A stretch of DNA of 36,539 nucleotides from Eubacteriales bacterium (GTDB taxonomy: Bacteria > Bacillota > Clostridia > Oscillospirales > CAG-272): positions 1 to 36,539 of the forward strand of contig JAZQWK010000363.1 in assembly GCA_045632325.1 (NCBI GenBank). Reading direction: 5' to 3'. This document shows, piece by piece, positions 1 through 36,539 of the stretch. Within the stretch, counting starts at the first letter, position 1. The number at the start of each line of letters is the position of its first letter. The position numbers were made by a program, and so were the translations under genes. The notes beneath the pieces were generated by a model that had not been told where the DNA came from, made no database searches, and worked only from the letters and a program-made list of their open reading frames with translations.

Positions 1-141
1 CTTTCGTAATACTGCCCTGCTTTATAAAAACGCCTCCGAGATAGCATATCCTGTCGTGTGCAATTCCCATCAGCAACTTGTCCCGGTCATCCAACCGGGA
101 TGTCTTTTTCTCTACAAAAGACCAGAATCCTGTACTCGCAA
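1..141. repeat. Terminal direct repeat, copy 1 (identical to 36399-36539)
   Basis: Read base by base: ctttcgtaatactgccctgc...cctgtactcgcaa occurs at both window ends. Confidence 0.97.
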
Positions 142-181
142 AAACCGCAACGGCTAAAGTTATTATCACATCAATCCGCAT
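1..181 (-). CDS. 5' part of the wrap-around lysis-cassette membrane-anchored protein (99 aa in the circular genome; 3' part is 36280-36398)
   Basis: ATG at 181 with GAGGTG RBS at 188-193. Translation MRIDVIITLAVAVFASTGFWSFVEKK is one TM helix. The frame runs through the repeat into ORF 36280-36492. Confidence 0.7.
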   Translation of the reverse strand, partial: MRIDVIITLAVAVFASTGFWSFVEKKTSRLDDRDKLLMGIAHDRICYLGGVFIKQGSITK

Positions 182-201
182 TGTAATCACCTCTTTTCCA
201 G

Positions 202-230
202 ATTATAGCACAACATTTACGAGATGTGAA
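202..230 (-). promoter_or_regulatory. Sigma-70-type promoter with extended -10, upstream of the lysis cassette
   Basis: Minus strand reads TTCACA (230-225), 17-nt spacer, TGc-TATAAT (210-202). It overlaps the stop of the fibre gene. Confidence 0.55.
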
Positions 231-1764
231 TAACGCTCTTCAACCGCTCTATTTCATCGTGCTGTTCCTGTATCAGTTTTAGCATACCGGGAATGATTCT
301 GCGCTCGTCCCATGACTCGATATTTCCATCAGCGTCATGTATAGCAGCCGCAGGATATACTTTCGCTACGTCCTCCGCAATAAATCCGGGCAACGTTTTT
401 CCTTTCATGTCGGCATATTGCGTGCCGTGGTCGTCATTGAACACGAACTGCTTCATGTCAAGGTCATACAGTTTATGCGCGTCAAGGTCGTCGCTGATAT
501 GCGTGGTAATGTCGTGTTTGTAGCGTTCAGAGGAAGACCCCTGTACCGCGATATTTCCGTCCTGATTCGCGCCTTTTATCGACCAATATGACCCAGTGTA
601 TCTTAGGTACACCGTGTCAGTGGCATACATATCAACCCACCCGCTTGACCCGGATTTCCAAATTCTGAAAAACACGTCGCCAGATGATCTTGAACTTGAA
701 GATGACTTTCTTGACCCATTAAGCAATATCTGCTGATATGATGATCCGTCAAGACCTACTTTTATTGTCCCAGACGTAGACTCAATTTGTGTGTCCCCGA
801 GCACGACATATGGCGATTTCCATGCGGCTGATGGCGTTCCGCACTCCCATCCCATTAACGTCACCCCATATGTATTATAATACGTCCAGAAATAGTGACC
901 ATTGCCAGAACTATCTCCTACAAATACTGCTTTTTCCCACCCACTTGTCGCATATACATATTCGTACACTTTCCCACTATTTGAAATAGTGCTGTCAACC
1001 TGCCCGACAATATTGTTGGAACTTTTTCTCTGTATTTGCAGTCCATATTCATGCCCAGTATTAAGAGTGCCAGACACAATACTATATACATAATATTCAA
1101 CGTATGCAAGTGCGCTGTCCATATACTGCGTCGAGTTGATCTTCTTCGTAATTGTAAATTCGCCAGACGCAGATAAACCATCTTTGTCCCATCTGCCTAT
1201 TTCAGCCCCGGACGCATTATAAACCACCATCAGACCGTTACCATTATTCGCCCCGCCGAGTTTTATCGTGCCGGTCTGTAGATAGTCCATATTGACGTAC
1301 ATCTGGTTATTCTGCATAAATATCCCGCGGATCGCGCCATTGTTCGTCAGCTTATTAAAAACAACTTCCTGATTGAGTTTCTCATCATACGCTTTCACGA
1401 GGCTCGTTGCGCAACTGTCTGCAACCAACCAATGTGTTCCGTCGTACACAAACTCGATCGTACTGTTCGCCGCCCAGTTGAATGTATTCCCTGACGGTGA
1501 CAAAGGACCGCCATACGCCCAGATTTCTTTCGCGCCAGTAGAATTTACATTCAGTGTCGGTGTCGTGGCTGTATTGGCGTTCTCGAAGAACACGCTGATT
1601 CTTGCATTCTTGTACAGCGTAAAATTGCCATCTACCGTAGCTGTTTTGGCTACGGTAGACGACGGCGTTGTGGATACTGCATACTTTGCGACGACCTTGT
1701 CATTTACTGCTTTGATCGCATCATCATCATACAGGTTCGTTTCTTTCCTGAGCACAACAGTCAT
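217..1764 (-). CDS. Tail fibre with C-terminal intramolecular-chaperone (Peptidase_S74-like) autoprocessing domain
   Basis: 515 aa. The C-terminus SSERYKHDI...LPGFIAEDVAKVYP...MLKLIQEQHDEIERLK matches the S74 pattern (S-x-R-x-K, GxIAxEV, terminal coiled coil). GAGGAG RBS before ATG 1764. Last gene of the tail module. Confidence 0.8.
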   Translation of the reverse strand: MTVVLRKETNLYDDDAIKAVNDKVVAKYAVSTTPSSTVAKTATVDGNFTLYKNARISVFFENANTATTPTLNVNSTGAKEIWAYGGPLSPSGNTFNWAANSTIEFVYDGTHWLVADSCATSLVKAYDEKLNQEVVFNKLTNNGAIRGIFMQNNQMYVNMDYLQTGTIKLGGANNGNGLMVVYNASGAEIGRWDKDGLSASGEFTITKKINSTQYMDSALAYVEYYVYSIVSGTLNTGHEYGLQIQRKSSNNIVGQVDSTISNSGKVYEYVYATSGWEKAVFVGDSSGNGHYFWTYYNTYGVTLMGWECGTPSAAWKSPYVVLGDTQIESTSGTIKVGLDGSSYQQILLNGSRKSSSSSRSSGDVFFRIWKSGSSGWVDMYATDTVYLRYTGSYWSIKGANQDGNIAVQGSSSERYKHDITTHISDDLDAHKLYDLDMKQFVFNDDHGTQYADMKGKTLPGFIAEDVAKVYPAAAIHDADGNIESWDERRIIPGMLKLIQEQHDEIERLKSVIHIS

Positions 1765-1767
1765 AAT

Positions 1768-2157
1768 TTACTCCTCTATCATGCACTCCAACGCGGACAG
1801 TTCTTTTGGCGACAGTGATTCAAACCGATCCTCGTCACATCTCTCAATGTCGCTCATCGCGATCTTGTCAAACTCAACTGGCATATCAGTATCCACGAGT
1901 TCGTTCATTTCGGCAATAAAACTCTCCCGGTCATCTATCAAGATACCTTTGCCGTCATCGGACGGGATCATCTCGCCCTTGTCATTCCTTTTGGCGTTCT
2001 TTTCAACGATGTCGTTCTGCCTTTTGTCCGCGAACTCAACAACCTCGCGGAGTTTCTTCTCGTTCTTCTGAACGGCAAACGCCATCTTGATAGGAAGTTT
2101 CTTCGCCATCAACCCCTGCAGTGCTTCAAACGTTGTTCGCGCCTCTTTAACTTTCAT
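1768..2157 (-). CDS. Acidic helical protein next to the fibre gene (DUF1617-like by memory); possible fibre-assembly or accessory protein
   Basis: ATG 2157 preceded by GGAGGGA; 129 aa. The longer track ORF (to 2175) has no RBS. Confidence 0.6.
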   Translation of the reverse strand: MKVKEARTTFEALQGLMAKKLPIKMAFAVQKNEKKLREVVEFADKRQNDIVEKNAKRNDKGEMIPSDDGKGILIDDRESFIAEMNELVDTDMPVEFDKIAMSDIERCDEDRFESLSPKELSALECMIEE

Positions 2158-2374
2158 TCGTTCCCTCCTCTTCATTGTGTGTATAACTTTCCGCTTTTAT
2201 TGTATACCCAGAATCGTCCATAAGTACAGCAGAATGTATCGGAACATTTGAAACAGCCGCCGCCGCAAGAATAGTGTGGAATTTCTGCTCCGCTTCTGGT
2301 CTTTCAACGTGAGACGTTACGATATTCGCCACCTGTGTATCAGACATTTTCTGCAATTCAAGTACAATAAACAT
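2147..2374 (-). CDS. Hypothetical 75-aa protein between Tal and the fibre genes
   Basis: ATG 2374 preceded by AAGGAG, 12 nt after the Tal stop. Confidence 0.55.
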   Translation of the reverse strand: MFIVLELQKMSDTQVANIVTSHVERPEAEQKFHTILAAAAVSNVPIHSAVLMDDSGYTIKAESYTHNEEEGTNES

Positions 2375-2386
2375 TTTTCTTCTCCT

Positions 2387-5300
2387 TTACGCCATTTTTA
2401 TTGCAAACCAACTTGTCGTGTTATATCCCATCACAGTCCACGTGACGCTTGAACTTTGTCCCTCGACAGTTATACTAAATGTACCCGTTACAGATGAGCT
2501 AAGTACAACAGTCTTAAATATTGTTGCTCGGTTCATATTGTTGTATATTGATGTAGGCGATCCTTGCGTAGGCGTTGCGGCGTTCGTGATTACAGATACC
2601 AACTCGGTACTACCTATTTTAAGTTTCGCGGTTGCCGTATTTGTATTCACGCCAAGCGGCAACGTTAAACCGGCGAGATATGTCCCTGCGGGTAATGTGT
2701 ACGTCCCAGACTCATATATTTTAGAGGCTGTAGTTCCTGTGCCTGTTTTTGTGCCAAGGTTTCCTGAATTGCCATAGTTTACACCCATCCCTATGGCACT
2801 CACCATATTTGACCTTGTAACATATCCGACATTTCCACCATCAGAAAAGGAATTATTAAGGCACAAAAAGTACGGAGGAGCGGTCTGCCCAGAGCCGGAT
2901 TTTATATCAATACCTGCACTGCATATTAACTTGCCGGTCATCGTGTCCCCCGCTTTATTCACTGCACCAAGGGCAGTCCTGCAAGCGGCGGCATCGGCAA
3001 ACAAATATATATTATTACCAGACTGATCGACGTAAAACCCAAACCCGTTTCTCCACGCCCACGCATTGTTTATATACTGGCGAACCCCGAGGTTTATGCC
3101 GATTGCTTTGCTTGTATATTGGAAAAACTCAACGTGCCCCATAGTGTTCCCGCCACTATCTTGAAAACTTAGTGGCGTATTATATGTTGCGGCAGATGGA
3201 GCAGTATTATATGTTATATTTGACGACTTATAAGCGATTGTTCCTGTTATTGTACCACCACCCGTACTTAATGCACCAATCGCCGACCTCCACGCGGCGG
3301 GTGCGTTTACATATACGGAAACTGTGTCATCTGAGTTGATTCTAAGTTGAACATTATTCGCTATGACTGTTCCTGAAGAATTTTTTCTTTGCAATTTCCA
3401 TTCTGTATATACTAAATCTGCGGTAGTTCTATATGCTCTTATATATGCCATATCATAATCAGCAGAATCTCTTATTCTAAAACCGCCGAACGCTGTGTTC
3501 TCGGACGGCGTTGTCGTCCCCATTTGTGAACTAAGAGCTGTGTTCTTCACAAGGAATGTTCCCTCGACGTTTCTTGCAATACGCAGGTTGCCAGACATTG
3601 TATCACCTGCAATATTGACTGCTCCAATAGCAGAACGCCATGCCGCCGAAGACGACACGGTTACGGAACTATTCCCAGATGAGTCAAGACGTAATGATAA
3701 TTCATTGAATATAATATTCCCATCAGCGTCCGCACGTCTTGCGACTATCTGCGTATACACCATATCTGCAGTCGTTTTATATGTCTGTATCCATCCGACA
3801 GATGTACCAGTCGAATCCTGTATTCTATACCCGCCGAACGATGTTAATTCACTCGGTATAGTCTGACCGATCTTTCCATTCAATACAGTGTTTTCTACTG
3901 TCACATATGACGCAGAACCATGCTCTATTCTCAAATCGCCTGTCATGGTATCGCCATCGACATTGACATACAGCGCATCAAAAACGCCTGTAGCCATGGC
4001 AGACGCAAAGTCCTCGACCGTTGCGATGTATCCGTCAGCGGCATCTACACCCATCAGCGAGTCATACAAATTTATATCGGACGCTGTTTTTACTGTCAGA
4101 TCAACAACACGCACTTCTCCCTCTGACTGCGTCAGCATGGTCAAATTATCGCCGCTCCGGGTGAGCAGTGCCATGTTGCTCCGGGTAAGAAGTCTTGCGT
4201 TCTGGTTCAGATAATCGGTGAACGTGCAGGTAATTGTTGCTCCATAGCCAAGGGTATTTTTGGCTACGTTCATCGTTTTGCCAGTGCCAAGGCTTGTCTC
4301 GCCGTCCTCGGTTCTGAGCGTCCAGACAAACTGCGCCGCGTCAAAGTTTGCCGTGACATCATTCTTGCCCTCGTAAACTATTGCGCTGAAAGATGCAGTC
4401 GCACCGCTGTTTGTCCATTCAAACGGAGTTTCGAGGACATACCCCTCAACCGCCGAAGCCGCCGCGTCAATAGCGTTCTGCACAACAGTCGGAACAGACC
4501 GCAGGGAAAACTCACCTGTGACCATATTCCAGTAGTTGTACCCTGCCGCGTCAGACAAAATCCCCGCTTTTATGATATTTGCGGTCAGCGTGCCGGTCGT
4601 GACCATCGTCGCGTTGATCCTGCCGTCCTGCGTGATCGCTATGTCAGAAAACGGACCGTCATACCCGGCGTGAGAATGTCCAAGCCCTGACAGATTCCAA
4701 CGCCAGACATTTACTGCCTGTGTTGTGTCGTCATCGTCCATGATAAGTAGTTCGGTCGGATGTCCGTCCGCATCACGGTTGAAAACGATATACCCGCCCT
4801 TGTTTCCGGTTATCAGGTCGGTAGAATAGTCTATTGCTTGCTGAACGTAGGACTTGCTCGGCAATGATTTTTTTATGTCCGTTTCCGTTACGGCGGTAAC
4901 GACCTTTGCGAAAGACTGCTTTGCGTCGCCCAGTTCCATACTGTCATACCGCTCCGTCAGGACATTGTAATTAACCTCGACCACCTGTAGTTTCTTGCGG
5001 ACTCCAAGTTCGTCATGGATCGCCCACACATAATCGTACAGGGCAACCCTCTGCAAAGGCGCGACATTCCTGTAATCTTCCGTCTGCCATAAAGCGATGA
5101 AGTTGACTTTGATATTCTCTTTCAACTTCCAGACGGTGTTTTGGTTCATAAACGTCTCGGAATAATTAATCAACTGCTGTTGCGTCGGGGCTTCTACCCA
5201 CTGGTCGGATAAATCCAGAACGACCGGGCGCAAAGTCTGTGTTGTGGCTGAGGATGCACGGACGATCTTTCCGGTTACAGTAACAAGAACCTCAGGATCA

Positions 5301-5962
5301 TCTTCGCCGGTGCTCTCGTGATACCAGAACGGAACGACAGCATTATATACATCGCTGTCGTCCGTTTCCTGCGTCATGCCTGTCATGTTTACGCCATACC
5401 GGATGTAAACGTTATTATCTGCGCCTCTGTCGTGGTAAAGTTTTACTGTGTATCCGTCCCACTCGTAGTCTCCACCGTCGAACGCGTCAAGGATAGACCC
5501 CTCTTCACCGGCAAGTACAGCCCTTGTTGCAGTAGGGACTTTTATTTCAAAGTCCCCTGCCGCTTCTTTGTCCGTCCAGAAAGAAAAGTCACTCTGGTTG
5601 ATCTCGTAGGTTTTGAGTTTGGTAAACGCCTCAGCGCATGATGTTGCCGTAAACGGATCGAGTATTACATTCCCTAATTTATAACTGACGTGATGCGCAA
5701 AAAAGGTAACAACCCCTTTTATAGGGGCTGACCTTGAGTAGATTTCAAACGGCTGACAGGTTTTCGTGTCATCATGGATGCAGTAAATGATTCTTTTTTC
5801 CTGTATGTCGGAATAATGCATTCCAGTCATCGGATACTTGAATTTGCATTCATAAATGCCGCTTTCTTTTTCCTGCACCACACAGGAAATACAGTCAGAA
5901 AGTCTGCCTATGCCGTTATTCGTAAAGGATGTGGTATTCGCTTCATATAAAATCGGTATCAT
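2387..5962 (-). CDS. Tail-associated protein (Tal / baseplate hub) with a long receptor-binding extension
   Basis: 1191 aa from ATG 5962 (ATGA overlap with the Dit stop). The N-terminus MIPILYEANTTSFTNNGIGRL is typical of prophage-tail/Tal proteins. It follows Dit. The C-terminal half has three modules that each start with GDTM(T/S)G, then a terminal beta-rich head domain. Confidence 0.85.
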   Translation of the reverse strand: MIPILYEANTTSFTNNGIGRLSDCISCVVQEKESGIYECKFKYPMTGMHYSDIQEKRIIYCIHDDTKTCQPFEIYSRSAPIKGVVTFFAHHVSYKLGNVILDPFTATSCAEAFTKLKTYEINQSDFSFWTDKEAAGDFEIKVPTATRAVLAGEEGSILDAFDGGDYEWDGYTVKLYHDRGADNNVYIRYGVNMTGMTQETDDSDVYNAVVPFWYHESTGEDDPEVLVTVTGKIVRASSATTQTLRPVVLDLSDQWVEAPTQQQLINYSETFMNQNTVWKLKENIKVNFIALWQTEDYRNVAPLQRVALYDYVWAIHDELGVRKKLQVVEVNYNVLTERYDSMELGDAKQSFAKVVTAVTETDIKKSLPSKSYVQQAIDYSTDLITGNKGGYIVFNRDADGHPTELLIMDDDDTTQAVNVWRWNLSGLGHSHAGYDGPFSDIAITQDGRINATMVTTGTLTANIIKAGILSDAAGYNYWNMVTGEFSLRSVPTVVQNAIDAAASAVEGYVLETPFEWTNSGATASFSAIVYEGKNDVTANFDAAQFVWTLRTEDGETSLGTGKTMNVAKNTLGYGATITCTFTDYLNQNARLLTRSNMALLTRSGDNLTMLTQSEGEVRVVDLTVKTASDINLYDSLMGVDAADGYIATVEDFASAMATGVFDALYVNVDGDTMTGDLRIEHGSASYVTVENTVLNGKIGQTIPSELTSFGGYRIQDSTGTSVGWIQTYKTTADMVYTQIVARRADADGNIIFNELSLRLDSSGNSSVTVSSSAAWRSAIGAVNIAGDTMSGNLRIARNVEGTFLVKNTALSSQMGTTTPSENTAFGGFRIRDSADYDMAYIRAYRTTADLVYTEWKLQRKNSSGTVIANNVQLRINSDDTVSVYVNAPAAWRSAIGALSTGGGTITGTIAYKSSNITYNTAPSAATYNTPLSFQDSGGNTMGHVEFFQYTSKAIGINLGVRQYINNAWAWRNGFGFYVDQSGNNIYLFADAAACRTALGAVNKAGDTMTGKLICSAGIDIKSGSGQTAPPYFLCLNNSFSDGGNVGYVTRSNMVSAIGMGVNYGNSGNLGTKTGTGTTASKIYESGTYTLPAGTYLAGLTLPLGVNTNTATAKLKIGSTELVSVITNAATPTQGSPTSIYNNMNRATIFKTVVLSSSVTGTFSITVEGQSSSVTWTVMGYNTTSWFAIKMA
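2948..3967 (-). repeat. Three tandem diverged coding modules (348, 348 and 309 nt) inside the Tal gene, each opening with a GDTMTG-type motif
   Basis: The G of G-D-T-M maps to 3955, 3607, 3259 and 2950 on the minus strand. The modules end in AAWRSAIGA(V/L) or AACRTALGAV. Confidence 0.8.
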
Positions 5963-6663
5963 ATCGTGTACCACCTCGGCGTGATCTTGACCTGTGTTAT
6001 TCCTGACGACAGTGCGATGTTATTCGATCCCGGCGCAAGCCCCGGCTTTCCAGTGCCGCCGAACGACACATTGGCGTTTTTGGACGATGACCCCTTGTAC
6101 GCCTCCATCGTGTCGCAGTCAATATCCGTGTACGTGTCTGCCGCAGAGATCGTGATAACGTAACTGCCTATCGTCACCGTGCCTGTTCCGTATGCCCTTA
6201 TAAGCGGGTATGATGTAAACGAAGTCGGGTTTGATATTGTCCCTGTTGTAGAAAGCGTCGTCTCTGTATCGCCTGACGTGAGCCAACGTTGCGGCTTGCG
6301 GTCAAAAATAATCTGGAATCTGCCGATGTCCCTGTTCCTGCCGGTCTCTACCTCAAGCACCTCGATAAAGCACGCGTCATAGTACTCATCGGCATGAAAG
6401 GAATCTGTCAGTTTTTTATATCCGACCTGCGACCGCATAGCCGCCCGGAAGTTCTTCAAGTTGGTTTCATAGTTTGAGTATATGATTCCCCAATAGATGT
6501 GCTGTAGATTTTCGAACCTCTGCTGATCCACAAACAGATCGCCGTTTCTTCCGGCTACCTCATATCTGTCGTAAACTCTTGCCGGTGCGCTGTCCGTGTC
6601 CTCGTCGAATATCGCAACGCTATATGTACTGGAATTTACACTGCCGAATACTATATTGCTCAT
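5959..6663 (-). CDS. Distal tail protein (Dit)
   Basis: 234 aa from ATG 6663 (ATGA overlap with the TMP stop). It sits between TMP and Tal. MSNIVFGSVNSSTYSV...YEVAGRNGD resembles siphovirus tail-family proteins. Confidence 0.8.
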   Translation of the reverse strand: MSNIVFGSVNSSTYSVAIFDEDTDSAPARVYDRYEVAGRNGDLFVDQQRFENLQHIYWGIIYSNYETNLKNFRAAMRSQVGYKKLTDSFHADEYYDACFIEVLEVETGRNRDIGRFQIIFDRKPQRWLTSGDTETTLSTTGTISNPTSFTSYPLIRAYGTGTVTIGSYVITISAADTYTDIDCDTMEAYKGSSSKNANVSFGGTGKPGLAPGSNNIALSSGITQVKITPRWYTI

Positions 6664-9161
6664 GCGTAAGCCGCCTTTCTCTGGTTCTCCCACTGGACGA
6701 ACACTCTCTGCACTTCCTGTGCGATCTCGTATTCATCCTGACGCTCCGTAGCGTATACGTTGATGACAACACCGCTGTCTTGTGCTTTTGCTACGCCGCC
6801 GCTTATTTCATATTCCCCGCCTATCGTGTCTCCAAAATCAAAACTTTTTGCTATCTGGTCAGTGATAAGGTATTCATTATCTCGTATTCCCTGCGCGAAA
6901 AGTTTCATCATGTCCGGCGCGAAAGTGTGGAAGTTTGACAGAGGACCGACATCAGGCTCAGAGAATCCGAGGAACGACTTGATCGATGCGGCGACAGATG
7001 ACACCGAATCCACGACCCAACTTCTCGCCCTCTCAACGCCACTTCGGAAGTTGTTCATCATGTCTTCGCCCCAACTGTCCGCATCGCTTACATCAAAAGC
7101 ATCAGTGATCTTTTCCCATATGCCGCCAAAAAACTCTTCCACAGCCGCAAACGGTGTCTTGATAGCTTCCCACGCTTCCCCGAACTTCTCCTCGAACCAT
7201 TTCTTTACTTCTTCAAAAACGCCCTTTATATCTTCCCATATATCCGTAAAGAATTGCACAACGCCGTTCCACACGTCCGTGATAGCTGTCCACGCGGCTG
7301 TAAACTTATCGCCGAACCATTTCTTTGCGCCTATGAAAACGTTCTTTATGCCGTCCCAGATGTCAAGGAAGAACTTTACAACAACGCTCCATACATCTTT
7401 GATCTTTTCCCATGCGGTCTTGAATTTTTCTTGAAACCACTGCGCCACACCAATAAAGACGTTTTTAATCCCGTCCCAGATGTCAAGGAAGAAATCGACA
7501 ACGACATCCCAAACAAACTTGATATTGTTCCATGCCGTTTTGAACTTCTCATAGAACCACAAACCAACACCAACAAAGACGTTTTTGATCCCTTCCCAGA
7601 TTCCGACAAAGAAATCCACGACAACGCTCCAGACGTATTGAATAACAGCCCATCCGGTCGTAAACGCTTCGACAATCCAATCTATGACACTTTTTATTGT
7701 CTCCCAAAGATTTGTAAAAAACTCGACAATGTTGTCAATAATCTCCCGCGTTTTTTCTCTGCCCTCTTCAAACGTCTGCTTGATCTCAGCCCAAATTTCC
7801 TGCACGGCGGCGATAAAATCTTTGACCCATTGTATAGCCGCCTCTATAAATTCTATGATCTTGACAATTCCTATTGCGACGTATTCCAATACTACAATAA
7901 AGCCGTCAAACGCTTCAGACAAAAACTGTGTGGCGTCTTTCATCATCTCCTCGCCATTTACCATCGAGGCTATCTTTTCAATGACCGGGGAAATGGCTTC
8001 GTATATTCTTCCAAACGCGGCTTGTATCTTGTCAAACACTTCCGGCAACAATGCAACCTTTTCCGTTCCCCACTGAACAAACGACCGCAAAGACGGCGTC
8101 AATTTATCGGAAAGCTGTATCTTTGCGCCTTCCAGTGCTGACTTGAATTTCGTGACATCGCCCGCAAGGTTATCAAGCTGTGTCTCTGCCATCTGTTCAG
8201 CCGCACCCGCAGAGTCAAGGATAGCCGCGCCGATCTTGTCCCAGTCTTCGCCAATAGCCGCAAGCAACGCTTCTGCTGACGCCGTGTCTCTTGTATTGAA
8301 CAGATCGGATATAGCCTGTAGTTTCTGCTGTTGCGTGAGATTGCTCATGCTGTTGTTAAGATCGCCAAATATATCCTTCAGCGACCGCATATTCCCCTCT
8401 GTGTCAAACACAGTTACGCCAAGGGCTTCCAACTGCGCTACGCCATCTTTTGTAGGGTCGGAAAGTTTTAACAACATATTCCGCATATGCGTACCGGCTT
8501 CGCCGCCTTTAATACCGGCGTTTGCCATGGCTGTGAGCGCGATCTCGAGTTCCTGCAAGCCATCTACTTCCGTTGTCGTTCCGTCGGAAAGTTCAACCAT
8601 GCCGCCGTTGAGTTCCCGCGCCAGCCCGCCGACGACAAGGAACGCATCGCCCAACTGCTCAACGGACGTATTGCCGGTTGACGCGGCTTTTGCCATCTCG
8701 TCAACCATCTTCGTTGTTCGTTCAGCCTTAAGACCGAATGCCGTCTGTGAGTCTGTGACCATATCGGACGCTTTTGCCAAGTCCATATTTCCCGCCGCGG
8801 CAAGGTTCAAAACGGTCGGCAACATCTCCATGGACTGATCCGCTTTATATCCTGCAAGTGCCATATAATTCAAAGCATCAGCCGCCTCGGATGCAGTGAA
8901 CATTGTCGTGCTCCCCATCTCAAGGGCAAAGTTTCTCAGGTCTTCTATCTGGTCAACGGTCGTTCCCATCGTAGCCGCGACCTGCGACATACTTTTATCA
9001 AACTCCATGCCGACGTTCACGGACGAAGCAACGAACGCGGTTGCCGCCGCGCCTATGGCGGCAATCCCGCCAAGAGCCGCAACTTTCGCCGCGCTTAATC
9101 CGCTCATAAAACTTGTAGAATCAAGTCCAAGTTTTGCCTGTAAATCAAATACTGTAGCCAT
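6660..9161 (-). CDS. Tape measure protein
   Basis: 833 aa. N-terminal TP901-type TMP core (MGSTTMFTASEAADALNYMALAG). Helical W/F-rich 40-aa repeats. It follows the chaperone pair. Confidence 0.92.
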   Translation of the reverse strand: MATVFDLQAKLGLDSTSFMSGLSAAKVAALGGIAAIGAAATAFVASSVNVGMEFDKSMSQVAATMGTTVDQIEDLRNFALEMGSTTMFTASEAADALNYMALAGYKADQSMEMLPTVLNLAAAGNMDLAKASDMVTDSQTAFGLKAERTTKMVDEMAKAASTGNTSVEQLGDAFLVVGGLARELNGGMVELSDGTTTEVDGLQELEIALTAMANAGIKGGEAGTHMRNMLLKLSDPTKDGVAQLEALGVTVFDTEGNMRSLKDIFGDLNNSMSNLTQQQKLQAISDLFNTRDTASAEALLAAIGEDWDKIGAAILDSAGAAEQMAETQLDNLAGDVTKFKSALEGAKIQLSDKLTPSLRSFVQWGTEKVALLPEVFDKIQAAFGRIYEAISPVIEKIASMVNGEEMMKDATQFLSEAFDGFIVVLEYVAIGIVKIIEFIEAAIQWVKDFIAAVQEIWAEIKQTFEEGREKTREIIDNIVEFFTNLWETIKSVIDWIVEAFTTGWAVIQYVWSVVVDFFVGIWEGIKNVFVGVGLWFYEKFKTAWNNIKFVWDVVVDFFLDIWDGIKNVFIGVAQWFQEKFKTAWEKIKDVWSVVVKFFLDIWDGIKNVFIGAKKWFGDKFTAAWTAITDVWNGVVQFFTDIWEDIKGVFEEVKKWFEEKFGEAWEAIKTPFAAVEEFFGGIWEKITDAFDVSDADSWGEDMMNNFRSGVERARSWVVDSVSSVAASIKSFLGFSEPDVGPLSNFHTFAPDMMKLFAQGIRDNEYLITDQIAKSFDFGDTIGGEYEISGGVAKAQDSGVVINVYATERQDEYEIAQEVQRVFVQWENQRKAAYA
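7100..7720 (-). repeat. About five tandem 120-bp (40-aa) repeats inside the tape measure gene
   Basis: The motif c(c/t)(g/t)tcccaga/ttcccata recurs at 7111, 7231, 7351, 7471 and 7591. The protein repeat is VVxFFxDIWxGIKNVFxGxxxWFxEKFKTAWxxIKxVW. Confidence 0.9.
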
Positions 9162-9465
9162 CTTTTTCGTCCTCTAATATCAGCCCGCCATTCTCCAACA
9201 CCTGCGCTACGATCTCGTCACCTGACATTTGCGGCTGTTTGTCTTTCCGGATAATGTCTATGTACCGCTTTGTCAGTCTGTTGTTCTGCCCTTGCTGATA
9301 CAAAGTGTCAGAGATGTAAATGCGGTATGCAAAATCACGGAGTTCCTGTTCAGACCGCGCTTTCACATACCGCAAAAACGGTTTTACATCTCTGCGTCCG
9401 CGATATTCTCCGTAGCAGAGCCAGAAGATTCTTTTGCTGTCGTCTGACCCGGCGATGTAAAAAAA
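9145..9465 (-). CDS. -1 frame extension of the tail assembly chaperone (gpT-like part of a G-T fusion)
   Basis: The -1 frame is open from 9459 through the track ORF 9145-9375, which has only a TTG start and no RBS of its own. Confidence 0.7.
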   Translation of the reverse strand, partial: FFYIAGSDDSKRIFWLCYGEYRGRRDVKPFLRYVKARSEQELRDFAYRIYISDTLYQQGQNNRLTKRYIDIIRKDKQPQMSGDEIVAQVLENGGLILEDEKDGYSI

Positions 9466-9743
9466 TCACGAACCTCTTCGCTCTCCATCATTTCGTTGAG
9501 GATTCCGATCAGCCTTGTCAGAATGTTCAGCCCGGTTATCGGCTCAGGGTCGATGCGCAAAAGGATTTCTGCCGCCTCTTTCTTATGATCTTTCAAAATC
9601 TGCTTTGCGATCAGTACGGTCGGATTTCCTTTTTTCAGCACCCCCGCAATTCTCTTGTCCGCGATGATCGCGGATAACGGTTCGAGCAGATCAGCCCATA
9701 ATTCGATAGCCTCTTCGCCTTGATAATCTGACAGCTTTTTCAT
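9384..9743 (-). CDS. Tail assembly chaperone (gpG-like)
   Basis: 119 aa, acidic, between the major tail gene and TMP. AAGGGGG RBS. It contains the slippery site near its 3' end. Confidence 0.8.
   Translation of the reverse strand: MKKLSDYQGEEAIELWADLLEPLSAIIADKRIAGVLKKGNPTVLIAKQILKDHKKEAAEILLRIDPEPITGLNILTRLIGILNEMMESEEVRDFFTSPGQTTAKESSGSATENIADAEM
9459..9465 (-). promoter_or_regulatory. Programmed -1 ribosomal frameshift slippery heptamer U UUU UUU
   Basis: Seven A on the plus strand at 9459-9465. Zero-frame codons are GAT TTT TTT ACA. After the -1 slip the reading is TAC ATC GCC ... with no stop until 9145. Confidence 0.7.
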
Positions 9744-9753
9744 TAGTACCCCC

Positions 9754-10572
9754 TTACGAATTTACGACGACCGTGCAGGTGTCAGTGTAGGATACGCTGT
9801 CGACCGTGATCGATGCCGTGATGATTGTAGTACCTGCGACAAGACCCTTGACAACGCCGTTCGTGACGCTTGCCTTTGTCCCAGCCGAGGACGTCCATGT
9901 AATCGACGATCCAGCCGGTACAACATCAGCGTGAAGCGTGACTTCCTCATTGACATCTATCGTCATGGAGTGCAGGTTCAACAAAATGGACGGTGTCAGC
10001 GCGGAACTTCCCTTGACATACAGTTCATAAGGTACGGTGTCCTGCGCGCTCATGGAATAGTGACCGGTGAACTCGAACGCAAACTTGCCTTTTTCCTTGT
10101 CCGTTGTCTGAATCTGGAAACCGCCGGTGTTCAGTGCGTTAATCATATGGATCGCGATGTATCCGGCGTTGTCCCCTGTATTTACATCTGAGTAATCGCC
10201 TACCCACCACAGGTCAGTGAAGTCAGCCGTCGCTACGTCATTTCTCGGAACGACGTGCGTGCTGTCGTTGCTGTCAACATCAGCCGCACCGGCAAGCATC
10301 TTTGCCGTTGTCGCTTTGACGGTGACGAACGTGCCAGTCATTTTTACCTCGTGTGCGTCCAGTTTTTTCAATTCCATAAGGTTCTTCGGACAGTTGTCTA
10401 TGTCCTCGCCGAAGTCCTTGAACGTGACGGTGTCGGTGAAATTGATCCCGCCCGTCGTTGCCCCAAGCAGACCGGACACCTCGCCGCTTGCCGGGTTGAA
10501 CCCTGTCACAAGGATACCGGCATTAAGCTGAATCTCCTCAAACGCTGTTGAGGGAATCTGTGTGTATTTCAT
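9754..10572 (-). CDS. Major tail protein with C-terminal Ig-like (Big_2-type) domain
   Basis: 272 aa with AGGAGG RBS, positioned upstream of the chaperones. The C-terminus VTLHADVVPAGSSITWTSSAGTKASVTNGVVKGLVAGTTIITAS matches the Big_2 pattern. Confidence 0.85.
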   Translation of the reverse strand: MKYTQIPSTAFEEIQLNAGILVTGFNPASGEVSGLLGATTGGINFTDTVTFKDFGEDIDNCPKNLMELKKLDAHEVKMTGTFVTVKATTAKMLAGAADVDSNDSTHVVPRNDVATADFTDLWWVGDYSDVNTGDNAGYIAIHMINALNTGGFQIQTTDKEKGKFAFEFTGHYSMSAQDTVPYELYVKGSSALTPSILLNLHSMTIDVNEEVTLHADVVPAGSSITWTSSAGTKASVTNGVVKGLVAGTTIITASITVDSVSYTDTCTVVVNS

Positions 10573-10582
10573 GCTTTGCCTC

Positions 10583-10945
10583 CTAATCTAAAAATTCTAC
10601 ATATACATTGAGAACGATACAGCGCACAGCGTCATCATCCTCGTCCGGCGTGCGTCTCGCCCACGGTCGCGCTTTTGTGATCCACATCGCGCCGTTTTCA
10701 TATGGTATGACCTTGCCTCCCATTGTCAACGCACCGGAAATCTGCGCTTCCTTTGTTATAATGTCCGTCCATGAATCAGAACGATACCAGATCATCGCTG
10801 TAAGTGCCACAGCATAATCAAATGAATCCCAAGCTGACTCATATGTTATATACGGCATTGTCGCGCCGTCAGGGACGCTGTTTTCTTCATATGCGGGAAT
10901 ATCAAACCCGCCCCAGAACGATTGATAAGCCTGTAGCTTGTTCAT
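10583..10945 (-). CDS. Tail terminator / tail completion protein (DUF3168-like)
   Basis: 120 aa from ATG 10945 (ATGA overlap), immediately upstream of the major tail gene. Confidence 0.6.
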   Translation of the reverse strand: MNKLQAYQSFWGGFDIPAYEENSVPDGATMPYITYESAWDSFDYAVALTAMIWYRSDSWTDIITKEAQISGALTMGGKVIPYENGAMWITKARPWARRTPDEDDDAVRCIVLNVYVEFLD

Positions 10946-11289
10946 GTCAGAGCCCATTCCTCCGCGCTGTACTGCCGCATATTGAGTGCCGCTGTTTCCG
11001 GCGTTTTCATGTCATCGCTGTTTGTCGTGAGCCGAAATATTTTTTGATCGCTTTCCCGGCGTATGACATCATGGTAGTCGAGCGCAACCGATTTCCTGAC
11101 AGTAAATGTGTAGGCGGCTTTTACTCCCGCCGCCATTGCCACTTTCATCTGTGTTGAGCCATCGTAAACGATTGCCCCTTGAATCGTCGCGCCGTCTACC
11201 CACTGCGTTGTCGTGCCGCCGTATCCGTCAGCAGTTGTCACCTTGTTTATGACGGTGAAATTTTCAAATGCGTTGTCCAGTAAACTCAT
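10942..11289 (-). CDS. Head closure / head-tail joining protein (SPP1 gp16 / HK97 gp9-like)
   Basis: 115 aa from ATG 11289 (ATGA overlap). TADGYGGTTTQWVDGATIQGAI...YTFTVRK fits the head-tail joining family pattern. Confidence 0.65.
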   Translation of the reverse strand: MSLLDNAFENFTVINKVTTADGYGGTTTQWVDGATIQGAIVYDGSTQMKVAMAAGVKAAYTFTVRKSVALDYHDVIRRESDQKIFRLTTNSDDMKTPETAALNMRQYSAEEWALT

Positions 11290-11729
11290 ACCCGTATTTT
11301 CCTGTAAATGTTGAGCCGCGATGCAAACGCACTTCGCCACGAAACCTCGGTGACGTTATCCTTTGCCGTGCTTGCTGACTTTGTGTACGAGTACCCGCCG
11401 AACGATTCGGAGTTGTACGGACTCATCGCCGCGCTGTCTAACGCGCCGTTCTTGTCCTGCCACGCCATAATGTCCTCTACAAGGCTCAAAAAGCCCGCAG
11501 GAACGCGCATTTTCCATACCGCACCGGAGAATGTACCCTCGTCAGTCAAAGCGTCGCTTTGGGCGTGTACGCCGTCGTTAAACACACTGCCGACAATTCT
11601 GTAATACTGGTTTTCAGCAAGACCAACGGACGGTGTAAGAACGCCGTCAGACACCGCAAAGTCTCCGAAGATTTTGTCCTCGTCCTTGCAAAAGTAGTTG
11701 CGGATTTCCGCGCAGATTTCTGTAAGCAT
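11286..11729 (-). CDS. Putative head-tail adaptor/connector
   Basis: 147 aa, first gene after the capsid gene. The call rests on position only. Confidence 0.5.
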   Translation of the reverse strand: MLTEICAEIRNYFCKDEDKIFGDFAVSDGVLTPSVGLAENQYYRIVGSVFNDGVHAQSDALTDEGTFSGAVWKMRVPAGFLSLVEDIMAWQDKNGALDSAAMSPYNSESFGGYSYTKSASTAKDNVTEVSWRSAFASRLNIYRKIRV

Positions 11730-11751
11730 CTTACACCGTCCTTTTTCTCAA

Positions 11752-12882
11752 TTACCCAAGCACACGGCAAGCCAGTTCCGGGTACATGGTCTTGTAACCA
11801 TACAGCACATCCATGGAAAGCATCTCTTTCTTGTATGTCATGTTGTAGCCTCTGACCACGCGGAGAGAAACGCCGTTATAAGATGTCGTATAGGACTCGA
11901 CCCCCGCCGGAGCGGCAAGCGGACGCGTGACGAATGCGAACGCATTCTGATGGAACACAAGGTTCTGCGCGCCGCCGTTTGCAACAGCGACAGCCGTGTT
12001 CGCAGAGACCGTGATATTGCGGTCAAGCGCAACGGAAATTTCGTTGCTTGCCGCCGCGGCATCAGCCTGCGCGATGTAGTTCTTACCATCAATCGTCAGG
12101 ATGTCACCGGCTTTGACTGTTCCGGTCAGTGTTGCGGACGCTGATGCATTGGACACAAGAACAATGTCATCGTCAGCGGTAACAGCGGTCTTGATCTTCA
12201 CGCCTGTTGCGCCAGTGCCACCGGCTGTGATATTGCCTGATGCAACGCTCTTGATTCCCTGCGTCATATAGTTCTCAATGCCGAAAATGTTACCGATAGA
12301 ACCGGCTCTCAGCGCGGCAGTCGTGCCGGATTTCTCAGCATTAACGATAGCACCGATCTGACGGAACGCCGCCATCGCGTCAGGATTCCACACGCCGTAC
12401 CGCTGTGTGGTCGGGACTTTGTTGTTATCCAGAATCTTTGCGGCGTTGGCGAAGTCATCCAGACCATCAGGAGTAGTGCCAGACGTTCCGCAGAAATACG
12501 GGATGTCTTTATACAGCCCCAAACCATCGTCGTTGATCTTCGTAGCCAGAGCCGCCGCCGCCGGTTCGATGAACAGACGGTTCAGATCGTCCACGTTTGT
12601 TGCGCGGGCGATTGCACCGAACTCGACATCAACGGTAGCCAGTTTGTCAAGAGTGACTTCCACGGATGTTTCGTTGACATCCTGCGCAGAAACGCCTGAC
12701 CCCTCGTTAAAATCAGAAGCAGTCAAAACTACCGGCTTGCGCACCTGAATCGTTGCGCCCTTTCCGACCTCGTAAGTGTCGGAATAATCTTTGTAAATCA
12801 GGTTCGGAAAAACAAGGTTCTCGATCAGCCGCGGCAATGCCTGACGCGCAATCTCTTTTACTTCCAGAAAACTATTTGACAT
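11752..12882 (-). CDS. Major capsid protein (HK97-fold, P22-coat-like family)
   Basis: 376 aa, directly after the scaffold gene. The N-terminus EVKEIARQALPRLIENLVFPNLIYKDY and the motif TVKAGDILTIDGKNY resemble the P22-coat-type capsid family. Confidence 0.85.
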   Translation of the reverse strand: MSNSFLEVKEIARQALPRLIENLVFPNLIYKDYSDTYEVGKGATIQVRKPVVLTASDFNEGSGVSAQDVNETSVEVTLDKLATVDVEFGAIARATNVDDLNRLFIEPAAAALATKINDDGLGLYKDIPYFCGTSGTTPDGLDDFANAAKILDNNKVPTTQRYGVWNPDAMAAFRQIGAIVNAEKSGTTAALRAGSIGNIFGIENYMTQGIKSVASGNITAGGTGATGVKIKTAVTADDDIVLVSNASASATLTGTVKAGDILTIDGKNYIAQADAAAASNEISVALDRNITVSANTAVAVANGGAQNLVFHQNAFAFVTRPLAAPAGVESYTTSYNGVSLRVVRGYNMTYKKEMLSMDVLYGYKTMYPELACRVLG

Positions 12883-12884
12883 TT

Positions 12885-13466
12885 TTATCTTCCTTTCTCA
12901 TACGTTAATTTGTAGTATTCCTCGTCACTCATGTTGCCATAATCCGGTTCAGAACCAGACGGCGGGTTCGGAACTTTCGCGCCCTCTTTTCCACCGGTGA
13001 CAATGAAATCTGACCATTCTTTCTTTATGGTCTCCAACAGTTCCGCTGAGCCTTCAATTTTGCCATCTTCTCCGATCTTTACGGAATCAATGTCAGATAC
13101 TTTAAGGACAGAATCGATCCTGCGCTCAGAAATACCGGCTTCTTTCAGTAAATCCTTATACGCATTTGTCTTCGTTATGCGGCTTTCCTTCGCCGCCACG
13201 TCTTCCTTGTAGGCATCATATTCAGCTTGCAGTGCATCGCGTTCCTCTTTCATGGCGTTATACTTCACCTCAAACGCGTCCTTGCCCTGATTCTGTTTCA
13301 TCGTGTCAAGTTCCTGCTGTACCGCCGGAAGTCGCTCCGCGTCTGCTTTGTACTTGTCGCGATCCTCTTTTAAGGCTGTGACCGTTTCCGAGTGCGCCGT
13401 GATGATCTCTTCGATCTTGTTCTCTTCGATGCCAAGTGCCGCCAAAAACTTTCTTGTAAGACTCAT
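12885..13466 (-). CDS. Scaffolding protein (GP20-like)
   Basis: 193 aa, charged coiled coil (KEDRDKYKADAERL...), immediately upstream of the capsid gene. AAGGAG RBS. Confidence 0.85.
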   Translation of the reverse strand: MSLTRKFLAALGIEENKIEEIITAHSETVTALKEDRDKYKADAERLPAVQQELDTMKQNQGKDAFEVKYNAMKEERDALQAEYDAYKEDVAAKESRITKTNAYKDLLKEAGISERRIDSVLKVSDIDSVKIGEDGKIEGSAELLETIKKEWSDFIVTGGKEGAKVPNPPSGSEPDYGNMSDEEYYKLTYEKGR

Positions 13467-13519
13467 ATATACCCGCTCCTTTTCTTCGGTGTGGTTGCTT
13501 TCACATTTGCGTTGGTATC

Positions 13520-13548
13520 ATTATAGCAATAATATACTATTCACGCAA
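13520..13548 (-). promoter_or_regulatory. Sigma-70-type promoter upstream of scaffold and capsid
   Basis: Minus strand reads TTGCGT (13548-13543), 17-nt spacer, TATAAT (13525-13520), in an 88-bp intergenic gap. Confidence 0.6.
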
Positions 13549-13554
13549 GAATCA

Positions 13555-13956
13555 CTATTTCAGTGCCGCCCGCATTATCTTTTCATATTCTGCGCTATGA
13601 TTCGCCGCCGCATTTTTCAAATAGTGATGCTTTTTTTCCTGCGCTTCTGCATATTCTACATTTGTACCGATATACACCTCACGTTTTCCGGGAATGCCTT
13701 TTATCGCATAATCTCCCCCTTGCGCAGGGTTTTTCCCGTTGCTGTGAAACTCTGCCGTAGCATAGGTAATGCTGTTCATAAGACGCCCGGTATCAACCGG
13801 CATATCACCACCCCGGCTAACCGGTACTGTTGCGTGGCTTACAGCCGCCGCTCCCGCCGCTTTCAGCCCGGTCTGGATTTTTTTATCAATGTCGTCGAGT
13901 ATATCGGTCGTGTAGTCAATAAGCAGAAACGCTTTCCCGGCACTCTGAATACTCAT
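13555..13956 (-). CDS. HK97 gp10-family protein (tail/neck completion type), in an unusual position upstream of the scaffold
   Basis: 133 aa from ATG 13956 (ATGA overlap with the MuF stop). Motifs VDTGRLMNSI and IGTNVEYAEAQE. Confidence 0.7.
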   Translation of the reverse strand: MSIQSAGKAFLLIDYTTDILDDIDKKIQTGLKAAGAAAVSHATVPVSRGGDMPVDTGRLMNSITYATAEFHSNGKNPAQGGDYAIKGIPGKREVYIGTNVEYAEAQEKKHHYLKNAAANHSAEYEKIMRAALK

Positions 13957-14876
13957 ACGTACTCTATCCTCCCATTGCTTTTTCTGAACCCTATAATGCG
14001 GGTCTGCATCGTACACCTGCAGTTATACACCGTTTCCGGCTCTGCCCCGGGATCTCCGGGATATTCCAATTCGTTTCCGTGTCCGTCTATGAACATCTCG
14101 TCAATGCCCACCTCTTGACCGTACATATCTACGTGCCAGTCTCGCGTTCTTCCATCACTCGAGGAATACCATATTTTCGTCAGCACGACTCCCTCGCTGT
14201 CGAGTTCTTTATAGCTGTCCAGTCTGCCCTTGTTTTCTGCGGACGTTACCATCGTGCGGGCGTTTCGGATCGCTGATGCCTCGTTCCGGTTAACGATGGG
14301 ATAAAGCCTGTCGGCAATCTTGTCCATGCTTTCGCCCTGTATGATCCCTTGTAAAACGGAACTATTCATCTGCTTCCTGTTCCACGCGATGTCTTTGTAC
14401 TTATTCAGCGTTTTCAGCGGTACAAGGGTCGGGTCTTGCGTCATCATGTAGCGGACAGTGCTTTCATTGACCAGATTAAATGCGATCCCGGAAATAAGAG
14501 AATCCTCTACAGCATTGTATGACAGCGCGTAAATGCCCGGTAGCTGTCCGTTAACATATGCTACGGCGGTTTGGTTCACGTCTGCCAGTCTTTCCGCTGT
14601 TGCCTCTGTTATGCGCTTATAATGCGCATCTTTCAATGTCAATGCGGCTTTCTGTCTGCCGAGTTCCGCGCCAACTTCCCGCGCTTCTCTCATGTACCCG
14701 GCATTTTTATACATCCAGTAATCCTGCTGTAACGCGGCGACAAGTTCCTTTTGCGATTTGACATACGTCGTCCATTCCTTCGTAACGTTGTCCATCGCTT
14801 CTTGATAAATTGCGGATATGTTTTCTTCCATCTCCGCAAGCTGTTTTTCTGCCGCTTTCCGTGCTTGATCTATCAT
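13953..14876 (-). CDS. Head morphogenesis protein (Mu F / SPP1 gp7 family)
   Basis: 307 aa from ATG 14876 (ATGA overlap). C-terminal RTRDWHVDMYGQ...PGDPGAEPETVYNCRC motif. Confidence 0.88.
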   Translation of the reverse strand: MIDQARKAAEKQLAEMEENISAIYQEAMDNVTKEWTTYVKSQKELVAALQQDYWMYKNAGYMREAREVGAELGRQKAALTLKDAHYKRITEATAERLADVNQTAVAYVNGQLPGIYALSYNAVEDSLISGIAFNLVNESTVRYMMTQDPTLVPLKTLNKYKDIAWNRKQMNSSVLQGIIQGESMDKIADRLYPIVNRNEASAIRNARTMVTSAENKGRLDSYKELDSEGVVLTKIWYSSSDGRTRDWHVDMYGQEVGIDEMFIDGHGNELEYPGDPGAEPETVYNCRCTMQTRIIGFRKSNGRIEYV

Positions 14877-15520
14877 GCCGACCACAAATCATTGGACGAC
14901 GCCTGTCCGAAAACTTTAATGATATACGTTCCGTCAGACCCTCCTGCCGCCGTGCTGAGATCCGCACCGTAAATTTTGCACTCGACAGAGGTGTTTGCGG
15001 CTTTTGTTGACCCGGTCATGTTGGTAGAGCCGCCAGCCGTTCCGATCTGTGTACCGGCATCGTGAGCGGAATTGTTCGCCGGAACAAGTTTCACTTTCCA
15101 TGCTTTCAACGCCAAGTCGGACTGCCATGTAAATGTGCAGATGTTCTTCCCGGTCTGCGTTGAGATCACGTTCACGTCCGGACCTGTGACGGTAATGCTC
15201 GGAATCGCAGTTGACAGAGTGATCGTTGCGGAGCTTGCACTGGACTCGTTGTATACAGAGTCGCGTACTTTGATATAAACGGTTTTGCTACCGTCTCCAG
15301 AAGTAAGGGTGACTGATTTTGTCGATGCAAACGTTTCCCAACTTGCCGCCGCCTCGCTCGCTACGCCGTTGATTCCCCAAATCTTCATCGCCGCGGCATC
15401 GGCAGAAGCGATCGAAAGCGTGACCGATGTCGATGTGGTAACGCTCGCCCCGGAGTTTATCGCAAATGACGATATAGTCGGCGCAAGCGTATCAAGTGTT
15501 AAGTTAAAATAACTTGCCAT
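14873..15520 (-). CDS. Ig-like-domain structural protein, candidate capsid decoration/fibre protein
   Basis: 215 aa. The N-terminus LDTLAPTISSFAINSGASVTTSTSVTLSI...GDGSKTVYIKVRDSVYNES is a bacterial Ig-like pattern. The C-terminal ~100 aa is paralogous to the C-terminus of ORF 16084-17574. Confidence 0.6.
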   Translation of the reverse strand: MASYFNLTLDTLAPTISSFAINSGASVTTSTSVTLSIASADAAAMKIWGINGVASEAAASWETFASTKSVTLTSGDGSKTVYIKVRDSVYNESSASSATITLSTAIPSITVTGPDVNVISTQTGKNICTFTWQSDLALKAWKVKLVPANNSAHDAGTQIGTAGGSTNMTGSTKAANTSVECKIYGADLSTAAGGSDGTYIIKVFGQASSNDLWSA

Positions 15521-15535
15521 GATTTTTATCCCCCT

Positions 15536-15865
15536 TTAATTATTCGGCGCAATATCCGGCTTTTTCGCCTTGTGTACTGCTACGTTTATCCTTAAAATCT
15601 CATATACATCTCCGTCCTTAAATATCCTTGTCTCAGCTACGCCCTCCCGAACTCCCAACGATATTTCAGCCGGGATCTTGTAGCTTACCATGTTCTCAAC
15701 GATCACCGTTTCAACGTATTGTCTCCTGCCGTCAAATCCAAGCCATGTCTGCACCGTATACCCGGTAAAATCAAACGCCCGCCCGGTTTCTTTGCTCTTG
15801 CATGTGATGTTAATGTATCGTGTCGTTCCCTCACGGATGTCTATGTTCATTTCTTCAACCGACAT
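15536..15865 (-). CDS. Small beta-rich protein (BppU-N-like Ig fold suspected)
   Basis: 109 aa with GGAGGTAG RBS. Its ATG lies inside the stop region of the upstream gene. Confidence 0.5.
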   Translation of the reverse strand: MSVEEMNIDIREGTTRYINITCKSKETGRAFDFTGYTVQTWLGFDGRRQYVETVIVENMVSYKIPAEISLGVREGVAETRIFKDGDVYEILRINVAVHKAKKPDIAPNN

Positions 15866-16118
15866 ACCATACTACCTCCGTACTTTTTACTATATCCATT
15901 TGCAGATTAGTCTGCGTCTGAATATCTTTCGAGATCGAGGACGCTGTGTCTATCTCTGCCTCGACAGCATTCGCTTCTTGCACAAACGCATCGAATGATC
16001 TGCTTCTCTGGATGCTTATATCGAACTCGTCTGTGAACTCCGGCGGCGTTCCATTCCAGAGTGTCAGATAAAACCATGCTCTGCTACTCACTCCACACCC
16101 CTCCAATAGATTGACCAT
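15855..16118 (-). CDS. Hypothetical small protein (start uncertain: ATG 16118 or GTG 16091)
   Basis: Open frame bridging the two neighbours with overlaps at both ends. GGAGGGG lies upstream of GTG 16091. Confidence 0.4.
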   Translation of the reverse strand: MVNLLEGCGVSSRAWFYLTLWNGTPPEFTDEFDISIQRSRSFDAFVQEANAVEAEIDTASSISKDIQTQTNLQMDIVKSTEVVWYVG

Positions 16119-17574
16119 ATACCTTGATCGTATACTCGCCGTCTCCGTTTGTTAATTCCTCATCGTCAACCGTCACCGTGCCATTTGCTCCTGCGGCAAG
16201 CGTTGTCCCGCTTTCTACCAGTAGCCCAACCCCCCGCGCCGGAGTCGTTCCCGATTTTGTTGCTCTCGCTTCCCATTGCTGTAATGCAAGATCCGATGTG
16301 AAAGTACACACGCACTGATCGTATCCAGTCTCATCGCTGATGATTGTTCTGGACGGAGCCCCAACAGTAATCACGGGCGGGTCTCCGCTTGTACTTGCAG
16401 TAAATACGATTGTATGGTCAGCCGTAATGTTGGACACGGTATAGATATATATGTATCCAGAAACAGAATATGTGACTGTTAAAGTAGCCCCGTACACATA
16501 AATATATCTGTGCGTGGACGATGCGTTGTTTGTCATTGTGATATACAATCTCGGACTGGCAAGATCACTACTCGACCATGTTCCCATCGTCAGATTATAT
16601 GTTGCTTTGGCAACGTCCGTTGCAGATGTTACCCAGTTGTTTGCAGAACCTTTTGCCGTTGTATTGGCATACATTTGAAACGATGATGTAACACCAGATG
16701 ACGAACCGTTTCTGCTGAACTGTAACGTGGCAGAACAAGCAACGCTTTGCAATGTCGCTCCAGTTGGTAGCGTAATAGCCCCAAAATTGAAATATATCGT
16801 TCCAGTCGTGCCGCCCGCCAGATCCAGTGTCGCATATGTGCTGTTATCTGCACCGTGATACGCATTGGATATATTGGTCAGCGTAAAACTTGTATTATTA
16901 TTACTTGACGGATAAACCGCAAGGCTGTCTGATGATACTCTTGTTACCTGCGATGTAACATCTACGTTGTTATCCGTAACTGTTGGCGTAGATGAGTAAT
17001 TGTACCCTCTGGCTGTGAAGTTTTCCCCCTCAAGTACTGTTGTCGTTCCACTCGGCTCAGCACCGGATACGCTGACATCGTGGTAAACTGGTACTGTATA
17101 GGTGACATCTATCTCTGCACCGTAAATGTAAATGTAGGAAGTTGTGCTTCTGTTGCTTCTTCGGCAGTTTATCCTAATACCGAAGTTGTCTCTATACCCT
17201 TTAAGCGTGTCCCATGCAATCGTAGTATTCGTAAATGTCTTTGCCGTGGCACTTGTCGTTAATGCCGTTGTACTACCTGCGGCAGATACTTGTGTTGTAT
17301 CATTATATCCATAAATTGTACTTGTATTGCCGCCGCTGTGGGACGCTTTTATCTTGATCTCAATACTACTGACAATGGCATCATCCGGTATCGATGAAAA
17401 ATTAAACCCTCGTAAATATACATACCGTGAAGTTGTCGCCGCATTATTGTTGGTAATAGTAGCATATGTCGTACTATCAGTATTGGTAAATGCAGAACTT
17501 TCATCGCTCACCGTTAAGTATGATGAGGCGGCATTGTATAATATACTCGGAATTAACCTCGCTGTCGTTGCCAT
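16084..17574 (-). CDS. Large S/T-rich structural protein with an internally duplicated beta-domain, inserted between portal and MuF
   Basis: 496 aa. Its ATG overlaps the portal stop (TAATG). The two domains end ...TSYIYIYGAEIDVTYTV and ...THRYIYVYGATLTVTYSV. Its C-terminal domain is shared with ORF 14873-15520. Confidence 0.65.
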   Translation of the reverse strand: MATTARLIPSILYNAASSYLTVSDESSAFTNTDSTTYATITNNNAATTSRYVYLRGFNFSSIPDDAIVSSIEIKIKASHSGGNTSTIYGYNDTTQVSAAGSTTALTTSATAKTFTNTTIAWDTLKGYRDNFGIRINCRRSNRSTTSYIYIYGAEIDVTYTVPVYHDVSVSGAEPSGTTTVLEGENFTARGYNYSSTPTVTDNNVDVTSQVTRVSSDSLAVYPSSNNNTSFTLTNISNAYHGADNSTYATLDLAGGTTGTIYFNFGAITLPTGATLQSVACSATLQFSRNGSSSGVTSSFQMYANTTAKGSANNWVTSATDVAKATYNLTMGTWSSSDLASPRLYITMTNNASSTHRYIYVYGATLTVTYSVSGYIYIYTVSNITADHTIVFTASTSGDPPVITVGAPSRTIISDETGYDQCVCTFTSDLALQQWEARATKSGTTPARGVGLLVESGTTLAAGANGTVTVDDEELTNGDGEYTIKVYGQSIGGVWSE

Positions 17575-18896
17575 TATCCCTCCGGCTCGTAACGCCCTGC
17601 CTCTTCTTCAGTCGTGCGCTTAAGAATTTTATCTATCTCATCCACGTTTATGAAGGGCAAATGGTTCAAGATCGTTTCGTCATCAAGATACTGCGCCGCG
17701 CTCAGGACCATCTGCGTTTCCTCTGTGGCGTTTGTGATCCTGCTACGTTTGAATGTCGGCGCGTCTTCAATGCCGATAAGGTTTAACAATCCCTTAATAA
17801 ACTCAATGACGCACGTCTCGTATCGGTCGCACTTCAGGCTCAGGTTCTCATATGCCGCATTTATGGCTGTTGCGGTGATCGAGCCGCCAGAAATGTCCTT
17901 TGTGTCGAGTGCCATCGCGTCTTCGTACAGATCGCTCCTCAGCTTATCAAGAGCAACCTGCCGGGCGTTGTACGGCACTTCTATCGTGTGGGCTTCTGCC
18001 GTACTTCCTGCATCGTCCACGACAGCCGCTTTGACAGTCTTCATTCTTTCCACAAACTTTGCGAGATCTACGTCGTCCATGCCCCCTGCATTGGTAAGCG
18101 TCCAATATATCTGCGAAGCGTCGTCCAGATCATTAGCAAAACCGCTCTTAATTAAATCATAGCAGTCTATCCCTGACCGCAACCCTGTAAGTTCCGTCTG
18201 ACGCTCAGGATTGCCCCATAACGGAACGATAGGGAATCCGGGGTAATTCTCTCCGTCTAAAATCTCAACGCCGTCTGCTGTGGATTTCTGGACGATCTGG
18301 ACGTATGCCCTTTTCTCCTGCAATACAGTCGGCGCACCGTTGTCAAATCTGTACTCTGTATATCCGTCCTCTTCGTACAGCGTTGCCCGGAGCGGCTTGT
18401 CGTTTGCTATCTGCCAAAAACGTATACCGGCATGGATCGCGCCATCCTCTTCCCCTATCAGCGGAACAAACTCCGTGACCTTGAATACTTCCACGTGGTC
18501 AAGGTTAAAGAATCCAAAAGCAACCGCACCAACAAGAGCGTATTCTCCCGCCCTTATCAGTACGGTGTCAAAGTCCTCGCCGCCGAGTTTATCCTTTGTT
18601 GAATCTTCGTTAAATGTCACGCCATTTCCAAGCAGGTGCAAGTTTTCCTGCACGACAAACCTCTGGAAAAAGCCAGATGATACTTTGTGATTTGCAGAGA
18701 AATTATCCGGGACGGCTTTGCCGGATAATGTATATAAGAGTTTTTGGTACTGCGTTATCGTGGTATTACGTCTTCGGAAATATTCCTGCGCTATTACTGC
18801 GTCAACGTAAAGCGGTGAAGCCTTATGCTCCGCAATAGCGTTTAAGACAAACATGGGCTTGTCGGAATCCGCAATCAAATCCTGATAGGTTTTCAT
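17574..18896 (-). CDS. Portal protein (SPP1 gp6-like)
   Basis: 440 aa, immediately after TerL. AAGGGGG RBS. Confidence 0.88.
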   Translation of the reverse strand: MKTYQDLIADSDKPMFVLNAIAEHKASPLYVDAVIAQEYFRRRNTTITQYQKLLYTLSGKAVPDNFSANHKVSSGFFQRFVVQENLHLLGNGVTFNEDSTKDKLGGEDFDTVLIRAGEYALVGAVAFGFFNLDHVEVFKVTEFVPLIGEEDGAIHAGIRFWQIANDKPLRATLYEEDGYTEYRFDNGAPTVLQEKRAYVQIVQKSTADGVEILDGENYPGFPIVPLWGNPERQTELTGLRSGIDCYDLIKSGFANDLDDASQIYWTLTNAGGMDDVDLAKFVERMKTVKAAVVDDAGSTAEAHTIEVPYNARQVALDKLRSDLYEDAMALDTKDISGGSITATAINAAYENLSLKCDRYETCVIEFIKGLLNLIGIEDAPTFKRSRITNATEETQMVLSAAQYLDDETILNHLPFINVDEIDKILKRTTEEEAGRYEPEG

Positions 18897-18905
18897 CGTT
18901 CCCCC

Positions 18906-20168
18906 TTAATTCCACAGCGGTGAATACTCACTTTTTACTTTGCCATATAACAGCCTTGCCAGTGATGCGACTGTATCCGGGCAGTCATCATGCGCCGCGT
19001 CTTCAAAATAATCGCATATCTGCTCTATAAATTCTTTGTCTGTGTCTGCTGTAAATATAGCATCTTTCCATATAGCTTTCAAGTAAGTAACAATTTTCAG
19101 GTATTTGTTCTGATGTTCCGTGTACGTGATCGCCTTGATCCCCATCTTGCGCAGGTCTTTCGCAACAAACCCCTTGTCCGCGTTGTCCTCTGTATAAAGT
19201 TTGCCGCACATAAACTTTTGATAGTCTGCCAATATGTCGGCATAGCACTCCTCAACGTGCTTTCTCCTGCACCGTCCGTGGATATAATACGCTGTATCGC
19301 ACTTCCTCATAACGCACCATGCGGTGTAGTCCTCGCCATAGAACGCGCTGTCAACGTGCATAATGCCTTGCCCTACTTTTGCCGGGTCTGCGCCGGTCTG
19401 CGGGTTTTCAAATATTACGTCCTCGCTTGCGATGTGCCGCAACTCATAGTTGCAAGCAAACAAAGACGGCAACATCGTCCCCTTTATCGCTTCCAATTCT
19501 TCCGGCGGTATGATCCCGGTCGAATAACAGTCATGCCGCTCCGCATCCGGCATAATCGAGAACGCATCCTCTTTATGCCACGGTGTACCTGTATTAAATA
19601 TCTTGCCGCCTTGATTCTTTACATTCTGGAGTTCCTGATAGATCGTGATTGTGTGGTCTCGTTCCGCTTTGCTTATCCTGTCCTTGACGTTGACAATATC
19701 ATCGGTGAATATACGGTCAAAGTGTTTGCCGGTAATTGAACCGCCAAGACCGATGCCGAGTAACTGCACCGTTCCTTTTTTGTCCGTGGTTAGGTTCGTT
19801 GCGATCTCTGTCGTGGACTGCGTGCTCAATTTAAGATTGACACCGTATATGCACTGCACAAAATACAGCGTGTGCGGATCGCTCAACAGCTTTTGCACCT
19901 GCTTGACCACTTCCTTTACGTCCGCGTCAGTCTTTCGCATGAACATCGTTCGCAGGTTCGGCAAAAGAATAATCTGGATAGCCAACGCCACTGACACGCA
20001 GGTCGTTTTGTATGATCCGCGGTGACTCTGTAGCGTGTGGTCTTTCGTTCCCTGTACCATTTCTTTTATCCACTCATTATGCAAAGAGGTCAGCTTTGTA
20101 AAGCCGACCATCTTCGCAAAATCAGCGGGTCTGTTTAATAAAAAGTCAACAGCCTCTCGCCGTGTCAT
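18906..20168 (-). CDS. terL: Terminase large subunit
   Basis: 420 aa. Contains a deviant Walker A (HRGSYKTT), a Walker B-like IFTDDIVN, GTPWHKEDAF, and nuclease-domain aspartates (VDSAFYGEDYTAW, AAHDDCPD). Confidence 0.9.
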   Translation of the reverse strand: MTRREAVDFLLNRPADFAKMVGFTKLTSLHNEWIKEMVQGTKDHTLQSHRGSYKTTCVSVALAIQIILLPNLRTMFMRKTDADVKEVVKQVQKLLSDPHTLYFVQCIYGVNLKLSTQSTTEIATNLTTDKKGTVQLLGIGLGGSITGKHFDRIFTDDIVNVKDRISKAERDHTITIYQELQNVKNQGGKIFNTGTPWHKEDAFSIMPDAERHDCYSTGIIPPEELEAIKGTMLPSLFACNYELRHIASEDVIFENPQTGADPAKVGQGIMHVDSAFYGEDYTAWCVMRKCDTAYYIHGRCRRKHVEECYADILADYQKFMCGKLYTEDNADKGFVAKDLRKMGIKAITYTEHQNKYLKIVTYLKAIWKDAIFTADTDKEFIEQICDYFEDAAHDDCPDTVASLARLLYGKVKSEYSPLWN

Positions 20169-21457
20169 TATACCCTCTTCCTGTCCGCGGTTTCATGCGT
20201 CCTTTTCTGTATCGTCACGTTTTCGTTGTATCTGTATATGATGTCATTATTTTCGTCCACTCCGTCAGGAATAAGCACCTGCTCAAATAATTTGTATGGA
20301 CTCTGCCCGCGCCGTGGCGCGTTCCATAAATACCGGAGATATTCCTTCATTGTCATCTTGTCAAACTTCGCCCTCTGTTCACAGGAATTGCAGTTAAATC
20401 CCTCAGCCGCTTTATATTCAAACTCAAGGAAGTACATATCACCCTCTATGTCATTCCATCGCACGCTACCCTCTTTTTTCGCGATCTGTAACGCCGCAGA
20501 GAAATGCCCCCGGCTGTATTCCCATTCCGGTGGCAAGGCGCAACAACACGCGTTGTTTGAACACTCCTTAAAATGCGCGTCAGAGACATAGAACCTCATC
20601 CCCAACTTGTCGCAAAGGTCTTTCATGTTGCGGACGTACTTTTCTTTTATTTTCCTGTTCAGTCGGAGATACCCCGATCCGTTTGAATACTTCCTGTAGA
20701 ACTCTACAATGTCGAAACCGCAACACTCGCTTATCGTTCTGTAGTGTTCCTTTGCTTGCTTTATAGAGCGCATTTCAAGGCAGAAGAACTCTGTCGTGAC
20801 CGCTGTCGCACCGGCGTCATGCGCCGCTGTAATAAGGTCGAGATACGTCTTGTCGGACACGCCTATAATGAACGGTCTCAGGCGAATCGTCGTGCCGCCT
20901 TTGCTCAACTCATTGTATTTCCGCATAGCCTCAAGCCTTTCCCGCGGAGAGGGTACGCCGACTTCGATCTTTTTCGCGTCCTTTTCGTCAAGCGTAATAA
21001 TGCTGAATTTCACGTTCCAGTTATCCGCGCCGCGGAACAGTTCAACGTATTTCGGGTCTGAGAACACCCATGCAGACTTTGTGCTGAAGCATATTGGGTA
21101 GTTTATTTCTTTCAAGTATTTAAGTACTTCGTATGTTATTCCGTATTTCCGCTCGAACTCGTCAAACTGATCTGACAGCCCGCCGTACTGGATGGGGCGT
21201 TTTGTCTTCAGATATTCGTAGAATTGCGACCGTTTTTCCCCGCTGAATATCGCTTTTATTTTCTCCGGGTTAATAGATTTGACATCTTTATGCAGGTAGG
21301 ATTCTTTTGCCGCTCCGATCCCGCGCTGATATTGAGAAAAGCAGTACACGCAACCAAATGAACAATTGCTGTATGTATCAAGCGTAACCGGCAGACTGCA
21401 ATCTGCAATTTCCCCTGTCCAACGTGGACTGCCATAGTTTTTCTTTATTTCTTCCAT
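20168..21457 (-). CDS. Radical SAM enzyme, SplB/COG1533-like (long form, 429 aa)
   Basis: CSFGCVYC at 21341-21364 (C32-x3-C36-x2-C39). Downstream motifs YGGLSDQF, ICFSTKSAW and the Cys-rich C-terminal extension CSNNACCCALPP. Its stop overlaps the TerL ATG (TAATG). Confidence 0.8.
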   Translation of the reverse strand: MEEIKKNYGSPRWTGEIADCSLPVTLDTYSNCSFGCVYCFSQYQRGIGAAKESYLHKDVKSINPEKIKAIFSGEKRSQFYEYLKTKRPIQYGGLSDQFDEFERKYGITYEVLKYLKEINYPICFSTKSAWVFSDPKYVELFRGADNWNVKFSIITLDEKDAKKIEVGVPSPRERLEAMRKYNELSKGGTTIRLRPFIIGVSDKTYLDLITAAHDAGATAVTTEFFCLEMRSIKQAKEHYRTISECCGFDIVEFYRKYSNGSGYLRLNRKIKEKYVRNMKDLCDKLGMRFYVSDAHFKECSNNACCCALPPEWEYSRGHFSAALQIAKKEGSVRWNDIEGDMYFLEFEYKAAEGFNCNSCEQRAKFDKMTMKEYLRYLWNAPRRGQSPYKLFEQVLIPDGVDENNDIIYRYNENVTIQKRTHETADRKRV

Positions 21458-22161
21458 AGTTTCAAAGCCCCGCCGTCATAGTGTTTGTTCGGAACGAAAA
21501 AGCTGTATTCTTTCGACATCCTTTTTATTGTTTTCTGAAGTTCTCCGTTCTCGTATCTTTCTTTGCACCCACCTGCGTTCGATGTGTTCTTTGGTTTCGC
21601 GCAAGAGAAGTCATTAAAGCGCAAAGTAGTACCGCCTTGCTTTATAATGCGGCAACACAACTCGTAATCGTCAACAACCTTATACGATGTGTTAAACCTC
21701 AGCGCGGAGTTCATTATTCCTATAAACGTCCCTTGCAAAAGAACATTTATATCTGTCTTGTATCTCGCTCCGCGGATTATAACGTTGCTGTTTGCCGCGA
21801 TTCCAAATACCTGCGCGTGTATTTTTCGCGCCTCGTCTTCCATGTATTTTACATTCGACAATGCCTCCGCTGTGTTGCGCTTGAATTTTCTCTCCGTCTC
21901 GTAGTATACATTTATTCCGTATACATCATCGTCCATAAGGATTACCGGCTGACCCACATATTTAAGGATCGTGTTTCTGTTCCCCGCCGCGCAATCTGCC
22001 TCTCCGTATATTATCTCAACGTCATGCAGTTTTTTGTATGCGTCCCTATCCTCGCGTGTTTGAACAGATATAACAATGTCGTGCTTGTCAATTCCGTTCT
22101 CTAATAGCATATGCGCCGTTTTGCATTGCGGTCTCTTGTATGACGGTATTCCGAATATCAT
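21445..22161 (-). CDS. GT-A-fold glycosyltransferase-like protein with DxD motif
   Basis: 238 aa. N-terminal IFGIPSYKRP, then GNRNTIL, then DDD at 21925-21933, and a later VVDDYELCCRI. Overlaps both neighbours (ATGA upstream, 13 nt downstream). Confidence 0.6.
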   Translation of the reverse strand: MIFGIPSYKRPQCKTAHMLLENGIDKHDIVISVQTREDRDAYKKLHDVEIIYGEADCAAGNRNTILKYVGQPVILMDDDVYGINVYYETERKFKRNTAEALSNVKYMEDEARKIHAQVFGIAANSNVIIRGARYKTDINVLLQGTFIGIMNSALRFNTSYKVVDDYELCCRIIKQGGTTLRFNDFSCAKPKNTSNAGGCKERYENGELQKTIKRMSKEYSFFVPNKHYDGGALKLWKK

Positions 22162-22736
22162 TCGCCGCCCCCCATAAGTTCGTCAAAGTCATAAACCACT
22201 TTCATGGAATCCGGCTCTACGCCAAGCCACTCGCACACCTGCATTTCCTTTTCCGGCGCGTATGTAATAATAACTCTCCTACGCAAAAGGAAGTCATCGG
22301 AATGGTCATCGTATTGTTTCATCAGGTCTTCATCGAACGGTTCAGGAATGTACGGATCGTCCTCCGGCTCAAACCCAAACTTGCTCAGGTCTATGTCGTT
22401 TATGGAATCAATTTCAAGGCTCAACAATTCAACGTCAAATCCGGTATTCATTGTCAGCTTGTTATGCACGAGCGTATAGGCTTTTCTCTCCTCATCCGTC
22501 AGCCCATCCAAACGTATCACCGGCACGGTCTCTATTTCTGGCATTTCCATTACCGCCAACAGCCGTCCGTGTCCCTCAATGATCTCGTTATCGTGCCAGA
22601 TCGCAATCGGATCGTTAAAGCCGAACTCTTTTATGCTTTCCTTTATCTGCTTTACCTGTTCGGCTGTGTGAATCTTTGCGTTGTTGGCGTAGGGTTTTAG
22701 TTCTTCTTTGCTCAGGTATTCAATTTTCAGTTCCAT
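22158..22736 (-). CDS. ParB N-terminal (ParB/Srx-fold) domain protein with acidic C-terminal region
   Basis: 192 aa. LKPYANNAKIHTAEQVKQIKESIKEFGFNDPIAIWHDNEIIEGHGRLLA is the ParB-like nuclease-domain pattern. There is no HTH or methyltransferase domain after it. Confidence 0.8.
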   Translation of the reverse strand: MELKIEYLSKEELKPYANNAKIHTAEQVKQIKESIKEFGFNDPIAIWHDNEIIEGHGRLLAVMEMPEIETVPVIRLDGLTDEERKAYTLVHNKLTMNTGFDVELLSLEIDSINDIDLSKFGFEPEDDPYIPEPFDEDLMKQYDDHSDDFLLRRRVIITYAPEKEMQVCEWLGVEPDSMKVVYDFDELMGGGE

Positions 22737-23569
22737 GCAGTCCTCCTTAAATTACAGCAATCATCCGGGTTTTTGTTTACGTGTCTCTTCCAGTACTCAT
22801 ACGCCCTGCTCTCATCCTCGCATACGCTGATCTCTTTGAACTTCAGCTTGCTTATGTATTGAATCTTTTTCGACAGCGGCATATGCAAATATCCGTTCTG
22901 CTTTACGGTGTATTCAGAATAGTCTATGTCGAGCCATTTCCGTATCCATGAATTGACGCGCAAGAACTCGACAAGCACCTTGTCTATTCCCAAGGCGTTG
23001 TACGCCTCAAAATCGACATATTCTGGCATCAGCGGAGAAAGTCTTAACGAAACATCAAACCCGGCGTTCTGGAGCGTTCTGGCGGCTTGTACGCGATCCT
23101 GCGGCTTGCTCGCTTTCTCCATTCTGCGGCATATTTCCTCGTCCAGTGTCGTCACCGTTATCTGGATGTGTGCAAGGTCTTTGTCCATGATCTCGATGTA
23201 TTCCGGGTCTGCTATCATCGCGGATTTTGTCACAATCAAATACGGCACTTTACGCCGGTTCAGCAAACGGATCGTCTTGTATGTGTTGCGGTACAATCTC
23301 TCTACCGGCTGAAGACAATCCGTCATGCCGCCAAGCCTTACAACCTCGCCTCTTTTCACTTTGCGTATTGCCTTGCCGATGTCTGCGGTGCTTGCTACCG
23401 CCGGTCTTTGCGGATTCCATAATCCGCGGAAACTCAACAGGCTTTTTGCATAGCAATATGAACAGTCATGCTGACAGCCGCATCCGTACGTATCGATACG
23501 TGTCGGATAATGGCATTTCTCGCCCTCGTTGCCTTGTACGGTTTTGCCTACGCTCTTAAAGTCTTTCAT
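22727..23569 (-). CDS. Radical SAM enzyme, SplB/COG1533-like (short form, 280 aa)
   Basis: CQHDCSYC at 23453-23476 (C32-x3-C36-x2-C39). Motifs GGMTDCLQP, LIVTKSAMI and VSLRLSPLMP follow the spore-photoproduct-lyase-family layout. Its ATG directly abuts the TerS-like stop. Confidence 0.8.
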   Translation of the reverse strand: MKDFKSVGKTVQGNEGEKCHYPTRIDTYGCGCQHDCSYCYAKSLLSFRGLWNPQRPAVASTADIGKAIRKVKRGEVVRLGGMTDCLQPVERLYRNTYKTIRLLNRRKVPYLIVTKSAMIADPEYIEIMDKDLAHIQITVTTLDEEICRRMEKASKPQDRVQAARTLQNAGFDVSLRLSPLMPEYVDFEAYNALGIDKVLVEFLRVNSWIRKWLDIDYSEYTVKQNGYLHMPLSKKIQYISKLKFKEISVCEDESRAYEYWKRHVNKNPDDCCNLRRTAWN

Positions 23570-23908
23570 TCATTCTCCAAGAACCATCTGCTCCACTTCG
23601 TCAATAACTTCCTGCGTGACCTCTGCCACCATTACCTTTTCCACGGGCTTCTGCCCGGAAGAATCCCGGACCACTTCAAACGCTCGCGTATCACCTTTCA
23701 AGGCTTTCTCCATCTGCTTTATTGCGATAGCCTCAGCCCCGGTGACGGTCTCTCCGTTCTTGCCCTTGTACTCTTTTTCCAGTAACGCCTCCAACGCCAT
23801 GCGGATGTCTCTCTTCCTGCGTCTGGCTTCTCCGCTCTTGATCCCGCCTCTCTTCGCTTCTTCAAGGCTTAACTGATATTCTCCCGGGCGTAGATTTTGC
23901 TCATTCAT
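23570..23908 (-). CDS. Putative small terminase / basic DNA-binding protein
   Basis: 112 aa. Basic N-terminus KRGGIKSGEARRRKRD and acidic C-terminus. First gene of the packaging operon. GAGGTG RBS. Confidence 0.45.
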   Translation of the reverse strand: MNEQNLRPGEYQLSLEEAKRGGIKSGEARRRKRDIRMALEALLEKEYKGKNGETVTGAEAIAIKQMEKALKGDTRAFEVVRDSSGQKPVEKVMVAEVTQEVIDEVEQMVLGE

Positions 23909-24015
23909 CGTATCACCTCTTCTTCGCCTTTTTAAGCCGTTCCTTTCGTTTTGTTATAAAATCCTACCCTGACGGCTGTATCTTCGCTTATTCGGCTTTC
24001 TACGCGCTTGTGGGG

Positions 24016-24195
24016 CTATTCCTCGCGCCTCGGCGGGTAGAACTTTCCGTTTGTGAAATACCGATCCGGCTTACAGAACGGACATTCTTTGTCCGGGTAG
24101 GTTGTAGTCAGCACAAAGCATACTTCCATCCTCATTCCCGTGCGCGGGCTGACCTGTCCGAAGCACTTTCTCGTTTCGTAGCATTTCATCGCCAT
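24016..24195 (-). CDS. 59-aa Cys-rich (zinc-ribbon-like) protein, below the ORF-track size cutoff
   Basis: Translation MAMKCYETRKCFGQ...DKECPFCKPDRYFTNGKFYPPRREE. Its ATG 24195 overlaps the upstream stop. Confidence 0.55.
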   Translation of the reverse strand: MAMKCYETRKCFGQVSPRTGMRMEVCFVLTTTYPDKECPFCKPDRYFTNGKFYPPRREE

Positions 24196-24371
24196 TTCTT
24201 TCTATGCCTCTTTTTTTCGACATCGATCTGCCTGTAATAGTCTGCCTTGTTCTTGTATATCACGTTTTTCTCTTCCTCGTATGCTTTCCTGTCTTGAATG
24301 TACTTCTCGCAGTCAGCGTGGCATCCCGCCGTGCGATCCCGGCAATCTTTGCAGATCGTTACTTTTCTCAT
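24186..24371 (-). CDS. 61-aa Cys-rich basic protein
   Basis: Translation MRKVTICKDCRDRTAGCHADCEKY..., with an ATGA overlap with the upstream mini-ORF. Confidence 0.6.
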   Translation of the reverse strand: MRKVTICKDCRDRTAGCHADCEKYIQDRKAYEEEKNVIYKNKADYYRQIDVEKKRHRKKWR

Positions 24372-24472
24372 CCTACATACGCCCCTATAATCATCAGGAT
24401 ACCGCCCACCATGAACGCAAGCCCGCTACACGCGATCACCGTTACCCCTATACGTATAAGTGTATCACCCAT
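24368..24472 (-). CDS. 34-aa single-TM mini-protein
   Basis: Translation MGDTLIRIGVTVIACSGLAFMVGGILMIIGAYVG. It is coupled at both ends (ATGGGTGA and ATGA overlaps). Confidence 0.45.
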   Translation of the reverse strand: MGDTLIRIGVTVIACSGLAFMVGGILMIIGAYVG

Positions 24473-24650
24473 TGTGTGCTCTCCTCAATAACTTTGTCGC
24501 ATCTGCCGCGGACATTTCCGCTTTGCAATACTTACATGTCAGGCAGGAAGTCGTGTTGCGGTCAGGACACTTCCGTCCATATCCGGGAAGTTTATAACAG
24601 CGGTACAAAATCGAGACCCCGTTACGAGATATGGCTATCGAAACTGCCAT
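24465..24650 (-). CDS. 61-aa Cys-rich protein
   Basis: ATG 24650 preceded by GAGGAG. Translation MAVSIAISRNGVSILYRCYKLPGYGRKCPDRNTTSCLTCKYCK. The longer track ORF (to 24713) has no RBS. Confidence 0.55.
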   Translation of the reverse strand: MAVSIAISRNGVSILYRCYKLPGYGRKCPDRNTTSCLTCKYCKAEMSAADATKLLRRAHNG

Positions 24651-24993
24651 CCTGTTCTCCTCTATACGGTTCTGGAAGTGGCATCCATGCCAAAACATTG
24701 TCGTGATTTCCATGCGCTTCCGGAAGCCATCTCCTTGTGCGTTGTATGTATATGCAAGTCACAATGTTAAAGTGTTCTCCAGACTGTACCGTGCATAATA
24801 CCCTTTTTTCGTCTTCTGGCAACCGCTCACTGCACGGTATCCAGTGCGGTTCTGGCTCGATGGTCGGCTCTTCGTCAATAACTCCGATTATGCAAGCCTT
24901 GTCGTATGTGTCAGAAAAACCGTTATAGCAATCATGCAAGTCAAGGACGCTTTTCTTTAGCGCATCCGCATTAATCAGTCTCATCCGCTTCAC
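24622..24993 (-). CDS. DUF551-like phage protein
   Basis: 123 aa. HWIPCSERLPEDEKRVL...VLAWMPLPEPY matches the DUF551 pattern. Confidence 0.65.
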   Translation of the reverse strand: MKRMRLINADALKKSVLDLHDCYNGFSDTYDKACIIGVIDEEPTIEPEPHWIPCSERLPEDEKRVLCTVQSGEHFNIVTCIYIQRTRRWLPEAHGNHDNVLAWMPLPEPYRGEQDGSFDSHIS

Positions 24994-25026
24994 CTCTTCT
25001 CCTTTCTACGTCAGCCGCCTGTCTGC

Positions 25027-25425
25027 TTATGTAATCCTTTCCGCTTTCCATCCTCTCGCCCTCTCCTCATATGTTTCTATAACTGTACACTCTCCCGCCG
25101 GGCATGGTCTTCTCTTGTGCGACGGATGATAACTTATATACCCGCAGGAAATGTCTGATTTCTGGTAGCCGCCGTCATGGTAAATACAATGAATACATAC
25201 ATCCGGGTTGCACAATCTTTTCTTGTCGAGTTTCTTCCTGACCACTCTCGCCCGGCTGTATGTTTTCAGGATCGCAACATTCCGCTTTTGTCTCGGCGGT
25301 ACTGTTAGCGCATCCTCGATACTCCAGTTAAGGTCATATATTCTATGCCGGAGCGTGTCCACGTTTATATTCATTTCTCGCGCCCATTCGGTGACGGACT
25401 GCGATTTGTTGTTATACGTTATCAT
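25027..25425 (-). CDS. DNA-binding protein: N-terminal HTH plus Cys/His-rich C-terminal domain
   Basis: 132 aa. KSQSVTEWAREMNINVDTLRHRIYDLNWSIEDAL is HTH-like. The C-terminus contains CNPDVCIHC...CPAGEC. Confidence 0.6.
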   Translation of the reverse strand: MITYNNKSQSVTEWAREMNINVDTLRHRIYDLNWSIEDALTVPPRQKRNVAILKTYSRARVVRKKLDKKRLCNPDVCIHCIYHDGGYQKSDISCGYISYHPSHKRRPCPAGECTVIETYEERARGWKAERIT

Positions 25426-25561
25426 TTTTTATCTTCTCTCTGAGCGGGTCGCCGCCGCCCGACCCGCAGGGGAGTATATCCTCATCACTTGTGAGAGTAA
25501 GGTTCTCCTTTCCTTGTTTTTTTGTTTTGTTTATGGTTAATGCGGCGGTTTTTGGGGAGCG

Positions 25562-26236
25562 TTACTGCATCGCAATCACTTTCGCTACAAGAGCCTTATG
25601 CTCTTCATCGTTTCGTTGCGGAAAATTGCCGAACTTCCCAGAATTGCCGTATTTGCTTGCTCGCGGGTTGCTCCGCTCTTTCACCGCATTGATTACCCAT
25701 CTGCGGATCGCCAAATTATGTGATTTGCTTTTATATCCTTTTTCCTCAATGTATTCATCCAGTAGTTTAACAGCCGCTTCGGTCATGTACATTCCGTAAT
25801 CACCGATCAGCCGGTCAAACTCCGTGTCGGTCAGTAAAACATGGCTGTACTCGCCGTGCGTGTGCTTTGGTTCTTTCTTTTTCACATCATTATCATTCTC
25901 ATTTTCATAATCATTATCATACTCATTATCATTATCGGCTTTTTTCGGTTGCGTTCGGTTTTCAGAAAACCGTTCGGTTTTTTCGGTTTTCTTCGGTCTG
26001 CCGCCTTTCTGTCCGTTTTCCCGGTTCGTCCTGCACTTTTCCTCGTACTTTTCCGCGTTCTCTTCCAGATCGGTCTTGATAAAGGCGAACGCCATCTCTG
26101 TCATGGCATCCATTTCCGGAAGTTCTTCTTCGCGTTCGTGGTTAAGGATTGCGGTAAACAGGACTCCGCGCTGTTCCATGTTGAGCATCTGTATCTGCTT
26201 CGCATATTTCGTATACAAGATAAAACTCCCTTTCAT
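25562..26236 (-). CDS. Replisome organiser (DnaD-like C-terminal domain)
   Basis: 224 aa from ATG 26236. N-terminus FILYTKYAKQIQMLNMEQRGVLFTAIL, a low-complexity D/N/E linker, and C-terminus VLLTDTEFDRL...LDEYIEEKGYKSKSHNLAIRRW. Confidence 0.7.
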   Translation of the reverse strand: MKGSFILYTKYAKQIQMLNMEQRGVLFTAILNHEREEELPEMDAMTEMAFAFIKTDLEENAEKYEEKCRTNRENGQKGGRPKKTEKTERFSENRTQPKKADNDNEYDNDYENENDNDVKKKEPKHTHGEYSHVLLTDTEFDRLIGDYGMYMTEAAVKLLDEYIEEKGYKSKSHNLAIRRWVINAVKERSNPRASKYGNSGKFGNFPQRNDEEHKALVAKVIAMQ

Positions 26237-26367
26237 TCCTGTTCCTCGTCTTTTCGTGCCTTGCGCTCCCAATATTCCTCGATCTGTTTCCTGCGCTTTT
26301 CCTTGTTTTTGCGGTAATATTCCCGCTGATATTCTCTGCGCTTTTCCAATGCACTTTCTGATAACAT
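26233..26367 (-). CDS. 44-aa basic helical protein, below the ORF-track cutoff
   Basis: GGAGGTGA RBS before ATG 26367. Translation MLSESALEKRREYQREYYRKNKEKRRKQIEEYWERKARKDEEQE. Its TGA overlaps the ATG of the replisome organiser. Confidence 0.5.
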   Translation of the reverse strand: MLSESALEKRREYQREYYRKNKEKRRKQIEEYWERKARKDEEQE

Positions 26368-26385
26368 CGCATCACCTCCGCTTCT

Positions 26386-26414
26386 ATTATACCTCTTTTC
26401 TATTTCTTTTTCAA
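26386..26414 (-). promoter_or_regulatory. Sigma-70-type promoter upstream of the 44-aa ORF and the replisome organiser
   Basis: Minus strand reads TTGAAA (26414-26409), 17-nt spacer, TATAAT (26391-26386). Confidence 0.55.
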
Positions 26415-26791
26415 TTACTTTCTGCGGAGTAGATCAATGTTACCTCGATGCGCGGGCAGTCCCGGTCTATCTCAAAATTGTCCGTATACCCGGCGATGTG
26501 TTTCCACCCGTCCCCATCAAGCACACCGGCTTCGACAAGCGCATCCTGCACGATTTTATGAGCAAACCCGGAAACGTTGTCCATGTCCCGGTTTCTGTTG
26601 CGCTCAAAGAACGTGTACTGCAACCTGCACCGTCCCTCTACCGGCGTGAGATGCGACCGGACGATCTCCACCCTGACGTATTCCTGCATCTCTTTTTTCA
26701 TCGCCGCGCCGGTGTACTTGTTATTGCGGCAAGCGTTTATGTATTCATTCAATCCGGGCAACCGTCCCATTACCGTGAATGTCTGTCTCAT
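26411..26791 (-). CDS. rusA: RusA-family Holliday junction resolvase
   Basis: 126 aa. RDMDNVSGFAHKIVQDALVEAGVLDGDGW matches the RusA D-x-DN...DAL...DD motif. Confidence 0.8.
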   Translation of the reverse strand: MRQTFTVMGRLPGLNEYINACRNNKYTGAAMKKEMQEYVRVEIVRSHLTPVEGRCRLQYTFFERNRNRDMDNVSGFAHKIVQDALVEAGVLDGDGWKHIAGYTDNFEIDRDCPRIEVTLIYSAESN

Positions 26792-27015
26792 ATCGCAACC
26801 TCTTTCAGATAATACTCCGAATACGTGACCCTGCGTCCGTACCTGTTCACAACGTGTTTTGTTTCAGACTCGATCTTGTAGCCCATCTTCCGCAGGTCGA
26901 AGATCCTCGCGCCAAGCCGCCGGATTCCGTACAAATCCCTTGCAATCGTGTCGTCTATCTTTCCGTTCAATACCAGATGGTTCAATACCCTGTCGTTTTG
27001 TGTCGGCTGTTTCAT
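26788..27015 (-). CDS. Winged-HTH protein (HTH_39-like)
   Basis: 75 aa from ATG 27015 (AGGAGG RBS). Contains ARDLYGIRRLGARIFDLRKMGYKIES. The track ORF's extension upstream of 27015 is unsupported. Confidence 0.65.
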   Translation of the reverse strand: MKQPTQNDRVLNHLVLNGKIDDTIARDLYGIRRLGARIFDLRKMGYKIESETKHVVNRYGRRVTYSEYYLKEVAI

Positions 27016-27091
27016 ATAAACCTCCTTTCTGCCCCGCCGCACACGGGGCAGTGTATTTTGCATAAAACCGCTATCAATAGCAATGTGCGGA

Positions 27092-27355
27092 TTATAGATA
27101 ATTTTTACCGTATCTCTGTATAAATTCCTCAACGGTGTGACCGGCATCCAGATACTTTTTCTCAGCCCTCTGCTTCAGATACTCGTCCAGATCATGTCCA
27201 TTCTTGCCGTGTACGCCGTTTGTTCCTCTATGGCACTCCGGGCAAATTTTCACGTAAAGTTTGTCCCGCTCAGCTTTTTTCCTGTTTGCCGTGCCATGTA
27301 AGCAATGATGCTTTTCCAGATTTGCTATCCTGCCGCATAAGAAGCACCTTTCCAT
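27092..27355 (-). CDS. Small HNH/Ref-like nuclease
   Basis: 87 aa. CFLCGR...EKHHCLHGTANRK...CPECHRGTNGVH (CxxC...HH...CxxCH). Confidence 0.65.
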   Translation of the reverse strand: MERCFLCGRIANLEKHHCLHGTANRKKAERDKLYVKICPECHRGTNGVHGKNGHDLDEYLKQRAEKKYLDAGHTVEEFIQRYGKNYL

Positions 27356-27846
27356 TGTCTCAACAGCCTTTCTGCTTCTGCCTGTTCCGGCGTTTCCAGT
27401 CCAATTTGTTCCATTTCATCTATGACTCCATCCAACAGCCGGGAAAACTCTTTCGTGTCGTAGGTTGACGAACCGAAGTACAAAAGTACCTGTACGCCCT
27501 TTTCTCCGTTGACATCTACCTCGCCGACAACTTCCGAAGTTCTCCACATATGCCTGATCTGGTCGAGATGATTCTCCCGGAACACTCCATAAGTAAACAC
27601 CCCATACCTTTTCAGCATCATCAGGTATACATCCCATTTGTCCAGTTTAAGCGCAGAAGCGATTTTGTCTATACAGTGCCACAATAGCCCATTCGCGTCC
27701 AGAGAACGCTTCTCGCGCCATTCTGACGCGTTCAGGCGCACGATCTGACCGGGTCGCAGGTCACGCCGGTCTTCAAACTCAAACGTGACCCGCTGTCTTC
27801 CCTGCGGACTGTATAAAACATCAGTCACTACCGCCCGCGCTTCCAT
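27325..27846 (-). CDS. ninB: NinB/Orf-family recombination mediator
   Basis: 173 aa. KRSLDANGLLWHCIDKIA and FGSSTYDTKEFSRLLDGVIDEM parallel lambda NinB's RSLDQNRKLWACLGDVS and GQSTSRMRVGEFAELLELIQAF. Confidence 0.65.
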   Translation of the reverse strand: MEARAVVTDVLYSPQGRQRVTFEFEDRRDLRPGQIVRLNASEWREKRSLDANGLLWHCIDKIASALKLDKWDVYLMMLKRYGVFTYGVFRENHLDQIRHMWRTSEVVGEVDVNGEKGVQVLLYFGSSTYDTKEFSRLLDGVIDEMEQIGLETPEQAEAERLLRQWKGASYAAG

Positions 27847-28459
27847 CTTTCAACACCCCTATAATTTCAGATGCTTCTTTCATCGAGATCGCGGACAAGT
27901 CCGGGTGCTTCTTCAGAATGTCCATCTTCGTTAAATCATCCGCTTTCTTCCACAATGCGTTCAGGCAGTTGATCTGCTTCTCGGACGGTTTCTTCAGCAA
28001 ACGCTCGCCCATTTCCTGCGGGCTTTCTGCAACTTCCGGGCTGTCCTTTTCGCTGTCGATCATTTCCTCAGTAGGGATGCAGAACGTCTGGAACATTGCA
28101 TACTTGAACGCCGCGCTCATCGCCTTGTTCATGCTTTTGTCGCCCCTGTCCATCGCCTCGCCGATGACCAATGCAGAAACGCTCGAACCGTCATCCGTGA
28201 AAAACGTATACTTGACTGTTGCAACGGAGTACACAAGCGGACTGCCATTTTTTCCGATCCTGTCCTCTCTGGTCATGTCAACCACTTCCGGGATGCAGAA
28301 CACATGATGTTTGATCATGGCGGGCTGTAAAGCGTTCATCACCGCATCGATGCCCCGGTACATATACTTGTCGAACTCGTTCTTGTCGGTCTTCTTGACC
28401 GCTCCGACATCTTCCATAACTCCGCAGATAGCCTCGTAGATTTTCGCATTCTCCATCAT
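27821..28459 (-). CDS. erf: ERF-family single-strand annealing protein
   Basis: 212 aa. YMYRGIDAVMNALQPAMIKHHVF...GEAMDRGDKSMNKAMSAAFKYAMFQTFCIPTEE is the ERF signature. Confidence 0.85.
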   Translation of the reverse strand: MMENAKIYEAICGVMEDVGAVKKTDKNEFDKYMYRGIDAVMNALQPAMIKHHVFCIPEVVDMTREDRIGKNGSPLVYSVATVKYTFFTDDGSSVSALVIGEAMDRGDKSMNKAMSAAFKYAMFQTFCIPTEEMIDSEKDSPEVAESPQEMGERLLKKPSEKQINCLNALWKKADDLTKMDILKKHPDLSAISMKEASEIIGVLKDGSAGGSD

Positions 28460-28626
28460 TTTGCTTCCTTTCTGTTCTCGATGCCCCAGTCAAACAGGCA
28501 ATCGAAGTGGATGTATTCTCCGTCAATAGTCACATAGTCATCGCCGCAGTAGGTTTCGTCTCCTGCATAGATAGGCTCTCCGCAGTATGCGCACGTTTCG
28601 AATACGTTCCTTTTCTCCTCGCTCAT
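28456..28626 (-). CDS. 56-aa zinc-ribbon-like protein
   Basis: ATG 28626 (ATGA overlap). Contains CAYCGEPIY...HFDC. Confidence 0.5.
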   Translation of the reverse strand: MSEEKRNVFETCAYCGEPIYAGDETYCGDDYVTIDGEYIHFDCLFDWGIENRKEAK

Positions 28627-28928
28627 TTTCTCCTCCACAGGTTTTCATATACAAGTGCCGTGTCGATAAGTATCGCTATGACCGTCAGAACCGCGTACCA
28701 TGATCCGTATGCTATTGCCGCAACCGTTAACAGCATCAGCGGCAAGCAGATCGCTATGCTCAGGTATATCATGTTGGCAACGCTCAGGCTCTCGATCCGT
28801 CTTCTGGGTTTCCTTTTTCTCGGCGGCATATTGCCGGTAATCGCTTGCAAATCCACAACTTTCTCCTCGTGTAACTCTTCCATAGTTTCCACCACCTTAT
28901 CTGGTATATATCTCCCCTTTAATCTCAT
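28623..28928 (-). CDS. Membrane protein (basic N-terminus, two TM helices)
   Basis: 101 aa. PPRKRKPRRR is followed by MIYLSIAICLPLMLLTVAAIAYGSWYAVLTVIAILI. Its ATG directly follows the stop of the Cro-like gene. Confidence 0.55.
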   Translation of the reverse strand: MRLKGRYIPDKVVETMEELHEEKVVDLQAITGNMPPRKRKPRRRIESLSVANMIYLSIAICLPLMLLTVAAIAYGSWYAVLTVIAILIDTALVYENLWRRK

Positions 28929-29099
28929 TTACCCCTCCATCGCCATTTTGATCTTCATCGCCGTTACTGTCCGCGGAACGCGCTTGCCGTTCTCAATCTG
29001 CAGAATCGTCAGCTTTGACACGCCAACCTTTGCGGCAAACTCTGCCTGTGTCATGTTGTGTTCTGCCCTGTATCTCAGGATCGCTTCTTGCATGGTCAT
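28929..29099 (-). CDS. XRE-family HTH (Cro-like) regulator, 56 aa, below the ORF-track cutoff
   Basis: GGAGGTGA RBS. Translation MTMQEAILRYRAEHNMTQAEFAAKVGVSKLTILQIENGKRVPRTVTAMKIKMAMEG. Confidence 0.75.
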   Translation of the reverse strand: MTMQEAILRYRAEHNMTQAEFAAKVGVSKLTILQIENGKRVPRTVTAMKIKMAMEG

Positions 29100-29121
29100 G
29101 TTATCACCTCCTTTCCCTTTT

Positions 29122-29150
29122 ATTTTACACTATTTTGCAATACTTTACAA
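29122..29150 (-). promoter_or_regulatory. Sigma-70-type promoter upstream of the Cro-like gene
   Basis: Minus strand reads TTGTAA (29150-29145), 17-nt spacer, TAAAAT (29127-29122). Confidence 0.5.
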
Positions 29151-29158
29151 TCACTTTT

Positions 29159-29428
29159 TTACCAATCGCGCTTGTAAAAATCATAGAACACCCACCCCTT
29201 GTAGTACAGTTCGGCATACGCGTTGCCGTGTACCAAGTCATTCCTTTTCCACGTCACGCAGGGAATCCCGGTAACTTTCGCCAGTTCGGCAACCCCGGCT
29301 GTGAGGATCTTGTCCTCACGCGTACTGCCGTAGCATACCCACACATCTCTTGAGAAATGCTCCGGTTCGGTCTTTCTCCATTCGATAACTTTGTCCATCC
29401 ATGCAAACGCTCTTTCTTTTTCTGTCAT
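29159..29428 (-). CDS. Hypothetical 89-aa protein
   Basis: GAGGAG RBS; W/Y-rich; no family recognised. Confidence 0.55.
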   Translation of the reverse strand: MTEKERAFAWMDKVIEWRKTEPEHFSRDVWVCYGSTREDKILTAGVAELAKVTGIPCVTWKRNDLVHGNAYAELYYKGWVFYDFYKRDW

Positions 29429-29430
29429 TG

Positions 29431-29532
29431 CTATCTCCTCTCTATATCAACTTTCAACTGCTGTAAAAATGTTACCGTGTCCGGGTCTGTCGTGTTCCGT
29501 ATCGCGTCCTCTATCACATCCTCAATCTTCAT
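29431..29532 (-). CDS. Possible 33-aa ORF
   Basis: Translation MKIEDVIEDAIRNTTDPDTVTFLQQLKVDIERR. It fills the gap between two genes and has a GAGG upstream. Confidence 0.3.
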   Translation of the reverse strand: MKIEDVIEDAIRNTTDPDTVTFLQQLKVDIERR

Positions 29533-29773
29533 AGCCGCGCCTCATCGCTTCACAAACGGAGTCGAGCGCATCCCGGTCGAGTTCCCCATATTCGTCCATG
29601 ATCTCCGTCTCCTGCAGGAAGTCGATCATGTCGGCGACCATCGAGCGAAAATGTCTGATCTCGTCCTCAGACACCTTATATTCGGCTTCTTCATTGATAT
29701 GCTCTGTCACATCATCGAAGCATCTTCTCAACTCCATCTTCGTTCCCTCAAATCTGCAATAACTCATGTACAT
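29522..29773 (-). CDS. Hypothetical acidic 83-aa protein
   Basis: AGAGAGGAGAA RBS context; no family recognised. Confidence 0.55.
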   Translation of the reverse strand: MYMSYCRFEGTKMELRRCFDDVTEHINEEAEYKVSEDEIRHFRSMVADMIDFLQETEIMDEYGELDRDALDSVCEAMRRGYED

Positions 29774-29822
29774 TCTGTTCTCCTCTCTGCCGGGGATTTG
29801 CCGCCCCGGCTCGGCTTTTGTT

Positions 29823-30140
29823 TTACGCGATCGCTTCTACCTGTGACTGGCTGAAAAACGCCGCCGTCTTCATAAACATCTTGCTCTCGTCTTCGCCACG
29901 CTCTTCGTTGTGCTTCGTGGTATGCTTCCAGATCGTAATCTTTGCCACCGCTTTCTCCCCTTTCGCTACCTGATAGCCGAACATCTTCCATGTCTGGTAG
30001 GTGTGGATCGGCTCGGTCTCCTGCACCGTAATCTTTTTGCCGTCCGGCATTTCCATCTCGAATGTCCTGCCGGTGTAGCCGATCTTGCCCTCTTTCGCCA
30101 ACTCCTGCCCTGCGTTAAAAATGATCTGTGCGTTTGTCAT
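29823..30140 (-). CDS. ArdC-N-like (DUF1738-like) putative ssDNA-binding protein
   Basis: 105 aa. YQTWKMFGYQVAKGEKAVAKITIWK and a C-terminal AAFFSQSQVE resemble the ArdC N-domain pattern (W-x-T-x-x-Q...G-x-V-x-KGEK ... FN-x-x-Q). Confidence 0.45.
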   Translation of the reverse strand: MTNAQIIFNAGQELAKEGKIGYTGRTFEMEMPDGKKITVQETEPIHTYQTWKMFGYQVAKGEKAVAKITIWKHTTKHNEERGEDESKMFMKTAAFFSQSQVEAIA

Positions 30141-30169
30141 GGTATTCTCCTCTCTTCCCCGGCAGGGGC

Positions 30170-30619
30170 TTACGCCCCCACCATCATATCGTACAGTTTC
30201 GCTTTCAGCTTCATGTTTTCAAGTTCCAGTGCCTCAGCCTTTGTATCCGCCTCGTTATATTTTTCAACCATCTGGTTGTAGCATTTCGTCCAGTTATCGT
30301 CATTCTCGTGATACTTTGCACACCACTTATCCGCGCTCTGCACTTTTGCGTTGAAAAGTTCTTCCGCATGATTTGCTCTTTCTTCCATCTCCTTAAGTGC
30401 GTTCTTAAGGTCGACGATCTCTTTCCGTTTGTTCCAATTCTCTTTTGAAAGGCTCTCGACCCTGTCTTTCATTGAGTATGCCGCATCATCGGCGATGTTG
30501 TTTTCTGCATCTTCGAAGCATCCCGCGAACGCTGTCGCAATATAGCTGTCCTCTCCAAGTCCTGCCACGATCTTCTTGATCTGCTCAAGTGCTTTTCTCT
30601 CCTGATCCTTTGTCGTCAT
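30170..30619 (-). CDS. Hypothetical coiled-coil protein
   Basis: 149 aa from ATG 30619 (GAGAGGAGAA RBS). The track start at 30649 is a TTG inside the 5' UTR. Confidence 0.6.
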   Translation of the reverse strand: MTTKDQERKALEQIKKIVAGLGEDSYIATAFAGCFEDAENNIADDAAYSMKDRVESLSKENWNKRKEIVDLKNALKEMEERANHAEELFNAKVQSADKWCAKYHENDDNWTKCYNQMVEKYNEADTKAEALELENMKLKAKLYDMMVGA

Positions 30620-30665
30620 ATCCTTTTCTCCTCTCAAGTAGTGCCTCAATCAACCTTACAAGCTG

Positions 30666-30695
30666 ATTATACTACTACTTTCCGATACTTGTCAA
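30666..30695 (-). promoter_or_regulatory. Consensus sigma-70 promoter (early)
   Basis: Minus strand reads TTGACA (30695-30690), 18-nt spacer, TATAAT (30671-30666). Confidence 0.7.
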
Positions 30696-30762
30696 TACCA
30701 TAAAATGATTTTTTTGTGAAAGAATTTTTGCCGGTCTAACCACCTACCGGAAGGGATTCAAC

Positions 30763-31101
30763 TCATTTCTTTTCTACAGTTTCCCAATCCGTTACTGTTC
30801 GTTTACGGATTATATGCTCAACGATCTTTTGTTCGGCATCTGTTTCTTTTGTGCTTACCGTTGTAATTCCAATACACCCAACGGATTCTGTGTCATAACG
30901 TTCTCCTTTCTCGTTATAAACTTTTTCTCCGTTCCACATTTCGTACGCCTTATTAAGAACTTTCTTCGCTTCTTCTTCTGAATCAGCATATCTTTTCCGT
31001 TCATAAAACCAACACATGGCATTCATCCATTTCTGCTGTTTATCGTACTTGAACTGATACGCTTTTTTTACTCCTACAAACCATTCTTCGTGTGTTGTCA
31101 T
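30763..31101 (-). CDS. Hypothetical 112-aa protein
   Basis: AAAGGA RBS; no family recognised. Confidence 0.55.
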   Translation of the reverse strand: MTTHEEWFVGVKKAYQFKYDKQQKWMNAMCWFYERKRYADSEEEAKKVLNKAYEMWNGEKVYNEKGERYDTESVGCIGITTVSTKETDAEQKIVEHIIRKRTVTDWETVEKK

Positions 31102-31207
31102 CTTGTAATCCTTTCTGCCCTCGTAACCTCCGGGGCGGGATTGTATTTAATGTATCGTAACAACTGTCATTCCCGGGCGGTTTAGCCGCCGCCCTCGGCT
31201 TCGTATT

Positions 31208-31381
31208 TTACTGTTCTTCCTGTCTAATCAGTTCCTCAAGTTCCTTTACAACTTCCCACGCTTTGTTTACTCTTCTGTGGCTATATTCGTCATTGATTAC
31301 TTTGTTAAGCTGTTCTTCGTGATCCCAAATCGCAAGTGCCTCATGCCATGCCAGTTCGTAAATCCGTTTTTTTGTAAGCAT
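31208..31381 (-). CDS. Hypothetical 57-aa helical protein, first early gene
   Basis: ATG 31381 preceded by AAAGGAG. The track start at 31423 lies inside the -10 box of the promoter. Confidence 0.5.
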   Translation of the reverse strand: MLTKKRIYELAWHEALAIWDHEEQLNKVINDEYSHRRVNKAWEVVKELEELIRQEEQ

Positions 31382-31421
31382 TTTCTTTCTCCTTTCGTGC
31401 TCCTCTCTTGATTGCACCTTC

Positions 31422-31451
31422 ATTATAGCATTACCTTATAATACCTGTCAA
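31422..31451 (-). promoter_or_regulatory. Consensus sigma-70 promoter (early, leftmost)
   Basis: Minus strand reads TTGACA (31451-31446), 18-nt spacer, TATAAT (31427-31422). Confidence 0.7.
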
Positions 31452-31486
31452 TACATTTTCCGAAAGTTTTTCAAAAAGTTTTTCAC

Positions 31487-31515
31487 AAAAAAAGAACCCC
31501 GCTTTCACGAGGCTC
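31487..31515 (-). terminator. Rho-independent terminator closing the cargo cluster
   Basis: Minus strand reads GAGCCUCG-UGAAAG-CGGGGUUC (8-bp stem with two G-U pairs) followed by U7 (31493-31487), 4 nt after the stop at 31520. Confidence 0.65.
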
Positions 31516-31519
31516 TTTT

Positions 31520-31825
31520 TTACATCTGCGCGATCCGTTCAAGCACCGCTTCATATTCTTTTGGATATAACGCTCTTACGACCTGCATATGTTCTTCCAG
31601 TAGTGACATCAGCCCTTGCACCGGCACACCACTTGCCGCCCGGCTGAAGTCCCCCAGATCATACTCCGGCACAGTGTCTACCATCGCGTGGGAAACGATA
31701 GGTATTCTATCGTCAGACATATGGTCAAACACAGTGTACAGCCACGACAGCCTTTGTATGTTGTTCCAGTTGGTATCCGCTTTTTCCAGTTCGGTTATCT
31801 CTTTTGCGATCTCGTCAACGCTCAT
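31520..31825 (-). CDS. Hypothetical 101-aa protein (cargo cluster, last gene)
   Basis: 11-nt overlap with the upstream gene; no family recognised. Confidence 0.55.
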   Translation of the reverse strand: MSVDEIAKEITELEKADTNWNNIQRLSWLYTVFDHMSDDRIPIVSHAMVDTVPEYDLGDFSRAASGVPVQGLMSLLEEHMQVVRALYPKEYEAVLERIAQM

Positions 31826-32336
31826 GCTGATCCTCTATCAAATAGTTGATGTCATAGTCTGCCGCTTTCTTCAAAAGCTGATACCCCTGCGCCTCTGCGA
31901 GTTCGTCATCGACTCTCCTCAACAAAGATTTGACATGCATAGCCGCCGCGCATTCGCCCATATTGCTGAGTTCGTTGACTGCCATCTCGTACAGGTCTTT
32001 CGTCTCCCGCTCCCATTCTACCCACGTTTCCAGACCGCTTTCGACCGCTCTTCTCTTCGTGGAAGTATCAACGTCCTGCCGGGTTGCGTTATACCATGCC
32101 GCCGGGATCACGCCCGGATTTTCAACTTCTTTTTCCTCGATCAGCCGGTTGCAATGGCATATGTAATACTTGCACAGGTTTCGCCAACTCCTCATCTCGT
32201 CCCAGAACTGGTTCTCGTGATGCTTCGCATACTTGTCCAGTCCCAGAAAACGATAGTAGTCAGCCAACTGCGAGTGCATCATTACGCCCTTAACCATATG
32301 TGCCGACATATCGCGGAACAGTTCTTCCTTTGTCAT
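31815..32336 (-). CDS. Ferritin-like four-helix-bundle protein (cargo cluster)
   Basis: 173 aa from ATG 32336 (TGGAGA upstream). MHSQLADYYRFLGLDKYAKHHENQFWDEMRSWRNLCKYY resembles ferritin helices A and B, but the E-x-x-H site reads E-M-R-S-W. Confidence 0.5.
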   Translation of the reverse strand: MTKEELFRDMSAHMVKGVMMHSQLADYYRFLGLDKYAKHHENQFWDEMRSWRNLCKYYICHCNRLIEEKEVENPGVIPAAWYNATRQDVDTSTKRRAVESGLETWVEWERETKDLYEMAVNELSNMGECAAAMHVKSLLRRVDDELAEAQGYQLLKKAADYDINYLIEDQHER

Positions 32337-32362
32337 GTTGTCTCCAATCCCGCTTATTGTGT

Positions 32363-32767
32363 TCACTCTTTGACTACTCGCACGGAAATGTTCTGCACCG
32401 TCCCCGCTCCTGCCAGTAACACGCAGGTAAGGTTGTCCGCGGAATCACAGCAACAGCCCTGCCGTATGGTCGCATTGATCGCAAGGTTGACCGGGTTCAG
32501 TGCTGTCGAGACGGACTCGTAAGCGATCGCTCCGGGTATCTGCACTCCGTTGTTGTAAAGTGCTACAGTAACAGCCCCCGCCGCTGTCGGTGCTACGGAT
32601 ACACTGACATCCGCTGTGTAGTATCCCTCGCCGTTCACCTCGATGCCGTTGCCGGACATCCTCAGGTTGCATCCAAACCGCCTCTGCGTGCTCCCCAGTG
32701 GTATGATCCCGTTGACAGCCACGGTCTGCGGTGACTGGTTCGCCGTTTGTATCAAACTCCTGCTCAT
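32363..32767 (-). CDS. BclA-C-terminal-domain-like (C1q/TNF-like jelly roll) protein with CCC motif (cargo cluster)
   Basis: 134 aa. GNGIEVNGEGYYTADVSVSV...VTVALYNNGVQIPGAIA...NISVRVVKE parallels the beta-strand pattern of the BclA CTD. Contains RQGCCCDS. Confidence 0.55.
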   Translation of the reverse strand: MSRSLIQTANQSPQTVAVNGIIPLGSTQRRFGCNLRMSGNGIEVNGEGYYTADVSVSVAPTAAGAVTVALYNNGVQIPGAIAYESVSTALNPVNLAINATIRQGCCCDSADNLTCVLLAGAGTVQNISVRVVKE

Positions 32768-32796
32768 AATTACCCCTTTCTGGGCTCTGCAAGCCC

Positions 32797-32825
32797 AATA
32801 TAAGCCTTATAAAGAGCGTAGGCAA
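32797..32825 (-). promoter_or_regulatory. Possible internal promoter of the cargo cluster
   Basis: Minus strand reads TTGCCT (32825-32820), 17-nt spacer, TATATT (32802-32797). It overlaps the 3' arm of the hairpin. Confidence 0.35.
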
Positions 32826-32843
32826 GGATTCCCCTGCCTACGC
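32806..32843 (-). terminator. Strong stem-loop, candidate terminator or attenuator inside the cargo cluster
   Basis: Minus strand reads GCGUAGGCAGGG-GAAU-CCUUGCCUACGC (12-bp stem with one G-U pair) at 32816-32843, followed by UCUUUAUAA. Confidence 0.5.
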
Positions 32844-32871
32844 ATAAAATCCTCGTCAAATTGGCGTATAA

Positions 32872-33531
32872 TTAAATGTTGTTCCCACAGCATCCGAAGA
32901 TAGGCGGGAACGGACCTGCGCCGTATGTCCAACTGTTCGGGAATCTCAGCATCCCGGACGTAGCCTGTGCAAGCTGAAGCTGAGACACCTGAGCCTGTAA
33001 GGACTCAATTTTATCCTGCGCGATCATATCCTTGACGGACTGGATCTGCGCTGTGAAGTTGGCATTCGTAGCCGCGTCACGCATCGCTCCGTCATAATTG
33101 GACTGCATAATCATCTGCTTTGTCTCACAGCAACAGCTGTTCTGGTTCGCAAGTGCCTGTGCCTGTCCTACGGCAATACCGCTGATGTCTCTCGCCAGTT
33201 CGTCATAGCGGTTCTGGATGATCCCCAGTGTATCGTGGAACGTCTGGTTGGTAGCCGCTACAGACTGAGCCGTTCCGGAATTGACCGCTGACAGGATCTC
33301 GCGCTCGTTGGCAAGGCTGTTCTGCGCGTCAAAGCCCCTCTGCACTTCGTTGCTCGTGGCAAGGTTCTCATAGCCGATGGCGTTGGCAAAATTATTGCCG
33401 CCCCAACCGCCGAACCCGCCGTTCGCCAGAATCAGCAGAGCAAAGATCCACATAAACGCGCCGCCGTCCCCCCACATATTATTGCCGTTCAGCAGGGCAA
33501 CATCAGAAGCGGAAAGTGTACCGTTGTCCAT
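32872..33531 (-). CDS. Gly-rich membrane-anchored coiled-coil protein with CCC and C-terminal GCCG motifs (cargo cluster)
   Basis: 219 aa with AAAGGAG RBS. GGAFMWIFALLILANGGFGGWGG is a TM segment. It has a long Q/A/N-rich helical region, NSCCCETKQ, and a C-terminal PPIFGCCGNNI. Confidence 0.6.
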   Translation of the reverse strand: MDNGTLSASDVALLNGNNMWGDGGAFMWIFALLILANGGFGGWGGNNFANAIGYENLATSNEVQRGFDAQNSLANEREILSAVNSGTAQSVAATNQTFHDTLGIIQNRYDELARDISGIAVGQAQALANQNSCCCETKQMIMQSNYDGAMRDAATNANFTAQIQSVKDMIAQDKIESLQAQVSQLQLAQATSGMLRFPNSWTYGAGPFPPIFGCCGNNI

Positions 33532-33577
33532 GTTGTTTCTCCTTTCTTTTGTATTTTATAAAACCGTGCGCACGATC

Positions 33578-33817
33578 TTATTTCAGCATATTCAAAACGT
33601 CTTCCGGGTTCACGCCTTTCTCCTGCGCCATTTTGTAAAACGCCGCTTTTGCGTCCCCGCCGTTCTGCTGTACATAATCCAATACCTGCTTTACTTGCGG
33701 ATTTCGCGCCGCCATCTGGTTTAACATCATCTGCGGGTTTCCCCTCATGGCGTGCATCATGTTTTTAATCGGCGTCAACCTGCTTTGGTTTAACGCTCCG
33801 AGCATTGGATTTGTCAT
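33578..33817 (-). CDS. Small helical protein with NPQ repeats (cargo cluster)
   Basis: 79 aa. GGAGGG RBS before ATG 33817. It overlaps the upstream gene by 53 nt. Confidence 0.5.
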   Translation of the reverse strand: MTNPMLGALNQSRLTPIKNMMHAMRGNPQMMLNQMAARNPQVKQVLDYVQQNGGDAKAAFYKMAQEKGVNPEDVLNMLK

Positions 33818-34142
33818 TCTTCATTCCCTCCGTGATCTTGACTATCGCGCCCTCTACCGCCGCCAGTCTTTTCTCGATGCTGTTAACGTCCACCGGCGGC
33901 GCGTCCTGATGAACCGTAATGTCATACGGTGTACTCGTAACTTTTCCCACGCCGTCAGAAACGCACATCCACACGATAGGCGCGGACGTGTCCATCACAA
34001 GAACGGAACTGTTCGGGGCAAGCTGAATCGTGTCCACGCTCGCCTTGCCGTTCACCTGTATGATCTGCTGTTGCGGGAGATAATTATTCGGCTGAAAATT
34101 CTGGCTGAAATTCTGGTTATAATAATTCGGATATGCGTACAT
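33765..34142 (-). CDS. Q/N/Y-rich N-terminus plus beta-domain protein (cargo cluster, first gene)
   Basis: 125 aa from ATG 34142 (AAGGGGG RBS). Starts MYAYPNYYNQNFSQNFQPNNYLPQQQ, then VNGKASVDTIQLAPNSSVLVMDTSAPIVW. Confidence 0.55.
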   Translation of the reverse strand: MYAYPNYYNQNFSQNFQPNNYLPQQQIIQVNGKASVDTIQLAPNSSVLVMDTSAPIVWMCVSDGVGKVTSTPYDITVHQDAPPVDVNSIEKRLAAVEGAIVKITEGMKNDKSNARSVKPKQVDAD

Positions 34143-34181
34143 AAAAAGCACCCCCTTGTGATTCTATTGAACCACAAGGGG
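34143..34181 (-). terminator. Rho-independent terminator-like hairpin whose 3' arm contains the RBS of the next gene
   Basis: Minus strand reads CCCCUUGUG (34181-34173), 12-nt loop, CACAAGGGG (34160-34152), then GUGCUUUUU AUG. Confidence 0.6.
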
Positions 34182-34213
34182 ATCGAGAGGAGAATAAAGA
34201 AACTATGAAAGAG

Positions 34214-34411
34214 TTACGAAAGAAGTCTGCAAAAAATCTTGTCTGCCTTGTAAACGATATTCTGCACCTGCCGGTCGGACAGGTCGAACATCTCAGCCAA
34301 CTCTGCGAACCGCTTTCCGTCTATGTACCGGGCTTTCAAAATATCCCGGTCGCGGTCGCTATGGATATGCTCATCGATCAATTCTCTGATCTGGCTGTTC
34401 GTGTATGTCAT
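34214..34411 (-). CDS. Sigma-70 region-4-like HTH protein (65 aa)
   Basis: RDRDILKARYIDGKRFAELAEMFDLSDRQVQNIVYKADKIF matches the region 4.2 / LuxR-like HTH pattern. Regions 2 and 3 are absent. Confidence 0.6.
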   Translation of the reverse strand: MTYTNSQIRELIDEHIHSDRDRDILKARYIDGKRFAELAEMFDLSDRQVQNIVYKADKIFCRLLS

Positions 34412-34435
34412 TTGCGCTTTCTGACACCTTTTGAA

Positions 34436-34729
34436 TTACCGTTCTTTTTCGTCCGGGTTCGCGTCCGTTTTCTCTGCACCACTATTCTCGCCATTTACTA
34501 TGCTCCCAACGCCGCCAATATAATTGGCAATGCCGTCTTTTCCGTCTACGGTGACTGTCTCTGTTGAATCTGATGTATAGTCATACTGCATCCACGCATA
34601 CAGCCAGATCGCATTACAGGCAAATATGACAGCGATTGCGACAATTAACGCGGCTATCAGTCTGCGGACTGTTCGTTCATGCTTGACCTGCGCGATCTCA
34701 TACGCAAGTAAAAGGTTCTTATCGTCCAT
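34436..34729 (-). CDS. Single-TM protein downstream of the endolysin
   Basis: 97 aa from ATG 34729 (GAGGTGA RBS). TM segment LIAALIVAIAVIFACNAIWLYAW. Confidence 0.55.
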   Translation of the reverse strand: MDDKNLLLAYEIAQVKHERTVRRLIAALIVAIAVIFACNAIWLYAWMQYDYTSDSTETVTVDGKDGIANYIGGVGSIVNGENSGAEKTDANPDEKER

Positions 34730-34731
34730 TG

Positions 34732-36078
34732 TCACCTCAGCATTTTATTGACTTCATTCTGCACTTCGGAATACCGCGATCCGAGGACGCGCTTGCGCAG
34801 TTCGCCGTTGCCGAACATCCCGGTGATAACGTCTTTCGCCAGTGCGGTTGCAGATGACCGGTAAATATGGTTTATCATCTCCTGCACTGCCTGATAACTT
34901 GCGCCAAGAGCCTTTACGCGCTCATCGCCGTTGCCGTACTTGCCTTCCTGCACCCGCGCCACAAGTTCAAGAACGGTTGTGCCCTCTTTCGGTTTGCTTT
35001 CATCGCTCAACACATTTCTATACATGATGCTCAAGTCAGCACGATGCGTTGAGCCGTTAATAGAGCCTTTACTGGTATACTGCCAGATGTCGCAATCATA
35101 CTCGGGTTTATCATGCACCCTGCCGTCATTCGCGCCCCACTTTGCTATCCACAAATAATCACAGTCGATTCCTTTCAGGTAGGACTTGTACCAAGAATCA
35201 TACGCATACACACCCGCTTTGTATCCGGCTTTTCTAATCAGCTTGACAAACAACTCCGCGTTTGCTTTTGAGTGAACCTGCGTTCCCGGCTGTTCGGTAT
35301 CGAAAAAGATCGCGCCGGGCTTATAGCCTTTTGCCAGTCTCAACGCATGATCTACTTCTCCGGCAGATTCGCCCTCGCTGTATGCGTAGCTGTAAATATA
35401 GAACGCGTAGGGGATGCCGTACCGTTCACAGCATTTTACGTTATACAGGAATAATTTGTCATCCTGATACTCTACGTTTTGACCATAACCGAGACGGATA
35501 ATTGCGCCATACACGGACGTTTTCGCTTTCTGCCAGTCTATCGTCCCATTATGTTCAGAAACGTCCACGACGATTTTTTGCTCTTCCTTTTTCGGTTCTG
35601 CCTTTTCTTCCTCATATTTCGGCATGGCGTACCCGCGGATATATCCCCACCCTACTGGGATAGTCCTGCGCCGGACTGCGTTATTGTAATTGCCCTCAAT
35701 GACTGTGATCTGTTTCCCATCGATTTTTTCCACGATCCCTATGTGATCGGAGTACCCATCATTGGGTTGCGTGCTGTCATCCCAGTTGTAGACAATTATC
35801 CAACCGGGTTTCGGAACGACAGTTCCGTCTTCCTGCCAGATACCGGCATCCTTAAAAATCTTAACATGGCGTTCAACACCGCACTCCGTGCCGCCTATCA
35901 GCGAAACCGCGTTATTTTTGATAAAGCACGCGCTCACGGTAGTATCGCACCACGCATCACTATATTTGACCGCGTAATTATGCGCAAGCGGTTTGTGGGC
36001 GTTGTATATATCGATTATTTTTCTCTTGTCCGTGCCTATCCAGTCGCGCATGGTCTGGATAATTTTCTCAGCGGTCAT
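34732..36078 (-). CDS. Endolysin: CHAP amidase/peptidase plus GH25 muramidase plus two Cpl-7 (CW_7) wall-binding repeats
   Basis: 448 aa from ATG 36078. CHAP Cys/His (DAWCDTTVSACF ... YSDHIGIVE). GH25 (VDVSEHNGTIDWQKAK...AIIRLGYG...FFDTE). Two repeats (GKYGNGDERVKALGASYQAVQ and GMFGNGELRKRVLGSRYSEVQ). Confidence 0.88.
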   Translation of the reverse strand: MTAEKIIQTMRDWIGTDKRKIIDIYNAHKPLAHNYAVKYSDAWCDTTVSACFIKNNAVSLIGGTECGVERHVKIFKDAGIWQEDGTVVPKPGWIIVYNWDDSTQPNDGYSDHIGIVEKIDGKQITVIEGNYNNAVRRRTIPVGWGYIRGYAMPKYEEEKAEPKKEEQKIVVDVSEHNGTIDWQKAKTSVYGAIIRLGYGQNVEYQDDKLFLYNVKCCERYGIPYAFYIYSYAYSEGESAGEVDHALRLAKGYKPGAIFFDTEQPGTQVHSKANAELFVKLIRKAGYKAGVYAYDSWYKSYLKGIDCDYLWIAKWGANDGRVHDKPEYDCDIWQYTSKGSINGSTHRADLSIMYRNVLSDESKPKEGTTVLELVARVQEGKYGNGDERVKALGASYQAVQEMINHIYRSSATALAKDVITGMFGNGELRKRVLGSRYSEVQNEVNKMLR

Positions 36079-36079
36079 A

Positions 36080-36283
36080 CTACGCCCCCTTGTTATAATT
36101 AACGGTACTGATCCCAATCAACGCGCCAAGGAATGTGTCGATCAGCGTCAGAGTTCCGACGATCTCCTCGCCGTAAGGGAATCCCCATATCTGCGCCAGA
36201 CCAAAGTACAGCGCGCCGACAGCCGGAATAAATATCAACGCGATCCATTTCAGTATATCATACGTTTTATCTTTCAGCTTCAT
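36080..36283 (-). CDS. Holin (phage_holin_1 / phiLC3-type pattern)
   Basis: 67 aa, two TM segments. ILKWIALIFIPAVGALYFGLAQIWGFPYGEEIVGTLTLIDTFLGALIGIS. Located directly upstream of the endolysin. Confidence 0.8.
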   Translation of the reverse strand: MKLKDKTYDILKWIALIFIPAVGALYFGLAQIWGFPYGEEIVGTLTLIDTFLGALIGISTVNYNKGA

Positions 36284-36539
36284 GCCTTGTCTCCTATCGG
36301 CAGTTTTCCCACCTCTTCCATGATCTTCTTCGCCGTTCCATTGCCGCCAAGTTTCCTGTACGGCTCGTATAAGTAGTCATGCAGGTTTTCATATTCATCT
36401 TTCGTAATACTGCCCTGCTTTATAAAAACGCCTCCGAGATAGCATATCCTGTCGTGTGCAATTCCCATCAGCAACTTGTCCCGGTCATCCAACCGGGATG
36501 TCTTTTTCTCTACAAAAGACCAGAATCCTGTACTCGCAA
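36280..36539 (-). CDS. 3' part of the wrap-around membrane-anchored protein (truncated by the window end; true ATG is at position 181 of the circular map)
   Basis: The frame is open to the window edge. The track's 36492 start is a TTG codon. Overlaps the holin ATG (ATGA). Confidence 0.7.
   Translation of the reverse strand, partial: ASTGFWSFVEKKTSRLDDRDKLLMGIAHDRICYLGGVFIKQGSITKDEYENLHDYLYEPYRKLGGNGTAKKIMEEVGKLPIGDKA
36399..36539. repeat. Terminal direct repeat, copy 2 (identical to 1-141)
   Basis: Exact match to bases 1-141. It lies inside a coding frame that continues across the junction. Confidence 0.97.

Follow-up and report, generated by a model that had tools for sequence, protein, structure and literature searches.

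Gene organization around the terminase genes

We analyzed a window of 36,539 nucleotides, which is a complete genome, as it contains an exact 141-bp terminal direct repeat. We observed a cassette of four minus-strand genes that abut or overlap one another, with a TerS-like gene on one side and TerL on the other. The features are as follows:

23570–23908, minus strand: TerS-like gene (112 aa), directly upstream of the cassette
22727–23569, minus strand: rSAM-A (280 aa), radical SAM protein with a fold like that of spore photoproduct lyase (SPL)
22158–22736, minus strand: ParB-like protein (192 aa), ParB/Srx-like
21445–22161, minus strand: GT (238 aa), GT-A-type glycosyltransferase of the TAGT family
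20168–21457, minus strand: rSAM-B (429 aa), radical SAM protein
18906–20168, minus strand: TerL, terminase large subunit (phrog_38, 6.4e-65; NCBIfam termin_lrg_T7, 4.5e-20)
17574–18896, minus strand: SPP1-type portal protein (Pfam SPP1_portal, 117.9 bits)

When re-checked, the open reading frames and the junctions from the TerS-like gene through TerL (0, 10, 4, 13 and 1 nt, the last being the overlap of the TerL start with the rSAM-B stop) exactly matched the original prediction, which had been made from the sequence alone. This tight spacing and the absence of a convincing internal terminator within the cassette fit co-transcription or translational coupling only, and the earlier wording that the module is co-translated with the packaging motor was an overstatement. 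The TerS-like gene was assigned from a match to Pfam DUF5681 that just missed the gathering score (25.8 vs 27.5 bits) and from a match to phrog_2412 (1.2e-13); its homologues (64% identity) lie directly upstream of TerL in the loci L033 and L034, and a DUF5681 gene likewise precedes TerL in L154.

Pfam scans of essentially all ORFs of the window detected no TET/JBP protein, DNA methyltransferase, thymidylate-synthase-type hydroxymethylase, QueC/D/E or base kinase, in agreement with the earlier remark that no other modification enzyme could be recognised, and no DNA polymerase was found in this genome by Pfam scan. The precomputed Pfam annotation of the loci L145–L158 similarly contained no TET/JBP, methyltransferase or thymidylate-synthase homologue.

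Properties of the cassette proteins

The two radical SAM proteins carry the CxxxCxxC motif at the same residues, C32, C36 and C39 (nt 23453–23476 in rSAM-A and 21341–21364 in rSAM-B), as originally noted, and this coincidence is not due to chance, since hhalign identifies the proteins as paralogues (probability 98.4%, 27% identity, 249 aligned columns). For rSAM-A, which matched Pfam Radical_SAM with 62.7 bits, the top five PDB matches of the AF2 model (pLDDT 84) were all SPL (E 3e-6, TMq 0.56–0.60), whereas its score with the NCBIfam SPL model was 23 bits (cut-off 400). By comparison, rSAM-B fell 0.4 bits short of the Radical_SAM gathering score (29.1 vs 29.5 bits) and was not matched by the SPL model at all; Foldseek searches with its AF2 model (pLDDT 81.4) recovered only generic radical SAM barrels (LipA, PFL-AE and Mmp10), and SPL was not among the top 50 matches. 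No sequence-level PDB match was obtained for either protein. Their best NCBIfam similarities were to PA0069, Rv2578c and 'radical SAM mobile pair protein B' (NF033668, NF038135 and TIGR04470), which are uncharacterised SplB-like families without an assigned function, some of them on mobile elements; for rSAM-B, the values were 2e-21 for PA0069 and 1.9e-14 for Rv2578c, both far under the cut-off. With scores that fall 4- to 13-fold short of the curated cut-offs, both proteins lie outside these families.

Homologues of rSAM-B formed 1987 clusters at E<1e-5, the best 120 of these 1987 being at least 75% identical, and at E<1e-30 they fell into 180 clusters at 50% identity. Residues C32, C36, C39, C305 and C306 are conserved family-wide. 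Compared with SPL, rSAM-B has an extra C-terminal region of ~120 aa as well as the conserved CC pair. In several relatives, the gene after rSAM-B is SAM-synthetase-like, which fits a stoichiometric consumption of SAM.

The ParB-like protein matched phrog_620 (2.8e-47) and the N-terminus of phrog_498 'DNA methyltransferase' (1.1e-39), and remained below the gathering score of Pfam ParB_N (19.8 vs 26.3 bits). It had been described as a stand-alone ParB N-terminal domain, a description that does not hold: in the alignment, the nucleotide-binding-type domain, which contains a G55-H56-G57-R58 box, is followed by an acidic linker and then by a small, conserved domain at the C-terminus; no helix-turn-helix was found in this layout. 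Elsewhere, members of this ParB subfamily occur as fusions with N6/N4 DNA methyltransferases or lie beside QueC/QueE-type clusters. The protein is predicted to be an activator or DNA-loading partner of rSAM-B.

The original prediction of a GT-A-like protein with a DDD motif was borne out: DDD occupies residues 77–79 of the GT (nt 21925–21933), and a full-length match to Pfam TAGT was obtained (model positions 5–205 of 205; 44.4 bits, gathering score 27.5), together with one to phrog_842 (1.5e-19). The closest homologue is only 49% identical, and the relatives P0392, P0407 and P0413 all lie within ParB-GT-rSAM-terminase cassettes.

Conservation of the cassette among viral loci

We examined the linkage in those IMG/VR loci in which at least 2.5 kb of sequence precedes the rSAM-B homologue (39 loci); most related contigs were inspected over ±5–10 kb only. 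A ParB gene was present in all 39 loci and a TAGT GT in 28, in three of which it was in frame with rSAM-B. In 7/39, a 5-hmdU DNA kinase (HMUDK) and/or an amino acid:DNA transferase (ADDT) replaced TAGT, and in five loci only ParB and rSAM-B were found, without a tailoring gene, in the same phage backbone as that of GT-containing relatives. What is conserved is thus the pair of ParB and rSAM-B, separated by a tailoring slot of variable content. ParB, GT and rSAM-B are linked in dozens of otherwise different phages. The unit is not the 'four-gene module' described originally: rSAM-A occurs in only 7 of the 39 loci and also exists without rSAM-B, adjoining methyltransferases, ParB-methyltransferase fusions or DpdA-like clusters. 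rSAM-A is an accessory, independently mobile gene and no obligate part of the cassette; it may act in repair or carry out a further radical reaction directed at DNA. Some cassettes contain additional radical SAM-SPASM genes.

The position between TerS and TerL is particular to this window; in relatives, the cassette is usually found upstream of TerS. The locus L154 shares the window's layout, in the order rSAM-A-ParB-[HMUDK-ADDT]-rSAM-B-TerS-TerL-portal. By MAG label, the hosts are gut anaerobes (Lachnospiraceae, Clostridium, Bacillota and Victivallis; six labels only). We found neither a cultured phage with a homologue nor a paper describing this system.

Fusions were also observed: TAGT-rSAM-B (P0121, P0125 and P0152), rSAM-B-TAGT (P0138), P-loop kinase-rSAM-B-TAGT (P0133, on at least 24 contigs) and rSAM-B-FkbM methyltransferase (P0126). 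Two of the fusion forms are located within replication modules, flanked by primase, DNA polymerase III or sliding clamp. Among proteins from the GT slot, Pfam HMUDK_HMUD1 exceeded its gathering score in four of seven scanned members, just above threshold, and ADDT 'amino acid:DNA transferase' in five of six tested members (30–36 bits vs 26.2); the gene adjoining P0133 reached 77.8 bits for ADDT. According to their known substrates, TAGT, HMUDK and ADDT act on 5-hydroxymethylpyrimidine in DNA. However, Rac-like prophages of E. coli contain pairs of TAGT and ParB (ynaK) with neither rSAM-B nor 5mYOX nearby, and TAGT is therefore not always a sign of a neighbouring hydroxylase.

A proposed oxygen-independent route to modified thymine

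The linkage, fusions, slot swaps and ParB neighbours give strong comparative support to the core of the original prediction, in which a radical SAM enzyme starts an undescribed modification of polymer DNA, glycosylation follows and the genes are expressed with those for packaging; the chemistry is inferred. Results that would have refuted it computationally, such as a peptide, cofactor or cell-wall family in the profile searches or a lack of conserved linkage, were not obtained. We infer with high confidence that the cassette is a DNA-modification system, and the decoration of phage thymines without oxygen is its most likely function. With a confidence only somewhat above even, we propose a post-replicative hypermodification cassette, expressed with the packaging genes, in which rSAM-B and ParB generate 5-hmU without O2 and the GT then glycosylates it. 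rSAM-B is the conserved core enzyme of the cassette and the predicted initiator on DNA thymine, and we lean, by a similarly small degree, towards its generating the hydroxyl acceptor on a pyrimidine methyl. Pfam scans of the complete genome revealed no other source of hydroxymethylpyrimidine. Precedents for radical SAM action on DNA are SPL, whose structures are the closest solved ones to rSAM-A, the paralogue of rSAM-B, and the SPL-like M6 gp53, which is proven to hypermodify DNA (PMC8989533).

In the proposed mechanism, the ParB-like protein would load or activate rSAM-B on double-stranded phage DNA, a role that is inferred. The [4Fe-4S] cluster of rSAM-B would cleave SAM to a 5'-deoxyadenosyl radical, which would take a hydrogen from the C5-methyl of thymine, the inferred target; oxidation of the allylic radical and capture of water would then give 5-hydroxymethyluracil in DNA without O2, a step in which the C305/C306 pair, with C20, C226 and C282, may assist. 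The TAGT-family GT would add a sugar to the new hydroxyl, yielding a base-J-like glycosyl-hmU. The same core may instead serve a 5-hmdU DNA kinase and an amino acid:DNA transferase in sibling phages, and in others its product may be left undecorated. The hydroxylation chemistry and its hydroxymethyl product are inferences without experimental data, and we know of no characterised precedent on DNA for radical SAM methyl hydroxylation with water oxygen.

No result fixes the chemistry, and the DNA could be modified by rSAM-B in another way, for example by a radical reaction that adds a methyl or other alkyl group, by hydroxylating a different position or by acting on cytosine or 5mC, with the GT, kinase and transferase acting on that product. 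The enzyme's own conserved Cys pair, its lack of a close structural homologue and the FkbM methyltransferase fusion would agree with this, as would the E. coli ParB-TAGT pairs, which imply that TAGT acceptors may exceed 5-hmY. We nevertheless regard it as unlikely, because three independent classes of 5-hydroxymethylpyrimidine enzymes (TAGT, HMUDK and ADDT) are fused or adjacent to rSAM-B, of which HMUDK and ADDT are not known outside 5-hmdU pathways (PMC8989533).

It is less probable still that rSAM-B is a late tailoring enzyme, isomerase-like or sugar-modifying, that follows another enzyme making the hydroxymethyl base. The only characterised DNA-hypermodifying radical SAM enzyme, the SPL-like isomerase M6 gp53, does act late (PMC8989533), and the SPASM genes of some cassettes could be read similarly; however, the complete genome has no upstream enzyme, rSAM-B is the invariant, most conserved gene whereas tailoring genes vary or are missing, and it accompanies chemically unrelated tailoring with sugars and amino acids. 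We give even less credence to an SP-lyase-type repair of phage DNA in which ParB would help by binding DNA, the alternative raised originally. In its favour are the SPL structures that rSAM-A matches best, the name 'DNA repair photolyase' given to homologues in source annotations and a weak similarity to the SPL profile. However, only rSAM-A, which taken alone could still be a repair enzyme, resembles SPL, and in fold only. Repair leaves the GT/kinase fusions and the ADDT/HMUDK neighbours unexplained, and the hosts include Victivallis, which are not known to form spores. Finally, although the genes lie amid structural and packaging genes, and GT-A enzymes and radical SAM maturases commonly target proteins or glycans, modification of a virion protein, the terminase/portal or a host cell-envelope component is barely tenable given that all associated families are DNA-directed (ParB, TAGT, HMUDK, ADDT and ParB-DNA methyltransferase fusions), that two fusion forms lie in replication modules and that no peptide-maturase or cell-wall family was matched in the profile searches.

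Comparison with known systems

SplB (TIGR04070; PDB 4FHC-4FHG) shares with the proposed pathway radical SAM chemistry on the thymine methyl in duplex DNA, inferred here, and both cassette proteins belong to its broad COG1533-like profile neighbourhood. In contrast to SplB, the window's proteins score far under the family cut-off, rSAM-B bears the additional C-terminal region and CC pair, and the genomic context is one of modification, not repair. In base J of kinetoplastids, formed by the thymidine hydroxylases JBP1/2 and the glucosyltransferase JGT, thymine is likewise converted via 5-hmU to glycosyl-hmU in DNA; however, base J is eukaryotic, its dioxygenase is unrelated to the radical SAM enzyme, and our product is only predicted.

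The M6/ViI/PaMx11 pathway consists of a dUMP hydroxymethylase, 5-HMUDK, an amino acid:DNA transferase and gp53 (PMC8989533, PMC5889632). It resembles our system in that a radical SAM enzyme related to SPL targets modified thymine within DNA, and in its 5-HMUDK and ADDT genes, which here occupy the tailoring slot of sibling cassettes. These large lytic phages, however, have their own polymerase and make 5-hmdU pre-replicatively with a thymidylate-synthase homologue, whereas the window has neither hydroxymethylase nor polymerase and its radical SAM enzyme is the invariant core.

The 5mYOX/TET-JBP pathways (PMC13229309; Burke et al. 2021, PMC8256090; Pyle et al., bioRxiv 10.1101/2023.12.21.572611) also act post-replicatively on polymer DNA, with TAGT/GT-A GTs, kinases, HAD/APH-type and O-methyltransferase tailoring genes, often near the terminase. 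Phage T-dioxygenases co-occur with GTs (31%), ParBs (27%) and terminases (19%), and require on dsDNA a ParB with the same domain layout as the window's, a nucleotide-binding domain, linker and C-terminal domain without a DNA-binding domain (O'Toole et al., PNAS 2026, PMC13229309). For the ParB-like protein, this system is the best precedent, in place of DpdB. Radical SAM enzymes are not mentioned in the consulted papers on these pathways. Instead of a Fe/2-oxoglutarate dioxygenase, the window encodes a radical SAM enzyme, which depends on SAM and a reductant and not on O2, and the hosts are anaerobes. An O2-free route, if true, would be well matched to phages whose hosts are strictly anaerobic gut bacteria, a rationale that is itself inferred, and would be a previously undescribed way to hydroxymethyl- or glycosyl-modified DNA, with rSAM-B as a putative O2-free equivalent of the Fe/2-oxoglutarate thymine dioxygenases (5mYOX) of other phages, which depend on ParB.

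Gene order of the cassette and its linkage to the terminase genes

The cassette consists of two radical SAM genes (rSAM-A and rSAM-B), a ParB-like gene and a glycosyltransferase (GT) gene, which lie between the TerS-like gene and TerL as follows.

Genes of the cassette and its neighbours in the window
23570-23908, minus strand, TerS-like gene
22727-23569, minus strand, rSAM-A (280 aa)
22158-22736, minus strand, ParB-like protein (192 aa)
21445-22161, minus strand, glycosyltransferase (238 aa)
20168-21457, minus strand, rSAM-B (429 aa)
18906-20168, minus strand, TerL
17574-18896, minus strand, SPP1-type portal

The junctions from the TerS-like gene to TerL (0, 10, 4, 13 and 1 nt) and the cysteines at residues 32, 36 and 39 of both radical SAM proteins (nt 23453-23476 in rSAM-A and 21341-21364 in rSAM-B) were reproduced as claimed in the original prediction, which had proposed a four-gene module for DNA hypermodification or processing. 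No convincing terminator was detected within the gene block by a consensus scan, in which counts were near those of shuffles, and co-transcription of the cassette with the terminase is therefore plausible, although not shown. The promoter and terminator scans were otherwise uninformative, with counts near those of shuffled controls.

The first and last 141 bp of the window (1-141 and 36399-36539) are identical and in direct orientation, which makes the contig a complete phage genome of ~36.4 kb, either circular or terminally redundant. A P22-type coat protein, an SPP1 portal, a CHAP+GH25+CW_7 endolysin, ERF and RusA are also encoded, and the early or replication region contains a short ORF matching the ArdC N-terminal (anti-restriction) domain (25.5 bits, 29823-30140) and a DUF6291 protein (101 bits, 25562-26272). 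When essentially every ORF was searched against Pfam, no TET/JBP-type Fe(II)/2-oxoglutarate dioxygenase was found in this complete genome, nor any DNA methyltransferase, thymidylate-synthase-type hydroxymethylase, QueC/D/E or DNA polymerase; the 5-hmdU DNA kinase (HMUDK, PF18748) and the amino acid:DNA transferase (ADDT, PF18724) were both missing from the window as well.

We collected 47 IMG/VR contigs with rSAM-B homologues (56-79% identity) and compared synteny wherever at least 2.5 kb lay upstream of rSAM-B, which left 39 loci. The conserved linkage across phages, which the original prediction had left to be checked, was borne out for the core of the cassette: a ParB homologue was located just upstream of rSAM-B in all 39 loci. 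A GT of the TAGT type lay between the two in 28/39 loci, in three of which it shared an ORF with rSAM-B; other tailoring genes took its place in 7/39, and in 5/39 loci, whose phage backbone is shared with GT-containing relatives, ParB directly abutted rSAM-B. The cassette was almost always immediately upstream of TerS/TerL, and these terminases belonged to several unrelated clusters. In the contigs of rSAM-B relatives, examined for most relatives over 5-10 kb flanks only, the precomputed annotations contained no TET/JBP or thymidylate-synthase homologue.

In many relatives, rSAM-B is followed by a truncated SAM-synthetase-like gene (~265 aa) that is absent from the window. This gene matched the MetK N-terminal domain (48.5 bits) and phrog_1569 (2e-70; L002:5244-6038, L154:11353-12141, L157:8062-8871 and others, L-numbers denoting related viral contigs), and its position beside rSAM-B fits stoichiometric use of SAM. 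The metagenome-assembled genomes carrying the cassette were those of gut anaerobes (Lachnospiraceae, Clostridium, Bacillota, Victivallis and a goat-ileum bin), which fits the replacement of an O2-dependent dioxygenase by a radical SAM enzyme where O2 is unavailable. Among 50,697 GenBank phage records, the module had no match at the DNA level, the GT had none at the protein level, and rSAM-B had only five weak protein matches (21-27% identity), all from uncultured human-faecal phages; in these records there is therefore no cultured phage with a homologue and no cultured model phage.

The glycosyltransferase and the variable tailoring slot

The GT is a full-length TAGT domain (PF20691, 'TET-associated glycosyltransferase'; 44.4 bits against a gathering score of 27.5, model positions 5-205 of 205), and PF20691 was also present in the precomputed annotation of this protein and most of its homologues. 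The DDD motif claimed for it at residues 77-79 was confirmed as the GT-A DxD metal/nucleotide-sugar motif (D77-D78-D79), and phrog_842 was matched as well. Scanning IMG/VR for exact words of the GT recovered nothing because the protein is too divergent, its nearest relative being only 49% identical; relatives were recovered instead through the rSAM-B loci and the protein database. Three of them (49%, 35% and 32% identity) each lie within a cassette of ParB, GT, radical SAM protein (431-450 aa) and terminase. No TET/JBP partner for the GT was detected by Pfam in the window or in annotated relatives, and rSAM-B stands in the partner position.

Five loci (L001, L023, L041, L044 and L154) carry a pair of genes in place of the GT. 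The first matched Pfam HMUDK_HMUD1 ('5-hmdU DNA kinase') above the gathering score in 4/7 members scanned, with scores only just over the threshold, and the second matched ADDT in 5/6 members tested (30-36 bits against 26.2); searches of the PDB by sequence gave nothing useful for this ADDT-like family. The architecture of L154 is that of the window: rSAM-A (66% identity), ParB, the HMUDK-like gene, ADDT and rSAM-B are followed by the SAM-synthetase-like gene, a DUF5681 TerS, TerL (52% identity) and an SPP1 portal. Further occupants of the slot were a HAD-plus-kinase-like fusion, a second TAGT with a radical SAM-SPASM protein, and a PIG-L sugar deacetylase after TAGT. In the pathways characterised so far, TAGT-type GTs, 5-hmdU DNA kinases and amino acid:DNA transferases all act on a 5-hydroxymethylpyrimidine already present in DNA (PMC8989533, PMC5889632).

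We also searched 1.84 billion representative proteins with rSAM-B and assigned domains by Pfam. The relatives at E<1e-30 formed 180 clusters at 50% identity, many of which were fusions.

Fusions of rSAM-B relatives (P-numbers are related proteins from the representative-protein database; domains by Pfam)
P0121, P0125, P0152: TAGT-rSAM-B
P0138: rSAM-B-TAGT, with an intein
P0133: P-loop kinase-rSAM-B-TAGT
P0126: rSAM-B-FkbM methyltransferase

At least 24 contigs carry P0133, which has an ADDT gene (77.8 bits) ahead of it and lies in a replication module; P0121 comes after ParB, in a stretch bounded by primase and DNA polymerase III alpha. The sequences of some rSAM-B homologues (P0127, P0135, P0138) are split by an intein or a LAGLIDADG homing endonuclease domain.

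In E. coli and other enterobacterial Rac-like prophages, ynaK (ParB/Srx) and then a strong TAGT (120.8 bits) are found directly upstream of TerS/TerL (L074-L106, e.g. L085:4992-6708; E. coli hits H6-H10), with neither rSAM-B nor a dioxygenase nearby. This pair occurs in 889-1580 of 5426 complete E. coli genomes, in which the GT is annotated as a 'hypothetical protein'. Since no hydroxylase is nearby, the acceptors of TAGT enzymes may be broader than assumed.

rSAM-B is the most conserved member of the cassette

Conservation was by far the highest for rSAM-B, with at least 120 90%-identity clusters at 75% identity or more and 1987 such clusters at E<1e-5. The CxxxCxxC motif near the N-terminus was kept in at least 93% of 58 diverse relatives, and C305/C306 were conserved family-wide. 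The window protein scored 29.1 bits against Pfam PF04055, 0.4 under the gathering score of 29.5, which was cleared by its homologues P0124, P0125, P0126, P0128 and P0133 at 32-43 bits. Among NCBIfam models, PA0069 (NF033668) matched at 2e-21 (76.3 bits, short of the curated cut-off of 360) and Rv2578c at 1.9e-14, far under its cut-off; the spore photoproduct lyase (SPL) model TIGR04070 gave no match. The AF2 model (pLDDT 81.4) had radical SAM enzymes as all of its top Foldseek matches (probability 1.00); SPL was outside the top 50 PDB structural matches, and against PDB and BFVD only generic radical SAM barrels, and no specific structural homologue, were retrieved. Single-sequence and profile searches likewise gave no useful sequence relative in the PDB.

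The two radical SAM proteins of the window are paralogues (profile-profile probability 98.4%, 249 columns, 27% identity), and both match phrog_13321, a family of unknown function. Their common motifs extend past the cluster loop and include a C-terminal Cys-Cys pair. Because the structural matches of rSAM-B itself are generic, any SPL-specific claim for this protein rests on its paralogy with rSAM-A.

Residues ~310-429 of rSAM-B (20168-20530) form a C-terminal extension absent from rSAM-A, in which W378 and N379 are conserved. It is predicted to fold into several helices and a final beta-hairpin, and could be a DNA-binding domain of the winged-helix type. The BFVD structural neighbours of rSAM-B include uncharacterised radical SAM proteins from Bacillus phages CP-51 (A0A068EMR5) and Goe2 (A0A217EQP0), both of which have hmU-containing DNA.

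The ParB-like protein resembles known partners of DNA-modifying enzymes

The window ParB matched PHROG ParB families at 1e-47 to 1e-17 (2.8e-47 at best) and the N-terminus of a 'DNA methyltransferase' PHROG at 1.1e-39. Its score against PF02195 (19.8 bits) was under the gathering score of 26.3, which cassette homologues in L145 (38.6 bits) and L143 (33.8 bits) cleared. In cassette ParBs, which are ~30-60% identical, a domain of the nucleotide-binding type, with an invariant G-H-x-R box, is joined by an acidic linker to a small C-terminal domain (RRVIITY...VVYD); a helix-turn-helix is absent. In an alignment of 16 of them, G55, H56 and R58 of the GxxR (Box II-type) motif were invariant; nucleotide binding is predicted from this motif alone, without data on CTP binding, hydrolysis or clamp formation.

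The same ParB subfamily was found in other settings. In the IMG/VR scan, it occurred as a fusion with N6/N4 DNA methyltransferases immediately upstream of TerS/TerL, and it also lay beside QueC, QueE-like radical SAM and DpdA-like genes, where it was 71-73% identical to that of the window over the aligned N-terminal ~120 residues. For example, L054:5001-7765 and L055:5001-8006 contain a ParB domain beside a DpdA-like gene, QueC (203 bits), a QueE-like radical SAM gene and a YhhQ-like transporter, a cluster that looks like a 7-deazaguanine DNA modification system using this subfamily. Together with its occurrence beside the strong TAGT of the enterobacterial Rac-like prophages, these settings indicate that this type of ParB is a general partner of post-replicative DNA-modifying enzymes.

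rSAM-A is an independent gene of the same region

rSAM-A passed the gathering score of Pfam Radical_SAM PF04055 (62.7 bits against 29.5) and matched the uncharacterised SplB-like NCBIfam families PA0069 (2e-26, 92.9 bits against 360), mobile-pair protein B (3e-18) and Rv2578c, all far under their cut-offs. The match to the SPL equivalog TIGR04070 was weak (23 bits against a cut-off of 400), and PDB searches by sequence gave no useful match, SPL included. The top Foldseek matches of its AF2 model (pLDDT 84) were likewise radical SAM enzymes throughout (probability 1.00), and the five best PDB matches were all SPL (E 3e-6, TMq 0.56-0.60).

This very large family (>5400 clusters) was represented in only 7/39 of the rSAM-B loci with at least 2.5 kb upstream. 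Without rSAM-B, it adjoins a methyltransferase in L142, a ParB-methyltransferase fusion in L143, and ParB and DpdA-like genes in L135 and L141. L134 (4992-9266), also lacking rSAM-B, has rSAM-A followed by an N6/N4 DNA methyltransferase and a PAPS-reductase-like, possibly DndC-like, protein, with a C5 cytosine methyltransferase ~0.7 kb beyond; this island looks like another multi-enzyme DNA-modification set upstream of packaging genes. We therefore regard rSAM-A as a gene in its own right within the same 'DNA-modification hot spot' ahead of the terminase, and rejected, as far as rSAM-A is concerned, a single obligate unit of four genes. On the modeled SPL-like fold, repair and a separate radical modification are both possible for rSAM-A, the reaction of which is unidentified.

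Proposed reaction and comparison with known systems

The pair of ParB and rSAM-B is invariant, the enzymes acting downstream of it are interchangeable and specific for 5-hydroxymethylpyrimidines, the complete genome lacks any other hydroxylating or hydroxymethylating enzyme, and some cassettes consist of ParB and rSAM-B only. On comparative grounds, and with nothing experimental behind it, this pattern points to rSAM-B as the putative source of the hydroxyl acceptor. A role in peptide maturation or the cell wall was rejected, as no such family was matched and every partner is DNA-directed.

The most parsimonious reaction for rSAM-B is the conversion of thymine to 5-hmU in double-stranded DNA. 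The 5΄-deoxyadenosyl radical would take a hydrogen from the thymine methyl group, leaving the thymine allylic radical, which is an accepted intermediate of SPL; this radical would then undergo one-electron oxidation, and the oxidised species would capture water, a step without direct precedent on DNA. C305/C306, with C20, C226 and C282, might provide an auxiliary redox or nucleophilic site. In the window, TAGT would then glycosylate 5-hmU to yield a base-J-like nucleotide.

To our knowledge, every enzymatic route described for 5-hydroxymethylpyrimidines in DNA uses either O2-dependent TET/JBP-type dioxygenases or pre-replicative thymidylate-synthase homologues, the latter route requiring a dedicated polymerase and nucleotide pool. 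We tentatively propose, while holding the idea to be somewhat less probable than its negation, that rSAM-B is the first oxygen-independent DNA 5-methylpyrimidine hydroxylase, a ParB-assisted functional replacement of TET/JBP-type dioxygenases. It would enable gut and rumen phages in their thousands to produce, after replication and in strictly anoxic surroundings, 5-hmU, glycosyl-hmU resembling base J, and adducts of amino acids to thymine. In the full-text literature searched, a radical SAM enzyme was nowhere linked to 5-hmU formation, TAGT or ParB, and the ParB/5mYOX and GT papers contained no mention of radical SAM; an earlier in-silico mention is not excluded.

If the proposal is true, the enzymology would be new, with an anaerobic counterpart comparable to HemN/HemF or NrdD/NrdAB, and there would be an explanation for the hypermodified DNA of small temperate-type phages whose hosts are strict anaerobes. 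It would also be a sign that the DNA of a large fraction of gut and rumen phages is non-canonical (~2000 90%-identity clusters of rSAM-B), with consequences for restriction and CRISPR evasion, virome sequencing bias and nanopore base-calling, and might offer an O2-free tool for site-selective thymine functionalisation. The finding extends the role now emerging for ParB-fold proteins, that of partners to enzymes that modify DNA.

Among the closest known systems is that of the Fe/2-oxoglutarate TET/JBP-type phage thymine dioxygenases (5mYOX). The ParB partners of one subclass of these enzymes consist of a nucleotide-binding domain, a linker and a C-terminal domain without a DNA-binding domain; the dioxygenases act on double-stranded DNA only with ParB, and GTs, ParBs and terminases are over-represented around their genes (PMC13229309). 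The cassette has the same ParB layout, with a GT and other tailoring genes near the terminase, whereas the Fe(II)/2-oxoglutarate 5-methylpyrimidine dioxygenase of the 5mYOX-ParB-GT pathway is lacking in the complete window genome. We accordingly classify post-replicative pyrimidine hypermodification with ParB as the known part of this system and an initiating enzyme of a different superfamily and cofactor logic as the new part.

Follow-up and report, generated by a model that had tools for sequence, protein, structure and literature searches.

Morons are accessory units found at the lysis or attachment-site end of temperate phages. In phages of Firmicutes, the genes beside the holin and endolysin can encode proteins of unclear role, small oligomeric beta-sandwich proteins and proteins with a transmembrane segment plus a coiled coil, as in XepA and XhlA of PBSX and gp22 to gp23.1 of SPP1. 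The i-spanins have a hydrophobic N-terminus, two helices, and Cys residues. A design with an N-terminal anchor, a trimeric stalk, and a C-terminal jelly-roll knob is known from TNF-family ligands, the adenovirus fibre, reovirus sigma-1, and the Sf6 tail-needle knob.

The window analysed here, the whole stretch of 36,539 nucleotides, is a complete circular phage genome with a 141-bp terminal overlap. Six co-directional genes (A to F) are located on its minus strand at 34142-31520, between two very stable hairpins. All six minus-strand ORFs proposed in the preliminary description are real, at the coordinates given below. Each had many homologues in other phage contigs, so A-F are genes and not chance ORFs. 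In the window phage they are preceded, in order, by a Dp-1 type holin, an endolysin (CHAP+GH25+CW_7), a transmembrane protein (tm99), and a small sigma-region-4 protein (sig65). The cassette and the holin/endolysin genes form one shared transcription series, and the cassette sits between the lysis genes and the early promoter. No integrase was detected in this genome and no lysogeny-related genes were seen among its annotated genes. A-F close the late transcript and are not a lysogenic-conversion locus. The place downstream of the lysis genes, described earlier as usual for morons, is borne out. The hosts of the cassette phages are likely monoderm Clostridia, judging from the endolysin and holin types and a relative in Ruminococcus flavefaciens.

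The protein sig65 (34214..34411, minus strand) is a 65-aa sigma-70 region-4/Mor-like HTH protein. It matched Pfam Sigma70_r4 with E=1.4e-5 and 25.0 bits (cutoff 24.1), and its match to Mor was weak. In 25 of 75 loci, an HMM detected a relative of sig65 immediately 5' of A, and inspection by eye added more. It is probably a regulator that often travels with the cassette.

The hairpin 5' of A (34150..34183, minus strand) has a 15-bp stem followed by GCUUUUU and then the ATG of A, and its 3' arm contains the Shine-Dalgarno sequence of A (AAGGGGG). It is terminator-like and/or a translational gate. The fold of 34136-34200 had a dG of -26.3 and a z of -6.1 against shuffled sequence. The layout of Shine-Dalgarno within the hairpin, T-run, and ATG was repeated in four relatives, and 28 of 80 related loci had a terminator-like hairpin in the 150 nt before A, versus 3.3 in shuffles. 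The intrinsic terminator at the other end (31487..31515, minus strand) comprises an A-tract, a 15-bp stem including G-U pairs, and U7; the fold of 31478-31525, which precedes the U7, had a dG of -19.2 and a z of -5.8. Phased A-tracts and a 12/12 sigma-70 promoter (31451-31422) lie 3' of it, and this terminator simply marks the point at which the single long transcription series gives way to the early promoter. The description of the block as terminator-bounded is thus borne out, both hairpins being real and far stabler than shuffled sequence. They stand out by stem length and stability only, since terminator-like patterns in the region were at chance level (9 found versus 8.5 expected). A third hairpin, not stressed previously, is located between C and D (32816..32843, minus strand; dG -24, z -4.2) and has a 12-bp stem, a weak U tail, and an overlapping weak promoter-like match. 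It is possibly an attenuator splitting A-B-C from D-E-F. No promoter of the cassette's own could be demonstrated, and the -10 enrichment upstream of A was weak.

The cassette was the only part common to the window phage and the other loci. Of 82 loci searched by tblastn, all contained C, 71 contained B, 53 A, 31 E, and 24 D. Among 75 non-redundant loci surveyed with HMMs, 70 had A, 68 B, 51 D, 31 E, and 29 a half-size ferritin. In 11 more of the latter, the place of D was taken by a different small Cys-rich protein (local cluster 14 or 40), giving D or an alternative partner in 62 of 75. A ferritin-like gene was present in at least about 55 of these loci, or 59 when the unverified cluster 33 was included. 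The holin or endolysin was upstream of the cassette in most loci and downstream in approximately eight, and the genes downstream differed, some loci having a convergent tyrosine integrase there and others an SNF2 helicase. The cassette occurred in very many rumen and gut phages, including TGA- and TAG-recoded phages, and had relatives in R. flavefaciens FD-1. The differing flanking genes indicate that the cassette is mobile. The six ORFs belong to a mobile, self-contained phage cassette with the core A-B-C, usually accompanied by a Cys-bearing partner, which is D in the window phage. The search for conserved co-occurrence across related loci thus revealed strong linkage. The earlier idea of a six-gene cluster holds as a linked cassette but not as a fixed six-gene set, because the core A-B-C(+D) is followed by a variable slot. 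For the set as a whole, Pfam, NCBIfam, PHROGs, and PADLOC returned nothing informative, in agreement with the initial failure to match it to any described system.

A (34142-33765, minus strand) encodes 125 aa from its ATG; a longer GTG ORF starts at 34151. It comprises a Y/N/Q-rich N-terminus, a beta-rich domain of approximately 55 aa, an LE..RI..LE helix, and a low-complexity tail. In the family alignment (555 representatives at 50% identity), the beta-rich domain has the conserved motif VNG...PNSS...D...DG.G. B (33817-33578, minus strand) is a small helical protein of 79 aa with two NPQ motifs. The features first noted for these two proteins, Q/N/Y-richness with a beta-domain and NPQ repeats, are present. 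The first 53 nt of B overlap the 3'-end of A, and the Shine-Dalgarno sequence of B falls within the conserved LE motif of A. In 79 of 80 loci, B was read in the +1 frame with respect to A, and the median overlap was 65 nt.

C (33531-32872, minus strand; 219 aa) is the anchor gene of the cassette. Its family has at least 8,000 clusters at 90% identity, and no Pfam family or name was found among the 120 matches listed. The identity of C across loci was 50-90%, far higher than that of the neighbouring genes. Residues 24-42 form a Gly-flanked, weakly hydrophobic segment, the only hydrophobic segment in A-F; A, B, D, E, and F have no signal peptide. Two long helices (64-131 and 139-192), taken from an AF2 model with a pLDDT of 45 that is usable for secondary structure only, are interrupted at an invariant CCC (residues 133-135). 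The Pro/aromatic tail ends in the Cys cluster GCCG. The original account of this protein stands for the CCC, the GCCG, the Gly-flanked segment, and the long helices, but the segment is only marginally transmembrane-like (KD19 maximum 1.56 versus 2.64 for the neighbouring tm99).

D (32767-32363, minus strand; 134 aa) is a stand-alone C1q/TNF-like (BclA_C) jelly-roll domain. It matched Pfam BclA_C (PF18573) with E=6.5e-8 and 32.9 bits, below the gathering cut-off of 38 bits. The family profile of D retrieved BclA structures (E=4.8e-5), followed by cerebellin and collagen X NC1, and approximately one third of the D relatives listed carry PF18573. Agreement among Pfam, the profile-versus-structure search, and the annotation of relatives upholds the proposed likeness to BclA-C/C1q, and the accompanying CCC (residues 105-107) is near-invariant. 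Collagen repeats, a signal peptide, and the BclA N-terminal targeting region were not found in D.

The tail of C and the partner gene varied together. Where C had at least two Cys in its last 16 residues, a Cys-bearing partner gene was present in 67 of 72 loci; with fewer than two Cys it was present in 3 of 18 (Fisher p=2e-10), and few independent events lie behind this co-variation. When C was grouped at 70% identity, 30 of 39 groups were purely 'both' and five purely 'neither'. The Cys-rich tail of C and the partner gene thus appear to have been gained and lost together, which suggests a functional tie between C and D at least.

We tentatively propose that the cassette encodes a self-contained, late-expressed envelope complex in which a tethered coiled-coil stalk (C) is clasped to a C1q-like knob (D). 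Of the two functions first suggested, the membrane-anchored exclusion or adhesion complex is retained here as the most plausible reading. C may oligomerise, probably as a trimer, into a coiled-coil stalk, and its Gly-flanked N-terminal segment would be the tether to the cytoplasmic membrane. The C-terminal Cys cluster of C could be joined to that of a D trimer via shared metal ions, or alternatively by disulfides in an oxidising milieu; trimerisation and the Cys clasp are suggested by co-occurrence only. The product would be a split 'stalk plus knob' fibre made of two polypeptides and laid out like a TNF ligand, BclA, or a viral fibre. A and B may be partners whose translation is coupled and which direct the complex to the cell envelope or assemble it there; in three loci (L102, L104, and L105) the A domain follows an endolysin-like domain (Pfam ELLD), which counts for such an envelope link. 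A-F are last on the late transcript, so the complex would be made at the end of infection. Its most likely target would be the envelope of a cell that is dying or already lysed, and not spores. Possible roles are superinfection block, blocking of wasteful re-adsorption of progeny to debris, and adhesion. Several points count against this proposal. The segment of C is marginal and its AF2 model unreliable, which weakens the membrane tether. Since D has no export signal, it could reach the outer face of the cell as a knob only through holin lesions or after lysis. The ELLD fusion is rare (A was stand-alone in 150 of the 150 best family representatives), the ferritin part also exists without A-D, and the cassette has no demonstrable promoter.

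The composition of A-D counts against the envelope complex as well, because it fits a virion accessory fibre equally well. Here, a side fibre, whisker, or needle-like adhesin carried by the particle would have C as its shaft and D as its knob, A and B would be adaptors or assembly factors, and the N-terminus of C would be buried in the virion or contact the membrane during infection. A jelly-roll knob on a coiled-coil shaft is a standard viral fibre design. A-D resemble the structural proteins of this phage in composition (charged 0.10-0.18, QNSTAG 0.42-0.54), from which the early proteins, E, and F differ, and A-D carry no signal peptides. They lie at the tail-fibre/lysis junction, co-oriented with the late genes, and directly after very large tail-type genes in several loci. 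The knob position is exchangeable, being filled by D, cluster 14, or cluster 40, or left empty, as in receptor-binding modules. However, the cassette moves among phages with no other genes in common with the window phage, and a part docking on a particular virion should not be so portable. An intrinsic terminator often precedes the cassette, and some loci carry it as a stand-alone unit, flanked by opposite-strand genes or beside an integrase. The conservation of C is also unusual for a host-recognition fibre. We consider a virion fibre unlikely.

Quite unlikely, in our view, is an accessory lysis or release module, in which membrane-tethered C works with the holin and endolysin in the manner of XhlA or an i-spanin, A supplies a wall-binding domain, and holin lesions give D and the other soluble proteins access to the wall. 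The cassette nearly always adjoins holin and endolysin genes, on either side, and in the window phage belongs to their transcription series; the fusion of the A domain to an endolysin-like domain and the i-spanin-like layout of C (hydrophobic N-terminus, two helices, and Cys) point the same way. Against this, neither a lipobox nor a signal peptide is present in any cassette protein, which leaves the cassette with no equivalent of an o-spanin, and the likely monoderm hosts have no outer membrane to fuse. There is often a terminator between the cassette and the lysis genes, which in some loci are remote from it, and the ferritin and the C1q-like knob have no obvious lysis role.

The second part of the cassette is separable and consists of the ferritin-like protein with F. 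E (32336-31815, minus strand) encodes 173 aa from its conserved ATG; the mechanical ORF from GTG 32366 encodes 183 aa. Its AF2 model (pLDDT 95, pTM 0.88) is a four-helix bundle with a long BC loop and a short fifth helix. All 50 PDB matches listed by Foldseek were ferritins or bacterioferritins (TM 0.72-0.87), with an identity of 8-16% to E. E is thus modelled with a full ferritin fold, as first suspected, and it also matched phage ferritin/Dps-like proteins in BFVD. Conserved His and Glu line the bundle, and the canonical E/ExxH/E/ExxH pattern is absent. The half-size relatives have an invariant E14 and E47xxH50 and match ferritins at E=1.1e-5. F (31825-31520, minus strand) is an acidic helical protein of 101 aa, and the first 11 nt of its gene are shared with the 3'-end of E. 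In related loci, E or the half-ferritin is followed by F or the related cluster 41. The slot holds E or the half-ferritin, often with the small protein c7, which is missing from the window cassette, plus F. In the envelope complex proposed above, the ferritin-like protein and F may handle iron or another metal for the Cys clusters, or buffer metal.

It is also possible, but quite unlikely, that the six genes have no joint function: the region after the lysis genes would be a hot spot, with A-B-C(-D) as one unit and E-F as an independent iron or oxidative-stress auxiliary pair. The c7-E pair occurs without A-D in the cultured Clostridium phages CS266P1-4, so that the function of E may be unrelated to A-D, and ferritin/Dps-like genes are present in many unrelated phages. 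Proteins that are not homologous to one another (E, half-ferritin, DUF7841, and cluster 33) occupy the slot after D, and the C-D hairpin with its weak promoter-like site parts C from D-E-F. However, E or the half-ferritin followed C in most loci despite unrelated backbones, and the use of one slot by two ferritin types argues for selection on a function next to C. The co-variation described above also ties C and D.

The other function first suggested, remodelling of the spore layers or exosporium by BclA-C-like, Cys-rich, and ferritin-like proteins that enter or cross-link the outer layers of host spores, is highly improbable: D is homologous to the BclA C-terminal domain, Cys-rich and ferritin-superfamily proteins are known in Clostridial spore coats, and the lack of signal peptides would suit assembly in the mother-cell cytoplasm, but no coat or exosporium family (CotJ, CotY/ExsY, Cde) was matched in Pfam or NCBIfam, D has neither the repeats nor the targeting region of BclA, relatives occur in recoded phages and in R. 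flavefaciens FD-1, which is not known to form spores, and the genes lie on the lytic late transcript of a genome in which no integrase was detected.

Among described systems, the spanins Rz/Rz1 resemble the cassette in the anchor, two hinged helical segments, and conserved Cys of C, the small Cys-bearing partner after it, and the adjacent holin and endolysin; unlike them, the cassette has no lipoprotein partner, its presumed hosts are monoderm, and no homology was found. XepA/XhlA of PBSX and gp22 to gp23.1 of SPP1 are similar in protein types and in their place beside lysis genes, but no sequence similarity was detected, and the sizes, Cys clusters, and ferritin partner of the cassette differ. 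Like morons, the cassette is downstream of lysis genes, next to a convergent integrase in temperate relatives, has a terminator 3' and often also 5', and moves between unrelated backbones. It differs from them in having four to seven genes in fixed order instead of one or two, in being extremely widespread and conserved, also in integrase-less phages, and in having no demonstrated autonomous promoter.

E shares the complete predicted fold of ferritins and bacterioferritins, including the long BC loop and fifth helix, the half-size relatives keep the E...ExxH half-site, and ferritin/Dps-like proteins have already been recorded in phages. In contrast, the identity of E to these proteins is low, its di-iron ligand pattern is replaced by His/Glu elsewhere, and it sits in a fixed slot beside a Cys-rich stalk-and-knob pair. 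D matches the BclA CTD/C1q-TNF jelly-roll profile (PF18573) and is domain-sized (approximately 134 aa). Unlike BclA, it lacks a collagen-like stalk, an exosporium-targeting N-terminus, and a glycosylation region, has a conserved Cys cluster that is absent from BclA, and is encoded in a phage beside a separate stalk-like protein. The overall design of the proposed C-D complex is, by analogy, that of TNF ligands and viral fibres. C differs from these in having a marginal hydrophobic segment as its anchor and no sequence homology to them, and the stalk and the knob are separate polypeptides, apparently joined by their Cys clusters.

The contig carries a terminal direct overlap of 141 bp, bases 1–141 of the window being an exact copy of 36399–36539, which marks the contig as a full circular genome of approximately 36.4 kb. 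All genes of the window phage run in a single direction, and no integrase was found in its genome. The early genes, which include Erf, NinB, and a replisome organiser, start from a 12/12 sigma-70 promoter at 31451–31422 and are followed by the terminase, portal, head, and tail genes. Across the circle junction lie a Dp-1-type holin, an endolysin with CHAP, GH25, and CW_7 domains, tm99 (a 99-aa transmembrane protein), and sig65 (a 65-aa sigma-70 region-4 protein). The six cassette genes A–F come after sig65 and are the final genes ahead of a strong terminator. The preliminary description had placed them downstream of the lysis cassette, which is right, the order being holin, endolysin, tm99, sig65, and A–F. 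In this phage, the downstream terminator also separates late from early transcription.

The family of the 70-aa ORF at 36280–36492 has longer members (108–116 aa) with an N-terminal TM segment, and this ORF may be under-called or may extend across the circle junction. Upstream of the terminase, a block of likely DNA-modification genes is located at 20168–23569 (minus strand). Two of its products match phrog_13321, one of them with an additional weak match to a PHROG family named 'DNA repair photolyase'. A third matches beta-glucosyl-HMC-alpha-glucosyltransferase, and a fourth is a ParB-like protein of the nuclease/methyltransferase type. This gene content suggests a DNA hypermodification module.

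All six ORFs of the cassette were found on the minus strand: A at 34142–33765 (125 aa from ATG), B at 33817–33578 (79 aa), C at 33531–32872 (219 aa), D at 32767–32363 (134 aa), E at 32336–31815 (173 aa from a conserved ATG; the mechanical ORF opens at GTG 32366), and F at 31825–31520 (101 aa). The motifs read from the sequence are also present. The N-terminus of A is Y/N/Q-rich, B contains two NPQ motifs, C has a hydrophobic segment flanked by Gly, CCC at residues 133–135, and a terminal GCCG, and D has CCC at residues 105–107. Both hairpins said to bound the cassette are genuine, with stabilities far above those of shuffled sequence. The upstream hairpin (34136–34200) has a dG of −26.3 (z −6.1), and the downstream hairpin (31478–31525) has a dG of −19.2 (z −5.8) and is followed by U7. 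A third hairpin lies between C and D (dG −24, z −4.2 against shuffled sequence). By number alone, terminator-like patterns in the region are no more frequent than expected by chance, and what distinguishes these hairpins is stem length and stability. The upstream hairpin includes the Shine-Dalgarno of A in its 3′ arm; U5 and then the ATG come next, and four relatives show the same layout. A terminator-like hairpin was found within 150 nt upstream of A in 28/80 loci, compared with 3.3 in shuffles. An Rfam search of the cassette region gave just one sub-threshold chance match.

The protein sig65 matched PF04545 at 25.0 bits (cut-off 24.1) and fell slightly under the cut-off of PF08281 (25.4 against 25.7). 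As region 4 alone is present, sig65 is not a complete sigma factor. It shares one transcription series with the lysis genes. We speculate that sig65 is a putative activator of the cassette; if so, expression would be very late. Of the regions upstream of A, 59% contain a site resembling a −10 element, compared with 27–48% of those upstream of internal genes. A promoter belonging to A itself was not borne out, the −10 enrichment being weak and extended −10 elements being confined to one lineage. Direct repeats or A-tracts phased at ~11 bp were seen immediately upstream of promoters. Units like GAAAAACTTT occupy 31455–31495 (minus strand) of the window, ahead of the perfect early promoter. Three to five phased repeats are present upstream of A in loci L002, L004, L010, L039, L046, L091, and L092, and none appeared in shuffles. 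The gene tm99 (34436–34735) has counterparts, grouped as cluster 28, in L001, L016, L020, L024, L043, and L084. These are conserved single-pass membrane proteins with the motif PY.VHE..M.R.ER...RLW, encoded between varied endolysin families and a sig65-like gene. Proteins of the tm99 type may be lysis regulators or extra members of the cassette.

Relatives of C, the stalk-like protein, were found on 92 IMG/VR contigs, most of them from the rumen, and on 29 genome or MAG contigs, with Ruminococcus flavefaciens FD-1 among them; the MAG host assignments are unreliable. The C family contains at least 8,000 clusters at 90% identity, and none of the 120 listed carries a Pfam family or a name. INPHARED protein searches with C, D, and A matched unannotated human-faecal contigs alone. 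Conservation is higher in C than in the phage genes around it. An HMM census covered 75 non-redundant loci with sufficient flanking sequence. The linkage of the cassette genes, for which the preliminary description had proposed a co-occurrence check, is conserved: A was present in 70/75 loci, B in 68/75, and D in 51/75, and D or another small Cys-rich partner in 62/75. E was present in 31/75 loci and the half-ferritin, a 100-aa alternative to E, in 29/75. Any of E, half-ferritin, and another protein of this slot (cluster 33) occurred in 59/75, the ferritin-likeness of cluster 33 (4 loci) being unsupported. An upstream sig65-like gene was found in 25/75 loci and F in 12/75.

When the window was compared with more than 100 related loci, the cassette was the sole shared part. 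The downstream neighbour varies: some loci have a convergent tyrosine integrase there, and others have an SNF2 helicase. The holin and endolysin lie upstream of the cassette in most loci and downstream in ~8. Since the cassette alone is shared and its neighbours vary, it is mobile among otherwise unrelated phage backbones, as a moron is. Some carriers have recoded stop codons, either TGA (L041, L042, L044, L047–L050, L053, L065, and L071) or TAG (L031, L034, L035, and L038). In these carriers, TGA or TAG codons interrupt the reading frames of the A, C, and E homologues, and ORF coverage climbs sharply on readthrough, which indicates that the cassette is also present in stop-codon-recoded phages.

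C had no profile or solved-structure match besides one uncharacterised PHROG. Its AF2 model is of low confidence (pLDDT 45) and unusable; it contains two long helices (64–131 and 139–192) interrupted at the invariant CCC. The TM segment proposed for C stands in part: the Gly-flanked hydrophobic stretch exists, but it is marginal as a TM helix (KD19 1.56, compared with 2.64 for tm99).

D showed significant similarity to Pfam BclA_C (PF18573; E = 6.5e-8, residues 8–91 aligned), as had been proposed from its strand pattern, though its 32.9 bits are under the gathering cut-off of 38. A profile of 20 D relatives matched BclA in the PDB (2z5w, E = 4.8e-5), followed by cerebellin and collagen X NC1, both of the C1q type. 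The D family comprises 2,165 protein-database entries, and PF18573 is annotated on approximately one-third of the close relatives listed. D (134 aa) is a bare domain lacking the exosporium-targeting N-terminus of BclA, and no collagen GXX repeats were found in D or its relatives. By sequence similarity, D joins the BclA_C/C1q-like family as a new stand-alone member. Proteins of clusters 14 and 40, small Cys-rich proteins that replace D in some loci, were considered as distant D homologues, and hhalign was negative.

A Cys-bearing partner gene was present in 67/72 loci where C has at least two Cys among its last 16 residues, compared with 3/18 loci where the C tail is T/A/G-rich (Fisher p = 2e-10). 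In two of the five exceptions, D was found further downstream. Grouping C at 70% identity gave 39 groups, of which 30 were pure for both features, 5 were pure for neither, and 4 were mixed or had one feature. The association is real, yet it rests on few independent events. It is the best evidence that the C tail and D may cooperate via their cysteines.

The AF2 model of E is of high quality (pLDDT 95, pTM 0.88), with helices at 3–30, 34–62, 91–125, 129–158, and 163–169. The modelled fold comprises helices A–B, a long cross-over loop, helices C–D, and a short fifth helix. All 50 of the listed Foldseek matches in the PDB were ferritins or bacterioferritins (TM 0.72–0.87), and the best viral matches in BFVD were phage ferritin/Dps-like proteins. 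The canonical di-iron ligands (E, ExxH, E, ExxH on helices A–D) are not kept, helices B and D being without ExxH, and the conserved residues are H13, H21, H40, E41, E47, E109, D143, and E145. The earlier view of a ferritin-like bundle with a degenerate di-iron site fits both the fold and the ligands. With the canonical ligands absent and His/Glu conserved elsewhere, the metal site is non-canonical. According to the model, E is a divergent member of the ferritin fold, which is already known in phages. Several BFVD matches of the E model are 'prohead protease' proteins (333–763 aa) of uncultured Caudovirales that hold a Dps/ferritin-like domain; by analogy with encapsulins, this hints at ferritin-like cargo entering capsids.

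The half-ferritin has an invariant E14 and E47xxH50. Neither it nor cluster 33 was supported by hhalign as a distant E homologue; the half-ferritin is linked to ferritins instead via a PDB profile search (E = 1.1e-5). The ferritin slot often has c7, a small protein missing from the window, in front and F behind. In the cultured, lytic Clostridium phages CS266P1-4, c7 and an E homologue come directly behind the tail genes, and A–D are absent. In CS266P4 (L112, OP172778.1), this pair is located at 6715–7522, and the E homologue has 33% identity. The ferritin part of the cassette is separable and able to stand alone.

In the alignment of A, ~55 aa form a conserved beta-rich domain, with a short helix behind it, and no relatives of known identity were found. 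Clustering the A family at 50% identity leaves 555 representatives, the best 150 of which are all stand-alone. The start of B lies within the 3′ end of A. The two genes share 53 nt in the window (33765–33817) and a median of 65 nt across the loci, and B is read in the +1 frame relative to A in 79/80 loci. The conserved LE motif (Leu-Glu) of A encodes the Shine-Dalgarno GGAGG of B. A and B are tightly coupled genes, with an overlap conserved to an unusual degree. A programmed frameshift joining A and B, suggested by the fixed +1 overlap, was considered and rejected as unnecessary, since B possesses a start codon and a strong Shine-Dalgarno of its own. No natural fusions among the cassette components were found.

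Our preferred reading, held tentatively, is that the cassette encodes a self-contained complex at the envelope, independent of a particular virion. The preliminary description had given a membrane-anchored exclusion or adhesion complex as its second alternative. C would form a tethered coiled-coil stalk, and D would be a C1q/TNF-like knob joined to C via the Cys clusters, probably through metal ions; the metal link is favoured because the habitat is reducing. A and B would be coupled partners directed to the envelope, and the ferritin-type protein would serve or buffer metal. Everything said here about its topology, its oligomeric state, its metal content, and the time of its expression is inferred. 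A more specific form of this reading appears doubtful. It proposes a TNF/C1q-style fibre split between a tethered coiled-coil stalk (C) and a jelly-roll knob (D) held by a cysteine–metal clasp, which the ferritin-type protein would load or protect. With its own sigma-region-4 activator acting at the end of infection, it would serve thousands of rumen and gut phages as a generic, virion-independent organelle of exclusion, anti-readsorption, or adhesion.

The cassette could instead encode an accessory fibre of the virion, which we consider rather unlikely. Its position would suit a fibre, as would the composition of A–D, which are low in charge and rich in Q/N/S/T/A/G like the virion proteins of the window phage; its portability, upstream terminators, and isolated copies argue against one. 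E, F, and sig65 have the composition of ordinary cytoplasmic proteins. Neither a signal peptide nor a lipobox was found in A, B, D, E, or F. No other proteins of the genome are as extreme in low charge and Q/N/S/T/A/G content as two head-region proteins of 215 and 496 aa (14873–15520 and 16084–17574, minus strand), whose composition matches that of C and D; the single match of the 496-aa protein is an uncharacterised PHROG.

An accessory function in lysis is unlikely. In three loci, the A domain forms the C-terminal part of a protein behind a Pfam ELLD endolysin-like domain (L102 6497–7693, L104 6551–7690, and L105 6642–7712; 356–398 aa), with an acidic and then Q/M/G/P-rich linker. L102 also encodes a separate 681-aa protein downstream, GH25 muramidase-like by eye, so the fusion may not be the sole lysin of this phage. 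It is likewise improbable that the six genes have no joint function, which is partly true of E–F; independent occurrence without conserved linkage is refuted by the census and the shared cassette. A spore-layer remodelling cassette, the first alternative of the preliminary description, is not borne out and is highly improbable, since A–F matched no spore coat or exosporium family (CotJ, CotY/ExsY, CdeC/CdeM) in Pfam or NCBIfam, D is the domain only, without the BclA stalk and targeting region, the carriers include recoded phages and one species not known to sporulate (R. flavefaciens FD-1), and A–F lie within the lytic late transcript of the window phage.

The fixed gene order across unrelated backbones and three genetic codes implies that the cassette brings a strong advantage under selection, one general to phage–host systems of the gut and rumen. 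The abundance and conservation of the cassette give it above-average interest. If the stalk–knob–clasp model is true, it would be a new architecture among phage-encoded envelope devices and a new use of the C1q/TNF-like and ferritin folds, and a large block of viral 'dark matter' would gain a function. The prophage copy in Ruminococcus flavefaciens FD-1 offers an experimental handle, as do CS266P1-4 for the ferritin part.

The whole cassette, as first noted, matches no described system in Pfam, PHROGs, NCBIfam, PADLOC, or the literature. NCBIfam gave nothing for the cassette proteins, and the PADLOC-DB anti-phage defence profiles gave nothing meaningful for A–F, sig65, or tm99. PDB sequence and profile searches with C, A, B, and E gave nothing significant, and a match of B to 'Gogy' (7bqq) was judged meaningless. 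A CotJ-type operon, GerQ, YabP, T7SS/WXG, and a sulfhydryl oxidase were dropped with zero profile support in Pfam and NCBIfam. The window has no DNA similarity to catalogued phages. Nothing relevant was found in the literature on BclA/C1q in prophages, ferritin-like prophage morons, ELLD, or phage BclA_C. D differs from BclA-type exosporium glycoproteins, which have a targeting N-terminus and a GXX stalk. Unlike a two-component spanin, the cassette has no outer-membrane lipoprotein, and the lysis genes are of the Gram-positive type. Taken together, its predicted features, namely a regulator, overlapping A and B, a stalk with a Cys tail, a Cys knob that can be swapped, and a slot for a ferritin, appear unlike those of described systems. 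Like a moron, it is mobile. The 3′ terminator is present, and a 5′ terminator was seen in 28/80 loci. We would place the cassette, as a variant, among the accessory gene sets of moron type that lie at the lysis end of phage genomes.
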